IMG/VR virus record: IMGVR_UViG_3300029334_000002
Direction: 5' to 3' (one strand)
DNA from: a virus
DNA: 64,000 nucleotides
Shown here piece by piece: positions 1 through 64,000 of this stretch. The stretch's first letter is position 1. Every line of letters starts with the position of its first letter. The notes beneath the pieces are model-generated. The model saw nothing but the letters and a program-made list of their open reading frames with translations. It was not told the origin of the DNA and did not search any database. A program made the translations under genes and the position numbers.

Positions 1-50
1 AAGTTTTTAAGAAGTGCTTGTTTTATAAGGCTCTAAGTCGGTTTTTCATG

Positions 51-91
51 GGTACCGGAAACCACTGCTCTATCCACTGAGCTACAGGCGC
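51..91 (-). tRNA. 5' 41-nt fragment of a tRNA-Arg(CCG)-like gene; putative att core
   Basis: Minus strand reads GCGCCTG-TA-GCTC-AGTGGATA-GAGC-A-GTGGT-TTCCGGT-ACC. That is acceptor 5' strand, D-arm, anticodon stem 5' half, a loop with CCG at positions 34-36, and three stem nt, after which the match stops (CATGAAAAAC). Positions 1-50 contain no T-arm or 3' acceptor strand. Confidence 0.55.
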
Positions 92-112
92 GTATCTTGA
101 AAATCAATCTTT

Positions 113-160
113 TGAAACCTTTGTAAATACTGAAAAGTATTGATTTTACTGGCTTTAAAG
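113..160. repeat. Imperfect 13-bp inverted repeat (AAATCAATCTTTT ... AAAAGTATTGATTT) in the att arm
   Basis: Read directly from the sequence; the arms are separated by about 20 nt. Possible binding site for IHF, Xis or Int. Confidence 0.3.
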
Positions 161-186
161 CCACTTTATAAGAGATATTCAGTTGT

Positions 187-200
187 CAAACTTGACACCT
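187..200. promoter_or_regulatory. Perfect palindrome TGTCAA-AC-TTGACA between the att core and int
   Basis: Two 6-bp arms with a 2-bp spacer. It contains a TTGACA -35-like hexamer, so it could be an operator or the int promoter. Confidence 0.3.
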
Positions 201-244
201 AGTCGTGTTAGTTTATACCCTTTTCACCCTATTAAATTTAATTC

Positions 245-297
245 ATAAGGGGGAAATAAGGGGGAATATTTCATTTCCCGCATTGATAAGGGGGAAA
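245..297 (+). repeat. Three direct copies of ATAAGGGGGAA(A)T; putative integrase arm-type binding sites
   Basis: Copies start at about 245, 256 and 286, directly upstream of int. Confidence 0.45.
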
Positions 298-364
298 TAA
301 TTATTGCTTCATCCTTATCCGTATGCTATAATTTACTTAACACATAATTCATATTATCATAATT

Positions 365-1627
365 TTGGAAAAAAGTAAAGTTTTTTATTTTGTAAGTAAA
401 ATTAGTGTAAATTTACACAACGGAGGGATGTATATGGCAAGAAGGGAAAAAGGTTCAGGATCATGGGATACTGTAACAAAGAATGACATTACATACTATA
501 GGTACCGTAAGAAATATGATGGTATGACAAGCCGGAAAGAATTTGTAGGAAGGACAAAAGCTGATGTAAGACGCAAGATACAAGAATTTGAAGCTAAGAG
601 TATGAGGGTTAACCAAAAAGATTATCGTAAGATGACTCTTGGGGAATGCATAGATAATATCCTGCAGACATTGGAGCCAACCTTCAAGACGAACAACTAT
701 GCTACTCTTCAGTCTACAAATCGCTGCTATATTAAAACTAATCCGATTGCTGATGTCCAGATGGCTGCTATAGACAAGATTGTCATTCAAACATACTATA
801 CAAATATGTCGAAGAAATATTCTGAGAGCACTGTTAAAAAGACACGCACTCTTTTCAATATTGTTTTCGACTATCTTGTATCCTGTAATATTATCACAGA
901 GAATCCTGCAAAAGGGATTAAGATGCCGCATAAGTCAAAATATGCAGTACAGAAGAAAGAACATTCTTTCTTATCTTTAGAAGAAGCTGAGAAGTTTTAT
1001 AAGACGGCTCTTATGAAAGCAGATTCTGCTTTGCCCGGCGTAAGGACAGGTGATTACATCTATGGACGTAATGCCAGGTTCTGTCTGTTAGTTCTTTATA
1101 CTGGCATGCGTATAGGAGAAGCTTATGCTCTCACATGGAAAGATATAGATTTTAAGAATAATACCATTAACATAGATAAGACAATGGAGCGTATCAAAGT
1201 AGATGGCAAATATCAGTGGCTCATAGATACACCAAAGCGTCCTAAGTCAATCAGAGTCATTCCTCTGGCAAATCGTGCAAAGGAACAGTTGCTCTGGCTT
1301 AAAACTGTGTCTCCTGGACTGGAAGCATCCGGAGATGACCATATATTCGTAACTAAGAACAATATTCCGCCATCACAATCAACTCTTACTAGGACGCTTA
1401 AAGCGATCCTCAAGAGAGCTGATATTGAATCTGATGGTTTCGGCTTACATGATCTCAGACATTCATTTGGGTCCATGCTGCTGCAGAAAGGATGGGAACA
1501 GAACCAGCCTGTAGATATTAAGGTGATATCAGAGATACTTGGACATGAAGATGTTTCTACAACTTATAACATATATATGCATATCATGAATAAACATAAA
1601 TCAGAAGTCATAAATTTACTTGATTAA
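365..1627 (+). CDS. int: Tyrosine-type site-specific integrase
   Basis: The C-terminal half carries a tyrosine-recombinase catalytic region (GMRIGEAYALTWKDID with an Arg, HDLRHSFGSMLL with the HxxR box, and a Tyr in STTYNIY). The N-terminus has a SAM-like/arm-binding region. The real start is probably the ATG near 435 (MARREKG), which sits behind a GGAGGG RBS. Confidence 0.9.
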   Translation: MEKSKVFYFVSKISVNLHNGGMYMARREKGSGSWDTVTKNDITYYRYRKKYDGMTSRKEFVGRTKADVRRKIQEFEAKSMRVNQKDYRKMTLGECIDNILQTLEPTFKTNNYATLQSTNRCYIKTNPIADVQMAAIDKIVIQTYYTNMSKKYSESTVKKTRTLFNIVFDYLVSCNIITENPAKGIKMPHKSKYAVQKKEHSFLSLEEAEKFYKTALMKADSALPGVRTGDYIYGRNARFCLLVLYTGMRIGEAYALTWKDIDFKNNTINIDKTMERIKVDGKYQWLIDTPKRPKSIRVIPLANRAKEQLLWLKTVSPGLEASGDDHIFVTKNNIPPSQSTLTRTLKAILKRADIESDGFGLHDLRHSFGSMLLQKGWEQNQPVDIKVISEILGHEDVSTTYNIYMHIMNKHKSEVINLLD

Positions 1628-1633
1628 AAATAA

Positions 1634-1671
1634 GGGAGTTATATCATTTCGATATAGCTCCCATTTTTTAC
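1634..1671. terminator. Bidirectional intrinsic terminator between the convergent int and xis genes
   Basis: Hairpin GGGAGTTATATC-ATTTC-GATATAGCTCCC (12-bp stem, one mismatch), flanked by TAAAAATAA on one side and ATTTTTTA on the other. Confidence 0.5.
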
Positions 1672-1898
1672 TATAAAAATATTGTTTTACGTATATTATC
1701 AGATATCCATTTAAGATACTTTTCTTTAGGAATCCTGTATGTATTTCCTATTTTTATTTTAGGGAAAGAACTTAGTTGAATAAGCTGATATGTTTTGTTA
1801 CGTCCTATTTTTAGATGTTTTTGTATATCTGTTGGAGTTAACATTTCATCCATTCCATACTCCTTTTGATTATATGAGCCATATTTAAAGGACTCCAT
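1671..1898 (-). CDS. xis: Excisionase-like HTH DNA-binding protein (MerR/Xis HTH_17-like)
   Basis: Contains LTPTDIQKHLKIGRNKTYQLIQLSSFPKIKIGNTYRIPKEKYLKW, which matches the excisionase HTH pattern. It is convergent with int. The real start is probably a downstream Met, because the annotated start overlaps the kinase ORF. Confidence 0.55.
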   Translation of the reverse strand: MESFKYGSYNQKEYGMDEMLTPTDIQKHLKIGRNKTYQLIQLSSFPKIKIGNTYRIPKEKYLKWISDNIRKTIFL

Positions 1899-2371
1899 GA
1901 ATAGCCTTTATTTGAAATTACATAATCTACTTCATCCTTAATACCATCAAATTGACCCACATCAGATAGATTTCTCCTATAGGCTTCTTCTATGTCGTCA
2001 CCACGTTCCAGAATTTTAATTAATCTATCCCTTCGAGGAACATCAATATAGAAAGATATAATATGCAAATCTTTGTTCTTCCTTAATTGTCTGAGCCCAT
2101 GAGGAGTCAAGACAACTACTTTATCATCTGTACAGTCTTCTTTGGCTGTTCCATATTGCCAACCATTGTAAGAAGCATGTTCAGCAAAAAGATCTTTTTC
2201 TATCATATCATTAAATTGCTCTTCTGTAATAAAATGATATGTTTCTCCATCTACATCTTCTTTTCTCATAGGTCTAGTAGTATATGTAACTATTTTATTA
2301 AAACCTAAAGCAATAAGCTCTCTTTCAATAGAACTTTTACCTGATGCTGATTCTCCTACAAGTACTATCAT
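1838..2371 (-). CDS. Deoxynucleoside monophosphate kinase / guanylate-kinase-like P-loop kinase
   Basis: P-loop GESASGKSS followed by TTRPMRKEDVDGETYHFITEEQF, a guanylate-kinase-like signature. Confidence 0.6.
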   Translation of the reverse strand: MIVLVGESASGKSSIERELIALGFNKIVTYTTRPMRKEDVDGETYHFITEEQFNDMIEKDLFAEHASYNGWQYGTAKEDCTDDKVVVLTPHGLRQLRKNKDLHIISFYIDVPRRDRLIKILERGDDIEEAYRRNLSDVGQFDGIKDEVDYVISNKGYSWSPLNMAHIIKRSMEWMKC

Positions 2372-3063
2372 GCGGCATTCTCCTTTGTATAAGTAATTAA
2401 CTCCTTAGCATAAGGAAGAGTTAAAATCCAGTCACAAAACTGATGCCATTCAGTTAATTTATGAGACTTCCTCTGAAAATACATAGAACGAAGATTCTCA
2501 TAATTCAAACTGAGAGTTCTTGTCTGAAGCCATCCATTAGGTAACCAACGTACTAAAGCTTTCCAATAACGCTTGTCTTTAGTCTCAAGATATTTCTGTC
2601 TATAATACTCACACTGATCAATAATAGCTGCTGGATCTTCAATCTCTGAATTGAAATCGTCTGTTTCAAAACATTCCAAAGTAATAGGTGTACTAGCAAG
2701 TTTGTGCATTGTACTGGAACTATTAGCTACTGTTCCTACTTTGTATGTATCGTACTCTTTCCACCAATAAAGCGGTGCGGTAATAGTAACAGCTACAGAA
2801 ATCTGTCTTAAAAATTTTCTATGCTCTGGTCCGGCACTGATAAGTCTCTGACATAAATCCATGTCATTTGGACCAATAATATAATCCGTCATTCCGCACT
2901 GGTCGTAAGGCCCGTCATCAAATGGGCATTCACCACATTCGGCAAGCACACAAGAAACACTATCACTCTTACTATGAGACATTAACGGCAGTCTCATTCC
3001 ATAAAGTGCTTCTTCAAAGTTATATACATGTGTTCTTTCAAATTTCATAGTTAAACCCTCCAC
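2368..3063 (-). CDS. thyX: Flavin-dependent thymidylate synthase ThyX
   Basis: ThyX-like length and a HRKFLRQIS segment resembling the RHRxxxxxS motif. It sits in a block of nucleotide-metabolism genes. Confidence 0.7.
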   Translation of the reverse strand: MEGLTMKFERTHVYNFEEALYGMRLPLMSHSKSDSVSCVLAECGECPFDDGPYDQCGMTDYIIGPNDMDLCQRLISAGPEHRKFLRQISVAVTITAPLYWWKEYDTYKVGTVANSSSTMHKLASTPITLECFETDDFNSEIEDPAAIIDQCEYYRQKYLETKDKRYWKALVRWLPNGWLQTRTLSLNYENLRSMYFQRKSHKLTEWHQFCDWILTLPYAKELITYTKENAA

Positions 3064-3278
3064 TTTTTAATAGCTTTATTAAAAATTTCTATATCTATTT
3101 CTGGACCCATAATATTTATGTCAATATCTTTTGGTAATCCAAAAGATAAGACTCCCAGAATAGACTTTAAATCAATAACATATCTTCCGAACTGTGCATC
3201 AATATCACAATTTTTAAATCTATTGGCAATACTGACAATTTCTGTAGCATCTGTCGAATCATTTAGTCGAATTTTCAT
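3051..3278 (-). CDS. HPr/Crh-like phosphocarrier-fold protein without the His15 active site
   Basis: DLKSILGVLSFGLPKDIDINI aligns with the HPr segment NLKSIMGVMSLG..AEITI (the Ser46 region is conserved). The residue aligned with His15 is not His, as in the Crh paralog. Confidence 0.5.
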   Translation of the reverse strand: MKIRLNDSTDATEIVSIANRFKNCDIDAQFGRYVIDLKSILGVLSFGLPKDIDINIMGPEIDIEIFNKAIKKWRV

Positions 3279-3368
3279 CTTTATCCTTTCTTTTTGTTAA
3301 ATAGTATGATATAGTGTAGATGGTTGTTCTATACACTTCACTTGTACACAACCAACACACATTTTTTT

Positions 3369-3404
3369 TAGAGGCACTCTATTCAGCGCCTCTATTTTTT
3401 ATTT
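3369..3404 (+). terminator. Plus-strand-oriented intrinsic terminator hairpin abutting the dut stop codon
   Basis: Stem TAGAGGC / GCCTCTA with a 12-nt loop, T8 upstream and TTTTTTATTT downstream on the + strand. Confidence 0.35.
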
Positions 3405-3917
3405 ATCTGTACTTCCAAATCCACCATTACGAGTACCCTCAGTTTTATCATCTTCTGTAATTCCATAAGGTAAGAAAATCCCCTGACAGAAGCCATCACC
3501 TTTAGCTACTTTCATAGTTTTAACCCCTTCATTGGTAATTTTAACCATAATATGCCCTTCGTTATCTGAATAGAAATAATCACTGTCAATGATGCCAACT
3601 GTGTTCTCAAGTCTTATTCTATATTTAAAACCTAAACCACTTCTTGGAAACAACATTAGTACCCAATCATTGTTCATTCCGCAACGAATACCAGTTGGAA
3701 TCTTAATTGTTTCTCCCGGCTCTAACACAAATGACAACGGTGAATAGAAGTCATAGCCAGCACTACCTTTAGTTGCTCTCTGAGGAAGTTCAATAGGGTA
3801 ATATGCATCTTTGATTGTTTTATCAGCAATCATTGACGGCTTACTGAATGAATCTTTCCATGCTGTTTCAAACTGTTCATAAGATACTTTTTCAAATTTT
3901 GCAACTCTTTTTGCCAT
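3399..3917 (-). CDS. dut: dUTPase (dUTP diphosphatase, trimeric Dut family)
   Basis: Motifs SAGYDFYS, RSGLGFKYRI and GIIDSDY. Confidence 0.8.
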   Translation of the reverse strand: MAKRVAKFEKVSYEQFETAWKDSFSKPSMIADKTIKDAYYPIELPQRATKGSAGYDFYSPLSFVLEPGETIKIPTGIRCGMNNDWVLMLFPRSGLGFKYRIRLENTVGIIDSDYFYSDNEGHIMVKITNEGVKTMKVAKGDGFCQGIFLPYGITEDDKTEGTRNGGFGSTDK

Positions 3918-3973
3918 ATTAATAATCTCCTTTGTGTATGTAATATTGTGATTCTTTTATTGATAAGTTCATG

Positions 3974-4381
3974 CTAAAAATGTAATTCTTCATCACTTAG
4001 TCTGATTTGAATATAAACATTTTTATTGTCTTTAGGAATAAATCCATATACATGAACTTTTTCATTTGGATCATCAAAACATAAAATATTAGTATTTTCA
4101 TCTTCTGGTTTTAACAAGTCCATAGCAAATTTTCTTATTGCTCTTTTCTGTAAAATTCTTGATTTACTACGTAGATTATTAGCACACCATATCCATCCAT
4201 AACCAATACCTTCAACATCTATCCAGCAACATATATCTGGACGACTCTCATCATCATACCAATACTCACATACTTCTATATTTTTATATCTTTTTATTGG
4301 TATTCTAATATCTTTCTTTTTAAGAATATAATATATATCATCAGATAAATTGAAGTCTTTTATTACTCCTTGCAATGTCAT
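3974..4381 (-). CDS. Hypothetical protein
   Basis: Long ORF in the same orientation as the block; no recognisable motif. Confidence 0.4.
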   Translation of the reverse strand: MTLQGVIKDFNLSDDIYYILKKKDIRIPIKRYKNIEVCEYWYDDESRPDICCWIDVEGIGYGWIWCANNLRSKSRILQKRAIRKFAMDLLKPEDENTNILCFDDPNEKVHVYGFIPKDNKNVYIQIRLSDEELHF

Positions 4382-4397
4382 AAACTAATCTGACCTT

Positions 4398-5087
4398 TCA
4401 TTTTATATTTTCTTTTAAATACTTAATATATTTGTCCCATTCACCTAATGAATGGATATATTCTTTAGTTTTTAAACATTTTTTCTTCATATCTTTTTTC
4501 AAATCAATTGTCCTATACTGCTTACTTTTTTGAAGTTTATTGGTCAAAAAAGCGTCAGTTACCCTAGAGACTAACAAGTAATCCTTGTTGTCCATAGAAT
4601 CCAAAATAGCGTTGTATTCTGCTAAATCTTCATCAGGAATAGGGTAATCACATTTGGGTAAGTTTTTAGTCGAGAAAGGACTAATATCTGATCCTGCAGT
4701 TGCAGGTTTAAGAAAAGATGCTATGTATTCTAACTTACGAGCATGGAACTTAAATTCTATTTCTTTATCATTTTCCATGATACTTCGCACAGTTCCTTCA
4801 TCTTCAAGTGCTTTGTATAATTCTTCATAAGTCTTATATTCCGATAATCCAATATCATTAGCTATAGCTTTTAAAATATTGTGTCCTCTTCCTATAGATG
4901 GGATATAAGCTACAAGAGTAGAAAAACCATAATGATATATCTGAGCACCACCATAGCATTTGATATAAATATCATCAAAACTTGGGTCTATTCCTCCAGA
5001 GTCATCTCTGGGATAATCATTGGTACTTTGATCTATTGCAGCTTTTAGTCTGTAAGTACCTTTATATTTCATTAGATATTTTGCCAT
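4398..5087 (-). CDS. Hypothetical protein
   Basis: 229-aa ORF, no recognisable motif. Confidence 0.4.
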   Translation of the reverse strand: MAKYLMKYKGTYRLKAAIDQSTNDYPRDDSGGIDPSFDDIYIKCYGGAQIYHYGFSTLVAYIPSIGRGHNILKAIANDIGLSEYKTYEELYKALEDEGTVRSIMENDKEIEFKFHARKLEYIASFLKPATAGSDISPFSTKNLPKCDYPIPDEDLAEYNAILDSMDNKDYLLVSRVTDAFLTNKLQKSKQYRTIDLKKDMKKKCLKTKEYIHSLGEWDKYIKYLKENIK

Positions 5088-5473
5088 TATTCTCCCTTTT
5101 CAAATAATTTTTCAATACCAGTTACATTGTTTCTATGATTCATATAATCCACTTACTTCTTGACAAATCTTCAATATAGTGTTATATTTAGTATAGTAAT
5201 TTCAATTATCCCCTATATAAATCCCATATAAAGATTCAAAAAAATATATATCTTTAAGGGGGTGATTAAGATTGGATTTTTAATTTTAGCACTTATATTG
5301 GCGATGTTATTGTGTTTTATGTACGTAATAACATATATCATACTTAAGCAACTTAAAAACAGCAAAACTAATTTAATTAAAATTAATTTACTATCTAAAA
5401 TCATATCTATAGAGATTGAAATTACCAATAATAATTAATTATAGATTAAAGGGGAAAATATAATACATTATAC

Positions 5474-5504
5474 GGGCACCAGATGGGTGCCCATCTTTTA
5501 TTTT
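5474..5504 (+). terminator. Plus-strand-oriented intrinsic terminator hairpin abutting the stop of a small minus-strand gene
   Basis: Stem GGGCACC-AGAT-GGGTGCCC followed by ATCTTTTATTTT. Confidence 0.35.
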
Positions 5505-5692
5505 CCAAGCATTTTAGAATCAGTTCCTTTTTTAAATCCAAAGAACGGAACATCTTCTTTAAAAATATAATCATCATTAATATAGTAACATGGATGCTCT
5601 TTTGTCTTTATAAAGAAGCATTCCTCTTGCGTTAACTCACAACAGTTAAATAAATAACTTTCTCTGTAATAATCACAATTGAGACAATTCAT
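5498..5692 (-). CDS. Small Cys-rich protein
   Basis: CxxC...CC...C pattern. Confidence 0.3.
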   Translation of the reverse strand: MNCLNCDYYRESYLFNCCELTQEECFFIKTKEHPCYYINDDYIFKEDVPFFGFKKGTDSKMLGK

Positions 5693-5834
5693 TTTAGTTT
5701 TTTTACTCCCTTTAACTCATTGACAATGGTAATAAAAACGCCCACAAGCACCATGGAGATTCTGTAATTTTCATACCTATTATTACTGCTACAGCAGTTG
5801 AAATCCATGCTATTGCTTTTGCAAATTCCATATA

Positions 5835-6056
5835 TTAATTCTCCTTTAATACCATAATAACTGCATTACACATACCAATAATCTTTTGAAATTTTTCATC
5901 TTTCGAATGAACGTTTGCGCTAGACAAGGCATATCCATTTTCTGCAATTTCTTTTATTGCTGACATCCATTCAACAACAATGTTACTACCAGATTTTTCT
6001 TTAAGCTGATTTTCAGCATACATTCTTTCTTTATCAATAACTTCTTTATCAATCAT
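5835..6056 (-). CDS. Hypothetical small protein
   Basis: ORF in block orientation. Confidence 0.3.
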   Translation of the reverse strand: MIDKEVIDKERMYAENQLKEKSGSNIVVEWMSAIKEIAENGYALSSANVHSKDEKFQKIIGMCNAVIMVLKEN

Positions 6057-6058
6057 TG

Positions 6059-6328
6059 TTAATATTCCTCATAGTCAGTCTCATCACTGATATTTAATTT
6101 ATGTTTCTCAGCTTCATGTACTTTATTCAATGCGACTTTTTTACTATCAAATACTACTTCTCCTACAGTATTAAATCCTAAGAGATACTCATGTTTATCT
6201 CTTTTATCCATACCTACAAAGTAGGTGTCTGTGACTGTACGAACAGTCAAATCACAGACATCATAGATACCTACTGTAGGGAAAATTCTTGTATAATAGA
6301 GCTTGTCACCTTTTTCTATTACTTTCAT
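6059..6328 (-). CDS. Hypothetical small protein
   Basis: ORF in block orientation, tightly packed against the RNR gene. Confidence 0.3.
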   Translation of the reverse strand: MKVIEKGDKLYYTRIFPTVGIYDVCDLTVRTVTDTYFVGMDKRDKHEYLLGFNTVGEVVFDSKKVALNKVHEAEKHKLNISDETDYEEY

Positions 6329-8577
6329 TAATCACATTTACTCCATCCACAATTCTTGCAAGTGTTACAGCCACCTTCAAAGACTAATTCTCCACCACAC
6401 TGAGGACATTTCGCCTTAGAAACTGGTACAATTTTAGGTGTAATAACTTCTAATTCTTTTTCTTCAATATCTGAAAAACCTACTTCATCCATCATCTCTT
6501 CATACATTTCAAGAAGAGCATTTCCAATAGCTACAGGGCAACTGCTGCCTTTAGATGTATCGTGCTTAGTAGCTGTTCTAACCGCATATGATGGACAGGT
6601 ACCAGAAGATTTTAACTGATCTACTATGGAATAAACATCAATTCCGCCTCTAGCTGCCAAAGAAATCATTCTCGAAAGTCCAATCATAAAATTATTACAC
6701 CCACCGGAAGACCCTTTACTGAAATAAGTTTCAAGCAACTGGCCATTGTCTGGATCAAAGAAAGCTTCACAATGGAGTGTTCCACAACCTGTCCTAAGAG
6801 TTCTCTTTTTGCCAATGCAATTATCATCTGCTTTGATGATCATTCCTCTTTCTAATCTGTGAGGTTTTTCTACAATATCTTCTACATTCTCTTTAATAGT
6901 AAGAATACCTGCACGTTTACATCCATCTCTAAAGATAGTTACACCTTTTAATCCTGCATCCCATGCAGTCATGTATAATCCTTCCACCTGTTCAACTGTA
7001 AAATCATTTGGAACATTAACAGTAGAACTGATAGATGCATCAATGTGTGACTGCCAAATACTTTGCATATAGATTCTGTTCTTATAATCCAGTGTCTGAG
7101 CTGTTACAAAGTAATCTGGTAATTCAGAATCATCTTTTAATCCATGTTTATCCATATATTCTTTTACAATTGGAGTGTAGACTTTATAATATTCATCATG
7201 ACCTTTAAGAGACTCTGTTTTTCTTGTATAGTAGTTTGCAAAAATAGGTTCAATACCACCAGACACACCGAGCATAGTTGAAAGAGATCCAGTTGGTGCA
7301 ATTGTAAGTAACTGAGAGTTTCTAAGTCCAAATGATTCTACTAATTCTTTTGTTTCTCCTAATGCATTTTTACTATAAAACGCTGATTGTTCTACCGCTT
7401 CTGGTTTATATTTAGGATATACACCATATTCTTTTGCTAACACAGCAGATGTTTTAATTGCCATATCTGCCATAGTATGTCCAATCATGTCACATAAATC
7501 AATGGCTTCTGGACTACCATATTTAATTCCCAGTTTAATAAGCAAATCGGCAAGACCAAAGATTCCAAGTCCAATCTGTCTCCAATCATATACAGATTCT
7601 CTTTGTTCTTTTAATGGATGGAGTGGAAGTCCTTCATCTAATACTTCATTTAATGCAATAACAGACGATTTGACACAATGCTTAAAACTCTCAAAATCAA
7701 ATCCTGTATCACATGCAAATTCAGCTAGGTTAATGCTACCAAGAAGGCATGAACCTCCCGCTGGCAAAGGTTCTTCTGCGCATGGATTTGTTCCTGCATA
7801 TTCAAACTCATCATCACAACTAAGTAAATTCCAGTTATTGATTCTGTCCCAGAAAAGCATTCCAGGTTCAGCATAATCCCAGTTCATTTCACACATTTTA
7901 TGGAACATTTCATATGCATCAATTTCTTTAGTGATGGTTTCTCCTGTTTCTAACCTAGTAAATGATAAAGTAAATGGAGTTTTATTCTTTACCGCAGCCA
8001 TAAACTTGTCTGTAATTCTAATAGAAATATTAGCTTTTGTGACTCTATCAAGGTCTGATTTAATACCAATAAACTCTTCTAAGTCTGGATGCTCACATGA
8101 AAGACTAAGCATTAAAGCTCCTCTACGTCCCGCTTGCCCGATTAATCCAGTAACCATAGAATATAAGTCCATAAATGATACAGAACCAGTTGTTTCTTTA
8201 GCGGCATTATTGACCTTTGCACCTCTTGGAGATAATTTACTAATATCAACTCCACATCCACCACCATAGCTATATGTACGAGCAAGTTTTTTAGCGCAGT
8301 CAAAGATACTTTCAATATTGTCTTCTGGTGGTTCAATTACATAGCAATTACTGAGACTAATTTTACGTCCTTTATTCTCAAGACCTCTATTAGCAAGAAT
8401 GCGACCTCCAAATAAGAACTTTTTCTCTTTAATTAAATTAGCAATTTCTGAATTTCCACCAGATACACGATTAATCCACTCATCAAAAGTTTCATTTTCA
8501 TATCTGTATTTTCTTTCCCAAATGTCTTGTCCTAATTGATTCTCTGTTCCTAACCATTCCTGTACTGTCATACACAT
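6328..8577 (-). CDS. nrdJ: Ribonucleotide reductase, class II-like catalytic chain with a C-terminal zinc ribbon
   Basis: Class I/II active-site signature NPCAEEPLPAGGSCLLGSINL (consensus NPCxE...SCNLGSINL). C-terminal CPQCGG...CNTCKNC zinc ribbon. There is no NrdB-like partner and no glycyl-radical motif in the window. Confidence 0.75.
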   Translation of the reverse strand: MCMTVQEWLGTENQLGQDIWERKYRYENETFDEWINRVSGGNSEIANLIKEKKFLFGGRILANRGLENKGRKISLSNCYVIEPPEDNIESIFDCAKKLARTYSYGGGCGVDISKLSPRGAKVNNAAKETTGSVSFMDLYSMVTGLIGQAGRRGALMLSLSCEHPDLEEFIGIKSDLDRVTKANISIRITDKFMAAVKNKTPFTLSFTRLETGETITKEIDAYEMFHKMCEMNWDYAEPGMLFWDRINNWNLLSCDDEFEYAGTNPCAEEPLPAGGSCLLGSINLAEFACDTGFDFESFKHCVKSSVIALNEVLDEGLPLHPLKEQRESVYDWRQIGLGIFGLADLLIKLGIKYGSPEAIDLCDMIGHTMADMAIKTSAVLAKEYGVYPKYKPEAVEQSAFYSKNALGETKELVESFGLRNSQLLTIAPTGSLSTMLGVSGGIEPIFANYYTRKTESLKGHDEYYKVYTPIVKEYMDKHGLKDDSELPDYFVTAQTLDYKNRIYMQSIWQSHIDASISSTVNVPNDFTVEQVEGLYMTAWDAGLKGVTIFRDGCKRAGILTIKENVEDIVEKPHRLERGMIIKADDNCIGKKRTLRTGCGTLHCEAFFDPDNGQLLETYFSKGSSGGCNNFMIGLSRMISLAARGGIDVYSIVDQLKSSGTCPSYAVRTATKHDTSKGSSCPVAIGNALLEMYEEMMDEVGFSDIEEKELEVITPKIVPVSKAKCPQCGGELVFEGGCNTCKNCGWSKCD

Positions 8578-8582
8578 TCTCC

Positions 8583-9008
8583 TTAATCGTAATAATTAAT
8601 AATATAATCAACAGCTTCTTCAAGAGTATCAAACACTACATCACAATCTTCAGGAAGCCATTCATATACATTCTGTTTCCCAAATCCAATAACAGGTATC
8701 CCTTTATCAACTGCATATTGTAATTCCTGTCCAGTTCCCACAGAATTTTCAGTATTATTAAGGTTTACTAAAATCAAATCACTATTGGCGATGAGATACT
8801 TTATATAGAAATTTTTTGTCTGCTTGGCTGTAATAGATTTAGAGCCATCTCTAGGAAAATACTCTGTTGGATCATATAAGTGATATGCAATAAGATCTAA
8901 ATACTTTTGTGCTAAAATAAATCTCTCAAAAGCTTCATTCCTCCAAGATGTCCCTTCATCAACTAATCCTTTGCAAGCACCAGCTAAATAAATATTTAAT
9001 CTTTTCAT
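8583..9008 (-). CDS. Nucleoside 2-deoxyribosyltransferase-like protein
   Basis: Rossmann-like start MKRLNIYLAG and a catalytic-Glu region GTGQELQYA typical of the Ndt/Rcl family. Confidence 0.55.
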   Translation of the reverse strand: MKRLNIYLAGACKGLVDEGTSWRNEAFERFILAQKYLDLIAYHLYDPTEYFPRDGSKSITAKQTKNFYIKYLIANSDLILVNLNNTENSVGTGQELQYAVDKGIPVIGFGKQNVYEWLPEDCDVVFDTLEEAVDYIINYYD

Positions 9009-18819: not shown

Positions 18820-20436
18820 CTAAAAATCAAATGGCATTGACCCTAATAAAGTACTTGTAGCCTCCTGCTGCTCATCATCAGTAATCTGGATATCATCAAG
18901 GCTCTCAGAATGCTCCTCAATTACTTTTTCAATTTGAGCTACAGCAACTTCAGTTTCAATCAAGTTATAATAGTTATCTGTGATAAATAAATCTTTGGTC
19001 CTTCCAGTAGAGAGGTCAGCATATTGCCATAAACGGATTTTTGTCAGCTTTCCTCTTCGTACTTTATATATATGTCTTACAAGGTTCGGTATCGGTACTC
19101 CATACATATTGTGCATAAGTTTCTTTACACACTCTAACTCTGCACTTGTTGGCCTCAGTGAAATTTCACCTAAGTCAATTCTATCTGCTAGAGATTTTGC
19201 ACCTCTTAACATTGTTTCGTCTTTAATCTGACTATCTTTGTATGTACCATTTAACTGAGTCATTGTTAGAATAAAGATATCCAATTTCATAGCCAAATTC
19301 TTAAGAGTGTCCATGAATAAGAACAAAGTCTGATCTTCTCTCAATTTCATTCCTTTACTCATAGAAGCAACTTCAGCAATTAATTTAGCTGACATATGTA
19401 TATAATCGAATACGAAATAATGACATCCTTTTTCTCTCTTATAAGTTTTAATGATATTTGATATATCTTCTATACCAAAATCATTAATAATTTCTATATA
19501 TAAAGGATAAGTAGCAATATATTCAATAGCTTTATCTACTCGTTCTTCCTCATCTCCTTCATAGTCTCCATCAAGAATCTTGTTCTCTGGTACTCCGGAA
19601 ACGTATGCCATAATGATAGTCTGTACTTCGTCTTCCTCTAACTCAGTAGAGATGAATAGAGATGGTTCCTCACACCCAGTGTAAATCCATTCTTTTTTAT
19701 CTGTATCATAGAAATAAGGGATTGAAATATTACAGATATCTGCCAATGCAGTCCTTGTCTTTCCTCCACCAGAATCAGCAGAACGAAGATAGACCTTTTT
19801 AAGTCTCGCCCCTCTAGCAATAGTAGTCATCATAGGGCTCTGTAAAGGTATTCCAAACTCTGGTTCTTCTTTCAATCTTTCTTTCAGTTCTTTCATTCCC
19901 TTACCGGCAAGCTGACCCCTTCTCGAAGAATCCATTCCATAGAGCATTTTTGCTTTCGTAATGAGCAGATCCTCTTCTTCCAGAATCATATCATTTATTG
20001 AAGTTGCATCTAATTTAGCTGCTTGCTGTTCTTGTCTGCTAGGATCAATGATTGTTTGATCATAGATGTTCCTTATGTCTACTCCACATGAATCCCAATA
20101 TCTTAAAAGACTAAATTTTTTCAAGCGTTCCAGGTAGTAACTAAAATTTTCCAATTCAGCCAAACGAATGGCATCGTCACAATAATCAATTCCTTGATTA
20201 TCGTTGAAAATTTTATATTGTTTCTCATATCTTGAAAGAAAACTATCTATAGCAAATGTATCTATAATCTCTACCCCTTGGTTGTAGAGGTTATACACAC
20301 ATGAAAATAATATTGCGTAAAATTGTTCTTCTTCAAAGTCATACTGTGTAAGTGTGTATTCTTCCAAAAGGGAAGGTTTCTTCATAATACATCCTAAACA
20401 TTGAAGAGTGGCGTGTTTGTCAATTAACATATTCAC
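18820..20436 (-). CDS. dnaB: DnaB-like replicative DNA helicase
   Basis: N-terminal DnaB-like helical domain, RecA-fold Walker A (SADSGGGKTRTA), 538 aa. Confidence 0.75.
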   Translation of the reverse strand: MNMLIDKHATLQCLGCIMKKPSLLEEYTLTQYDFEEEQFYAILFSCVYNLYNQGVEIIDTFAIDSFLSRYEKQYKIFNDNQGIDYCDDAIRLAELENFSYYLERLKKFSLLRYWDSCGVDIRNIYDQTIIDPSRQEQQAAKLDATSINDMILEEEDLLITKAKMLYGMDSSRRGQLAGKGMKELKERLKEEPEFGIPLQSPMMTTIARGARLKKVYLRSADSGGGKTRTALADICNISIPYFYDTDKKEWIYTGCEEPSLFISTELEEDEVQTIIMAYVSGVPENKILDGDYEGDEEERVDKAIEYIATYPLYIEIINDFGIEDISNIIKTYKREKGCHYFVFDYIHMSAKLIAEVASMSKGMKLREDQTLFLFMDTLKNLAMKLDIFILTMTQLNGTYKDSQIKDETMLRGAKSLADRIDLGEISLRPTSAELECVKKLMHNMYGVPIPNLVRHIYKVRRGKLTKIRLWQYADLSTGRTKDLFITDNYYNLIETEVAVAQIEKVIEEHSESLDDIQITDDEQQEATSTLLGSMPFDF

Positions 20437-21026
20437 TCCCCTATTTTGCTTATATCAATCAAATCTACATTTTTCTTTTTAGGCGATACTTTTATATGCT
20501 TCTTTTTATAAATCTTATCCAAATCTACTTTTGAAGGTTCTATACTGTCTAGCTGTGCATAAAATGCCTGAGCTTGGTCATAATACCAAGGAATTAATCC
20601 AACAATGTCACTATCTTCATCTTTCCTGGCTTCTAATCCAACTATAGAAAAACAATATTCTAAAGTCTGTTCCATTCCTTCCCAAGTAAATCCTTCATAC
20701 ATTTTTTTGTATTTATAAGCCATTGCTGAACTTTTCGCTGTGCATTTACCCTGTATTTGCTCCACTTTACTAAAGAATTTTTCTGCTGCCTGTGCTTCAC
20801 TTTCTGGAACTGCTTCAGGGATTTTAGGGAGAGCACTTTGTTTCAGTGCTCTCTCATACTGTTCCCTTTGCTTTTTCGTCAGCTTATCATTGTCAATCTT
20901 TTCTTTTTCTTTCTTGATTTTTTTATCAAGACAAGATTTATGATAGTATCTGGTTTTTATATGAATAGCTTTCGAAGCAAGTACATTTTTATGACATACC
21001 GGGCAAATGTACATTGCCCTTGGCAT
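20433..21026 (-). CDS. Hypothetical protein with an N-terminal zinc finger (possible helicase loader)
   Basis: CPVCH...HKSC at the N-terminus and a Lys-rich linker. Translationally coupled to dnaB. Confidence 0.35.
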   Translation of the reverse strand: MPRAMYICPVCHKNVLASKAIHIKTRYYHKSCLDKKIKKEKEKIDNDKLTKKQREQYERALKQSALPKIPEAVPESEAQAAEKFFSKVEQIQGKCTAKSSAMAYKYKKMYEGFTWEGMEQTLEYCFSIVGLEARKDEDSDIVGLIPWYYDQAQAFYAQLDSIEPSKVDLDKIYKKKHIKVSPKKKNVDLIDISKIGE

Positions 21027-22024
21027 TACGCCACTCCTAATTCAGCACAAGCATCCTTAATGTCTTCGAGAATAATGCTCATTGCCTCAGTCTGCTTTTT
21101 AGTACACTGAGATACTTTCTTCCCAACACCAAGAGTCTGCTCTACAATATCTGTCAATGTTTCCATATGATCTGAGGCAGCCAGTTTACCTCCCCAAAGG
21201 GCAATCTCTTCCTGAAGCTGTTCAAAGGACATTGTTTCTTTTTCTTCATACATAGACTGCTGTTCATCATAGGATACTGATTTAATACCGTCAGCTTCTT
21301 CCTGTTTAGTGATTGCATCAGAAATTGCTTTCTCTAAATTATCTGCTGTAAACTCTTCAATTTTAGTTACCATGAAATCATATCTTGAACGAGCGAAGAA
21401 CTTATCTGTCTGCGCAAAATAAGCAGAAGATTTAATTACATGTCCATCTTCATCTACGCCATTTGGTTCAAGGTAAGCCACTACGTCACAATTATCTACA
21501 ATTGGTTTAATACAGCGCTTGTCTCCCTTAGGCTGAATAAAGCCATCTTTTTCGTCTGCATGCGCAACGAATACCACTGTATACCCGGAAGTTACTAATT
21601 TCTGAATCTGTTCCCAATAAATACGTTCATAAATCTGATAAAGATTTACTTTGCTGTTTTCATTGGCTCCAAGAGAAATGCATCCTCCACCATATGTGTC
21701 ACATACGAATTTCTGGCAAAACAGAGAGGAAGCATATACTTCATCAATAACAATAGTGGAATAAATCTCTTTAGCTCTTTCTACTGTTTTAGGATCAGTA
21801 AGTTCTTTGATGTACTTAGTGAACATTCTCCAGTTGTTAATCATTTTATGTTTAACTCCTGCCTGAGCACCTAAACCATTCTCACACATGAAGAACAAAG
21901 CATTCTTCATCTTTGCGCAATTATAAGTTTTTCCCGTATTGTTTGTGCCATAAAGCATAATTACTTTTCCTTCAAGGCCATGTGCTACAACGCTTACTTC
22001 TGGTTCAAAAATACTATCTGTCAT
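21026..22024 (-). CDS. AAA/RecA-like ATPase (phage Sak4 / AAA_24-like recombination ATPase)
   Basis: Walker A LYGTNNTGKT and Walker B IVIDEV. Its position downstream of the replication genes is typical for phage Sak4. Confidence 0.5.
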   Translation of the reverse strand: MTDSIFEPEVSVVAHGLEGKVIMLYGTNNTGKTYNCAKMKNALFFMCENGLGAQAGVKHKMINNWRMFTKYIKELTDPKTVERAKEIYSTIVIDEVYASSLFCQKFVCDTYGGGCISLGANENSKVNLYQIYERIYWEQIQKLVTSGYTVVFVAHADEKDGFIQPKGDKRCIKPIVDNCDVVAYLEPNGVDEDGHVIKSSAYFAQTDKFFARSRYDFMVTKIEEFTADNLEKAISDAITKQEEADGIKSVSYDEQQSMYEEKETMSFEQLQEEIALWGGKLAASDHMETLTDIVEQTLGVGKKVSQCTKKQTEAMSIILEDIKDACAELGVA

Positions 22025-22058
22025 ATGTAATCTCCTTTAATTTTACTATTTATATTTT

Positions 22059-22071
22059 TACAAACTTGTTT
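22059..22071 (-). promoter_or_regulatory. Conserved element AAACAAGTTTGTAAAAA (minus-strand sense) upstream of the ATPase gene
   Basis: The same motif recurs twice near 50270 and 50365 in front of consensus promoters. Confidence 0.35.
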
Positions 22072-22076
22072 ATAGA

Positions 22077-22997
22077 TTAAAAATTAGGAAGTTTTGGTCT
22101 AGCTTTAGTTGTTGCGGCAGAAGTTGCTGTCTCTGGCTGTTTAGCTTTTGCTTTCTCTCCCTCTAAGCGAACTTCTCTATCAGTAATTGCCTGAGAAATT
22201 GCACCAATGTCATATGGTTCTGGAGTTGGTGTTTCACTATCCTCACCGTAAGCATCAGAAGCATTTGTAATAATCATTTCATTTTTATAGATCGTTTTCT
22301 TCTCAAATCTTGGTTTACCAATTTTTACAGGAATTTCTTTTGTGATTTCTGCACGACTATTTACAATATCACCATAGAACTTAACAGTCTGATTTGGTGC
22401 ATAATCATCTAAAATTGCTTCTGCAATTCCATCTTCTGCTGGAGCATATAAGGTCATTGGCTCAATTCCTGCGTATGTAGGCACCCATCCTTTTACGATA
22501 GCTCGGCCTGTTTCTTCACCTTTATTCTCACCAGATGTATAAAGTTCTGGAGTAATAGAAGCAATTGCCATTTCTACTTCAAACCAAGCACGAGGCTCGA
22601 ATTTCTCTGGGGCTCCATCATAACGCTTAAAAATCATTGTCTGATAAGAAATACCTACATGTACCTGTTTATCTTTTCCAACGTAAGAACGAGGTCTGAT
22701 TTGACCATCTGTAACAGTTACTCTTGTAGCTGCGTCTTTACCAACTTTAGCAATAGACTGATATTCTCTCATTACAGTTTCAATGCCTGCATAATAGCCA
22801 TTATCTGTGCCGTCATTCTTTTTCTCATTGATATACACTCTAAATGTTACAAAGTTAATGTCTCCTGTCTGTACTGTAATGTCACCGCTAATAACTTTTT
22901 TACCATCTCTTACTGACTCTTCCAGTGTGTTTTCGCTTACAATACCAACTACTTCTACTTTTGTGTCTGCCTGTCTTAAATTTGTTTTTTCACTCAT
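22077..22997 (-). CDS. Hypothetical protein; possible ssDNA-binding protein
   Basis: Its position after a Sak4-like gene and an acidic C-terminal region suggest an SSB. No firm motif. Confidence 0.25.
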   Translation of the reverse strand: MSEKTNLRQADTKVEVVGIVSENTLEESVRDGKKVISGDITVQTGDINFVTFRVYINEKKNDGTDNGYYAGIETVMREYQSIAKVGKDAATRVTVTDGQIRPRSYVGKDKQVHVGISYQTMIFKRYDGAPEKFEPRAWFEVEMAIASITPELYTSGENKGEETGRAIVKGWVPTYAGIEPMTLYAPAEDGIAEAILDDYAPNQTVKFYGDIVNSRAEITKEIPVKIGKPRFEKKTIYKNEMIITNASDAYGEDSETPTPEPYDIGAISQAITDREVRLEGEKAKAKQPETATSAATTKARPKLPNF

Positions 22998-23062
22998 GAA
23001 TATTGTCTCCTCTTATAAATAATATTGTTTGGTATATTGATAAGCGTTCATGATTGAACGAC

Positions 23063-23254
23063 TTATTCACTAAATCTCATGCTAACTCTATCTAAATATT
23101 CTTCATCTGACGGGTTAGCGAATCTAATAACTGTATATATGCCTTTGCATTCTGGACATCTATTATTTTTTCTTTCATTCCATTCAAACACTGAAGCACA
23201 ACGAGTGCACTGGCATAATGTTGTTCGTGTTTCCATCTCATTCCTCCTCTTCAA
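23063..23254 (-). CDS. Small zinc-ribbon protein
   Basis: CQCTRC ... CPEC. Confidence 0.35.
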   Translation of the reverse strand: MKRRNEMETRTTLCQCTRCASVFEWNERKNNRCPECKGIYTVIRFANPSDEEYLDRVSMRFSE

Positions 23255-24008
23255 AGATGCTTCCGCTAATGCCTAAAGCTTCAGCAAGTAGTGTTTTCAG
23301 AGGTTCTGATGGATTCTGATCATTCAACCATCCTAAATAACTATCTGGAATTTCAGAGAGTGGTTCTCCCTTATGTTTGCCGAATGGCATAAGATATGTT
23401 TCTGGTGTAGGTTTGAATTCTTTCATCAGTTCATCTACTTCAGTTTCATCAAAAGATACTGTTAAATCTTTTCTTGATGCTAAATAATCTGCTAAGTGAA
23501 CTATCATCTGACCTTTTGTTTCTGGTAATGGCAGCTCATCTTTACTTCTTTTATCTGTGTTCCATTCACCCATATGTGAGGCGCAACAGTCTGCAATATA
23601 ATCCAATTCTTCATCTGGCAACCATTCAAATCCTTTATAGGATTTTATTCTCTCAGCTATAAGTAATGGGTGTTTAAAAAGAGTATATTGACTGCCATTA
23701 CGCCCAAGTTTTTCATCATCATGGTTCATAATAGCTGTTCGTAGCATATCTCTTTCTCTTGATGTAAACTGACTCTTGATACAATCAATTGACAGCATAT
23801 GATTTAAGAATCTAGTTGCCCCTTTTACATGTTTAGCAAGCCCCATAAAACCAACTGTATAATCAGGGTGATACTTGTTAGTACTTGAAGCAGACACTTG
23901 CCAGAAATATGTAGGCGCAGTATCTAGTAATTCAATACAAAATTCCTGAATATCATCATTTTCAAATACTTCTAATTCTTCCTTAAAAAATCTCTCTGCT
24001 AATGTCAT
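23238..24008 (-). CDS. Hypothetical protein, possible HD-type phosphohydrolase
   Basis: Scattered His/Asp residues (KYHPD, NHDDEK, HLADY) compatible with an HD domain. Weak. Confidence 0.25.
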   Translation of the reverse strand: MTLAERFFKEELEVFENDDIQEFCIELLDTAPTYFWQVSASSTNKYHPDYTVGFMGLAKHVKGATRFLNHMLSIDCIKSQFTSRERDMLRTAIMNHDDEKLGRNGSQYTLFKHPLLIAERIKSYKGFEWLPDEELDYIADCCASHMGEWNTDKRSKDELPLPETKGQMIVHLADYLASRKDLTVSFDETEVDELMKEFKPTPETYLMPFGKHKGEPLSEIPDSYLGWLNDQNPSEPLKTLLAEALGISGSIFEEEE

Positions 24009-25303
24009 ACAGTTTCCTCCTCAATAATTTCTTGTGCCTCTTCCATATCCGGTGTATCAGAGGAATCTTTTATCAATCCTTCAAGGACCTTGAAAGTGAA
24101 ATTCTTGTGTTTATAAGCCTTAAAGCTGCTTCTATTATCAATTCTTACAACTACACCTTCTCTAACATGTGTTACTCCTATTGGATCAGGCCCATCATAG
24201 TATTTTTCTACACGCTCCATAAGATCTTCTTTAGTAGTAAACAGGAATTTATCAAATTCAGGTACATGTTTAACTCCTAAACGATCACACCAATTCTTTA
24301 CTTCTTCCCATGGAATCTCTGTAATAATCCCATCTTCATTGGTCATAGTCATTCTATAAACATAAATATCAGAAGTACCAGGAGTACACCCATAAGAGAA
24401 CACTGTTTCATCACCGTAAAGCTTCTTAACTTCTTTATCTTTAATTTTAGTGTTGGAACAGGTTCCCATAATGGTCTGCTCTGTACCATCAACCCACCCT
24501 ACGATTTCATAAAACACTTCCATTCCTTTTGGCAGTTTGTCAATAAAGTAGTCATGATATTTCTGTCTAAATTTATCATTCCCATAGTAACCGCCTTCAA
24601 ATGTATTGAGTACAACTCTTCTTGTTCCAGTAACTATTTTCCATTCTTTGATAGCAGGAGCCGGTCTACAAAAAAGTTTTTGTAGTAGAGTCTTTTTCTT
24701 AGTAGTTACTTCTATTGCATTTGCTGTTCGACCAGATGTGCCATGCATTTTCAAAGTAATGTAACAAGTATCTCCTGGTTTAAAGGCATTTAAGTTATAT
24801 GCTAACTGTTCTGTATCAGCATGTTCTTTAAAATAAGGAAATTTGTTTTTTAAATTTGGAGTTTTTACTTTCGGACCATTGTTAGATTTTTTATGATTTG
24901 ATCTTGGAATATATTTTTTACAGATAACTGTCCCATCAAGTACAGTAATTTGATCTCCTAAAGATAATTTATTTATATCAGTCCATTTACTAAGAGATTC
25001 TACTGGTAAAACCAATCCTTCTGATTTTTCACCTCGCAGTCTCATAGCTTTAATGTTTCGTTTTACAGGATCAAGATATCCACCTGTAGTTGTTCCATCT
25101 TCATTTTTAATACGCAGTAAATTGTTTTCTTTTGCAAATTCTTCTCCTAGCTGACCATCAACCGGGAAAAATACAACTTTCTGCCCTTCGTAATAACTTA
25201 AATCAACAATAACCGTATTTCCAAAAACGGTACCAAGCTGGAGCCTATCAGCATTGCTGTGTTTACGAAGTTGCTTAAGCTCAGTAATGTAAGCACAATA
25301 CAT
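24005..25303 (-). CDS. ATP-dependent RNA ligase (Rnl2-like nucleotidyltransferase) fused to an N-terminal tRNA-binding (Myf/EMAP-like) OB domain
   Basis: N-terminus KHSNADRLQLGTVFGNTVIV...VFFPVDGQL...RLRGEKSEGLVLPVESL matches the tRNA_bind domain pattern. Ligase motif I ITLKMHGTSG (KxHGT as in T4 Rnl2), motif IV/V REGVVVRIDN and FKAYKHK. Confidence 0.6.
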   Translation of the reverse strand: MYCAYITELKQLRKHSNADRLQLGTVFGNTVIVDLSYYEGQKVVFFPVDGQLGEEFAKENNLLRIKNEDGTTTGGYLDPVKRNIKAMRLRGEKSEGLVLPVESLSKWTDINKLSLGDQITVLDGTVICKKYIPRSNHKKSNNGPKVKTPNLKNKFPYFKEHADTEQLAYNLNAFKPGDTCYITLKMHGTSGRTANAIEVTTKKKTLLQKLFCRPAPAIKEWKIVTGTRRVVLNTFEGGYYGNDKFRQKYHDYFIDKLPKGMEVFYEIVGWVDGTEQTIMGTCSNTKIKDKEVKKLYGDETVFSYGCTPGTSDIYVYRMTMTNEDGIITEIPWEEVKNWCDRLGVKHVPEFDKFLFTTKEDLMERVEKYYDGPDPIGVTHVREGVVVRIDNRSSFKAYKHKNFTFKVLEGLIKDSSDTPDMEEAQEIIEEETV

Positions 25304-25308
25304 TAAGT

Positions 25309-25464
25309 ATTGAATACCTCTTTCTCACTCATAATTCTCTTGCACAGATCAATTACATCTGTGTTGCCTCCTTTTATTTCATTATATATTTTAGTAACAC
25401 CATAAAGTTTTCCTATATGAAATCCTTTGTTATATGTATCAGTAATTTTCTTTTTCATCTTTTT
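25309..25464 (-). CDS. Small unannotated ORF (51 aa, MKKKITDTYNKGFHIGKLYG...) with its stop overlapping the ligase start
   Basis: ATG behind the phosphoesterase gene; its TAA overlaps the ATG of the next gene (TAATG). Missed by the ORF track's length cutoff. Confidence 0.25.
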
Positions 25465-25469
25465 TCTAG

Positions 25470-26027
25470 TTATAAACACGTAGCTCCTCCTGTTATTTCT
25501 TCTAAAGTTCTAGGAGTATAATTCAGCAGCATTGCTCCGACATTATACATTTTACATGGTGTATTATATAGATTTTCCATTTCATACTTTGTTCTTTGCA
25601 TCATATTATTTTCAAAACCTGTATGTACATGTCCATATAAATGGTACCAACCATAGTAATGATTCTTAAAACAAGGAATCGGATAATGACAAAGAATAAT
25701 ACTCTCTTTTGGATTAAGGTATAGTTCTTTATAATCAACTATTTCTACAAATAAATTCTGTAAATCTTTGTTTTTCAGAATCTTATTATCATGATTTCCT
25801 TTTATTAAATGAATCCTACCATTTAACTGGCTGTAATACTCCAATGTTTTAGTTGAACCATACCAACTAATATCTCCTAAAAGATAAACATCATCATCTA
25901 AGCCAACTACTGAATTCCAATTATTTTTAATAGTTTCATCGTTCTCTTCTATTGTCTTAAATGGTCTAGCATCGAATGCCAATGCATTTGTGTGACCAAT
26001 ATGTAAGTCTGAAATATAATAATTCAT
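25470..26027 (-). CDS. Calcineurin-like metallophosphoesterase
   Basis: Motifs DLHIGH, GDISWYG and GNHD. Confidence 0.6.
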   Translation of the reverse strand: MNYYISDLHIGHTNALAFDARPFKTIEENDETIKNNWNSVVGLDDDVYLLGDISWYGSTKTLEYYSQLNGRIHLIKGNHDNKILKNKDLQNLFVEIVDYKELYLNPKESIILCHYPIPCFKNHYYGWYHLYGHVHTGFENNMMQRTKYEMENLYNTPCKMYNVGAMLLNYTPRTLEEITGGATCL

Positions 26028-26172
26028 AAGCTACTCACCACAACACTAAGTATATCAATAACGCCAACAATTAGTAATATTATATAAAATCTTGTTCCAT
26101 GTATCCCTATTGATGAGCAATAGGCTCCTAGAATACCCCAACATAGAATATTCAAAATTGATAAAAATGTTT

Positions 26173-26394
26173 TCATAGCTCACCTATCCAATCTTCATAA
26201 ATATTATCTGCATGTGCTTCAATATCATCATGTAATGTCTCTTCTGGGTAATCAATAAGAGATTCTATTACATAAGAATCCATAACTAAACTTGATACTT
26301 TACTGTCTGACAACTGATATTTTGTTTTTAATGTATCTTTCAAAGCTTCAATATAAGTTTTGGCACTTTTCGTAAGTTTTAATGTATCCGTCAT
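26173..26394 (-). CDS. Hypothetical small acidic protein
   Basis: ORF only. Confidence 0.3.
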   Translation of the reverse strand: MTDTLKLTKSAKTYIEALKDTLKTKYQLSDSKVSSLVMDSYVIESLIDYPEETLHDDIEAHADNIYEDWIGEL

Positions 26395-26398
26395 CGTT

Positions 26399-27181
26399 CT
26401 ACTCCTGTAATTTTCGTGCTGAATAACAAATTTCTTTATATTTCATAACTGCATCATACACTTCATCTGGAATTATATTTTTATATTGTTTGACGACAAT
26501 TTCTATAATTTTCTTTTTAGCAATGTTATATGAATTACTTGCTTCCTCTTCTGACTCGAAACGTCCCAAATAAATTTTTTCTCCATTAACTCCATTGCAA
26601 CTTGCTATATATGCTCCGGACTTTATTTTTTGTACTCCTAAAGCATAATTACCTCTATCATTTTTTCTATCTAGCACAATTGTATTTAATCTATGGGGTA
26701 ATAACAAACAGGTGTCGGGACTATATATTTTATTTCCAATAACTTTTATATCTTTGTCCAATTCAAGTGAGTCGTCCTTTGATAAGATATATTTATGTTC
26801 GCTGTACCATTTTGCAAAATTTTGATAATTTTTCCATTCGTCGCATACATAGCAATCAATATAATTTTGATTTTTAATATATTTATCGCTATAACATCTT
26901 GTTAACATAGATCCCCATTTTGTATATTCTTCTGTATGAGAAACACCAACTTTAGTTTTAAAAGGGCCATAACCTCTATAACCAACACCTAAATAAGTGG
27001 GAATATTATAGTTTATAATATTTCCTTTTTTGAAATATTGATAATAAGTGTGTCTCACAATAATTCCATCTTCGAATTGGATATCAATATCGTGGACATT
27101 TTTATATCTAATAATTTGCATCTTTAATCCTTGTTTATTAATATTTTCTTCTCCGGTTCGGTCTATTTTTTGCATAGTCAA
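26399..27181 (-). CDS. Putative free-standing homing-endonuclease-like protein (AP2-type DNA-binding domain plus HNH-like region)
   Basis: KIYLGRFESEEEASNSYNIAKKK matches the AP2 domain signature. LELDKDIKVIGNKIYSPDTCLLLPHRLN resembles the HNH cores of phage HEGs. Confidence 0.35.
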   Translation of the reverse strand: MTMQKIDRTGEENINKQGLKMQIIRYKNVHDIDIQFEDGIIVRHTYYQYFKKGNIINYNIPTYLGVGYRGYGPFKTKVGVSHTEEYTKWGSMLTRCYSDKYIKNQNYIDCYVCDEWKNYQNFAKWYSEHKYILSKDDSLELDKDIKVIGNKIYSPDTCLLLPHRLNTIVLDRKNDRGNYALGVQKIKSGAYIASCNGVNGEKIYLGRFESEEEASNSYNIAKKKIIEIVVKQYKNIIPDEVYDAVMKYKEICYSARKLQE

Positions 27182-28023
27182 TTCACCCTTATAATCTGTT
27201 CATACAAACAAATATCCTTATCAGAAACTGCAAGATTTTGATGATAATGTCCAAAAATATTTTTTCTATAATCAACATTACATCTGATCTCTTCCAAATA
27301 ATCAGTTAGCTTATCCGGTTTATATAATCCATGTGATAATAATGCTGCTGTAGAAGAAGCTGTACAATGCGTTAGGATAAAATCTACTTTATTATCATGT
27401 TCTGCCAGGTTCTTTATACCTTCATCCATCTCTTCTTGATTCGGCATTTCTCGCTCCCACCATGAAATGTGATTAATTCGGTACATTTTATCCGGATCAT
27501 CTCTCCATTCTTTTACTCTTGGATCATCAATCTCTAATACTCCATCTGAAATATCATGACTGGCAGCTCCACCAAAAGTAAAGAATTTTAACCCGTCTAT
27601 ATCAAATACCTGTCCTCTCATAAGATGAATTACTGATGGTTTAATAAAATGTACCTTACCACCATGCCATTCTTCTACCGGATAAGCATCTAATATATCG
27701 TAACATTCATGATTTCCGTCAATAAAGAGTGTTGTGAAATGCTTCTCTTCAAGCCAATTCAGATACCACCTTTGCTGCGGTGAATCTCTCCATATCCCAA
27801 AATCTCCAAGAACAATTACATAATCTTCTTTAGTCATCTCTCTTTGTTCCGGGAACGAGTCCATATTTAATCTATGGATCCAACCCCCATGTGTATCACC
27901 CGTAATCCAAATTATTTCCACCACCTCCAACAATATGTAGCAAATGAAAATCCTACAAGAATCATGAAATATGCTATAGGTATCGCGAAGAACATTTTCA
28001 TAATTGAAATTAGTAAAATACAC
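27178..28023 (-). CDS. Calcineurin-like metallophosphoesterase (Ser/Thr phosphatase or 2',3'-cyclic phosphodiesterase type)
   Basis: Motifs IWITGDTHGG, VLGDFG and GNHE. The real start is probably downstream of the annotated one. Confidence 0.6.
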   Translation of the reverse strand: MYFTNFNYENVLRDTYSIFHDSCRIFICYILLEVVEIIWITGDTHGGWIHRLNMDSFPEQREMTKEDYVIVLGDFGIWRDSPQQRWYLNWLEEKHFTTLFIDGNHECYDILDAYPVEEWHGGKVHFIKPSVIHLMRGQVFDIDGLKFFTFGGAASHDISDGVLEIDDPRVKEWRDDPDKMYRINHISWWEREMPNQEEMDEGIKNLAEHDNKVDFILTHCTASSTAALLSHGLYKPDKLTDYLEEIRCNVDYRKNIFGHYHQNLAVSDKDICLYEQIIRVN

Positions 28024-28154
28024 AGGTTTAATTTTTTATCTGCAATCATATTTAATATTGTTACTACTGGCAAAAGCATTAACTTCCAACCACTACATAT
28101 AGCTCCAATTACTCCACATATAGCAGAAATCCATCCCATGGTTTGCTTAATCAC
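27912..28154 (-). CDS. Small membrane protein (2-3 TM)
   Basis: Hydrophobic 80-aa ORF that overlaps the probably over-extended 5' end of the phosphoesterase ORF. Confidence 0.3.
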   Translation of the reverse strand: MIKQTMGWISAICGVIGAICSGWKLMLLPVVTILNMIADKKLNLCILLISIMKMFFAIPIAYFMILVGFSFATYCWRWWK

Positions 28155-28549
28155 TTAATTCCTCCTAAACTATCAATCCATTGTTTTACCTTGCCATTAT
28201 CATATGTTTTTGTAATCAATACGGCAGACACTGTTTGCCCTATTCTTCCATGATATTTACGATATGTACTTTCATCATTAAGTGAATATTCAGTTCCGTT
28301 ATAATTTACCGTAATTTCGTATTCAGCATAATCAGTTCGAAATTGCGGAACATGATTAACCATACCTGTAAAACGGGTTTCTTTAGGTTTATAATATTCA
28401 TTTACAACTGTGACCTTCACGCTTTCCTCTTTTTTATCAATGCATTTAGCGCAACCAGTTAATGTTGAAATACTTATCAATAGAACTCCTAAAATACTTA
28501 ATACTTTCTTTTTCATAAACTCTCTCCTACATTTGTAGTTAAGGTCCAA
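28151..28549 (-). CDS. Lipoprotein
   Basis: Signal peptide plus lipobox LTGC. Confidence 0.5.
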   Translation of the reverse strand: MDLNYKCRREFMKKKVLSILGVLLISISTLTGCAKCIDKKEESVKVTVVNEYYKPKETRFTGMVNHVPQFRTDYAEYEITVNYNGTEYSLNDESTYRKYHGRIGQTVSAVLITKTYDNGKVKQWIDSLGGIK

Positions 28550-28731
28550 TCCTTCTGAGTTCCATAAGGATAAGAAGTTCCATAAGGATAAGAACCATAT
28601 GTTATAGTATTATCCTCAGTAGTTTCAGTTCTGGTCGTCTCCTCAATAAGATGGCCTTCTTTATCATATTTTTTAGTTGTCTCCGTAATCGTAGTTTTTA
28701 TCATTGTACTCTCCTTATATTGACAAACCAC
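28513..28731 (-). CDS. Small Thr-rich protein with an SYPYGT repeat
   Basis: ORF only. Confidence 0.2.
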   Translation of the reverse strand: MVCQYKESTMIKTTITETTKKYDKEGHLIEETTRTETTEDNTITYGSYPYGTSYPYGTQKDWTLTTNVGESL

Positions 28732-29026
28732 CTCACCTAAAGTACAATACTATTGATCCCAGGTCTGTACCGGGTGAGGATCTTCTGAATGGGTAATGTG
28801 ATATGGGATTGTATCACACATTATTTTTGAAGGAGGTGTTGCCTATGGTAGCAGATATCATAACTATACTTACTTGCTTTGGTCCAACATTACAATTCGT
28901 AGTTGTTAACGTTATCCTCACCTTACGCAGCCACCTCTTTATTACTGACGCAAAATCCCTACGCTACCGTCAGTGTGGTATATGTCCATGTCCACAGTTC
29001 TCACTATACGTTACCCTCATTATTAA

Positions 29027-29998
29027 TTATTTATTTTCAACAGTTGCTATATTGCCTGATGTTAATTCTCCTGCGTCAACAATTGTTGCAGCATTTCCAC
29101 CTTGTACCTTCGGCACATCACCATTCCACTTATCAATCTTCTGTTTCTCAATAAGTTCTGGAGTAAGTGACTCAGCGATCTTTTTATTTGCTTCTGCTTC
29201 AGCATCCGCTTTAATTCTTGTAGCTTCAGCTTTACCTTCCGCAGTGATTTTCGCCTGTTCAGCTTCAATAGCGGCTTTCTCTTTATCCTGCTCCGCTGCG
29301 ATGAGAGCAACTTCCTTATCTTTATCTGCCTGTACCTTTGCAGTCTTAGCTTCAATATTTGCAAGTTCCAGTTCCTGCTGTGCATTTACTTTCTTCTGAA
29401 TAGCAGCCTGAGTTTCATCATCTGTAGAAATTGAAGTAAAGTTTACAGTATCAATGATGATTCCATATGGCTCAAATTTCTTTTTCAAGTATTTGTCAAG
29501 TGCTTCATTCAGTTCCTGGCGTTTATCACCAAATACATCTGTTACCGGATACTTAGCAGTTACTTCCTGTGTCCACGCTTTCATCTTTGGTTTAATGAAA
29601 GTATTTTTTACACTTTCTCCGGACTGACCTTTAAATCTTGTAAATACATCAGCAACTTGATCCTGATCGAACTTATAAGAGAATTCCAAATCAACAAGAA
29701 GCTGTTTCCCATCTGCGGTAGGAGTTTTAAAACTCTCATCTTTTGGTGAATCACCTTTATCTTCTGAAGTCAGATAAGACTGTTCAATACCAATTGAATA
29801 CAGTGATGTTTTTACTGTAGGTGAAATCAAATTCCATCCCTGTGAAAGAGTATCTTTTGAAATTCCACCGTTCATCTTGTATTCTACAGCTACATAACCA
29901 GCAGGAACTCTTACTGTGCACTTTGCTACACAAATTAATCCTGCTGCAATTATTACTGCTAATCCAACCCCACCTAAAAAACCTTTTTTCTTTTTCAT
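29027..29998 (-). CDS. SPFH / band-7 (stomatin-prohibitin-flotillin-HflC) membrane protein
   Basis: N-terminal TM anchor, band-7 core, and a C-terminal Ala/Glu/Lys coiled coil (IEAKTAKVQADKDKEVALIAAEQDKEKAAIEAEQAKI). Confidence 0.65.
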   Translation of the reverse strand: MKKKKGFLGGVGLAVIIAAGLICVAKCTVRVPAGYVAVEYKMNGGISKDTLSQGWNLISPTVKTSLYSIGIEQSYLTSEDKGDSPKDESFKTPTADGKQLLVDLEFSYKFDQDQVADVFTRFKGQSGESVKNTFIKPKMKAWTQEVTAKYPVTDVFGDKRQELNEALDKYLKKKFEPYGIIIDTVNFTSISTDDETQAAIQKKVNAQQELELANIEAKTAKVQADKDKEVALIAAEQDKEKAAIEAEQAKITAEGKAEATRIKADAEAEANKKIAESLTPELIEKQKIDKWNGDVPKVQGGNAATIVDAGELTSGNIATVENK

Positions 29999-30186
29999 TA
30001 CTCATTCTCCTTATCTTTTTCTTTATTTTCTTCTCTGTTTATTTCGTCTACTGCATCTTTCCAAATTCTATGCAAGAATCGTCCGAATGGATAAAACAGT
30101 GCAGATAATAGAAACCATAAAATTACTGCTCCAACCAATACTAAAAATACAAATACTGGATTCATGCTCTCTCCTTTATAATTCAA
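29998..30186 (-). CDS. Small membrane protein
   Basis: Hydrophobic ORF coupled to the SPFH gene. Confidence 0.3.
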   Translation of the reverse strand: MNYKGESMNPVFVFLVLVGAVILWFLLSALFYPFGRFLHRIWKDAVDEINREENKEKDKENE

Positions 30187-30427
30187 TACCTTCCATAACA
30201 GCTCTAGCTTCTAAAATAGCTAAATAATTTGCCATAGCATCAATCTGAATATTATAAATGCTTCTTGGGCATGTTGGCTCAAAACTAAGACTTCCATTGT
30301 CCCATTTAAAAAGTATAGACTGCAAACCTCTGAATCTAAGCATTAACTGGTAATATTCAGCTTTGAATCTCTCGTTATAATCTGGGCTAACCATCATTTC
30401 TGTTGTTTCTTTTAATGTTTTTACCAT
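30176..30427 (-). CDS. Hypothetical small protein
   Basis: ORF only. Confidence 0.3.
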   Translation of the reverse strand: MVKTLKETTEMMVSPDYNERFKAEYYQLMLRFRGLQSILFKWDNGSLSFEPTCPRSIYNIQIDAMANYLAILEARAVMEGIEL

Positions 30428-30576
30428 GTTATTTGTCTCCTTTATATTCTTTAATATTATTTACAAATGTCCAAGTGAAAAAAGCTACTAGCATTAAACT
30501 AAATAAATTTTTATAAGTAATAAGATCTACTAATGATATTGCTATAAAAATAGCATCAAGAATGATAAAAAATATG

Positions 30577-30999
30577 TTAAGTTTCATTTAATTCATCTCT
30601 CACTCTCATAAGTATCTTCCCAAGCCTATTTTCTCCAACTCCATCTACAGTTCCCCAAATAGTATCTCCCCAAGTATTACCCTCTTCCAGATGCTCGTTT
30701 CCTGTAGCAAGTAATTTTTCCTTAAGGTCTGGATTCTGAGTGAATTTAGCCAGTACAATTTCATACATTACTTTATCTTTCACTTCTTCCCAATCTGATC
30801 TCAAATCAATCTTTCTACCTGCTGCCTTTGCCTCTGATGGGCTAGCTTGAGAAAATAACTGGAATTTTAGTCTACGATTTTTTGTTTTCTGTGCTTGAAA
30901 AGCTGCTTCATTATTTGTATAGTCCCATCCGTTATAACTTACCGGTGCCATATAAAAGTTACTTAAAAAGTAATAATCTCCAGTAAAACTATTAATCAT
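30577..30999 (-). CDS. NADAR-domain protein (YbiA/DUF1768 family; N-glycosidase / ADP-ribose-processing)
   Basis: GDYYFLSNFY near the N-terminus (NADAR hallmark GxYxxLSNF), a conserved W/E pattern, about 140 aa. Confidence 0.65.
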   Translation of the reverse strand: MINSFTGDYYFLSNFYMAPVSYNGWDYTNNEAAFQAQKTKNRRLKFQLFSQASPSEAKAAGRKIDLRSDWEEVKDKVMYEIVLAKFTQNPDLKEKLLATGNEHLEEGNTWGDTIWGTVDGVGENRLGKILMRVRDELNET

Positions 31000-31010
31000 T
31001 TTTCTCCTTC

Positions 31011-31193
31011 CTAATAATCACTACAAGTTACTGTCAAACTTACAAATCCATCATTTTGCTCAAAAGATGTAATAAACTCATCTTTTACCAATTCTTCTAC
31101 TATATCTCTGTCAGTTATTTTTGCTCCAATTAATTTAGGATCAGTCAAGTCGTATTCAGCTTCTACAGTGATCACTCTTTTTGTTGGTGCCAA
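31011..31193 (-). CDS. Hypothetical small protein (TTG start)
   Basis: ORF only. Confidence 0.25.
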   Translation of the reverse strand: MAPTKRVITVEAEYDLTDPKLIGAKITDRDIVEELVKDEFITSFEQNDGFVSLTVTCSDY

Positions 31194-31426
31194 AATTTCC
31201 TTTTCACATGCGTCATCAATTGGTTTATTTAATATTCGTTTTCCTCTTTGCGTAATATCACCTCCATATTTTATTTCATTGTTTAACCTCCTTAAGTGTA
31301 GGTGAGGAATTGAACCCCACCTTAACCTTTTGTTACTACACTTATTTTCTCTTCCCTACAAAGAATCCAACTAAGAAACAGGTTAATAAGCATACTACAA
31401 ACACGCCTATATTTAACACTATCATT

Positions 31427-32173
31427 TTATTTGCCTTTCTTTGTTTTCAGTTCCTGCAACTTTTTATTAATTTCATCATCTTTCATTTTCTTATCCAGAC
31501 GCTGTTTTTGCACAATAGTAGAACTTTCATAAACGATCCTAGCTCCATCAGCAGCCTCTTTTTGCTTTTTAACTCCGTCACGTACTTTCTCTAGCATCTT
31601 TTCCTCTTCACTAGAAGATACTCCCGGTGTTACATTAAAAGCTTTTGATGCCTGAGCTGTTTCCAAAGTTAAAACAGCACTTTCTTTTTCTGCTTTTAAA
31701 TCATTAAGCTGTTGCTGTAATACTTCTACTTTTTCTTTCTGTACGTCAGCATTCTCTTTCCATTCTTTTAATGTACTCTTAATAAAATCAATCTTATCAT
31801 TCAGCTCCTGTTGTTCTTTTAAGTAGACTTTTGCTGCTTCGTCATCTCCTCGATCCACACAAGCATTTACATTTACATCTGCTTTCATGGCATCTTTCTT
31901 CAAATGGAACAGGTCATCTTCATAATTGGAAATCTTACCAAGCATCTGTTGATATCTTACATTTTCCTGCTGAAGTTCATCTTCTTTCTTTTCAATAGCA
32001 GCGTTATAATAAGCTTTAGCTCCCTCAGGGGTGGCTGCATCTTTTTGAATTGCTTCGTCTGCTGTACCAGCAACTCTAAGTGACACTCTCTTACCAATTT
32101 GAGTTGTACGTGCAATAAATAACACAATACTAATTACTACAGCTATTAGGACCACAATTTCAAATAAGTTCAT
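31427..32173 (-). CDS. PspA/IM30-like coiled-coil protein with an N-terminal TM helix
   Basis: N-terminal hydrophobic helix, then a PspA-like coiled coil (CVDRGDDEAAKVYLKEQQEL resembles the PspA ALQKGDEDLAREAL segment). Confidence 0.45.
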   Translation of the reverse strand: MNLFEIVVLIAVVISIVLFIARTTQIGKRVSLRVAGTADEAIQKDAATPEGAKAYYNAAIEKKEDELQQENVRYQQMLGKISNYEDDLFHLKKDAMKADVNVNACVDRGDDEAAKVYLKEQQELNDKIDFIKSTLKEWKENADVQKEKVEVLQQQLNDLKAEKESAVLTLETAQASKAFNVTPGVSSSEEEKMLEKVRDGVKKQKEAADGARIVYESSTIVQKQRLDKKMKDDEINKKLQELKTKKGK

Positions 32174-32811
32174 TAGTCTCTCCCCTCATCAATATCAAGC
32201 CCAAAGTTTTTAAACAGTTCTGTCATACCTCCCACATAACCGGAACCTAATGCCTGGAATTTGAATCCATCTCCGTAACGGTATAATTTACCCATTTCTA
32301 CTGCATTCAATTTTTCAAAGTTCTCATTCTCAGACAGATCATATTCATACTTATCACCATCTGGATTGTCGTAATCACAAATTGTCATAACTGCATTGGA
32401 GACCATTCCAAAGTTCTGCATACGCTGTAATGCCCTAAAAATTGTTAAGCAGATAGTAAATTCTGTTTTATCTTTCGGGAATGTGTCAGCATGTACAATA
32501 AAATATTCGTCATAATGCTTTCCATTAAAAATCATTCCCTGAGAATCATCACCAGTTTTATTGTCTCCTGAATAATCTACCCAAGGATATGCAGACCCAT
32601 CTTCATAGGTTTTATAGTTTACTAAATCTTCTGGGTATACTACTTTGCGACTTGAATCTGTTAAAAATCCATTGATATCAAAGTCAATATCTGCTTCACC
32701 AGCATAACGGTTCTGATCCCAATTGACTCCAATGAAGAAGTTCTTAATACCTGTACCATCCTCTTTTACCATACTAATTTTCTGATTTTTGCTCATGTTG
32801 ATTACTGCCAT
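32173..32811 (-). CDS. terD: TerD-family protein (tellurite-resistance / Ca-binding TerD domain)
   Basis: MAVINMSKNQKISMVK...IGVNWDQN, GDNKTGDD, FGMVSNAVMTICD and FKFQALGSGYVGGM align along the whole length with E. coli TerD. Confidence 0.8.
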   Translation of the reverse strand: MAVINMSKNQKISMVKEDGTGIKNFFIGVNWDQNRYAGEADIDFDINGFLTDSSRKVVYPEDLVNYKTYEDGSAYPWVDYSGDNKTGDDSQGMIFNGKHYDEYFIVHADTFPKDKTEFTICLTIFRALQRMQNFGMVSNAVMTICDYDNPDGDKYEYDLSENENFEKLNAVEMGKLYRYGDGFKFQALGSGYVGGMTELFKNFGLDIDEGRD

Positions 32812-32828
32812 ATCTCTTTATCTCCTTT

Positions 32829-33596
32829 TTATTTATTATTCAGCCAGTCTTTATACTGACGAAGAATCTCTGTATATAACTGTTCATCAGACATTTTATT
32901 CATGTCTTTTACTGCTGTAAAACCGGTGTTATCATGTTTTCTACCTTTCATATTGTCAAGGGATTTTAAATAACCAAAATCTTCATCCCCAATTCCTATG
33001 AACTGTACAAAGATGTTGTACTCTGAAAGCTCTTTAATAACTGCATTGGTGGCAGAAGTGTCACTGTTCTCACCATCTGTAATAAAGATGATAAATGCTG
33101 GAATCTCACTTGGCTCGATATCTTTATAATATGTAACCATTTCTTTCAATACAGGAGCATAATTAGTACCACCCATATACATATGAGCTTTTTTCATAAC
33201 ATTTTTAACATAACTACTATAATTATCAGCGTTAGCAGCTTTTAAGCGCTCCGCTCCATTTGAGAACAACCAACTCTCAAGTTCTCCATTATCGTCAAAT
33301 CTTAGAGCAATAGGCAACAAACGAGAAATGGTTTCCTGTACAGATCCATTATCATACAGCCAATCCATACTTCCTGAATAATCCATTGCAAGAGCTACTC
33401 TAGCTGTATGTTTTGTCATATCAATCTTGCTTCCCTTAGACATATCAATAAGTACTTTGCCAAGATTTTCACTGTGCTTAGACATATCAATTGTCTGTGA
33501 CTTTTCTTCATATACAGGTTGCTGAGTTACAGCAGAAGATAACTCTACTGCTGCTTCCTCATCTTTTTTTCCGAATAGTTTTCCCAAAAATCCCAT
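32829..33596 (-). CDS. von Willebrand factor A (vWA) protein, TerY/TerF-C-like
   Basis: MIDAS motif ALAMDYSGSM and a vWA core (FIIFITDGENSD). It sits immediately next to terD. Confidence 0.65.
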   Translation of the reverse strand: MGFLGKLFGKKDEEAAVELSSAVTQQPVYEEKSQTIDMSKHSENLGKVLIDMSKGSKIDMTKHTARVALAMDYSGSMDWLYDNGSVQETISRLLPIALRFDDNGELESWLFSNGAERLKAANADNYSSYVKNVMKKAHMYMGGTNYAPVLKEMVTYYKDIEPSEIPAFIIFITDGENSDTSATNAVIKELSEYNIFVQFIGIGDEDFGYLKSLDNMKGRKHDNTGFTAVKDMNKMSDEQLYTEILRQYKDWLNNK

Positions 33597-33597
33597 T

Positions 33598-36219
33598 TTA
33601 GTTACTTCCTTTCTTACAAATTGTTTTTCTAATCCAATCTACAGGTACAACCATAAATGCTGTCACAAGGACTACAATCCACTGTTTAACATCCATTGGA
33701 GTTGTCTGTACTAGATTTCCTACAAAGTTACACAAAACTACAGCCATTGCAAAAATACCTAATGCGATATACACAAATAATTTATTATTTTTAATTCCTT
33801 TGAAAAGATTCATACTATCTGTTCTAATAGTGAATCCATTAAATACTGCCATTAAACACAATAAAGCGAATCTCGCTGTCATAGCCGAAAGTTTTGTTGC
33901 AAACATATTTCCAACTGGACCAAATGTAATTACACCAAATAAAGCAATAAATACAATTGAACTTAATGCAATTCTCCCTTTCGCTCCACGGATAAATAAT
34001 CCGGATCCTTTCATGATAGGCTCTTCATTCATATATTCCTCTTTTGGCGGTTCTCCACCAAAGCTTAATGAGTTAAGTGAATCCATGATGATATTTACAA
34101 TAAGGATCTGAACTGCTGCTAATAGAGCAGAGCCACCAGAAATAATTGGAAATACCATACTTAAGATCAACAACGAAATATTGATAGGCAGCTGGAATTC
34201 AAGGAACATCATAATGTTATGCATAAATGTTCTACCAAGTTCGACTGCCTTTACCACACTTGCAAAATTATTGTCTGTCAAAACAATATCTGCAGCTTCT
34301 TTTGCTACATCAGATCCGTCTTGCATTCCAAAGCCTACATCTGCTTTCTTTAATGCGGGAGCATCGTTCACACCGTCACCGGTCATAGCAACAGACATCC
34401 CAATTTCTTGTGCTAATGTTACAAGACGAAGCTTTGTATTTGGTGAACATCTGGAGATTACTCTTAACTGTGGAATAATTTCTTTTACTTTTACATCTGA
34501 CATTGCCTCAAACTCATCATTGGTAACTGCTAAGTCTCCAGGCTTATAAATGCCAGCTTCCATAGCAACAGCCTTAGCAGTTTCCATACAGTCACCAGTA
34601 ATTTCAATTACCTGAATTCCAGCTTTATGAGCAATTTTTACTGCTTCTGGAACTTCATTCCTAACCGGGTCAACAACTCCAATGATTCCAAGGAGATTCA
34701 TTTCATCGGGGAGACCATCATCAGTTTTATCTGAGATAGTCAATGCAATACATCTCATTGCCTTCTCTGTTAATCCCTTAATATGGCTCTTTAAAGCTTT
34801 TCTTTTTTCTTCTGTCAGCTCAGTTACAATGCCATCATTATCAAGATAAAATTTACACTTCTCAATTAATTTCTCTGGTGCGCCTTTATAAACAGTAAAA
34901 TCATTTGCTCCATTATTTAAAGTAACTGCAGAGAATTTATTTTCACTACTAAATGGAACACGTTTCTTCATGATAGCTTTATTCTGTATTTTTTGTGCGT
35001 CTTCAGGAGAAAGCATATCAAACACTGCTCGATCAATTGAATTCCCACCAGTGATATTCCCATTAGAATCAAACACTGCACTATTATTCATACAAATGTT
35101 TAAATCAATTAGCTCGTTGAGCGAACTTTCCTTATTAAAAATATCCTGACAGTTACCGTTAATCATAACTGTAGAAGTCATTTCACCTGTTGTGAGAGTT
35201 CCTGTCTTATCCGTACAAATTAAATTAACATACGCCAATTCAGGAATTTTACCAGTATTCTTCGCAAGAATATTGAATTTTTCCATTGTCGATACATTCT
35301 GTTTAGTTACAAGTTTTACAATGAGTGGCAGACCTTCCGGTACAGCCGCAACAATAATTGTCAATGCATTTGAGACATTCTGTGCTACCTTCTGAATACT
35401 TTCAAGAATACTTCCTGAGAAATACTGACTTAAGCTTCCAGCATTTAAGATACCTGTAATTGTCATAATTACAAATGCTAATGCTGCCGCAATTGTTCCC
35501 CATTTTGAAATAAAATCACACAAATGATCCAGAGCAATATCAAGAGCTGTCTTAGGAGGCTCTAAAGTCTGCATTTTGACAAGAGTATCACCATTAACTG
35601 TATTAACACCAACATCTGTAACAATCATTTTTCCTTCACCAGACATGATAACTGTTCCTGCAAAGAGAGAACACTGATCCGTATATGCAGTAGTTGATGT
35701 TGTTTTAACATGCTTATAATTAGCACTAGGAATTTTTCTACATTCTTTTGTCTCTCCATTGATAGCGGCGTTATTAACAGAAATTTCTCCATCAACAATA
35801 AATCCATCTGCAAAAATCTCTTGTCCAGTTCTCAATAGAACTAAATCACCTACTACCAGATCATCTTTATTAATTGTCTGTACGCTTCCATCTCGGACAA
35901 CATCACAATATCTAACTGCCGTTTTTGCTCTTAGCTCTGCTGCAGATTTCTGTACGCCTAGACCTGTCTTAATAGCAATTCCAGTAACAATAGCTAAAAC
36001 CACTATAATCATTACAGGTTCAGAAAGAGACATTACTCCCATAGCTCCTAAAACCAACTGAAACAAAGCAATTATTATTAGAATCATAGTAATTGGTTCA
36101 GTTAATGCCTCCTTAGCAAAATGATACCATTTCTTCAATTCAGGCTCCGGAAGCTTATTACTTCCATATGTAGTCCTACTAACCTCTACTTCGCTACTTT
36201 TTAATCCATTAAAATTCAT
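33598..36219 (-). CDS. P-type cation-transporting ATPase (type II, Ca2+/Mg2+-like)
   Basis: Phosphorylation motif DKTGTLT, hinge TGDGVNDAPALKKADVGFGM, an N-terminal cation_ATPase_N-like region and about 10 TM helices. Confidence 0.8.
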   Translation of the reverse strand: MNFNGLKSSEVEVSRTTYGSNKLPEPELKKWYHFAKEALTEPITMILIIIALFQLVLGAMGVMSLSEPVMIIVVLAIVTGIAIKTGLGVQKSAAELRAKTAVRYCDVVRDGSVQTINKDDLVVGDLVLLRTGQEIFADGFIVDGEISVNNAAINGETKECRKIPSANYKHVKTTSTTAYTDQCSLFAGTVIMSGEGKMIVTDVGVNTVNGDTLVKMQTLEPPKTALDIALDHLCDFISKWGTIAAALAFVIMTITGILNAGSLSQYFSGSILESIQKVAQNVSNALTIIVAAVPEGLPLIVKLVTKQNVSTMEKFNILAKNTGKIPELAYVNLICTDKTGTLTTGEMTSTVMINGNCQDIFNKESSLNELIDLNICMNNSAVFDSNGNITGGNSIDRAVFDMLSPEDAQKIQNKAIMKKRVPFSSENKFSAVTLNNGANDFTVYKGAPEKLIEKCKFYLDNDGIVTELTEEKRKALKSHIKGLTEKAMRCIALTISDKTDDGLPDEMNLLGIIGVVDPVRNEVPEAVKIAHKAGIQVIEITGDCMETAKAVAMEAGIYKPGDLAVTNDEFEAMSDVKVKEIIPQLRVISRCSPNTKLRLVTLAQEIGMSVAMTGDGVNDAPALKKADVGFGMQDGSDVAKEAADIVLTDNNFASVVKAVELGRTFMHNIMMFLEFQLPINISLLILSMVFPIISGGSALLAAVQILIVNIIMDSLNSLSFGGEPPKEEYMNEEPIMKGSGLFIRGAKGRIALSSIVFIALFGVITFGPVGNMFATKLSAMTARFALLCLMAVFNGFTIRTDSMNLFKGIKNNKLFVYIALGIFAMAVVLCNFVGNLVQTTPMDVKQWIVVLVTAFMVVPVDWIRKTICKKGSN

Positions 36220-36221
36220 TC

Positions 36222-37256
36222 TTAAATCTCTCCTAATACAATTCTTTCATTGACAGACATTACAAATTCTTCTATAGCTTTATAATTTGGTTTATCAGGC
36301 AATAAGGTATTCTTTGAATCATACTCAAGTCTTTTCTCTAACTCGTTTACCATTTCAAAAAATTCTGGGATAGGCTGACTGTTTGCATCCAAATATTCTC
36401 CATTACGTAGAGCCATAAGAAGCTCATGATCATCTTCTCTATATGTAATAATTTTGCCTTTTTCAAGAATATCAAAACACATAAGATACAATCTCACTAA
36501 ATGGCACATATGCTTTCCTAACTTATTATGTTCTATGGCATGCTTATTTCTCTTCCCAATTCTGGAATAATCCCTAATAATGTTTTTCATTTCGGCCCAC
36601 ATCCCCTGATAATCATTCAAAGGATAGTGCTTCAACTGGATATCCATAAATACTTCTGTTTCATAATCTTCCTGAATACCTTTATCTACATAAAGCTTTA
36701 TTGCATCTTCTGGAAAATTGAAATACTTTTCAGGGAAAGTATAAAAAGCATTCATAATACTATTAAGAACATGCTGCATTCTTTCTTCTTGTCTCAATTT
36801 CCTGGCAGCTTTATTATCAAGCCTTCTTAACTGGCTTGTAGCATAGCCTCCAAAAGAATAGATTGCTTTCTTAGATAAAAACATTTCAGCATTATCAAGA
36901 AGTTCTTGACCAATTGGATGAATATAAAGATAATGTTCTGGCTTCAATCCTATCAGCTCAATTGTGTTTGGGTTGCAGTTTGACAATAGAGTTATCAATT
37001 TATTAAAAGAATAGATTGTTGTATCTGTTGTTTCTTCCGTTACCTGATCAAAATTATGTGTAGGAATCAGGATTTCTTCTCTTTTATTTAAAGCACAACC
37101 CCTAATATCCAGATCGGAGTTTTCTGTATCTGTACCATAAGCATGAGACCCACCTAAGCCTAATAGAATTATGTTACTCCCCAGGTGCTCGTTCGCTCTT
37201 AAGAAATCATAGTGTTCACTTTTCAACAATTTTTTGATTTTCTCTATTTTCATCAA
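36222..37256 (-). CDS. Pol-beta superfamily nucleotidyltransferase
   Basis: GLGGSHAYGTDTENSDLDIRG fits the G[GS]x9-13[DE]h[DE]h minimal-NTase signature. Confidence 0.45.
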   Translation of the reverse strand: MMKIEKIKKLLKSEHYDFLRANEHLGSNIILLGLGGSHAYGTDTENSDLDIRGCALNKREEILIPTHNFDQVTEETTDTTIYSFNKLITLLSNCNPNTIELIGLKPEHYLYIHPIGQELLDNAEMFLSKKAIYSFGGYATSQLRRLDNKAARKLRQEERMQHVLNSIMNAFYTFPEKYFNFPEDAIKLYVDKGIQEDYETEVFMDIQLKHYPLNDYQGMWAEMKNIIRDYSRIGKRNKHAIEHNKLGKHMCHLVRLYLMCFDILEKGKIITYREDDHELLMALRNGEYLDANSQPIPEFFEMVNELEKRLEYDSKNTLLPDKPNYKAIEEFVMSVNERIVLGEI

Positions 37257-37734
37257 TTTCTCCTGTTGAATAATAATAATTTACTATATCGTCTAAGTTC
37301 CTTATCTCTTTTTCTAACTCTGCGCACTTTTTCTTGCTATCACATGCCCATAACTGTTTTCGTAGCTTCGTTGCAACCTCAGATACCTTTTCTGCTTCTT
37401 CTGTTTTATCAATGGTTTCTATGACATCAACTTCAATTGGTTCTCCGCAAAATGGACAGAATTTAAGAGGGTAATAATAGTCTTCAGGCCATGTATCTTC
37501 CCAGTCTTGGACTTCTTCGCTTATGTAAAAGAAAATTCCAAAAGTTTCATCAGTTTTATAGTCACAACCATGGCATTCTATAGTTTCACAAGTTCTACAT
37601 AAGTAGGCATCAGGATATTCATTAGAAATAATTATCCTAGGATTTTCTTCCAATGCCTTACAACAGAACTTTGGTTTATAATACTTATAAGATGTGTTGC
37701 CATCTACAATTATTTCCTTTGCTTTTATTTCCAT
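37216..37734 (-). CDS. Cys-rich hypothetical protein (several CxxC pairs)
   Basis: CC..C, CRTC..C, CPFC. Confidence 0.3.
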   Translation of the reverse strand: MEIKAKEIIVDGNTSYKYYKPKFCCKALEENPRIIISNEYPDAYLCRTCETIECHGCDYKTDETFGIFFYISEEVQDWEDTWPEDYYYPLKFCPFCGEPIEVDVIETIDKTEEAEKVSEVATKLRKQLWACDSKKKCAELEKEIRNLDDIVNYYYSTGEIDENRENQKIVEK

Positions 37735-37743
37735 GTTTACACC

Positions 37744-38127
37744 TCAGATAATCTGTAAGTTTTCATCACCAATAAGCCATGCAGAATTTAAAATAAAATT
37801 TTCATATGGGTCGCCACTGTCACCCCAGAACTCATCCGATCCAACTTCCCAATCGCCCAATGTTCCATCATTAAAGTTACCGTATAAATAATCTGCTGTG
37901 TGTTCTAAAAACGCATCCACAGCCTTATCATAATCTTCTTTTCTTATTGACTCTTCTACATCCGGCTCAAGATCAATCCATTTATGTTGCTCAATCAAAA
38001 AAGATTTAGCGTTATCTCTTACTTCCAACAGTGAATTTTTAATGTCTGTCAATGTTGCATCTTTCTTTTTTGCAATGATATAACTTGAAGACGAACTATT
38101 AGTAACAAATCCTCTTCTTATTTTCAT
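37744..38127 (-). CDS. Member of the KxGFVTNSSSSS(F/Y) N-terminal-motif paralog family
   Basis: Starts MKIRRGFVTNSSSSSYII; the C-terminal region is divergent and acidic. Confidence 0.45.
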   Translation of the reverse strand: MKIRRGFVTNSSSSSYIIAKKKDATLTDIKNSLLEVRDNAKSFLIEQHKWIDLEPDVEESIRKEDYDKAVDAFLEHTADYLYGNFNDGTLGDWEVGSDEFWGDSGDPYENFILNSAWLIGDENLQII

Positions 38128-38522
38128 TAACCATCTCTCCCTTCTCCTTCAGCAACTTTTATATCAGCAAATCCATTTACTTCCGTAATAGCATCTATTG
38201 CTTCATTCATAGAGAAATCATAATCATATACAGCATCACCCCATTCATCATAATAAGCATCGTTCCTGTCCTCAATTACGATATATTCTCCATCAGGGTG
38301 CTTTTCTAAAATGTCATCAACCCCATAAATGACCGCTCCGCACCAACTAGCACCAAGCTCACCAGACCAGTTTTTTTCATCATTTACACCAGTAACATCT
38401 AATACATCAAGATTGAACTGATCAATTATCTTCTGAGCTTTTTCTTTGTCAGCAATCCTTGCAAAGCAAATAATGAAACTGCTAGAGCTTGAATTAGTAA
38501 CAAATCCTTTCCGTATTTTCAT
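38127..38522 (-). CDS. Member of the KxGFVTNSSSSS(F/Y) N-terminal-motif paralog family
   Basis: Starts MKIRKGFVTNSSSSSFII; tandem with the previous paralog. Confidence 0.45.
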   Translation of the reverse strand: MKIRKGFVTNSSSSSFIICFARIADKEKAQKIIDQFNLDVLDVTGVNDEKNWSGELGASWCGAVIYGVDDILEKHPDGEYIVIEDRNDAYYDEWGDAVYDYDFSMNEAIDAITEVNGFADIKVAEGEGRDG

Positions 38523-38534
38523 GAGCCCTCCTTT

Positions 38535-38723
38535 CTAGTGGCTCTCGCCACTAGATTTCTTATTCCACTTAGGTTTATCAGTTTTCATTTTATTTACATG
38601 TTTATAGAATGCAAGTGACTTTTTAGATGGCTTCATTCCATGTTTAACCATTCTAGTATGTTTCTTTCCGTTTTTATCTACTTTTGTCTCATACTCTTTG
38701 TTCCAGGAATTCTTTGATCTCAT
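38535..38723 (-). CDS. Small highly basic (Lys-rich) protein
   Basis: 62 aa, more than 30 percent Lys/Arg/His. Confidence 0.3.
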   Translation of the reverse strand: MRSKNSWNKEYETKVDKNGKKHTRMVKHGMKPSKKSLAFYKHVNKMKTDKPKWNKKSSGESH

Positions 38724-38724
38724 A

Positions 38725-39870
38725 TTACATGTCCTCCATTGAATAAATTACTTTTTCTAAGCTTCTTTTTGATTTGAAACACTTCTTAAGCAAACACCAC
38801 ATAATGGCTTTTTCAGTATCATCTTCGTCTTCCCAATCATTTAAGACTACAGAAGTCTGTGTTCCATCTTTGAACCCTACAGTAGTTCTAATTTTTCCTG
38901 TAGCAATATCTTTTGTTCTTCCTACAAATGTGATATCATCTTTCGAAAGTGTTTTACAAACCTGTTTATCAGTTTTATTTTTAGGTACAATATATACATC
39001 AATGCCTAAAGCATCTTTAATCTGGCGCTCACAGCTTCTAAGCTCTTCTCCAATAGTATGCTCTTTTTCTTTTTTCGCTACTGCTTTTTCAAGTGCTTTT
39101 AAAATCTCATCTGGTGACATATTCATATCTGTTTTCTCCTCTTTATAATTAAAATACTGCATTGGTTTCAGTTTAAACTTATTTTTTGTATGTAAACGAT
39201 CAATCCGTCTTTTAATTTCCGGATCATCGCAAATACCTGTACGAATATATCTATCTAATACTGCATAGGTAAATCCGAAGCTATCTTCATCTGATTTACC
39301 GCATAACCCATCTGATGGTGTTTTCTCTATATATTTTTTAGGTAGTCCTAAATAATAACCGATTCTTTTTACTTCACTCTTTGTGAACTGAGCCAACGGT
39401 GAAAAGTCCCCTGCTGCGTCACCATATCTAGTGGAGTATCCGATGTAATCCTCAGAAAGATTACATGTATTAACCACTCTTCCATTGTGTGACTGTGACA
39501 CCCCGTATAGAGTGGTCATTCTTAGTCTAGGAGCGAGATTAATTAATGTCTGATCTGTTACATTAAATGCAGCATCAATTTGATCAATAATATCATCATA
39601 GGCAGATCCAACATTGATAGTAAGATAATCAATCCCCAATACATGCTGGCAAATGTCATATGCCACATCAATATCATCCTGTTTATAGTTCGGCATGATT
39701 ACTCCGAGAACTTTGTCAGCTCCAACGGCTTCCACACATAGCTCAGCAGCTACTAAAGAGTCAACGCCACCGGAAATACCTACTATGAGATTACATCCAG
39801 GACCATTCTCTTCTCTCCAATCTCTAATCCACTGAATACAATCATTTGTTGCTTTTTCTACATTAAACAT
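38725..39870 (-). CDS. nadE: NadE-like PP-loop amidotransferase/synthetase (NAD+ synthetase family) with a C-terminal extension
   Basis: PP-loop LIVGISGGVDSLVAAEL followed by VLGVIMPN, the NadE-type arrangement. 381 aa, against about 275 aa for typical NadE. Confidence 0.55.
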   Translation of the reverse strand: MFNVEKATNDCIQWIRDWREENGPGCNLIVGISGGVDSLVAAELCVEAVGADKVLGVIMPNYKQDDIDVAYDICQHVLGIDYLTINVGSAYDDIIDQIDAAFNVTDQTLINLAPRLRMTTLYGVSQSHNGRVVNTCNLSEDYIGYSTRYGDAAGDFSPLAQFTKSEVKRIGYYLGLPKKYIEKTPSDGLCGKSDEDSFGFTYAVLDRYIRTGICDDPEIKRRIDRLHTKNKFKLKPMQYFNYKEEKTDMNMSPDEILKALEKAVAKKEKEHTIGEELRSCERQIKDALGIDVYIVPKNKTDKQVCKTLSKDDITFVGRTKDIATGKIRTTVGFKDGTQTSVVLNDWEDEDDTEKAIMWCLLKKCFKSKRSLEKVIYSMEDM

Positions 39871-40405
39871 TCTGCTCCTCCAATTTCCACAGTTCTACTT
39901 CAAAACTACTTAATTCTTCTTCTATAATCTTATAAACCACTTCCCAGTCTGCTCCTCCTCTTCCGCAGCCTATTTTATATGGGAGTGCAATGGTTGTCTT
40001 GTGAGGTCTGTTATCAGCATCAAACCAATAAACAGGTATTTGTTGTCGAATAAAATTTAATCCTTCTCGAAAAGCTTTAACATCAGTATACTGTTTTCCA
40101 TCATATCCATACTTGTCTTGTGCAAATAAGGACAATATCTCTTGATTTTTCCTTCTGATAAAGTACTCGTCATATGTTCCAAGAAGTAATTCTGGATTAA
40201 ATTCACGTAATTTACAAACGTTTCTATAATGTATATAAATACCTTCGTCATAATCTCTTAATGCTTTAGCAACTCCAGTATTCATTTCTCCTTGGCAATT
40301 AACTTGATGAATTATATAATCGGTCTGTGCATCTACAATGTTACCTTCAATAATTTTAATCATAAATCTTTTCCTATAAATCCTGAAATGTAAACTTCTC
40401 GCCAC
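39863..40405 (-). CDS. Macro-domain protein (ADP-ribose binding / hydrolase)
   Basis: IIEGNIVDAQTDYIIHQVNCQGEMNTGVAKALRD matches the macro-domain N-terminal signature (GDIT...DAIVNAAN...GGGVA). Confidence 0.6.
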   Translation of the reverse strand: MARSLHFRIYRKRFMIKIIEGNIVDAQTDYIIHQVNCQGEMNTGVAKALRDYDEGIYIHYRNVCKLREFNPELLLGTYDEYFIRRKNQEILSLFAQDKYGYDGKQYTDVKAFREGLNFIRQQIPVYWFDADNRPHKTTIALPYKIGCGRGGADWEVVYKIIEEELSSFEVELWKLEEQNV

Positions 40406-40775
40406 AGGAGCAAATCACTTCTCCAATAGTTCCGATTGATGTTGGTGTAAAGCACCATGTAAGAGAGCCGCCTATGCAACCATGTCCCATTGCTCTCTGT
40501 TCCATAGTTTTCAAACCATGTTTCTCAGCATCATGTTTTAATTCCCACTCTCTGATTTTCTCTTGTTCTTTTTCTGAAATTGGAAATCCTCTATACAGAT
40601 CCTCTTTTGCTTCTTTTAACTCGGTTGCCATTCTCTGCATTTCTGAATCTTTATAATGCTCATCTTTGAGTTTTTTATTTTCTTCTTCCAGATACTCAAT
40701 ACGTCTCTCTTTGTCAACTGTCTTGTCAATAATTCCTTGACAAAGATCTGAGATTGATGCGTTAAAAAAATTCAT
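40374..40775 (-). CDS. Hypothetical protein
   Basis: ORF only. Confidence 0.3.
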   Translation of the reverse strand: MNFFNASISDLCQGIIDKTVDKERRIEYLEEENKKLKDEHYKDSEMQRMATELKEAKEDLYRGFPISEKEQEKIREWELKHDAEKHGLKTMEQRAMGHGCIGGSLTWCFTPTSIGTIGEVICSCGEKFTFQDL

Positions 40776-42242
40776 TTAATTCCCTCCATTTAGTCTATTC
40801 CTGATCTTTTTGAATGTTTCTACATAACACATTTCACCATCTTTAAATACAGTTTTTAATGCCCCATCATAAACAAAGCTGTCATATCCATCTCTGCACC
40901 TTAATTCTCCATTTTCATCGTAATATACATGACAACATCCTTTATGAGATTTCTTTAAATGGCTTACATCTGTCTTTGGATCTTTGTAAATCATAATCGG
41001 TTGTCCGTTAACTTCTCCAAATGTAGCTTTCATAGCAATGCCGAACATATCTCTGGTTACAACGACCATACGTCCATCAGGTTCTACAACTGCCGAGAAA
41101 CAAAAAGCCCCAACTCCAAATACAATGTTGTTTGCAGCGAATCCTTTCTTCTCAAGTTCTTCCCATACCTTTTTTACATTGTTAAGAGTACAGCCATCAC
41201 CATAGATAATTCCAATATGAGGGTCCAGTACTTTGTAACCTTTGCTATTTACTGATCCTTCAAATGTATTCCAGAGTTTTTCGATAGTCTTAACTGAAAT
41301 CTCTACCATATCACCAGAATCCGGACGAACCAAGAGCTTACCATTGTGCTGCATAATTTCTTTTTTGCAAGCTGGAAGAATATTGTCAATCATGTTCCAG
41401 TAATCATATGTATCAGATACCATGCTGAAAGATGCATTCGGATATAATTCTGTAAGTAGTCTTTTCACAAATGTAATTTCGTCTCCGTCCACAGCATAAT
41501 TTGAAGCCATGACCGCATGTTCGGTAGAAATCGCACCAATTCCAATATGACTCACGCTACAGTCATTGAAATAATATTTGTCCAAATAATCAATTGCCGG
41601 GATCGTACTTGTCTTATCAAAGGATAATAGCCAAGCAACGGAGCATCTCTCTGCTTCTTCCATACAGGACATTCCACGCATTCCAAAGTCTGAGCAGGCC
41701 ATTTCAGGTCTTAAAATGTCGTCGCAGGTCTTTTTATAGTAGAAATTTGCCAGTTCTCTGTACATATGTCCAATTGTTGCATGAGCACACGGCTTCCAAA
41801 GCTCAACCTGCAGAATACACTCAATCCACTGCACAACCCATGCAAAATCTGGATGTGTATTCGTGATTTCAATGCATGGCACTCCCATAGGCACTAATGT
41901 ACCTTCCGGTAATGCACGGATCTGAATCGGAAGATACCCTAATTCGTGAAGTTTAAGGATTGGAGAAATATCGTAATTTCCTTCTCCTAACTGAATGTCC
42001 ATACTAATTGTATAAAGTTCTTGAACTTCATCAGTGCTTAATTTAAAGAAATCTCTTTTAAAATATGTAATAAGATATTCTTTAATAAAAGCCTGCAGTC
42101 CGAAGAAAACCATATGATCCTGCTCCTTTAACATTGATCTTCTCGGAGTCCAATAAGAGACTAACTTCGTCAATCCTCTCGGAAACATATTGTGGTGTAC
42201 TTGTTTGTAAGTATCGCTTAACAGAATTGCTAAGGTATCCAT
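40776..42242 (-). CDS. nadV: Nicotinamide phosphoribosyltransferase-like (NadV/NAMPT family; possibly a Namat-type ADPR-PP:nicotinamide transferase)
   Basis: N-terminus LLSDTYKQVHHNMFP matches the NAMPT start (TDSYKVTHYKQYP); about 490 aa, typical for the family. Confidence 0.7.
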   Translation of the reverse strand: MDTLAILLSDTYKQVHHNMFPRGLTKLVSYWTPRRSMLKEQDHMVFFGLQAFIKEYLITYFKRDFFKLSTDEVQELYTISMDIQLGEGNYDISPILKLHELGYLPIQIRALPEGTLVPMGVPCIEITNTHPDFAWVVQWIECILQVELWKPCAHATIGHMYRELANFYYKKTCDDILRPEMACSDFGMRGMSCMEEAERCSVAWLLSFDKTSTIPAIDYLDKYYFNDCSVSHIGIGAISTEHAVMASNYAVDGDEITFVKRLLTELYPNASFSMVSDTYDYWNMIDNILPACKKEIMQHNGKLLVRPDSGDMVEISVKTIEKLWNTFEGSVNSKGYKVLDPHIGIIYGDGCTLNNVKKVWEELEKKGFAANNIVFGVGAFCFSAVVEPDGRMVVVTRDMFGIAMKATFGEVNGQPIMIYKDPKTDVSHLKKSHKGCCHVYYDENGELRCRDGYDSFVYDGALKTVFKDGEMCYVETFKKIRNRLNGGN

Positions 42243-42610
42243 TATTTTTTATCCTCCTCTTTGTCATTTACAATTTTATCAATCTGATCTGTGATATAAT
42301 CAACTACATCTTTACCAGTTTTGCCAATTGTTTGAATATTATCTGGTGTGATTTCATTTACAACTGCCATCGTATATATTGTTTCTGTATTAGGTGTCAT
42401 GATTGTAATGATAGTCATTACAACACATCCGATAATTAATTTGCTAATAGTTTTTCTAAACTTAAATGGTTCGTTATATCCGGTTAATCCAGCAAATAAA
42501 GCACACATAGCAATAACTCCGCATATTCCTGCGATCATTCCAAAAAATGTTGTTAAATTATCTGCTCTACTAGCAGAATAAATCAACCAAGGACTAATAA
42601 TCGGTTTCAT
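42242..42610 (-). CDS. Small membrane protein
   Basis: Several hydrophobic helices. Confidence 0.35.
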   Translation of the reverse strand: MKPIISPWLIYSASRADNLTTFFGMIAGICGVIAMCALFAGLTGYNEPFKFRKTISKLIIGCVVMTIITIMTPNTETIYTMAVVNEITPDNIQTIGKTGKDVVDYITDQIDKIVNDKEEDKK

Positions 42611-42623
42611 ATTTTTATCTCCC

Positions 42624-43013
42624 TTATAACTTTCCTATCAAACAGCCCCAAGTAAAAGCAATCTGAAACATATGAGTTATCTGATCTTGAATTAAATTAA
42701 TTTTCTTTTTATTGGCTTTCATATCATCTACTAACATATGTATCAATAAATTCATAACCAATAATAAAGGATTCCATTTACCGCCAATAATCATAAGCGC
42801 AATTGTTGGTGGTAACATAATCATAAATGACCAACTAAAGCTATGCATAAACAACGCTGCTAAATAATCATATTTATATAATTTTCCTGGTGAATTCTTT
42901 TCCCACCATGATTTTTGTTTTGCAGATGCCAACCATCCTTGTAAATAATAATCATCTACAATGTGGCAGAAAATCATTGTAAATAATATAAATATTTTAT
43001 ATGCGATATTCAT
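42624..43013 (-). CDS. Small membrane protein
   Basis: Hydrophobic helices. Confidence 0.35.
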   Translation of the reverse strand: MNIAYKIFILFTMIFCHIVDDYYLQGWLASAKQKSWWEKNSPGKLYKYDYLAALFMHSFSWSFMIMLPPTIALMIIGGKWNPLLLVMNLLIHMLVDDMKANKKKINLIQDQITHMFQIAFTWGCLIGKL

Positions 43014-43816
43014 TATCTAAACCTCTCAACAAGTTCAATCTTAGGACTTTCCAGATTTGTCAAGATCGTATCTGTCGTATAAATCTTCTCAATCAATCCA
43101 TTATTTTTCAGAAGTTCTCCTTCATAAATAGTATTCTCACAATGAGTAATATAAAGATAAATCTTACCTACACCGGCCTCTTTCAGCTTTTTAGCACTAT
43201 AATAAAAAGTACCACCTCTGCTGCAAATGTCATCTACAATAAGAATGTCTTTACCTGGTAATTGATCAATTTCACCAGATAAATCTAAACCTTTAATCTC
43301 TCCGGTCTCCCAATCTCTATTCTTAATACCGAAAGCATATGGAAGATGTACTGCTGAAGAATATCGCTTCATGGATCCCGCATCCGGATAAAACATCATA
43401 AGGTTATTACTCGCAATCTTCTTAACAGCATCCTCAATCATTCGATTCGGGGATTCTACATGTACTTTATTAAATAATGCGGCAGATACATCAGAATGCG
43501 GATCTAAAACTTCTACTTTTCCAAAATGTAATGAATTAATAGTCTGAGCAAAATATTTTAAAGTAAATAATTCGTTCTCATGCTTGACTCGATCCATACG
43601 TGCATCTGGGATATAAGGCATATATAAATTAGGCACTACTCTATGATCCCAACAATATCTAGTAATATATTCAACTGCTGTTAATTCTTCCATTGATTCA
43701 AAGAACCATTCAATATTATCTCTACACCATCCTCCGATAGGTGGGATATTCTTAAATAAGAATGTCCCATCCGGATATTTATCAAGTTTGATTTCTACAC
43801 CGTTTAATTTAATCAT
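43013..43816 (-). CDS. Ribose-phosphate pyrophosphokinase-like (Prs family; possibly an Adps-type ADP-ribose pyrophosphokinase)
   Basis: LYMPYIPDARMDR (Prs PYxxYARQDR), LDPHSDV, and the PRPP-binding loop LIVDDICSRGGT. The N-terminus is shorter than in canonical Prs. Confidence 0.65.
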   Translation of the reverse strand: MIKLNGVEIKLDKYPDGTFLFKNIPPIGGWCRDNIEWFFESMEELTAVEYITRYCWDHRVVPNLYMPYIPDARMDRVKHENELFTLKYFAQTINSLHFGKVEVLDPHSDVSAALFNKVHVESPNRMIEDAVKKIASNNLMMFYPDAGSMKRYSSAVHLPYAFGIKNRDWETGEIKGLDLSGEIDQLPGKDILIVDDICSRGGTFYYSAKKLKEAGVGKIYLYITHCENTIYEGELLKNNGLIEKIYTTDTILTNLESPKIELVERFR

Positions 43817-43869
43817 TCCAAATCTCCTTATAATCTATTTCTTACTGTTTAATAATCCTTACTTAACTT

Positions 43870-44331
43870 TTACTTATGCTCAATATCACAGGTAGTTATT
43901 ACAGACGGATTATTCAAATGATTGCCATTACAGAAATTATTGATAAAATCCACCTGTCTTTGGAGATAATCAATAGAATCACATAGTGAAACTTTTACAT
44001 AACTTAATAATTCTGCGACAATTGTACTAATCTTAAACAGTTCATTTTCTTTATCATCGTATTCAACGCCATCTGCATGATTAAACGGTGAGGTTGCGTC
44101 AGCTGTTTTTATATAAAAATCATTATCCTCATTTTTATAAATTGAGCACACCCAAATAGTATCGTCATAAAGCCCATCAAACTCAAATACTTGTAAGGTT
44201 TCTGTATTGTTTTTTTCAACAAGTTTTGTAGTGATCACTCCATCACAGTCATATTTACGTAAGTAGTTCTGAATATCCTCTAATGTAATTTCTTCTAATT
44301 TCTTCATTTCCACAGTATTTTCTCCTACCAT
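43870..44331 (-). CDS. Hypothetical acidic protein
   Basis: ORF only. Confidence 0.3.
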   Translation of the reverse strand: MVGENTVEMKKLEEITLEDIQNYLRKYDCDGVITTKLVEKNNTETLQVFEFDGLYDDTIWVCSIYKNEDNDFYIKTADATSPFNHADGVEYDDKENELFKISTIVAELLSYVKVSLCDSIDYLQRQVDFINNFCNGNHLNNPSVITTCDIEHK

Positions 44332-44332
44332 C

Positions 44333-44881
44333 TTATTTCTCTCCTATCACATTAATCTGGCAACTTTTCATCACTTCTAAAGCTGCTTTATGCTTCTCCG
44401 GTGAAGTCCCGGCACAGCATGACGCATCAACTGTAATTTCTATATCCGGATAATGTGTTTTTAATACTAATGCATTAGTTACTACACAGATATCTGTGCA
44501 TACACCAATAATTTCAACATCATAACAACATATCCAATGGCTTATATTCCATCTATATCCAAAAGTATTTTTAGGATAAATCTTTTCCATTGTTGAAAGT
44601 TCAACATTTAATTCTGGAATAATTTCATAGCCAGAAGTTCCTACAATACAATGTGACACTGGAAGTTTTTTGCCTTCTGGTGTTTCCAAATAATCATCGT
44701 AATGAGTATCAGTTGTAAAAATAATCACATCATCTCTTGATCTATATTCTTCCACTTTTTTCACTATATTCGGTACAACTGCCTGAGCTTCCGGTGTACC
44801 TAGCGAACCTGTCACAAAATCATTCTGAACATCAATAACAATCAAAATTTTCTTTTTATTTTCCACAAGTACTACCTCCAA
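44333..44881 (-). CDS. pncA: Isochorismatase-family hydrolase, nicotinamidase (PncA)-like
   Basis: ILIVIDVQNDFVTGSLG and SHCIVGTSGYEII (catalytic Cys), following the PncA pattern. Confidence 0.6.
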   Translation of the reverse strand: MEVVLVENKKKILIVIDVQNDFVTGSLGTPEAQAVVPNIVKKVEEYRSRDDVIIFTTDTHYDDYLETPEGKKLPVSHCIVGTSGYEIIPELNVELSTMEKIYPKNTFGYRWNISHWICCYDVEIIGVCTDICVVTNALVLKTHYPDIEITVDASCCAGTSPEKHKAALEVMKSCQINVIGEK

Positions 44882-45455
44882 CAGTCATTCTCCCGAATGG
44901 GTACTCTACAACTCTATAGCTACAAAGAATCTCCATTTCTTTAACAACGTCTCCTTTACACATCTCTAATAAGACACCAACTTCTTCTGCTACTTTTTTA
45001 ATTTCAACTTTTTTCTCTTCTGCTGAACTTAAAGTAATAGTTCTCATTCCTTTGGTATAATCAGAAGTCATATCATAAATATTATTTGGTATTTCAACTT
45101 TAAACCCGGCATCTTTTAGATCATTCATATGTAAAATTAAATCATGAGTATACTCATCTTCTGCAAGCAATTCCATTAATTTAATTTCAGCTTCCTTATC
45201 AATCTTTTCAATACTTCTTTTCTCCCAAAGTTCTATAATTGACATATCATTTTCCTTTCTTGTAAAATTATTTAGCTCATTTTCTTTAAAATAAAAATCT
45301 CCTTCTTCTGATTCTTCATTGTAATAACTAGAGATATGTATTCTTATATTGTTAGAATAAACTGTTTTTACAACGCCTGTAGCACCTGCAATATCATATT
45401 GTTTATATTTTTTAGGCACTATTATTACTTGTACTATATCTCCTACTTGAAACAT
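44856..45455 (-). CDS. Hypothetical protein
   Basis: ORF only. Confidence 0.3.
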   Translation of the reverse strand: MFQVGDIVQVIIVPKKYKQYDIAGATGVVKTVYSNNIRIHISSYYNEESEEGDFYFKENELNNFTRKENDMSIIELWEKRSIEKIDKEAEIKLMELLAEDEYTHDLILHMNDLKDAGFKVEIPNNIYDMTSDYTKGMRTITLSSAEEKKVEIKKVAEEVGVLLEMCKGDVVKEMEILCSYRVVEYPFGRMTVGGSTCGK

Positions 45456-45479
45456 TTTTTACTCCTTTCTATTTATTAA

Positions 45480-45561
45480 TCCACCCAGAGAGACTCGAAC
45501 TCTCACGCTATTAAGCATTAGAACCTAAATCTAACGTGTCTGCCAATTCCACCATGGGTGG
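45480..45561 (-). tRNA. tRNA-Leu (anticodon TAG), type II with a long variable arm
   Basis: Manual fold: acceptor CCACCCA/TGGGTGG, anticodon stem TTAGA/TCTAA with loop TTTAGGT, a 15-nt variable arm, T-arm GAGAG-TTCGAGT-CTCTC. Confidence 0.7.
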
Positions 45562-45689
45562 GTACAACTGGCAGTTCAACTGCCAATTGTTAATAATGAA
45601 AGCGACTATTATATTTACTTATTCACTACTTACCAGCCTTGTACAAACTAAGAGCCAAGTATAATCATGCTCATAAACTTTTACCAAGG

Positions 45690-45790
45690 ATTTGATAAAT
45701 CTTTATTCTTTATGCTTTATTCTTTAATCTTTAAACTGGGATAAACTTTGAATTTTGAATTTTAAGATTTGAGTTTTAATCTTTGAACTT
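45690..45790. repeat. AT-rich degenerate tandem repeats (CTTTATTCTTTA, TTTGAATTTTGAATTTTAAGATTTGAGTTTTAATCTTTGAACTTTA)
   Basis: Seen directly in the non-coding stretch inside the tRNA cluster; iteron-like or promoter-like. Confidence 0.3.
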
Positions 45791-46003
45791 TACAGTACTA
45801 TGGCTATCTGCCTCATCCAATAATATAATATATTAAGCTTACAGGTCCTATACGACCACGTAATCCTAATCCATTTTGTATTTTATACTATTATCTACTG
45901 TATAAGTAATGCTGTGGTTTCTTTATTGTTTTATATATGTCTAACCCAGCTAAAAGGACATATAGATTATAGTTTAAAGTTTTCGATAAGCAGTGAATAT
46001 ATC

Positions 46004-46642
46004 TTAGTATGTAATTTCTATTTCTGTCAGAGAATTACTTACTGAAAGTGCCGCATCTACTTCAGCAGTGAACTCTGCAATTTCTGTTTCTAAATCCTCC
46101 ATTTCTTTAAGAACACCAATTGGATCAACAAGTTCCATTGTCTGAGCTTCTATATAGGCTTCTCTAGTTTTTGTAAACTCTTCAGTAGAGGTTTTACCTT
46201 CTTTGCTACCATAGAGCCCTACAACATAATTTTCAGCTTTATCTTCCAATTTACCATTCTCAGTTATGATCTGAGCCATAGCAGCATCATACTGTTTTTT
46301 AATTTTCTGTTTTAAAAGTTTCTTGAAGTCCATTCCATGATTTTTCATTTCAATAGCTTCAGCTACTGTATACTCTTTATCAGCAACAGTGACTTTAGTT
46401 ACTGCATTTGAAAGAACTACAGCTCTTTTAATAGCTTCTCTTCTCTTGATTAAATCAGTTGCTTTATCATAAGAAGATTTCATAACCCCTGTGTAAACTT
46501 TGATATCTACACCTTTGACTTTTGTGTTAGAATGCTTATTTGAAATACAAGCTTCTACACTGTTAATTGCTTTTACAATACGATCATCTAAGATCTTCAG
46601 TTCCGCTAATGCTTTGTGTACATTCATTTTTTCTGTTGTCAT
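46004..46642 (-). CDS. Hypothetical coiled-coil protein inside the tRNA cluster
   Basis: 212-aa ORF. Confidence 0.35.
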   Translation of the reverse strand: MTTEKMNVHKALAELKILDDRIVKAINSVEACISNKHSNTKVKGVDIKVYTGVMKSSYDKATDLIKRREAIKRAVVLSNAVTKVTVADKEYTVAEAIEMKNHGMDFKKLLKQKIKKQYDAAMAQIITENGKLEDKAENYVVGLYGSKEGKTSTEEFTKTREAYIEAQTMELVDPIGVLKEMEDLETEIAEFTAEVDAALSVSNSLTEIEITY

Positions 46643-46683
46643 GATAAATACCTCCTGAATTTTAAACTTTAATTTAATTGCCT

Positions 46684-46756
46684 GTGATAAGAGTGGACTC
46701 GAACCACCGACCTCACTTTTGCAGTGCGCTCTTTTTCACAACTGAGCTACTTATCA
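46684..46756 (-). tRNA. Aberrant tRNA-like gene (isotype unclear; possibly pseudo or noncanonical)
   Basis: Acceptor TGATAAG/CTTATCA, D-stem GCTC/GAGC around a 12-nt D-loop, and T-arm GGTGG-TTCGAGT-CCACT are all present. The anticodon region (GCACTGCAAAAGTGAGG) cannot form a canonical 5-bp stem with a 7-nt loop. Confidence 0.35.
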
Positions 46757-46981
46757 CTTTTCATGCATGACCTGTCATGCTGCAGTCACAACAGGATTAT
46801 GTGTTCTTTGATCAGCTCAATTCCCTACATTTTCTCTAAAGCTGAATGTTTGTCTCATTACAAAACATCTCAAAAACTATCTGTCTTTCCAGCGCCATCT
46901 GATTCTCACTACCAAATCAGCAACGGCTCTTTACTATTGAAAATTAGAGCTCTCAAAAGTCACTCCTTCGTCAGGAGAAGT

Positions 46982-47055
46982 GGAAACTCTGGGACTCGAA
47001 CCCAGGACCGACCGGTTATGAGCCGGTTGCTCTAACCAACTGAGCTAAGTTTCCA
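46982..47055 (-). tRNA. tRNA-Met/Ile2 (anticodon CAT)
   Basis: Acceptor GGAAACT/AGTTTCC, D-arm GCTC-AGTTGGTTA-GAGC, anticodon stem ACCGG/CCGGT with loop CTCATAA, T-arm CTGGG-TTCGAGT-CCCAG. Confidence 0.7.
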
Positions 47056-47421
47056 TAGTGGGTGAACTTTGAAAACACCCACATATAAAAACGTAACAAC
47101 TATAATGATTGATTTGTAATCATGTCAGCTACACGAACAGTCGTCACCATTCCGTTGCCCCATCACTCACCTCTACCTCACTGACTCAATTACTTTTTTC
47201 GCCTTATACTAATTACTCATTAGCACAAAGCACATCTATATAAATGTTTTGTACATTCAAACCATTGCTACCAATGTACTGTGTTCCCTTTTTTGAACAG
47301 GTTCCAGTTATTAAACCATCCAAAATTTCACTTAAGTTTTATCTATGTTCGCCATGAACATAAGTAGGTATACCTTAGTTCTATTGGTTACCTCTTTGGC
47401 CTTCAGAGCTAACTTAGAACT

Positions 47422-47494
47422 ACGGGGTAGATGGGATTCGAACCCATGAATGCAGCAGTCAAAGTGCTGTGCCTTACCGCTTGGCCACTACCCT
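47422..47494 (-). tRNA. tRNA-Gln (anticodon TTG)
   Basis: Acceptor AGGGTAG/CTACCCC with an A1-C72 mismatch, 3-bp D-stem GCC/GGC, anticodon stem CAGCA/TGCTG with loop CTTTGAC, T-arm ATGGG-TTCGAAT-CCCAT. Confidence 0.6.
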
Positions 47495-47531
47495 CTATAG
47501 ATACCTATGAAGGTATCTATATACAGATTAT

Positions 47532-48632
47532 TTATACTGCATAATGCAATTCTCTACTTTTTGCTCTTATAAAAGTCATATATGCTGGTTTCATTTCTTT
47601 GATGATCTTTTCATCTTCTTCATTATTATAGTAATTATCACTTTCTAATTTAATATCATTTCCAGATACATAAATGATGCCTTTCTTATGATCAAACTCA
47701 CAATCAAGAACCTTACAAGAAGCATCTACATAAGTTCCTTTAAAGCAGAATTCCGGTTCAATCCTTGCACTTTTATCAAAGAAATCAATGGTCAATTTTG
47801 TGGTTGCCTCAGAACCATCTTCAAGATGTAGAGTGACTTCATACATAATACTGTTTAAATTAATAATATTTAGATCTTTGATTGCTGTCTCAAAAGGTTC
47901 TCCAAAGTTTAATTCAAATGCAATTGCTCTTAAGCAGTCATAGTTTAAATCCACTTTGTGAGCAAAAGAAATTACTTTTTCAATTTCGCTGTAATACTGT
48001 TTATCCAATTTGTCTTCTAAGTATTCTGTAATTTCAACATCTGACGGATACTCAAATCTAAAATGGTAGTGGAATCTTCCAGGTCTGTTTACTAAATAAC
48101 TATTTAACGAGTTGAGGTCATTACAAGTAATCACAAACATTTTCTTCCCTTGAGACAATCCATCAAACAATGTAAGCATTTCTGTTTGAGGATCTGCCAT
48201 GCCATCAGCAGCTTTAATACTACCAAATGTTTTATCAAATTCATCGAACAACACCATTACTTCCTGTTCAATTTCTTCAATAAAGCTTGCAATTCCAGGA
48301 ATATACGTGTCTACAATGATAACTGGTAAACCAACTTTTGTTGCTTCCACAGCCAATGTCTTTGCAAACAATGATTTACCGATTCCTTTATTGCCTGACA
48401 GGATAACGCCAAGGTTCTTTTCTGCTTTTGGAAAAGCCTTAAGAACTTTTTCAACCTTACTCATATGTACTCCGTAGGTTTTTTCTTTGATTTCTATGTC
48501 TGCATATTTTTCTAAAAAGAAACCAGAATTCTTTTGAAACCTCACAACATAATTCTGAGCCGGAAGCTTGTCGAAAGTTTCTAATGAATCGTCGTAAGTT
48601 CTAAATGTGTTTCCTACCTTAATAATTCTCAT
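47532..48632 (-). CDS. AAA+ ATPase
   Basis: Walker A SGNKGIGKS and Walker B VLFDEFDK. Confidence 0.5.
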   Translation of the reverse strand: MRIIKVGNTFRTYDDSLETFDKLPAQNYVVRFQKNSGFFLEKYADIEIKEKTYGVHMSKVEKVLKAFPKAEKNLGVILSGNKGIGKSLFAKTLAVEATKVGLPVIIVDTYIPGIASFIEEIEQEVMVLFDEFDKTFGSIKAADGMADPQTEMLTLFDGLSQGKKMFVITCNDLNSLNSYLVNRPGRFHYHFRFEYPSDVEITEYLEDKLDKQYYSEIEKVISFAHKVDLNYDCLRAIAFELNFGEPFETAIKDLNIINLNSIMYEVTLHLEDGSEATTKLTIDFFDKSARIEPEFCFKGTYVDASCKVLDCEFDHKKGIIYVSGNDIKLESDNYYNNEEDEKIIKEMKPAYMTFIRAKSRELHYAV

Positions 48633-48672
48633 TTTTTATTCTCCTGTTTTATATCATTGTTTATATCGAAAA

Positions 48673-49605
48673 TCAATGCCCTTTAACATCTGCTTCATGT
48701 AATAACATCACATCTGAAAACATCTGTTTTCCAATTAAATACTTATCTTTATTCTTTGCCTTGTTTGATTGCGACCATGATAAATAGGGATGCATATGAT
48801 AATAAATCAAATTTGCTGTATAAAAAGCATCATATATATCTTTTCCTGTAAGTGCACCGGAAAAATCAAAACATGTTAAACATTCATAAGCTCCAACACA
48901 ATGATGCTGATAATAGTGACAGTAATCATCCTCTTCACCTTTTCCATTAATTCTTGATTTAGTGAAAAGCTTTCCAATATCATGGAGACAGGCCGCCACC
49001 CATAAATTTTTTTCTTCTCTAGGTACTCCTTCTGAAACCTTTTTCAAATGTTCATAAAGAGTAAGAGAATGATGTGGATTCTCTTGATCGAAGTCACGAG
49101 CCATATCTATTAATTCTTTTATATCTTTATGATCATCTTGTACAACTCTAATTTCATTGAACCCTTCATGGTACATTGGTGGAGAAAATACTTTCCTCAT
49201 TCTTGTAATCACTTCGTCTGGAACTGAATTTTCCCTTTTTGAGTTATCCTTTAAACATTTTTCATACGTTTTCAAAAACATAATACATGTTTTATAAACA
49301 TGTTTATGAACTCCTTTTAAAAAATGCACTCTTCTTTTCTTTACCAAATTAGTAGCATCATAAATAACCGAATGCATTTTCAAATCTTCCAGTATTCTAC
49401 GATGCAGTTCTTCAAATACTTTACTGTTGTCTGCGTCATCATAATTATCTCCATACATTTCTTCTCTGAGTTTATCAGAAGAGTGCACTATATAATCAGG
49501 ATGAGTTTCTGAATACTCTTTAGCCCATGTACTTTTACCGGAAGCAGGTAAACCTACCAGCATAATTAATTCATTCATTATGTAATCTCCTCTATTTCTT
49601 TGCAA
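48673..49605 (-). CDS. Polynucleotide-kinase-like P-loop kinase fused to an HD phosphohydrolase domain (putative 5'-kinase/3'-phosphatase for RNA repair)
   Basis: N-terminal MLVGLPASGKSTWAKEY resembles the T4 Pnk kinase P-loop (GCPGSGKSTWAREF). C-terminal ACLHDIGK is an HD motif. Confidence 0.55.
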   Translation of the reverse strand: MQRNRGDYIMNELIMLVGLPASGKSTWAKEYSETHPDYIVHSSDKLREEMYGDNYDDADNSKVFEELHRRILEDLKMHSVIYDATNLVKKRRVHFLKGVHKHVYKTCIMFLKTYEKCLKDNSKRENSVPDEVITRMRKVFSPPMYHEGFNEIRVVQDDHKDIKELIDMARDFDQENPHHSLTLYEHLKKVSEGVPREEKNLWVAACLHDIGKLFTKSRINGKGEEDDYCHYYQHHCVGAYECLTCFDFSGALTGKDIYDAFYTANLIYYHMHPYLSWSQSNKAKNKDKYLIGKQMFSDVMLLHEADVKGH

Positions 49606-50213
49606 ATCTTCTCTGCTATTTCTTTAGATATGTACTTCTGATTAAAAAACTCTTGTCCAATATCTGATCTAATTCGATATTTTTGATTATCTAAATTAGG
49701 CCTCCCTTCCCCGTTTACAATTTGAGGTAATGAAGCTGTCTGAAGATAATCTATATAATATAGATCTTCTTTTATACTTCTTCGTTTCTCTCTAATTGCT
49801 TTTTTTATTTTATAGGCCCAATATCCAGAAGTAACATTCAGTTTATTAAATTCTATATAGTGATCAAGATCCTGAGATATAAGCTCCAGTTCCTTTAGCT
49901 GTTTTTCTAAAGGTTTTCTATTACCTAATATTTCTTTAATAGGCAATATGCTGTCATCTATTTTCTTTTTATAATCACCAATCTCTACAAGAGATTTATT
50001 CTGCTGTACAAAACCAACTCTCTCATCAACTGATGTTACTTTCCAAGGGGCGTATATGCTTAAATTTTTAGGAATTGTTGATATCCTGTTTAAAGCTTTC
50101 GGTACATTGTCAAACTTCTGAGCAGATTTTAAATCCACCACATGAGGAGGACTTCCATGTTTAAACACCAAATAATTTCCAGGATATTTTTCACTTTCTA
50201 AAACATATCTCAT
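49578..50213 (-). CDS. Hypothetical protein expressed from a consensus promoter
   Basis: ORF directly downstream of a TTGACA-17-TATAAT promoter and an AAAAGGAAGAGG RBS. Confidence 0.4.
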   Translation of the reverse strand: MRYVLESEKYPGNYLVFKHGSPPHVVDLKSAQKFDNVPKALNRISTIPKNLSIYAPWKVTSVDERVGFVQQNKSLVEIGDYKKKIDDSILPIKEILGNRKPLEKQLKELELISQDLDHYIEFNKLNVTSGYWAYKIKKAIREKRRSIKEDLYYIDYLQTASLPQIVNGEGRPNLDNQKYRIRSDIGQEFFNQKYISKEIAEKICKEIEEIT

Positions 50214-50238
50214 TTTCCTCTTCCTTTTGTGATATATG

Positions 50239-50286
50239 TATTATAACATACTCCGTATTCTGTGTCAACAAGTTTTTTACAAACTT
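50239..50286 (-). promoter_or_regulatory. Consensus sigma70/SigA-type promoter (TTGACA, 17 nt, TATAAT) with an overlapping inverted-repeat operator CAAGTTTGTAAAAAACTTG
   Basis: On the minus strand the -35 hexamer is at 50262-50267 and the -10 at 50239-50244, with an exact 17-nt spacer. A 7-bp-arm palindrome overlaps the -35. Confidence 0.5.
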
Positions 50287-50328
50287 GTTTATTGCTTGAA
50301 ACTGTTCTCCTTTCTCTTAACTTGCTCT

Positions 50329-50382
50329 AAGTATACCATAGTCATTCTACCTTGTCAACACTTTTTTTTACAAACTTGTTTA
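50329..50382 (-). promoter_or_regulatory. Second tandem promoter (TTGACA, 17 nt, TATACT) preceded by the same AAACAAGTTTGTAAAAAAAA element
   Basis: -35 at 50352-50357 and -10 at 50329-50334 on the minus strand. It lies within the last codons of ligA. Confidence 0.4.
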
Positions 50383-52393
50383 AAAATTCTTTTTCTGAAA
50401 TTATCGGGATACCAAGCTGCATAGCTTTCACATTCTTGCTACTCTTTGACAATGTATCATTATTAATAAGGTAGTTAGTTTTTTTAGTTACTGATCCTGT
50501 GACTTTACCTCCAAGAGACTCTATTTTCTCTACTAGAGCTGCTCTATTGGCAAACTCGGTGAGTGTCCCAGTAATACAGAATATTGCCCCATTCAAAACA
50601 TCTTTTACCGTCTCCTGAGAAATTTCTTCAAACTGGAATTCCGCAGCAAGCTCAGTTATGTATCTTTGATTTTCTTCAAAATAATTTTTCAAAGAAGAAG
50701 CTTTCGCAAAACCAAAGTCTTCCAAACATGTAAAATCATACTGAGAATCCATATCTTTAATAAAGCTATCAAAAGCTGTTTTTAACCCTTTTTCTCTTGC
50801 TCTCTTCTCTTCAACAATGTTTAGCTGCTTACTAACACTTCGACCGATTAAAGGTATGGACAGCCCATAAAGGAATTTAGGCAGAGTTGTCTTGCGGCAT
50901 TTTTCTATTGATTCCAGGATTTTATCAACCTTTTTTGCTCCTAGCCCTTGTAATGTCACTAACATTCCCCGGCAGTCTTTTAGATAAAATAAGTCTAAAG
51001 GCCCTTTAATAAATTCTTTCTCTATTAATAGACTCAGAGTAGATTTAGAAAGCCCTGTAATATCATGTGCTTCTTTGCTTACAAAAGTACATAATTCACC
51101 AAGAAGTTTCCCTTTACATTCAAGGTTCATGCACTGAAGCTCTTCTGTCTCATTTTCACCTGTAATTTTTACATGACCACCACAAATAGGGCACTTGTCA
51201 GGCACAGTAAACAATTTGTCACCGTTTCTGGTCAAATTCTCTGCGATCTGCGGAATGATCATGTTTGCCTTATATACCGTAATCGTATCTCCTACTGACA
51301 GTTCATAACTTTTGAAAATACTCACATTATGTAAGCTAGCTCTTTCAACAATAGTATCATCTATTTCAACCGGATCAAAAACTGCCACAGGTGTCAACTG
51401 TCCAGTCTTTCCCATGCTCCATTCCACATCTCTAATTACTGTTTCAAACTTATCATCTGCAAATTTATATGCCAATTGTGATCGAACATGATGTGATGTG
51501 TTTCCTAAGCTTTCACTATAATCAATATCATCATATGAAAATACGATTCCATCAATAGGAACATCTTTTTCTCTTGCGGTTTTTCTAAGTTCTTTAATAT
51601 TCTCTTCAATATTATCAACTTTTACCCAAGGGACCACTTCAAATCCTAACAGATCTAATATCTGTAATCTTTTCATGAAACTATTTCCATCTATTCCACG
51701 AACGGCCTTCCAAGCAATGAACTTGATTTTTCTTTCTTTTGTAACGGAGTTATCAAGCTGTCTAACAGAGCCAGCAGTTAAATTTCTGATATTCTTAATA
51801 CCATTATCTTTAATATATTTTTCTAATTCTTCACCAAAAAGTCCCTTTCTTTCTCCATCTTTTTTCAGATCAATATCTTTTAGCTCTTTAAGATAAGTAT
51901 AATGATGGATTTCCATGACAGCTTCTCCATCAACTACTACTTCATCTTTATAAGGAATTTCCTTTGGAAGATTTACAAAACTGTTTGCTGTATGTAAAAC
52001 ATTCTCTCCGATGATTCCATTCCCTCTAGTTTCTGCAGCAACCAATTTACCATCTATATATTTTACTGAAATAGTAAGCCCATCCATTTTTAGCATGGCT
52101 AATCCTGGCAAACCATTCATAAAACTTTCAACTTCATTTATATCCTTTGTTTTGTCTAAGGACAACATTGGATGATCATGTTCGACTTTTTCTAACTCAC
52201 TAACTGTTTCTGAGCCAACATTGATAGTGGGACTGTTGGCTAAAATAATACCTGTAACTTTCTCAAGTTCTTTAAGTCGATCATATTTTTTATCATATTC
52301 ATAATCAGAAATTAGAGAAGTATCTTCCATATAATACGCATGAGCATATATATTTAATTCTTCCACTAATTCACGCATTTCTTTTAAAAGCAC
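50342..52393 (-). CDS. ligA: NAD+-dependent DNA ligase LigA
   Basis: Adenylation motif LKMDGLTISVKY (KxDG), OB and zinc-finger regions (CPICGG), HhH repeats and a C-terminal BRCT domain (GAIFCITGTL...). Confidence 0.85.
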   Translation of the reverse strand: MLLKEMRELVEELNIYAHAYYMEDTSLISDYEYDKKYDRLKELEKVTGIILANSPTINVGSETVSELEKVEHDHPMLSLDKTKDINEVESFMNGLPGLAMLKMDGLTISVKYIDGKLVAAETRGNGIIGENVLHTANSFVNLPKEIPYKDEVVVDGEAVMEIHHYTYLKELKDIDLKKDGERKGLFGEELEKYIKDNGIKNIRNLTAGSVRQLDNSVTKERKIKFIAWKAVRGIDGNSFMKRLQILDLLGFEVVPWVKVDNIEENIKELRKTAREKDVPIDGIVFSYDDIDYSESLGNTSHHVRSQLAYKFADDKFETVIRDVEWSMGKTGQLTPVAVFDPVEIDDTIVERASLHNVSIFKSYELSVGDTITVYKANMIIPQIAENLTRNGDKLFTVPDKCPICGGHVKITGENETEELQCMNLECKGKLLGELCTFVSKEAHDITGLSKSTLSLLIEKEFIKGPLDLFYLKDCRGMLVTLQGLGAKKVDKILESIEKCRKTTLPKFLYGLSIPLIGRSVSKQLNIVEEKRAREKGLKTAFDSFIKDMDSQYDFTCLEDFGFAKASSLKNYFEENQRYITELAAEFQFEEISQETVKDVLNGAIFCITGTLTEFANRAALVEKIESLGGKVTGSVTKKTNYLINNDTLSKSSKNVKAMQLGIPIISEKEFLNKFVKKSVDKVE

Positions 52394-52650
52394 TCTTCTT
52401 CCTCCATTTTATACAATATAACATAATCTTTACCATGAACAAATTTTTCCCCTTCTCCAACTGGAACCTCTTCATAAAGCTTCGGCTCCAGTCTTATGTA
52501 GGAATCTCCGGTTTCTACTCTTACAACATCTCCCTCTTCATATATATTTTCAATTACAAAGTTCATCCACCCCATTTCCATGCCATTTATGTGACAAATT
52601 AATCCAATTCTCTCCTCAGTTCCAAAACATTCATAAAGTCTCTCTAACAC
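52384..52650 (-). CDS. Hypothetical small protein
   Basis: ORF coupled to ligA. Confidence 0.3.
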   Translation of the reverse strand: MLERLYECFGTEERIGLICHINGMEMGWMNFVIENIYEEGDVVRVETGDSYIRLEPKLYEEVPVGEGEKFVHGKDYVILYKMEEEECF

Positions 52651-52745
52651 TGCAATCCCTCCAATGTTCGAACGCTTGTTCGCTTATTATGTTTAAATAT
52701 TACCACACACAGCAAATTAAGTCAATCTATGTGTGGTATTATCTA

Positions 52746-53657
52746 TTATAAATAACTATAAAATTTATTTTTAAGAGTTCCTTTGCCATAAGAACTTATA
52801 TTATAATTTGAACTAACCATTTCAACATACTGGCTTTCAAAGATATCTTCCTTAGAAACATTATATTTCTTCATTATTTCTCTAAACTGCTCTACAATTC
52901 CGGCTGTATAGAGTCGAGGAATAGTCAGATACGGAATATTAAGCTCTTTTCTAAGCGCAATTAACCTATTTGTCAGTCTTAGATTTAAAGCTTCTAATGA
53001 ATCACTACGTGTATTATTCCTGGAGTTAACAATATTCCCCTTCATACTTAATAAAGAAGCAGTTCCAGTAAAAGATATATACTCCTCCTCTTGTGAACTA
53101 ACTTTAGCCAAGTCTACCAGCGTCTCTGACAAAGTTTTTTCCTCTCCGTTTTCGAAAGTAAGGATATTACCATTCAACTTACTTATTTTAGCTCTTAAAA
53201 GCTCACCGGGGGCTTCTGTTCTTACTCCTTCAAACAAAGCCAGAATTAAAAATTTATCAGAATAGTTTCTAATTTTAGAAATATCCTTTAAAACCTGTTC
53301 TCTGCTGGGACACACCGCTCTCTCCTTATTAAGATATTTCTGTAGACTTTCAATTTCCATATTTATTTCATCATAGTGATTTATGTTGTCTATAGATATG
53401 TTGCAGGAACAACACCAGTCAGCATATTTCCGTAAAACACTTATATTTTTCCTTAAGGCATTTATTGATGAGGCTGCAAATGTAGACAACAATTTATCTA
53501 TTTCAGAAAAAGTAAAATCACATAAGTCCTTGTTAAGTAAGTCCTCATAGTCTTCCGTTTTGTTAAAAAGAGCTTTCGCACTTTGTGGAGTTTGTCCGAG
53601 ATCTTCTACTACATGTCGCAGATATTCTTTCTTCCGTTCTTCATTATACATAATCAC
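52746..53657 (-). CDS. Hypothetical protein
   Basis: 303-aa ORF, no clear motif. Confidence 0.35.
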   Translation of the reverse strand: MIMYNEERKKEYLRHVVEDLGQTPQSAKALFNKTEDYEDLLNKDLCDFTFSEIDKLLSTFAASSINALRKNISVLRKYADWCCSCNISIDNINHYDEINMEIESLQKYLNKERAVCPSREQVLKDISKIRNYSDKFLILALFEGVRTEAPGELLRAKISKLNGNILTFENGEEKTLSETLVDLAKVSSQEEEYISFTGTASLLSMKGNIVNSRNNTRSDSLEALNLRLTNRLIALRKELNIPYLTIPRLYTAGIVEQFREIMKKYNVSKEDIFESQYVEMVSSNYNISSYGKGTLKNKFYSYL

Positions 53658-54862
53658 ACCTCCTCAAATAAAGCTTTTATTTTATTTACTTTCATGTTTG
53701 TAACACTATTAATAATCGGCACATCTTTTCCTAATGCACTTTCTATTTTTTCTGCACATTCATATGCATCCTTTGAGATAGATGAACCATATAACACTAC
53801 TGGCATAGTGGTGTCATCAAATACAACATCTGGATTATTCTCTTGAACTATCTTCAAAATATTTATGATAAATACCGCAGTTTTGATACACTGACTCCGG
53901 TTCATATTTTTAGTTTTAAGAATAAACTCCAATAATGAAAACAAAGTAGCTCTGTCTATTTCTCCTCTATGTGCTCTTTCAATTTTACCTCTTACTGGAC
54001 TATCCAATGTGTTGTTTAGTTTGTCAATAATTATATTAGTAGGAGACGACTTATCCATAGAAGCTAAGTAACTTTTAGAAATCTTATTTCTCTTATCTTC
54101 CTGCTCAATATACTGACATGCTTTGTCTTCTGTAAAATTCATGATATTCAGAATAAAATTAAACTGAAAATCAGGATTCTTAATTTTCGTGTTTATTGCA
54201 GCTCTAAACCGGTGAAAACCATCAATGATATCAAATTTACCAGAATTAAGTATCAATTCTGATCCAACAATATCAAAATCTACCTCTGGATCATCAACAT
54301 TGAGATTAAGAGTTAAAGCATTAGGTACAAATTCTCCCTTGCTCATTAAACCTTCAATAGCTTTTACTGATGAAGAAACTATATCAATTGTATATGATAC
54401 ATCTTGTCCTCTACGTCTCTGTTTAAGTTGACGCTGAGTCCTTGGATTGTATATTATAAGCTGGTTATCATAAAACTCTTTTAGTAAATCAATACTTATT
54501 TTTGTCACCCATTGATCTTCAGCTATCTCTATCACTGGACTTATTCTTATTGGATAAATATCTGTTTTTAAATAATCTGCCTTTAGGCTCGAAAATCTTA
54601 CTATTTCCTTATCAGAAAAATATGTTTTCATTTCCATATTTGTCCTAAAAACATTATTAAACGCATCAATAAGCCAATACATTTCATTGTCTGGAATTTC
54701 ATCTTTGCTTTTTGCTCCAATGATATACTGCATATATTCAATATCTGAGTATTCATATTTTTTCATAAGAAATTTTTGTACTTCTCTCTTGTAATATGAA
54801 TTTTTCTGGATTTGAGAAAAATACTTATCCAGTATCTCATACAGGTTTTCACTTCTTAACAT
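53654..54862 (-). CDS. ParB/sulfiredoxin-like nuclease-domain protein
   Basis: IIDGFHRFRAAI matches the ParB-N DGxHR motif. Confidence 0.45.
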   Translation of the reverse strand: MLRSENLYEILDKYFSQIQKNSYYKREVQKFLMKKYEYSDIEYMQYIIGAKSKDEIPDNEMYWLIDAFNNVFRTNMEMKTYFSDKEIVRFSSLKADYLKTDIYPIRISPVIEIAEDQWVTKISIDLLKEFYDNQLIIYNPRTQRQLKQRRRGQDVSYTIDIVSSSVKAIEGLMSKGEFVPNALTLNLNVDDPEVDFDIVGSELILNSGKFDIIDGFHRFRAAINTKIKNPDFQFNFILNIMNFTEDKACQYIEQEDKRNKISKSYLASMDKSSPTNIIIDKLNNTLDSPVRGKIERAHRGEIDRATLFSLLEFILKTKNMNRSQCIKTAVFIINILKIVQENNPDVVFDDTTMPVVLYGSSISKDAYECAEKIESALGKDVPIINSVTNMKVNKIKALFEEV

Positions 54863-54902
54863 TTTGCAACCTCCTTTCTTGTATTATATCATTGTTTAGA
54901 AC

Positions 54903-55910
54903 TTATTTCAATAAACTATTTACATATTTAGCAGCTTCAGCATTAATGGGCTTTCGAACGATGTATCTTTGTGTCGTGTCAGGTCGAGAATGATTCATTA
55001 ATTGCTGTACATATGCAATGTCTCCTGTCTGATCATATAATAATGTAGCAAAAGTACTTCTAAATTTATGAGGAGTAATATGTTTTTCAAAATCTGCGGT
55101 ATATGCCTTAACTAAATCTCTCACTGATTTGTCAGTGATTCTTGTTCGTCTGTTAGAAATAAAAAGAGCATTACAATCTCTTTTATTCAAAAGTTCTGCA
55201 CGTTTTATTACCCAATTTCTTAAAATATCCATACTATCATCATCAAGTTCACATTCATAAGTGTTTCTGCGCTTATCAGTAACCCTAATAATCTTCTGAT
55301 CCCAGAATATATCTTCCATATTAAGTTCTGTAAGCGCAGTAACACGAATACCAGTTACCATAAGAAGAGTAAATATAGCAAGGTTTCTTTCCTTCCATGC
55401 TTCTCTTCTTGCGTTGGCCCTTTTTGTACCAATAGAATTATCATTTATTCTTTCAACAACTTTTTTCAACTCTGCGGCTGTCATTACAACCTGTTTAAGC
55501 GGATCTTTTACAGAAACTCTTTTTATGCCACAATCAAAAGGGTTCTCTGAAATCATTTTTCTGCTTAACAAATAATCAGCAAATGATTTTAATGCCGTAT
55601 AAGTAGTTGCTTTAGCACTATCTGAACTATATCCTCCATCTCTTCCTCTTAAGCAAGAGAGATAAGAGTTTACATTGTCAATAGTCATTGCTCCATTACA
55701 ATCTTCTATTGACTCTATAAACCCGTTTTCTTTCAAATAGTTCATAAACCTAACAGCCGTCATAGTATAATTTTGCGCAGTAAGATATTCGCATGAATTG
55801 AATAGACCATTATAATAACCAGTGAAATATTGTGGCTTATCCCTAAGCAATGCTCTCATCTTGCTTTCTGATTTATATTTATGTTCTTCTCTTCCTTTCA
55901 TGCAATTCAC
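54903..55910 (-). CDS. Second tyrosine recombinase (XerC/D- or Cre-like)
   Basis: LMVTGIRVTALTELNMEDI (Arg box), HKFRSTFATLL (HxxR) and a Tyr in TTQRYI, with an N-terminal SAM-like core-binding domain. Confidence 0.75.
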   Translation of the reverse strand: MNCMKGREEHKYKSESKMRALLRDKPQYFTGYYNGLFNSCEYLTAQNYTMTAVRFMNYLKENGFIESIEDCNGAMTIDNVNSYLSCLRGRDGGYSSDSAKATTYTALKSFADYLLSRKMISENPFDCGIKRVSVKDPLKQVVMTAAELKKVVERINDNSIGTKRANARREAWKERNLAIFTLLMVTGIRVTALTELNMEDIFWDQKIIRVTDKRRNTYECELDDDSMDILRNWVIKRAELLNKRDCNALFISNRRTRITDKSVRDLVKAYTADFEKHITPHKFRSTFATLLYDQTGDIAYVQQLMNHSRPDTTQRYIVRKPINAEAAKYVNSLLK

Positions 55911-55911
55911 C

Positions 55912-56628
55912 TCACCATCTAAATTTGTGGTCTAATCCACTTCCACTAATTCCATGTTTATTTCTTTGTTCAAGGATTTCTTTTCTTACTTTTTCATGCT
56001 TTGAATGAAAATAAGCTGCTGCTACCGCCCACATTGTTATCAGTAGACTCAAACCAGAAAGTCCAGCCATTAACAGTACAAATGATATTATTCCTAATAT
56101 AACTATAGTCTTTGCATCAGACTCGTCCCAAACATCTACATGCTTTGCTGCCTTAGAATCAGGATCGCTTGTTTCCCCCCATGTCCATGGATTCGGCAAA
56201 GGTATTGGCTCATAGTCATCTCTCACTACAGCAATAGGGAATGGATAAGCTTCTTCCATTTCAAAATCTAATGAGTCTACTTCTACTCGGACAGTACAAT
56301 TGGGATGATAGTTCCAAACCTTATTCCCGGTTCTTACTACTTGAAAAGTTCCTTGCTGACCGGGCCTCAGTGCTTTTTCTGTCAGCTCAACTTCTTCATG
56401 TATAGGATATAGATTGAACCCGTATTTTTCATCCCAATTGTTTTTATTGTCTTCAGTAACTTTGAGCAATAATAAACCTGTATTTTGCTTTGCGTCTGTC
56501 ATTTGTACCGGAGGCCATTTAGCATATTCATGCGCACTTTCATAAATTTCTTCCAATGTTTTGCCAGGTACTCTATATGTCCAACCTGGCTTCATATCTC
56601 TTACTTTAACTTTCTTTCCCAAATTCAC
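55912..56628 (-). CDS. C-terminally membrane-anchored hypothetical protein
   Basis: Single C-terminal TM helix (IVILGIISFVLLMAGLSGLSLLITMWAVAAAYF). Confidence 0.35.
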   Translation of the reverse strand: MNLGKKVKVRDMKPGWTYRVPGKTLEEIYESAHEYAKWPPVQMTDAKQNTGLLLLKVTEDNKNNWDEKYGFNLYPIHEEVELTEKALRPGQQGTFQVVRTGNKVWNYHPNCTVRVEVDSLDFEMEEAYPFPIAVVRDDYEPIPLPNPWTWGETSDPDSKAAKHVDVWDESDAKTIVILGIISFVLLMAGLSGLSLLITMWAVAAAYFHSKHEKVRKEILEQRNKHGISGSGLDHKFRW

Positions 56629-56676
56629 CTTACCTTTCCTTGATACAAAAAGATGGCTATTTACAGTTTATAGTAT

Positions 56677-56880
56677 TTATGTAGTTTTTTCAATAGGTCT
56701 CCATCCTACAACACACTTATCTGTCCAATTCCTCCATTCATAATTTCCATATTTTCCTTTAACCATCATATCTCTTTTGATGCTGCCATCAGTCATAAGA
56801 ATTTCTACTTCCTTATACAGTTCAGGAAAGTCTCCCCATTCTGTGTGCCAACTCATATTTTCACCTTCTCTACCTTTCAA
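56677..56880 (-). CDS. Hypothetical small protein
   Basis: ORF only. Confidence 0.25.
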   Translation of the reverse strand: MKGREGENMSWHTEWGDFPELYKEVEILMTDGSIKRDMMVKGKYGNYEWRNWTDKCVVGWRPIEKTT

Positions 56881-56893
56881 TTCTATTTAGCAT

Positions 56894-57109
56894 TTATTTC
56901 TTATAGGGCTCACTGTTATATTTCCATGCTGTTATTTCTACTCTAACTTCATTGTCGGTTAACGACCAATACCAATCTCCATCATTTCTATACGCAAATG
57001 CATCACAATAAGGCTCATGATCGTTGTATCCAATATATGTTACTTGTACATCTTCCATATCATCTGGTAATAAACCAGTACTAATGGGAGTCCAACTATT
57101 ATTTTTCAT
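56894..57109 (-). CDS. Hypothetical small Trp-rich protein
   Basis: ORF only. Confidence 0.3.
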   Translation of the reverse strand: MKNNSWTPISTGLLPDDMEDVQVTYIGYNDHEPYCDAFAYRNDGDWYWSLTDNEVRVEITAWKYNSEPYKK

Positions 57110-57118
57110 ATTATTCTC

Positions 57119-57307
57119 CTATGTAACTAACCCAAATTCTTTAATAAGTCTCTGCACAACCATCCGGTTACATTTCTTATAAGCAATAGACAATGTTTTC
57201 TTTACACCTTCTTTCTTATAAATCGAATGTCCTCCAGTACAATGGTCTAGTTCCCAGCCATTCTTTAGAATAATTCTCTCAACTTCTCTTCTGTTATAAG
57301 TTTTCAT
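57119..57307 (-). CDS. hicA: HicA-like mRNA interferase toxin
   Basis: LKNGWELDHCTGGHSIYKK follows the HicA pattern (LxxxGW..xxxxGSHxxY), 62 aa. Confidence 0.55.
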   Translation of the reverse strand: MKTYNRREVERIILKNGWELDHCTGGHSIYKKEGVKKTLSIAYKKCNRMVVQRLIKEFGLVT

Positions 57308-57405
57308 ATTTCACCTTCTTTCATCTAAATATCCATTCAATGATAGTTCTTGCTATAACTCCTATTAAAAAATACTGCAATTTTATCCCCTTATTTTTAT
57401 TTGTA

Positions 57406-58215
57406 TTATAAGAAATATCCAACTGTTTTATCCTTTGGCTTTCCCCAAATAGATTCGTACAGATACTCTACCGTACTAGGTGCAATTCCATGATAGTTAC
57501 ACAATTCTTTAAATACTTCATATTTTGGTCTGGCATTAATATCTTCAATTACTTCTCCTAATGAAGTTTCGGCATAGTTGGTGGCGCACCCATACATCGG
57601 AAGCGGCTCATATATGCTCTTCAATTCTTTATAGACTTCATCACTATATTTATGAATATCATCATTTAACCCAGCAGAATCTGATTTATCAAGTTCCTTT
57701 TCTTTATCTCCTATAATTTCGCTTGCCTTGAACTGAATAACATTGCACATATGCCACTGATAATCATCGTCAACACACGAATCAAACGAATTAACTTCAA
57801 ATACATCATCGTCAGTTATGTCAATATTAAAATCATTAGCCATTTTAGCTGCTGAATCTAACATATGATTTTTACATTCTTCCAAAGTGCCAATCTTCTC
57901 TACATAGAATCCAACACCTTCGTAAGCATGATGATAAATACAAAGATAATCTCCATCTTTTATTTCAATTTCATGAATAGTGTTAACATAGAATTCTCCA
58001 TCTCCGTATGAATAATCAATTCGCATGATCTGGTCGTCGGATCCGTCTACATTTTTATATTCAAGCTCACTTATTACTTCTTCTCGGCTTTCCTCTGTAA
58101 TACTGACTAAGTTGTCTATAACCCATTTATGAGCCGCAAAAGCAGCTTCAAAAAAGTAAAAATATGGTTCTCTATAATGTTCACTATCCAATGTACATAG
58201 TAAATATATCTTCAT
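57406..58215 (-). CDS. Hypothetical acidic protein
   Basis: ORF only. Confidence 0.35.
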   Translation of the reverse strand: MKIYLLCTLDSEHYREPYFYFFEAAFAAHKWVIDNLVSITEESREEVISELEYKNVDGSDDQIMRIDYSYGDGEFYVNTIHEIEIKDGDYLCIYHHAYEGVGFYVEKIGTLEECKNHMLDSAAKMANDFNIDITDDDVFEVNSFDSCVDDDYQWHMCNVIQFKASEIIGDKEKELDKSDSAGLNDDIHKYSDEVYKELKSIYEPLPMYGCATNYAETSLGEVIEDINARPKYEVFKELCNYHGIAPSTVEYLYESIWGKPKDKTVGYFL

Positions 58216-58218
58216 TTT

Positions 58219-58803
58219 TCACCTCCACTGTTTCTTTCTTTTACTCTGCATCTTCCAACCTGACACTTTTGATCCTCTTACATGATCCCATGAATCTGTT
58301 TTTCTTTTTGGCTTTATAGGTTTGAGAGTAATACCATATTCATATTTAATCTCTTTTATTTCTTCTGGTGTAATACTTTTACGCTGATCCGGCTCTGTTG
58401 AAGCCCGATGAATATTCCATCCATGATGTTTATGATATGTACGATAATATTTCTTCTTATATTTCTTAGTAAGCTGATGAAAATCCCGTACATTACCATG
58501 ATCGTCTATAATCAAATATCTGTGATATTCGTGAGTGCAAATCATAAAATCCCAATTATTATCTATTTTTAAATATTCATCATCAAAATAGTTAAATGAA
58601 TGGTAAAAATTAATACTTCTCATACTGTATGGGAACTTTAGCTTAAAGTATGTATACAGTTCTTTAGTCCCTTCTACACATCCTACATATTCCCATGGGA
58701 GCCATTTGTATACGATCCATTTAAAATGACCTTCTGCGCATTTTGTACGCTGCATATAAATACGGTATTCTCTCATATCTACTCTCCTATTAACCTCTCT
58801 CAA
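58219..58803 (-). CDS. Hypothetical protein with a strongly basic C-terminus
   Basis: His/Lys/Arg-rich tail. Confidence 0.35.
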   Translation of the reverse strand: MREVNRRVDMREYRIYMQRTKCAEGHFKWIVYKWLPWEYVGCVEGTKELYTYFKLKFPYSMRSINFYHSFNYFDDEYLKIDNNWDFMICTHEYHRYLIIDDHGNVRDFHQLTKKYKKKYYRTYHKHHGWNIHRASTEPDQRKSITPEEIKEIKYEYGITLKPIKPKRKTDSWDHVRGSKVSGWKMQSKRKKQWR

Positions 58804-58821
58804 GAAGAGAGAGGTTTCCTT

Positions 58822-59763
58822 TTATATAGCGCAAAGAAATCTATGAGTATCTTTTTCATACTTATATATTTTCCTTGTGAGGAAATCTTCTTTAGGTGTC
58901 GCTTCTTCCAACGTATCCTGTAAGATTATTGATAAGTCTACCGCATCAACAGCATCTGCTTTATGTACCATTACCTCATGTACACTGGTAAACACTAAAT
59001 ACAAATCTGAATCCAGTACACCAGCAAAGCGTTCAGCCACACCGGGATAAAATATAGCTACCGCACCGTTTGTTTTCTTTGCTGTAGTTAGACAATTTCC
59101 AATAAGATCTTGGCTAATTGCTTCTTCTGTACCAGGACTCATAAACTCTTCTCCTTCATATTCCGGATTAAAGAGCATCTGATCCCATCTGTAAATTCTC
59201 GATGGATACATACGTTCTGTGTTTCTTAATGCTTCTTCCAGAATATTGTCTTCACTTAAGGTCAAACCATCTTCCTTCCATTTCTCTACTACAGATTTAA
59301 AAATCTTAGTGCTCATAATGTTTCCATCACATTCAGACACCTTCATATATAATACCTGAGCAATATCACCTATTCTTTTATAAACAGCATTACTCAATTC
59401 TTTAGAATTATCATCATAATTAAGCAGCCTTATAAAAAGAGAATCTTTAACAGTTTCATAGTTCCAAATTTTCTTTGTTTTTTCATAAGAATTTTGTCCT
59501 TGTAACTGTCTAATGTCTCTTACAGTATTAGCAAGAATGATGTCAAATGATGTTCCATTTAAGAATTCTCTAAAGAGTTCTTTTGTATGTAACCCACAGA
59601 CCTCCCAGGCATCATCATGCTCTGCAAACTTCACCAGCAGTCTGTCTCCTGTCGGAGAAAATCTATCTCCATCTTTTGAAAATTCTATATTCTCAATAGG
59701 AATGTTGATAGCTACACTTATTTTATTTTTAAGTTCTTCCACAAACATTTCATAGTTCATCAT
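58822..59763 (-). CDS. Hypothetical protein
   Basis: 313-aa ORF. Confidence 0.35.
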   Translation of the reverse strand: MMNYEMFVEELKNKISVAINIPIENIEFSKDGDRFSPTGDRLLVKFAEHDDAWEVCGLHTKELFREFLNGTSFDIILANTVRDIRQLQGQNSYEKTKKIWNYETVKDSLFIRLLNYDDNSKELSNAVYKRIGDIAQVLYMKVSECDGNIMSTKIFKSVVEKWKEDGLTLSEDNILEEALRNTERMYPSRIYRWDQMLFNPEYEGEEFMSPGTEEAISQDLIGNCLTTAKKTNGAVAIFYPGVAERFAGVLDSDLYLVFTSVHEVMVHKADAVDAVDLSIILQDTLEEATPKEDFLTRKIYKYEKDTHRFLCAI

Positions 59764-59781
59764 AATTAATCCCTCTCTTTC

Positions 59782-60555
59782 TTAACCCATATGGTTACAT
59801 GAATACTCTGACATTTCGCTTAACTTTTTAACTATAAAATCTGGTATATAGCCACATTCTGAACAAATACAAATCTTTCCTAAGATATACAAACATGCTT
59901 GATCTCTTGGAATTTCTTTTCCCATAAACTGTTGTTTAGTTTCTTGGCATTCCTCTTTATAGCAGTATTCATTATCTGGACAGCTATCACAGTCATACTT
60001 TATATTTTCAATCCAGGGAAAATACCAAGCTAAGATATCAGATTCAACTCCATTTCCTTCATCTCCTATACAATCTGTTATTCCTGTGCTGAAATCCAAA
60101 GGGATATATGGATCATTAGAAGAAAAATCTCTTATATAAAAAGGTGCATGTATCCCTCTTTCTTGCATTCTCTGAATCCAAAACTGTTCATAGTCTGTGT
60201 ATGTTTCACAAACTGTCCAAGAAAGTTCTTCTAAGCTTGGCAAATCATCATACCAAGTGGTTCCAAACATTGCTTTTAACTGTTTATCAATACTATCTGT
60301 GCATTTCCAGTCATATCCGTTCTGTCGATGAATAGTTTTTCCATCAAGAGTACTTACAACTTCAAATACTGCCGGATAATACTTCTCTACATAGTCGTAC
60401 ATATCAGAACATGATTTATAATATTGTTTATAAAGTTCCTTTATTTCTTGATATACCGAATCAATAGTTACTGTGTTGTCGTTTGCTTTGCCAATAATAA
60501 AACTTGAAGAACTACTATTGGTCACAAACCCGTTACGAATCTTCAATGGTATCAC
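59782..60555 (-). CDS. Member of the KxGFVTNSSSSS(F/Y) N-terminal-motif paralog family (longest copy, Cys-rich C-terminus)
   Basis: MIPLKIRNGFVTNSSSSSFII at the N-terminus; several Cys clusters at the C-terminus. Confidence 0.45.
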   Translation of the reverse strand: MIPLKIRNGFVTNSSSSSFIIGKANDNTVTIDSVYQEIKELYKQYYKSCSDMYDYVEKYYPAVFEVVSTLDGKTIHRQNGYDWKCTDSIDKQLKAMFGTTWYDDLPSLEELSWTVCETYTDYEQFWIQRMQERGIHAPFYIRDFSSNDPYIPLDFSTGITDCIGDEGNGVESDILAWYFPWIENIKYDCDSCPDNEYCYKEECQETKQQFMGKEIPRDQACLYILGKICICSECGYIPDFIVKKLSEMSEYSCNHMG

Positions 60556-61075
60556 CTCTTCCTATATCATATGCTCTTTTACAGTACTTCCAATCATTAC
60601 ATAATGATCCATCCATTTTCTTATAGCAACCTTTACACAGGTATTCTCTGCTTTCTATGATTTTATTAAACTGCTCATAGTTTGCGTAGAATTCTTTCCG
60701 GTAGGTTCCATCTTCATCTTCAATAGTACCTATATAGCCACCATCTGCTTCATCAAGAATGTCCGAATTAAAATATGGATACAGAAAATCATAAATATCT
60801 TGCCCTAAGTCATCACCTAGGTACATGTATCCTTTCATACAGAAGCTGGCAGTCAAGAACCACACTCCTTCTGAAAATTCTAATGTGTAAGTCGGATATA
60901 AAGCTCTATAATGATTCATCCATTTAGACTCTTTTAATTCTCTATGCTGTAACAATGGTTTTATATCTCTATCACAGCTCCGCTCACTTGCAAGCACTGA
61001 TAAATCATGTAACAGTTCATCTGGAAGATTTCTTTTCAATCCGAAAATTAATTTTCCTTCATAGTAATTTCCCAT
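60533..61075 (-). CDS. Hypothetical protein
   Basis: ORF only. Confidence 0.35.
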   Translation of the reverse strand: MGNYYEGKLIFGLKRNLPDELLHDLSVLASERSCDRDIKPLLQHRELKESKWMNHYRALYPTYTLEFSEGVWFLTASFCMKGYMYLGDDLGQDIYDFLYPYFNSDILDEADGGYIGTIEDEDGTYRKEFYANYEQFNKIIESREYLCKGCYKKMDGSLCNDWKYCKRAYDIGRGDTIEDS

Positions 61076-61104
61076 TTCTCCACACCCTTTCTAATGCTTG
61101 CATT

Positions 61105-61581
61105 TCAATGATGACTAATAGTAGCAAGACAACAATTCATATCCGGTACAACATGATGTTCAAGGGTTGAATACATAAGACCATCATTGTCTGAATAATT
61201 AATCTCTACAAATACAGAGTACCCTTGCATATCTTCCTCTAACTCAGACATCCTATCTGTTATTGCTTTATTAAGCTTTTCCTGGAATTCTTCCGTTTTT
61301 CGTATTTCAAGTTTCTTACTATAAGGTACATAGAGACTGTCTTCTATCTCCCAAAGAGTCTGATAATAGATTTCTTCTGAATATCCTTCCAAAACATCTT
61401 CTCTATCCAACTTTGCAGCTTCCGTTACATCTCTTAAGATTTCCTCAAAGTATTCTTCTTCAAGATTTTCTTTCTGCAGCTCCTCTTTGATACTTTCTTC
61501 ACTCTTGAAACCAAGAATAAAGCTACTGCTGCTGCTATTAGTTACAAATCCTTTTCTAATCTTCATGATCAATCCTCCCAT
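61105..61581 (-). CDS. Member of the KxGFVTNSSSSS(F/Y) N-terminal-motif paralog family
   Basis: MKIRKGFVTNSSSSSFIL. Confidence 0.45.
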   Translation of the reverse strand: MGGLIMKIRKGFVTNSSSSSFILGFKSEESIKEELQKENLEEEYFEEILRDVTEAAKLDREDVLEGYSEEIYYQTLWEIEDSLYVPYSKKLEIRKTEEFQEKLNKAITDRMSELEEDMQGYSVFVEINYSDNDGLMYSTLEHHVVPDMNCCLATISHH

Positions 61582-61835
61582 TCGACATCTTCTCTAGCTA
61601 CACCAATTAATAATAAAAACTTTTCCATGTCAAAATTATCCATAAGAGTATAGCCATGAATTTCATATTTAGTTTCTCTGATGTCCCATTCATCATAAAA
61701 TGTTTCCATTTCTAATTCTTTTGCAACCTTAATATGATTTTTAATCTTTTCAATCTGATCGTCTGTTAAATCACTTTTAGCAATAGTAAAACTGGATGAG
61801 GAACTATTAGTTACAAAACCTATTCTTAACTTCAT
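61569..61835 (-). CDS. Member of the KxGFVTNSSSSS(F/Y) N-terminal-motif paralog family (short copy)
   Basis: MKLRIGFVTNSSSSSFTI. Confidence 0.45.
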   Translation of the reverse strand: MKLRIGFVTNSSSSSFTIAKSDLTDDQIEKIKNHIKVAKELEMETFYDEWDIRETKYEIHGYTLMDNFDMEKFLLLIGVAREDVEWED

Positions 61836-62251
61836 GCGTCCTCCTCTATAATTCTGTAATTGTGTTCTTGTGCATAAGTTTTTGTATGAGCATTACATGT
61901 AGCACAAACATAGACTTCTTTATTCATTCCATTAAAGTTTATCTGGCTTAAATCTCGTGCTTTTGCTTCGGCTTCAAAATTATTCTGTGCTTTTATGGCT
62001 ACATATTCTTTGATATAAGTATCTATACACACCAGATAGAACTCTTTAGGCTCTTCTGAAACCTCTTCATACATAGCACTAAGGTCATCAGTGTCAAAAT
62101 CTATTGTTTTACTCTCTGGATCACAATGGATGTAACCATTCTTTTTCCCTTCAAAGTGAACAATACCATCCTGAGGCAACCGCTGCAGAGCTTCAATCAT
62201 CTCTGCAACAGTTGTTCCCTCACACCTCACTCTCTTGTTAATGTCTAACAT
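61832..62251 (-). CDS. Hypothetical protein
   Basis: ORF only. Confidence 0.3.
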   Translation of the reverse strand: MLDINKRVRCEGTTVAEMIEALQRLPQDGIVHFEGKKNGYIHCDPESKTIDFDTDDLSAMYEEVSEEPKEFYLVCIDTYIKEYVAIKAQNNFEAEAKARDLSQINFNGMNKEVYVCATCNAHTKTYAQEHNYRIIEEDA

Positions 62252-62262
62252 AAGACTCCTCC

Positions 62263-62529
62263 TTACTCCGCCACTTTAATGACGTAGATTTTATTTCCAC
62301 GTTTAGCGTATTTAATAACTTCTTTTTCGCCTTCTTCATTGAGTCTCTTGCAACAATTCATTACTGCAGAAGCTCTTCTTTTAGCTTCAGCCTCATCATC
62401 GTACTCAAAACACATGTTGGCTCTACTTGTTTTCATAAACTCAACAATAGCTCTTCCCTCTTCTGAAGTAACGAGACCTCTTCTATTTGCTCCTAACTCC
62501 TCAACCTGTACATCATAGCTCATTTTCAT
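62263..62529 (-). CDS. Hypothetical small protein
   Basis: ORF only. Confidence 0.3.
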   Translation of the reverse strand: MKMSYDVQVEELGANRRGLVTSEEGRAIVEFMKTSRANMCFEYDDEAEAKRRASAVMNCCKRLNEEGEKEVIKYAKRGNKIYVIKVAE

Positions 62530-62756
62530 AATTTTAGTTCTCCTTTTCTTGTTTATTTAAAATTAATAATTTTAACGAATTTAGCGGCACCATAAAACAT
62601 CTATTGACAGGATTAACATTCTCCATTACTGGATAGTAGACATGCACCCAATCATTTATTTGTTTTTCTCCAGTTAATGTAAAAATTCTATTTTCCCATC
62701 CTGGAGTAAAAGTGTTTTTCATAATAACTTGCAAACCTTTTTTATTCGGAATCATA

Positions 62757-63566
62757 TTATAAACCCGTTTGCTTTCCAACAAAGTTAATTGGTTTACCAG
62801 TAACCTTGTTAATGCCATGTCCTACTACTTCTAAAACGTAATCTTCCCAGTAGTCACCTTTCTTCCAGTAGTCGGTATCTTCTTCATAGTAACCCTCAAT
62901 ATGCTTAACGACAAATTCTACAGTTCCTTTGAAGTCTTTAATCCAAGTAACCGTCCATTTATTTTTTAAATGATCTTTATAATATGGATTATATTTCAGG
63001 ACTTCATCTAATAAAAATACTGACACTAAACCAGCATCTGCACAAAACTCACCAATAGCTTCTTTTGTATCACTGTCAAAAGTAGTACAACTCCAATCTC
63101 CATAGAGAGTATCTCTTGTCATATAGTGAGTTATTCCAAGTGCTTCCATATTCTCTCCGTAGGCACATGTTGCCCAATCATCATCTTCTTTCATGATATA
63201 ACAAGGATCTGTGATAATAATATCTCCATCAAATTCCATTGGCTCTCCATCTAAATATACAGCAATCCAATTTTTCTTGGTGTATTTATAAAACAACTCT
63301 TCAATTCCTGTAAGTTCTGATAATTCTTTATATTCTTCATAAGTTTTTGTAGAATCATCCACATATTTCATAATAAGTACCATGTTTAATTCTTGTATTG
63401 CAGTAGTATAACAAGGAGATTCGAGACAATCCATGATTTTCTCAAATTCCTTATCATCTAAATGCAGCTTGTTCCTAAGTATTTTTTCAATCTCAGGCCG
63501 GACACTTTCACATTCTTTTGTTTTCTGTTCTAACCAAGCTTTATCCATTCTTCTTTCCTCCTTCAA
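62757..63566 (-). CDS. Hypothetical protein
   Basis: 269-aa ORF. Confidence 0.35.
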   Translation of the reverse strand: MKEERRMDKAWLEQKTKECESVRPEIEKILRNKLHLDDKEFEKIMDCLESPCYTTAIQELNMVLIMKYVDDSTKTYEEYKELSELTGIEELFYKYTKKNWIAVYLDGEPMEFDGDIIITDPCYIMKEDDDWATCAYGENMEALGITHYMTRDTLYGDWSCTTFDSDTKEAIGEFCADAGLVSVFLLDEVLKYNPYYKDHLKNKWTVTWIKDFKGTVEFVVKHIEGYYEEDTDYWKKGDYWEDYVLEVVGHGINKVTGKPINFVGKQTGL

Positions 63567-63982
63567 TTTGGTTCATCATAGCTGAGTCCTGCACTTTCCA
63601 CATATTCATTTAATGCTAAAAACATATCTTCTTCCAACTCTTCTTTCCATCTGTTACTCCACCAATCCACATCTGCCTCAATTCCAAGATATCCTATACC
63701 CTCCCAATCATCTTCAGTTTTAACACACATAAAATATTCGATAATTGGTTTGTATGTGGGCGTTTCACTAAACATTCCGTTTACAGAAATGTTTACTTCA
63801 ATATCAACATACCCTATCTCTAACACAGCTTCACCTATGAGAGGACCATTATCGAGATCAATTTCTAAATGTTCTTCTCTTATATCTCTTATTAAAAGCT
63901 GGATTCCGGTGAGTCTAAAACGATAATCCGGACGCTGTTTAGCTTCTTCAAATGTCATATTAACACCTCGAATATAATTCAA
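63563..63982 (-). CDS. Hypothetical acidic protein
   Basis: ORF only. Confidence 0.3.
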   Translation of the reverse strand: MNYIRGVNMTFEEAKQRPDYRFRLTGIQLLIRDIREEHLEIDLDNGPLIGEAVLEIGYVDIEVNISVNGMFSETPTYKPIIEYFMCVKTEDDWEGIGYLGIEADVDWWSNRWKEELEEDMFLALNEYVESAGLSYDEPN

Positions 63983-64000
63983 TTTCTATATGGATATACT

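What the first reader, a model, noticed from the sequence alone, without database searches (positions are those of the whole stretch)
38725..44881. Clustered NAD+ reconstitution and salvage genes (Prs-like, NAMPT-like, PncA-like, NadE-like, macro domain)
A Prs-family pyrophosphokinase (43013-43816) and a NAMPT-family PRTase (40776-42242) form the pair described in phages either as NadV plus Prs salvage or as NARP1 (Adps plus Namat), which rebuilds NAD+ from ADP-ribose and nicotinamide to counter NAD+-depleting defences such as Thoeris, DSR and SIR2-type systems. Here they are joined by a nicotinamidase-like hydrolase, a NadE-like PP-loop enzyme with an unusual C-terminal extension, and a macro domain, and an NAD+-dependent ligase is nearby. 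This extended combination may represent a more complete or variant pathway. Sequence alone cannot tell NARP1 from classical salvage.
Basis: partly seen in the sequence, partly recalled or inferred. Interest (0 to 1): 0.65.

Follow-up and report, generated by a model that had tools for sequence, protein, structure and literature searches.

The report
Nicotinate-routed phage NAD+ rebuilding operon
A gut-phage operon looks like the known phage pathway that rebuilds NAD+ from ADP-ribose, but its key enzyme has lost the nicotinamide-recognising residues and always travels with a nicotinamidase and an NAD synthetase, which points to an undescribed route through nicotinic acid.

Summary
All five genes are present at the stated coordinates, on the minus strand and translationally coupled. 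The Prs-like protein belongs with phage ADPR-pyrophosphokinases (Adps), not with PRPP synthetases. The NAMPT-like protein's best structural match is Namat. The macro protein resembles the Adpp phosphatase of NARP1-AP operons.

The new point is that this Namat has a remodelled nicotinamide pocket. SPβL1 Namat G213, D215 and A242 become K, S and S. The ribose, phosphate and most adenine contacts are kept, and a β-hairpin is inserted in the selectivity clamp.

Among 201 distinct relatives with enough flanking DNA:
- Ser/Ala-type enzymes (139) have PncA in 138 cases and NadE in 136.
- Asp/Glu-type enzymes (62) never have either.
- Both types keep Adps.

The linkage holds across three gene orders. 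No NaMN/NMN adenylyltransferase motif is in the window, and one of about 175 variant loci has such an ORF.

Best reading (about 0.6), a deamidated NARP1:
- PncA makes nicotinate.
- Adps makes ADPR-PP.
- The variant Namat joins them into NaAD.
- NadE amidates NaAD to NAD+.
- The macro phosphatase supplies ADPR.

None of this chemistry has been tested. I found no description of it in the searched literature. The element is an SPβ-like phage of gut Clostridia.

The parts
44333..44881 (-). PncA-like nicotinamidase (182 aa, TTG start). Proposed step 1: nicotinamide to nicotinate.
   Evidence: PF00857 1.2e-25. Best PDB hit 1ilw, pyrazinamidase/nicotinamidase, 2.2e-13. In that alignment Asp, Lys and Cys line up with chain D10, K94 and C133, and Asp/His/His line up with D52, H54 and H71. 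The residue roles are from my own knowledge of that structure. Present next to 138 of 139 Ser/Ala-type Namat genes and 0 of 62 Asp/Glu-type.
43870..44331 (-). 153-aa protein of unknown function; variable insert, not a core part.
   Evidence: No Pfam, PHROG or NCBIfam hit. Homologs in only 15 related loci.
43013..43816 (-). Adps-like ADP-ribose pyrophosphokinase (267 aa). Proposed step 2: ADPR + ATP to ADPR-PP + AMP.
   Evidence: phrog_619 2e-67. 41.9% identity over 258 aa (169 bits) to SPβL1 Adps, 116 bits to ICP1 Adps, 59.7 bits to E. coli Prs. Keeps ICP1 K185, R87, H121, D161, D212, D213, I214 and C215, with F221 = F and F223 = Y. Lacks about 20 N-terminal Prs residues and the C-terminal α11-α12 region (PMC13586617). 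Below all NCBIfam Prs cut-offs.
42624..43013 (-). DUF3307 small membrane protein (129 aa); role unknown.
   Evidence: PF11750 1.7e-05, phrog_2470 5e-14. Hydrophobic segments found. Present only in close relatives.
42242..42610 (-). 122-aa membrane protein (two hydrophobic segments); role unknown.
   Evidence: phrog_3878 3.6e-13. Hydrophobic segments at residues 18-36 and 53-71. Recurs between Adps and Namat in the window's clade.
40776..42242 (-). Variant Namat (488 aa). Proposed step 3: nicotinate + ADPR-PP to NaAD + PPi.
   Evidence: Best PDB sequence hit is 9w5x/9w5w, SPβL1 Namat, 1e-109, against human NAMPT 1e-54. AF2 model pLDDT 94.9; top fold hit 9w5x with TM 0.93 and rmsd 1.4-1.8 Å. SPβL1 G213/D215/A242 become K210/S212/S239. 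D13, Y15, F189, R192, H245, R306, D308, G360, D361, G390, F392, T398, R399 and D400 are kept. R40 is Met, Y396 is Ala, and a 10-aa β-hairpin (strands 384-386 and 392-394) is inserted in the clamp.
40374..40775 (-). 133-aa protein (coiled-coil N-terminus, Cys-rich C-terminus); unknown accessory.
   Evidence: Only a sub-threshold XRCC4 coiled-coil hit. Conserved between Namat and the macro gene in 84 related loci.
39863..40405 (-). Macro-domain protein, Adpp-like (180 aa from GTG, or 166 aa from the ATG at 40363). Proposed feeder step: ADPR-1''-phosphate to ADPR.
   Evidence: phrog_335 'phosphatase' 7e-37. DarG macro model 5e-13. 30.9% identity over 165 aa, E 1e-25, to the 'phosphatase' of the Adps-phosphatase-Namat operon of Vibrio phage K406. 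That is the same architecture as the validated NARP1-AP operon of Vibrio phage Gary (bioRxiv 10.64898/2026.01.28.702374).
38725..39870 (-). NH3-dependent NAD synthetase NadE (381 aa) with an unassigned C-terminal extension of about 140 aa. Proposed step 4: NaAD + ATP + NH3 to NAD+.
   Evidence: PF02540 3.7e-48. TIGR00552 scores 162.5 against a cut-off of 63.65. SGGVDS P-loop present. Best PDB hits are all NH3-dependent NAD synthetases. The extension matches no family and occurs in a minority of relatives. NadE is present next to 136 of 139 Ser/Ala-type Namat genes and 0 of 62 Asp/Glu-type.

Best explanation
The operon encodes a deamidated variant of NAD+ reconstitution pathway 1 (NARP1). When a host NADase defence splits NAD+ into ADP-ribose and nicotinamide, the proposed steps are:

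- The phage nicotinamidase (PncA) converts nicotinamide to nicotinate.
- The Adps-type kinase pyrophosphorylates ADP-ribose to ADPR-PP.
- A Namat whose pyridine pocket has been rebuilt for a carboxylate joins nicotinate to ADPR-PP, giving nicotinate adenine dinucleotide (NaAD).
- The phage NH3-dependent NAD synthetase (NadE) amidates NaAD to NAD+ at the cost of ATP.
- The macro-domain protein (Adpp-like) supplies extra ADPR from ADPR-1''-phosphate.

Because the adenylate comes ready-made in ADP-ribose, no NaMN adenylyltransferase is needed.

Shown here: the gene content, the family placements, the pocket substitutions, and their strict co-occurrence with PncA and NadE.

Inferred: every substrate and product.
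For: 1. Adps placement.
- Full-length 41.9% identity (169 bits) to SPβL1 Adps. That enzyme makes ADPR-PP and gave no measurable product in the control meant to test Prs activity (bioRxiv 10.1101/2024.02.11.579819).
- Only 59.7 bits to E. coli Prs.
- Adps-type catalytic hairpin and PP loop; Prs N-terminal and α11-α12 elements missing; all curated Prs cut-offs failed.

2. Namat placement.
- Best sequence and fold match is the SPβL1 Namat crystal structure.
- Ribose, phosphate and AMP-phosphate contacts and the catalytic His are kept.
- The adenine-stacking F392 equivalent is aromatic in 48 of 49 non-Asp representatives, and R40 is Arg in 41 of 49. The PRPP-using H. ducreyi NadV has Gln and Arg at Namat positions 392 and 396.

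3. Pocket switch.
- Among 150 representatives at 65% identity, positions 215/242 are D or E with A in 101, A/S/V with S in 48, and there is one exception. Position 213 is Gly in 97 of 99 Asp-type sequences and K/N/S/P/A/R in the others.
- D215 hydrogen-bonds nicotinamide and A242 lines the same pocket. D215A cuts nicotinamide-dependent NAD+ synthesis 8-fold (PMC12774641).
- In human NAMPT, D219S 'switches the substrate affinity' and D219A kills activity (PMC4919578 citing Khan 2006; PMC7096376). Equating D219 with D215 is my positional inference; it was not aligned here.

4. Co-occurrence.
- Ser/Ala type (n=139): PncA 138, NadE 136, Adps 139.
- Asp/Glu type (n=62): PncA 0, NadE 0, Adps 61.
- Fisher p is about 1e-51 and 1e-48, not corrected for phylogeny.
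- The link holds across three gene orders; the tightest locus is a contiguous 3.5-kb four-gene block.
- Phage Phass-1 has Ala215 with a fully canonical adenine clamp and also carries PncA and NadE.
- Pfam annotations precomputed for the contig collection, not derived here, give the same neighbours.

5. No adenylyltransferase.
- No (H/T)xGH motif and no NadD homolog in the 64-kb window.
- One of about 175 variant loci has such an ORF within 8 kb.
- Bacillus phage G, which encodes a classical Preiss-Handler set, does carry NadD and a PncB-type enzyme and has no Prs-like gene.

6. The macro phosphatase only makes sense if ADPR is the substrate.
Against: - No biochemistry exists for any member of the variant clade.
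- In the window's own clade the clamp residue R40 is Met, Y396 is Ala, and a hairpin is inserted at that spot. I could not see whether the hairpin completes or blocks the adenine site, because no model coordinates were available.
- SPβL1 Namat can also use PRPP, so the variant might make NaMN as well or instead.
- The non-Asp sequences form essentially one clade (46 of 49 in a neighbour-joining tree). The co-occurrence therefore counts few independent events.
- The D219S precedent comes from a PRPP-using human enzyme, and the residue correspondence to D215 is my inference.
- I have no demonstrated reason why a phage should prefer the longer, ATP-costlier route.
Confidence: 0.6

Rival explanations
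1. Phage-boosted classical Preiss-Handler salvage. The Prs-like enzyme makes PRPP. The variant PRTase acts as a nicotinate phosphoribosyltransferase (nicotinate + PRPP to NaMN). The host NadD adenylylates NaMN, and the phage NadE finishes the job.
For: - PncA and NadE are the first and last Preiss-Handler enzymes.
- The pocket changes argue only for nicotinate, not for a particular ribosyl donor.
- SPβL1 Namat retains PRPP activity (PMC12774641).
- The hairpin inserted at the adenine clamp and the loss of Y396, plus loss of R40 in the window's clade, could mean loss of adenine recognition.
- NadD is universal in bacteria, so the host could supply it.
Against: - The Prs-like protein sits with validated Adps enzymes and fails the Prs cut-offs.
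- F392 is aromatic in 48 of 49 and R40 is Arg in 41 of 49 variant representatives, unlike a true NadV.
- Phass-1 combines Ala215 with a canonical clamp.
- The ADPR-producing macro phosphatase, present in 93 of 139 loci, would have no role.
- Phage G shows that a phage building this pathway brings NadD and a PncB-type enzyme.
Confidence: 0.2
2. Ordinary NARP1 or NARP1-AP that still uses nicotinamide. PncA and NadE are independent auxiliary metabolic genes that happen to sit in the same anti-defence island, for example to push host salvage or to remove nicotinamide.
For: - Adps, Namat and the macro protein are by themselves a published, sufficient pathway.
- Ser could still hydrogen-bond an amide.
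- The region is an anti-defence hot spot in relatives, with Gad2 nearby.
Against: - Three nicotinamide-pocket positions co-vary perfectly with the presence of PncA and NadE.
- D215A lowers nicotinamide activity 8-fold in Namat, and D219A abolishes it in NAMPT (PMC12774641, PMC4919578).
- A co-encoded nicotinamidase would destroy the pathway's own substrate.
- The linkage survives three gene orders and sequence divergence down to about 40%.
Confidence: 0.12
3. A route through NMN. The variant PRTase makes NaMN. A NadE of the Francisella 'NMN synthetase' type amidates NaMN to NMN. A host adenylyltransferase then completes NAD+.
For: NadE-family enzymes with NaMN preference exist (my own knowledge of Francisella NadE). 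The sequence data here do not assign the NadE substrate.
Against: - It needs two unsupported assumptions: PRPP use, and an unusual NadE specificity.
- It still needs a host adenylyltransferase.
- It leaves Adps and the macro phosphatase unexplained.
Confidence: 0.04

Closest known systems
NARP1 (Adps + Namat; Osterman et al., bioRxiv 10.1101/2024.02.11.579819; structures in PMC12774641 and PMC13586617)
   Same: - An Adps-clade kinase sits next to a Namat-fold transferase.
- The catalytic His and the ribose, phosphate and AMP-phosphate contacts are the same.
- The phage backbone is SPβ-like, as in the model phage SPβL1 (DNA polymerase 48% identical).
- The presumed purpose is the same: restoring NAD+ after NADase defences.
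   Different: - The nicotinamide-pocket residues D215, A242 and G213 are replaced by S, S and K.
- Clamp residue Y396 is lost and a β-hairpin is inserted; R40 is Met in this clade.
- The operon obligatorily includes PncA and NadE, which canonical NARP1 loci never have (0 of 62).
- The predicted product of the transferase is NaAD rather than NAD+.
NARP1-AP (Adps-Adpp-Namat; bioRxiv 10.64898/2026.01.28.702374)
   Same: A Poa1p/DarG-like macro protein is encoded in the operon. It is 31% identical to the 'phosphatase' of a Vibrio-phage operon with the same Adps-phosphatase-Namat architecture.
   Different: - Here the macro gene follows Namat, separated from it by a 133-aa ORF.
- It accompanies the nicotinate-type enzyme.
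- It is present in 93 of 139 variant loci, against 13 of 62 canonical loci in this sample.
Preiss-Handler salvage (PncA-PncB-NadD-NadE), as encoded by Bacillus phage G
   Same: It starts with nicotinamide deamidation and ends with NadE amidation of a deamido dinucleotide.
   Different: - There is no PncB-type enzyme and no NadD.
- An Adps plus a Namat-fold enzyme takes their place.
- The adenylate would therefore come from ADP-ribose rather than from ATP.
NARP2 (NadV/Nampt + Nmnat, Vibrio phage KVP40) and bacterial NadV (H. ducreyi, 9ke8)
   Same: The transferase has the same fold, at 37% identity.
   Different: - No Nmnat partner.
- The Asp is lost.
- The residue at position 392 is aromatic, where NadV has Gln.

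Membership tests
NARP1 | A Prs-like protein that belongs to the Adps clade rather than to PRPP synthetases | tested here: met
   169 bits and 41.9% identity to SPβL1 Adps; 116 bits to ICP1 Adps; 59.7 bits to E. coli Prs. The Adps-type hairpin K-x-R-D-x-x-T-G-x-I, the H-S-D-V motif and the DDIC PP loop are present. Prs N-terminal and α11-α12 elements are absent.
NARP1 | A Namat homolog within a few genes of Adps | tested here: met
   The two genes are 770 bp apart on the same strand, with two small ORFs between them. The pairing is conserved in all related loci.
NARP1 | The Namat nicotinamide pocket (D215 hydrogen-bonding the amide; A242) | tested here: not met
   Ser212 and Ser239 in the window protein. 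The same holds across the whole variant clade.
NARP1 | [quoted passage not shown] | tested here: inconclusive
   Position 3 is Phe (kept). Position 7 is Ala, followed by a 10-aa hairpin. The loop residue is Met instead of Arg. Family-wide, the aromatic is kept in 48 of 49 and Arg in 41 of 49.
NARP1 | ADPR-PP formation, and NAD+ formation from ADPR-PP + nicotinamide | not testable with these tools
   Needs enzyme assays.
NARP1-AP | A macro-domain ADPR-1''-phosphate phosphatase (Adpp) encoded in the NARP1 operon | tested here: met
   This is met at the homology level only. phrog_335 7e-37; E 1e-25 to the K406 operon 'phosphatase'. The protein was not compared with the assayed Vibrio phage Gary enzyme.
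PRPP synthetase (Prs) | Score above curated family cut-offs, with full N- and C-terminal domains | tested here: not met
   TIGR01251 scores 88.8 against 113. All ten other NCBIfam Prs models are far below their cut-offs. PF14572 scores 24.8 against 27. No Pribosyltran_N hit.
NAMPT / NadV (NARP2) | The specificity-defining Asp (human D219) and an Nmnat partner | tested here: not met
   Ser at that position. No nucleotidyltransferase (H/T)xGH motif in the window. The match to NF006629 (459.6 against 405) shows only superfamily-level membership.
Classical Preiss-Handler pathway | A PncB-type nicotinate phosphoribosyltransferase and a NadD adenylyltransferase | tested here: not met
   No tblastn hit to phage G PncB or NadD in the window. 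One of about 175 variant loci has an (H/T)xGH ORF nearby.
Nicotinamidase (PncA) | An Asp-Lys-Cys triad and an Asp-His-His metal site on an isochorismatase fold | tested here: met
   All six positions align with 1ilw. The NCBIfam PncA equivalog model is not reached (30 against 174), so this is a divergent member.
NH3-dependent NAD synthetase (NadE) | A PP-loop SGGxDS motif, the NadE domain above cut-off, and no glutaminase domain | tested here: met
   TIGR00552 scores 162.5 against 63.65. SGGVDS is present. There is no CN-hydrolase domain.

The most novel reading that the evidence does not exclude
A widespread class of gut-phage operons carries out a reaction never described: nicotinate + ADPR-PP to NaAD. 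A Namat lineage re-specified from amide to carboxylate would catalyse it. Nicotinamidase upstream and NAD synthetase downstream bracket this step into a self-contained four-enzyme 'deamidated NARP1'. The pathway rebuilds NAD+ from the debris of NADase defences without any mononucleotide intermediate or adenylyltransferase.
Probability: 0.55. Interest if true: 0.85.

Novelty: new variant of a known kind. Interest (0 to 1): 0.74.

Why it matters
NAD+ depletion is one of the commonest bacterial antiphage strategies, and NARP1 to NARP3 are the known phage answers.

If the reading is right, it would add:
- a new enzyme activity (nicotinate ADP-ribose transferase);
- a new metabolic logic, in which ADP-ribose enters NAD+ synthesis at the NaAD level;
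- a simple sequence rule for finding it: G-x-D…A against [K/N]-x-[S/A]…S in the Namat pocket.

Many loci now annotated as 'NAMPT + Prs', or called NARP1 by automatic tools, would be re-annotated. These are mainly large phages and prophages of human-gut Clostridia.

It also raises a testable question: why do phages of these hosts route through nicotinate? My speculations are that host nicotinamidase rapidly removes nicotinamide, that the ATP-driven NadE step gives thermodynamic pull, or that NaAD is a poorer NADase substrate.

The phage also encodes an NAD+-dependent DNA ligase, so it has a direct need for NAD+.

Tried and rejected
- Megablast of the region against 50,697 phage records found only one 413-nt match. 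There is no close cultured relative.
- The promoter and terminator scan gave no excess over shuffles, so operon structure rests on gene spacing alone.
- The first alignment-based viral scan returned only close relatives. It had to be repeated with Ala-type and Asp-type queries.
- A scan aimed at the 'non-Asp, canonical clamp' representatives found no close viral relatives. That subgroup is represented with genomic context only by Phass-1.
- A tblastn with SalinJah Adps, meant to locate SPβL1, was wasted. The SPβL1 genes were found by reading the record instead.
- The NadE C-terminal extension and the 133-aa and 153-aa ORFs matched no family.
- I considered that the 343-aa nucleotidyltransferase at 36222-37253 might replace NadD. 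I rejected this because it is an RlaP/Polβ-type enzyme from an RNA-repair context.
- I considered treating similarity to Namat versus NadV as decisive. I rejected this because H. ducreyi NadV is itself 568 bits from SPβL1 Namat. Only the clamp and pocket residues discriminate between the two.
- The AF2 model confirms the fold and the hairpin. Without coordinates it cannot show whether the adenine site stays open.


Full report
**Observation.** All genes in 38725-44881 lie on the minus strand and are packed head to tail, with gaps of at most 54 nt or overlaps of 1-8 nt. Family scans confirm the five assignments.

- NadE, 38725-39870. PF02540 3.7e-48; TIGR00552 162.5 bits against a cut-off of 63.65. 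About 140 C-terminal residues match nothing.
- Macro-like protein, 39863-40405. No Pfam hit, but phrog_335 'phosphatase' 7e-37, the DarG macro model 5e-13, and weak PDB macro hits.
- NAMPT-family transferase, 40776-42242.
- Prs-like protein, 43013-43816. phrog_619 2e-67.
- Isochorismatase-fold hydrolase, 44333-44881. Its Asp-Lys-Cys triad and Asp-His-His metal site align with the P. horikoshii nicotinamidase.

An NAD-dependent DNA ligase is at 50342-52378. Four small ORFs (153, 129, 122 and 133 aa) are interspersed.

**What the element is.** The window is the replication and auxiliary region of a large phage. Its PolC-like polymerase is 48% identical to YorL of SPβ-type Bacillus phages, including SPβL1, the model phage for NARP1. 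The window is identical over the Namat gene to a 124-kb IMG/VR contig, and relatives are 100-180-kb viral contigs. A 76%-identical copy of the module sits inside a 499-kb contig of Ruminococcus sp. AM36-2AA. Others are in Lachnospiraceae and Acutalibacteraceae MAGs. The hosts are therefore most likely gut Clostridia.

**Adps or Prs.** The literature now gives criteria. SPβL1 Adps pyrophosphorylates ADPR and gave no product in the control meant to test Prs activity (bioRxiv 10.1101/2024.02.11.579819). The ICP1 Adps structures define a catalytic hairpin with K185, a remodelled PP loop, and loss of the C-terminal α11-α12 module (PMC13586617).

- The window protein is 41.9% identical over 258 of 267 residues to SPβL1 Adps (169 bits). 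It scores 116 bits to ICP1 Adps and 59.7 bits to E. coli Prs.
- It keeps K185, R87, H121, D161, D212, D213, I214 and C215, and the aromatic lid (F221 = F, F223 = Y).
- It has Ser at ICP1 D216, as the SalinJah Adps also does in the alignment; reading the SPβL1 Adps sequence by eye suggests Ser there too.
- It lacks about 20 N-terminal residues and the whole C-terminal regulatory region of Prs.
- It fails every curated Prs threshold.

I file it as an Adps-clade protein. Its activity is inferred.

**The transferase.** Its best PDB sequence hits are 9w5x and 9w5w (1e-109), which are the SPβL1 Namat crystal structures. Human NAMPT scores 1e-54. An AlphaFold2 model (pLDDT 94.9) superposes on 9w5x with TM 0.93 and rmsd 1.4-1.8 Å.

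Similarity alone does not separate Namat from NadV, because H. ducreyi NadV is 568 bits from SPβL1 Namat. I therefore mapped every ligand contact listed in PMC12774641.

- Kept: D13, Y15, F189, R192, catalytic H245, R306, D308, G360, D361, G390, F392, T398, R399, D400.
- Changed in the nicotinamide pocket: D215 to Ser, A242 to Ser, and the preceding G213 to Lys.
- Changed in the adenine clamp: R40 to Met, and Y396 to Ala followed by a 10-residue insertion. The model predicts this insertion confidently as a β-hairpin (strands 384-386 and 392-394).

D215 hydrogen-bonds nicotinamide, and D215A lowers nicotinamide-dependent NAD+ synthesis 8-fold (PMC12774641). In human NAMPT, Asp219 defines substrate specificity, D219S 'switches the substrate affinity', and D219A is inactive (PMC7096376; PMC4919578, both citing Khan et al. 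2006). I take D219 to be the positional equivalent of D215, but I did not align the two here. That D219S lets the enzyme use nicotinic acid is my recollection of that paper. Removing the negative charge and adding Ser and Lys or Asn is what one would expect for binding a carboxylate.

**Is this a family feature?**

- All 120 closest database homologs (68-98% identity) have 'KTSTIP' and the insertion.
- Among 150 cluster representatives from an exhaustive HMMER search, Asp goes with the short canonical clamp in 92. Ala, Ser or Val goes with an insertion in 43. Eleven have Ser or Ala with a short clamp. The five 'Asp + insertion' cases include three with insertions of about 290 residues, which I take to be inteins.
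- After merging with locus-derived sequences and thinning to 65% identity (n=150), positions 215/242 are D or E with A in 101, A/S/V with S in 48, with a single exception. Position 213 is Gly in 97 of 99 Asp-type sequences and K/N/S/P/A/R in the rest.
- In a neighbour-joining tree, 46 of 49 non-Asp representatives form one clade that contains no Asp-type sequence. Phass-1, P0138 and P0235 fall at the base of the Asp clade. The tree is crude.

**Gene neighbourhoods.** I fetched about 380 loci from IMG/VR using the window protein, an Ala-type alignment, an Asp-type alignment and a 'short-clamp non-Asp' alignment. I annotated them by jackhmmer with the window's proteins as seeds. Counting each distinct Namat sequence once, and only those with at least 5 kb on both sides:

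| Namat type | n | PncA | NadE | Adps | Macro |
|---|---|---|---|---|---|
| Ser/Ala | 139 | 138 | 136 | 139 | 93 |
| Asp/Glu | 62 | 0 | 0 | 61 | 13 |

- Fisher p is about 1e-51 for PncA and 1e-48 for NadE. These are not corrected for relatedness.
- The four core genes occur in three orders: PncA-Adps-Namat-(Macro)-NadE, Adps-Namat-Macro-NadE-PncA, and PncA-Namat-NadE-Adps. The span is as little as 3.5 kb.
- Pfam annotations precomputed for the contig collection give Isochorismatase, Pribosyltran (weak), NAMPT_N/NAPRTase and NAD_synthase in the same order on 238-261-kb contigs.
- In INPHARED, 2,043 records encode a Namat/Nampt homolog, but only 11 encode a PncA-like protein and 43 a NadE-like protein.
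  - The PncA-like hits are mostly unannotated human-faecal contigs plus Phage Phass-1.
  - Phass-1 has a compact nicotinamidase-Prs-NAMPT-hypothetical-NadE operon.
- The Phass-1 enzyme has Ala215 and Ser242 but a fully canonical clamp, GIGAYTYQYVTRD. The link to PncA and NadE therefore follows the pocket change, not the hairpin.

**No adenylyltransferase.** The window has no (H/T)xGH nucleotidyltransferase motif and no match to phage G NadD or PncB. Only one of about 175 variant loci has such an ORF within 8 kb. Bacillus phage G encodes a textbook Preiss-Handler set (PncA, PncB-type enzyme, NadD, NadE) and has no Prs-like gene. In the present module an Adps and a Namat-fold enzyme stand where PncB and NadD would be.

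**The macro protein.** It is 31% identical over 165 residues (E 1e-25) to the annotated 'phosphatase' that lies between Adps and Namat in Vibrio phage K406. That is the architecture of the experimentally validated NARP1-AP operon of Vibrio phage Gary, whose Adpp converts ADPR-1''-phosphate to ADPR and so defeats aRES defence (bioRxiv 10.64898/2026.01.28.702374). I did not compare it with the Gary protein itself.

**Mechanism proposed.**

- Nicotinamide is deamidated by PncA to nicotinate.
- ADPR, including ADPR released from ADPR-1''-phosphate by the macro enzyme, is pyrophosphorylated by Adps.
- The variant Namat couples nicotinate to ADPR-PP to give NaAD.
- NadE amidates NaAD to NAD+.

This explains all four conserved genes, the accessory macro gene, the missing adenylyltransferase and the pocket remodelling. 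The retained clamp residues support ADPR-PP as the donor. Position 392 is aromatic in 48 of 49 non-Asp representatives and position 40 is Arg in 41 of 49. A true NadV has Gln and Arg at positions 392 and 396, and the R40A/F392G double mutant is the one that cripples ADPR-PP use in SPβL1 Namat (PMC12774641).

Weak points:
- The window's own clade has Met at position 40 and a hairpin where Y396 was.
- The non-Asp lineage is essentially monophyletic.
- Nothing has been assayed.

I put this reading at about 0.6.

**Rivals.**

- A PRPP-based Preiss-Handler boost that uses host NadD (about 0.2). It is contradicted mainly by the Adps placement and the macro phosphatase.
- Ordinary nicotinamide-using NARP1 with unrelated PncA and NadE passengers (about 0.12). 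It is contradicted by the three-position covariation and by the absurdity of co-encoding an enzyme that destroys the pathway's substrate.
- A NaMN-to-NMN route through an unusual NadE (about 0.04).

**Novelty.** Full-text searches found no phage pathway linking ADPR-PP to nicotinate or NaAD, and no NARP4 or NARP5. The searches combined NARP1, Adps and Namat with nicotinamidase, NAD synthetase, nicotinic acid, deamido-NAD and NARP4/5. The NARP1, NARP1-AP, RyDEP, NARP3 and Namat-structure papers do not mention PncA, NadE or nicotinate in this context. The library does not cover most subscription journals. I classify the finding as a new variant of a known kind.

**Why a phage would do this.** This is not established. 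My speculations are that Clostridial hosts deamidate nicotinamide quickly, that the ATP-driven NadE step pulls the pathway forward, or that NaAD escapes the NADases. The phage's own NAD-dependent ligase gives it a direct stake in the NAD+ pool.

Noticed in passing
window 30577-30999 (-): A NADAR-domain protein (PF08719 1.5e-29; phrog_1017). This is another NAD/ADP-ribose-related gene in the same phage, about 8 kb from the module.
   Followed up: partly
window 36222-37253, 48673-49578, 24005-25303 (-): An RNA-repair-like set: an RlaP/Polβ-type nucleotidyltransferase, a kinase fused to an HD domain, and an RNA ligase. It suggests a counter to tRNA- or RNA-cleaving defences.
   Followed up: partly
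window 33598-36219 (-): An 873-aa P-type cation-transporting ATPase encoded by a phage (E1-E2 ATPase, Cation_ATPase_C and N).
   Followed up: partly
window 37744-38127, 38127-38522, 61105-61581, 61569-61835 (-): Four paralogous small proteins share the N-terminus MK(I/L)R(K/R/I)GFVTNSSSSS(F/Y). Three of the four were scanned and gave weak matches to phrog_7397 of unknown function; 61569-61835 was not scanned. Two of them sit directly downstream of NadE.
   Followed up: partly
window 45480-45561, 46980-47054, 47423-47494 (-): Three tRNA genes lie just upstream of the module: Leu (tag), Met (cat) and Gln (ttg). The related Phass-1 module is also flanked by tRNAs.
   Followed up: no
proteins P0182, P0189, P0226 (Namat homologs): Insertions of about 290 residues, read as intein-like, lie exactly inside the clamp motif (GS[FY]C…SHNTYQ[MY][NV]TRD). 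Many phage Namat genes also gave two-piece tblastn matches.
   Followed up: no
L394 924-1361; L395 2572-3801: A Gad2 (anti-Gabija) gene lies a few kb upstream of the module in 238-261-kb contigs. The module therefore sits in an anti-defence neighbourhood. SPβL1 likewise has Gad1 in the same genome arm.
   Followed up: no
related loci L004-L065 versus the window: There is mosaicism within the module. Many relatives have Adps at 97-99% identity but Namat at 83%, PncA at 57% and NadE at 56%. Others have Namat at 72% and Adps at 42%. This suggests frequent recombination between module genes.
   Followed up: partly
window 38725-39140 (C-terminal part of NadE): The C-terminal extension of about 140 aa on NadE has no family match. 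It occurs in only a minority of relatives, whose NadE is usually 240-280 aa. It may be a fused small gene.
   Followed up: partly
L391 (Methanomassiliicoccaceae MAG contig, 6.9 kb): A PncA-Adps-Namat (Ala-type) cluster is binned with an archaeal MAG. It could be a binning artefact or an archaeal virus.
   Followed up: no
window 42242-43013 (-): Two small membrane proteins (DUF3307, and a 122-aa protein with two hydrophobic segments) are wedged between Adps and Namat. Whether they have any role in pyridine uptake is unknown.
   Followed up: partly
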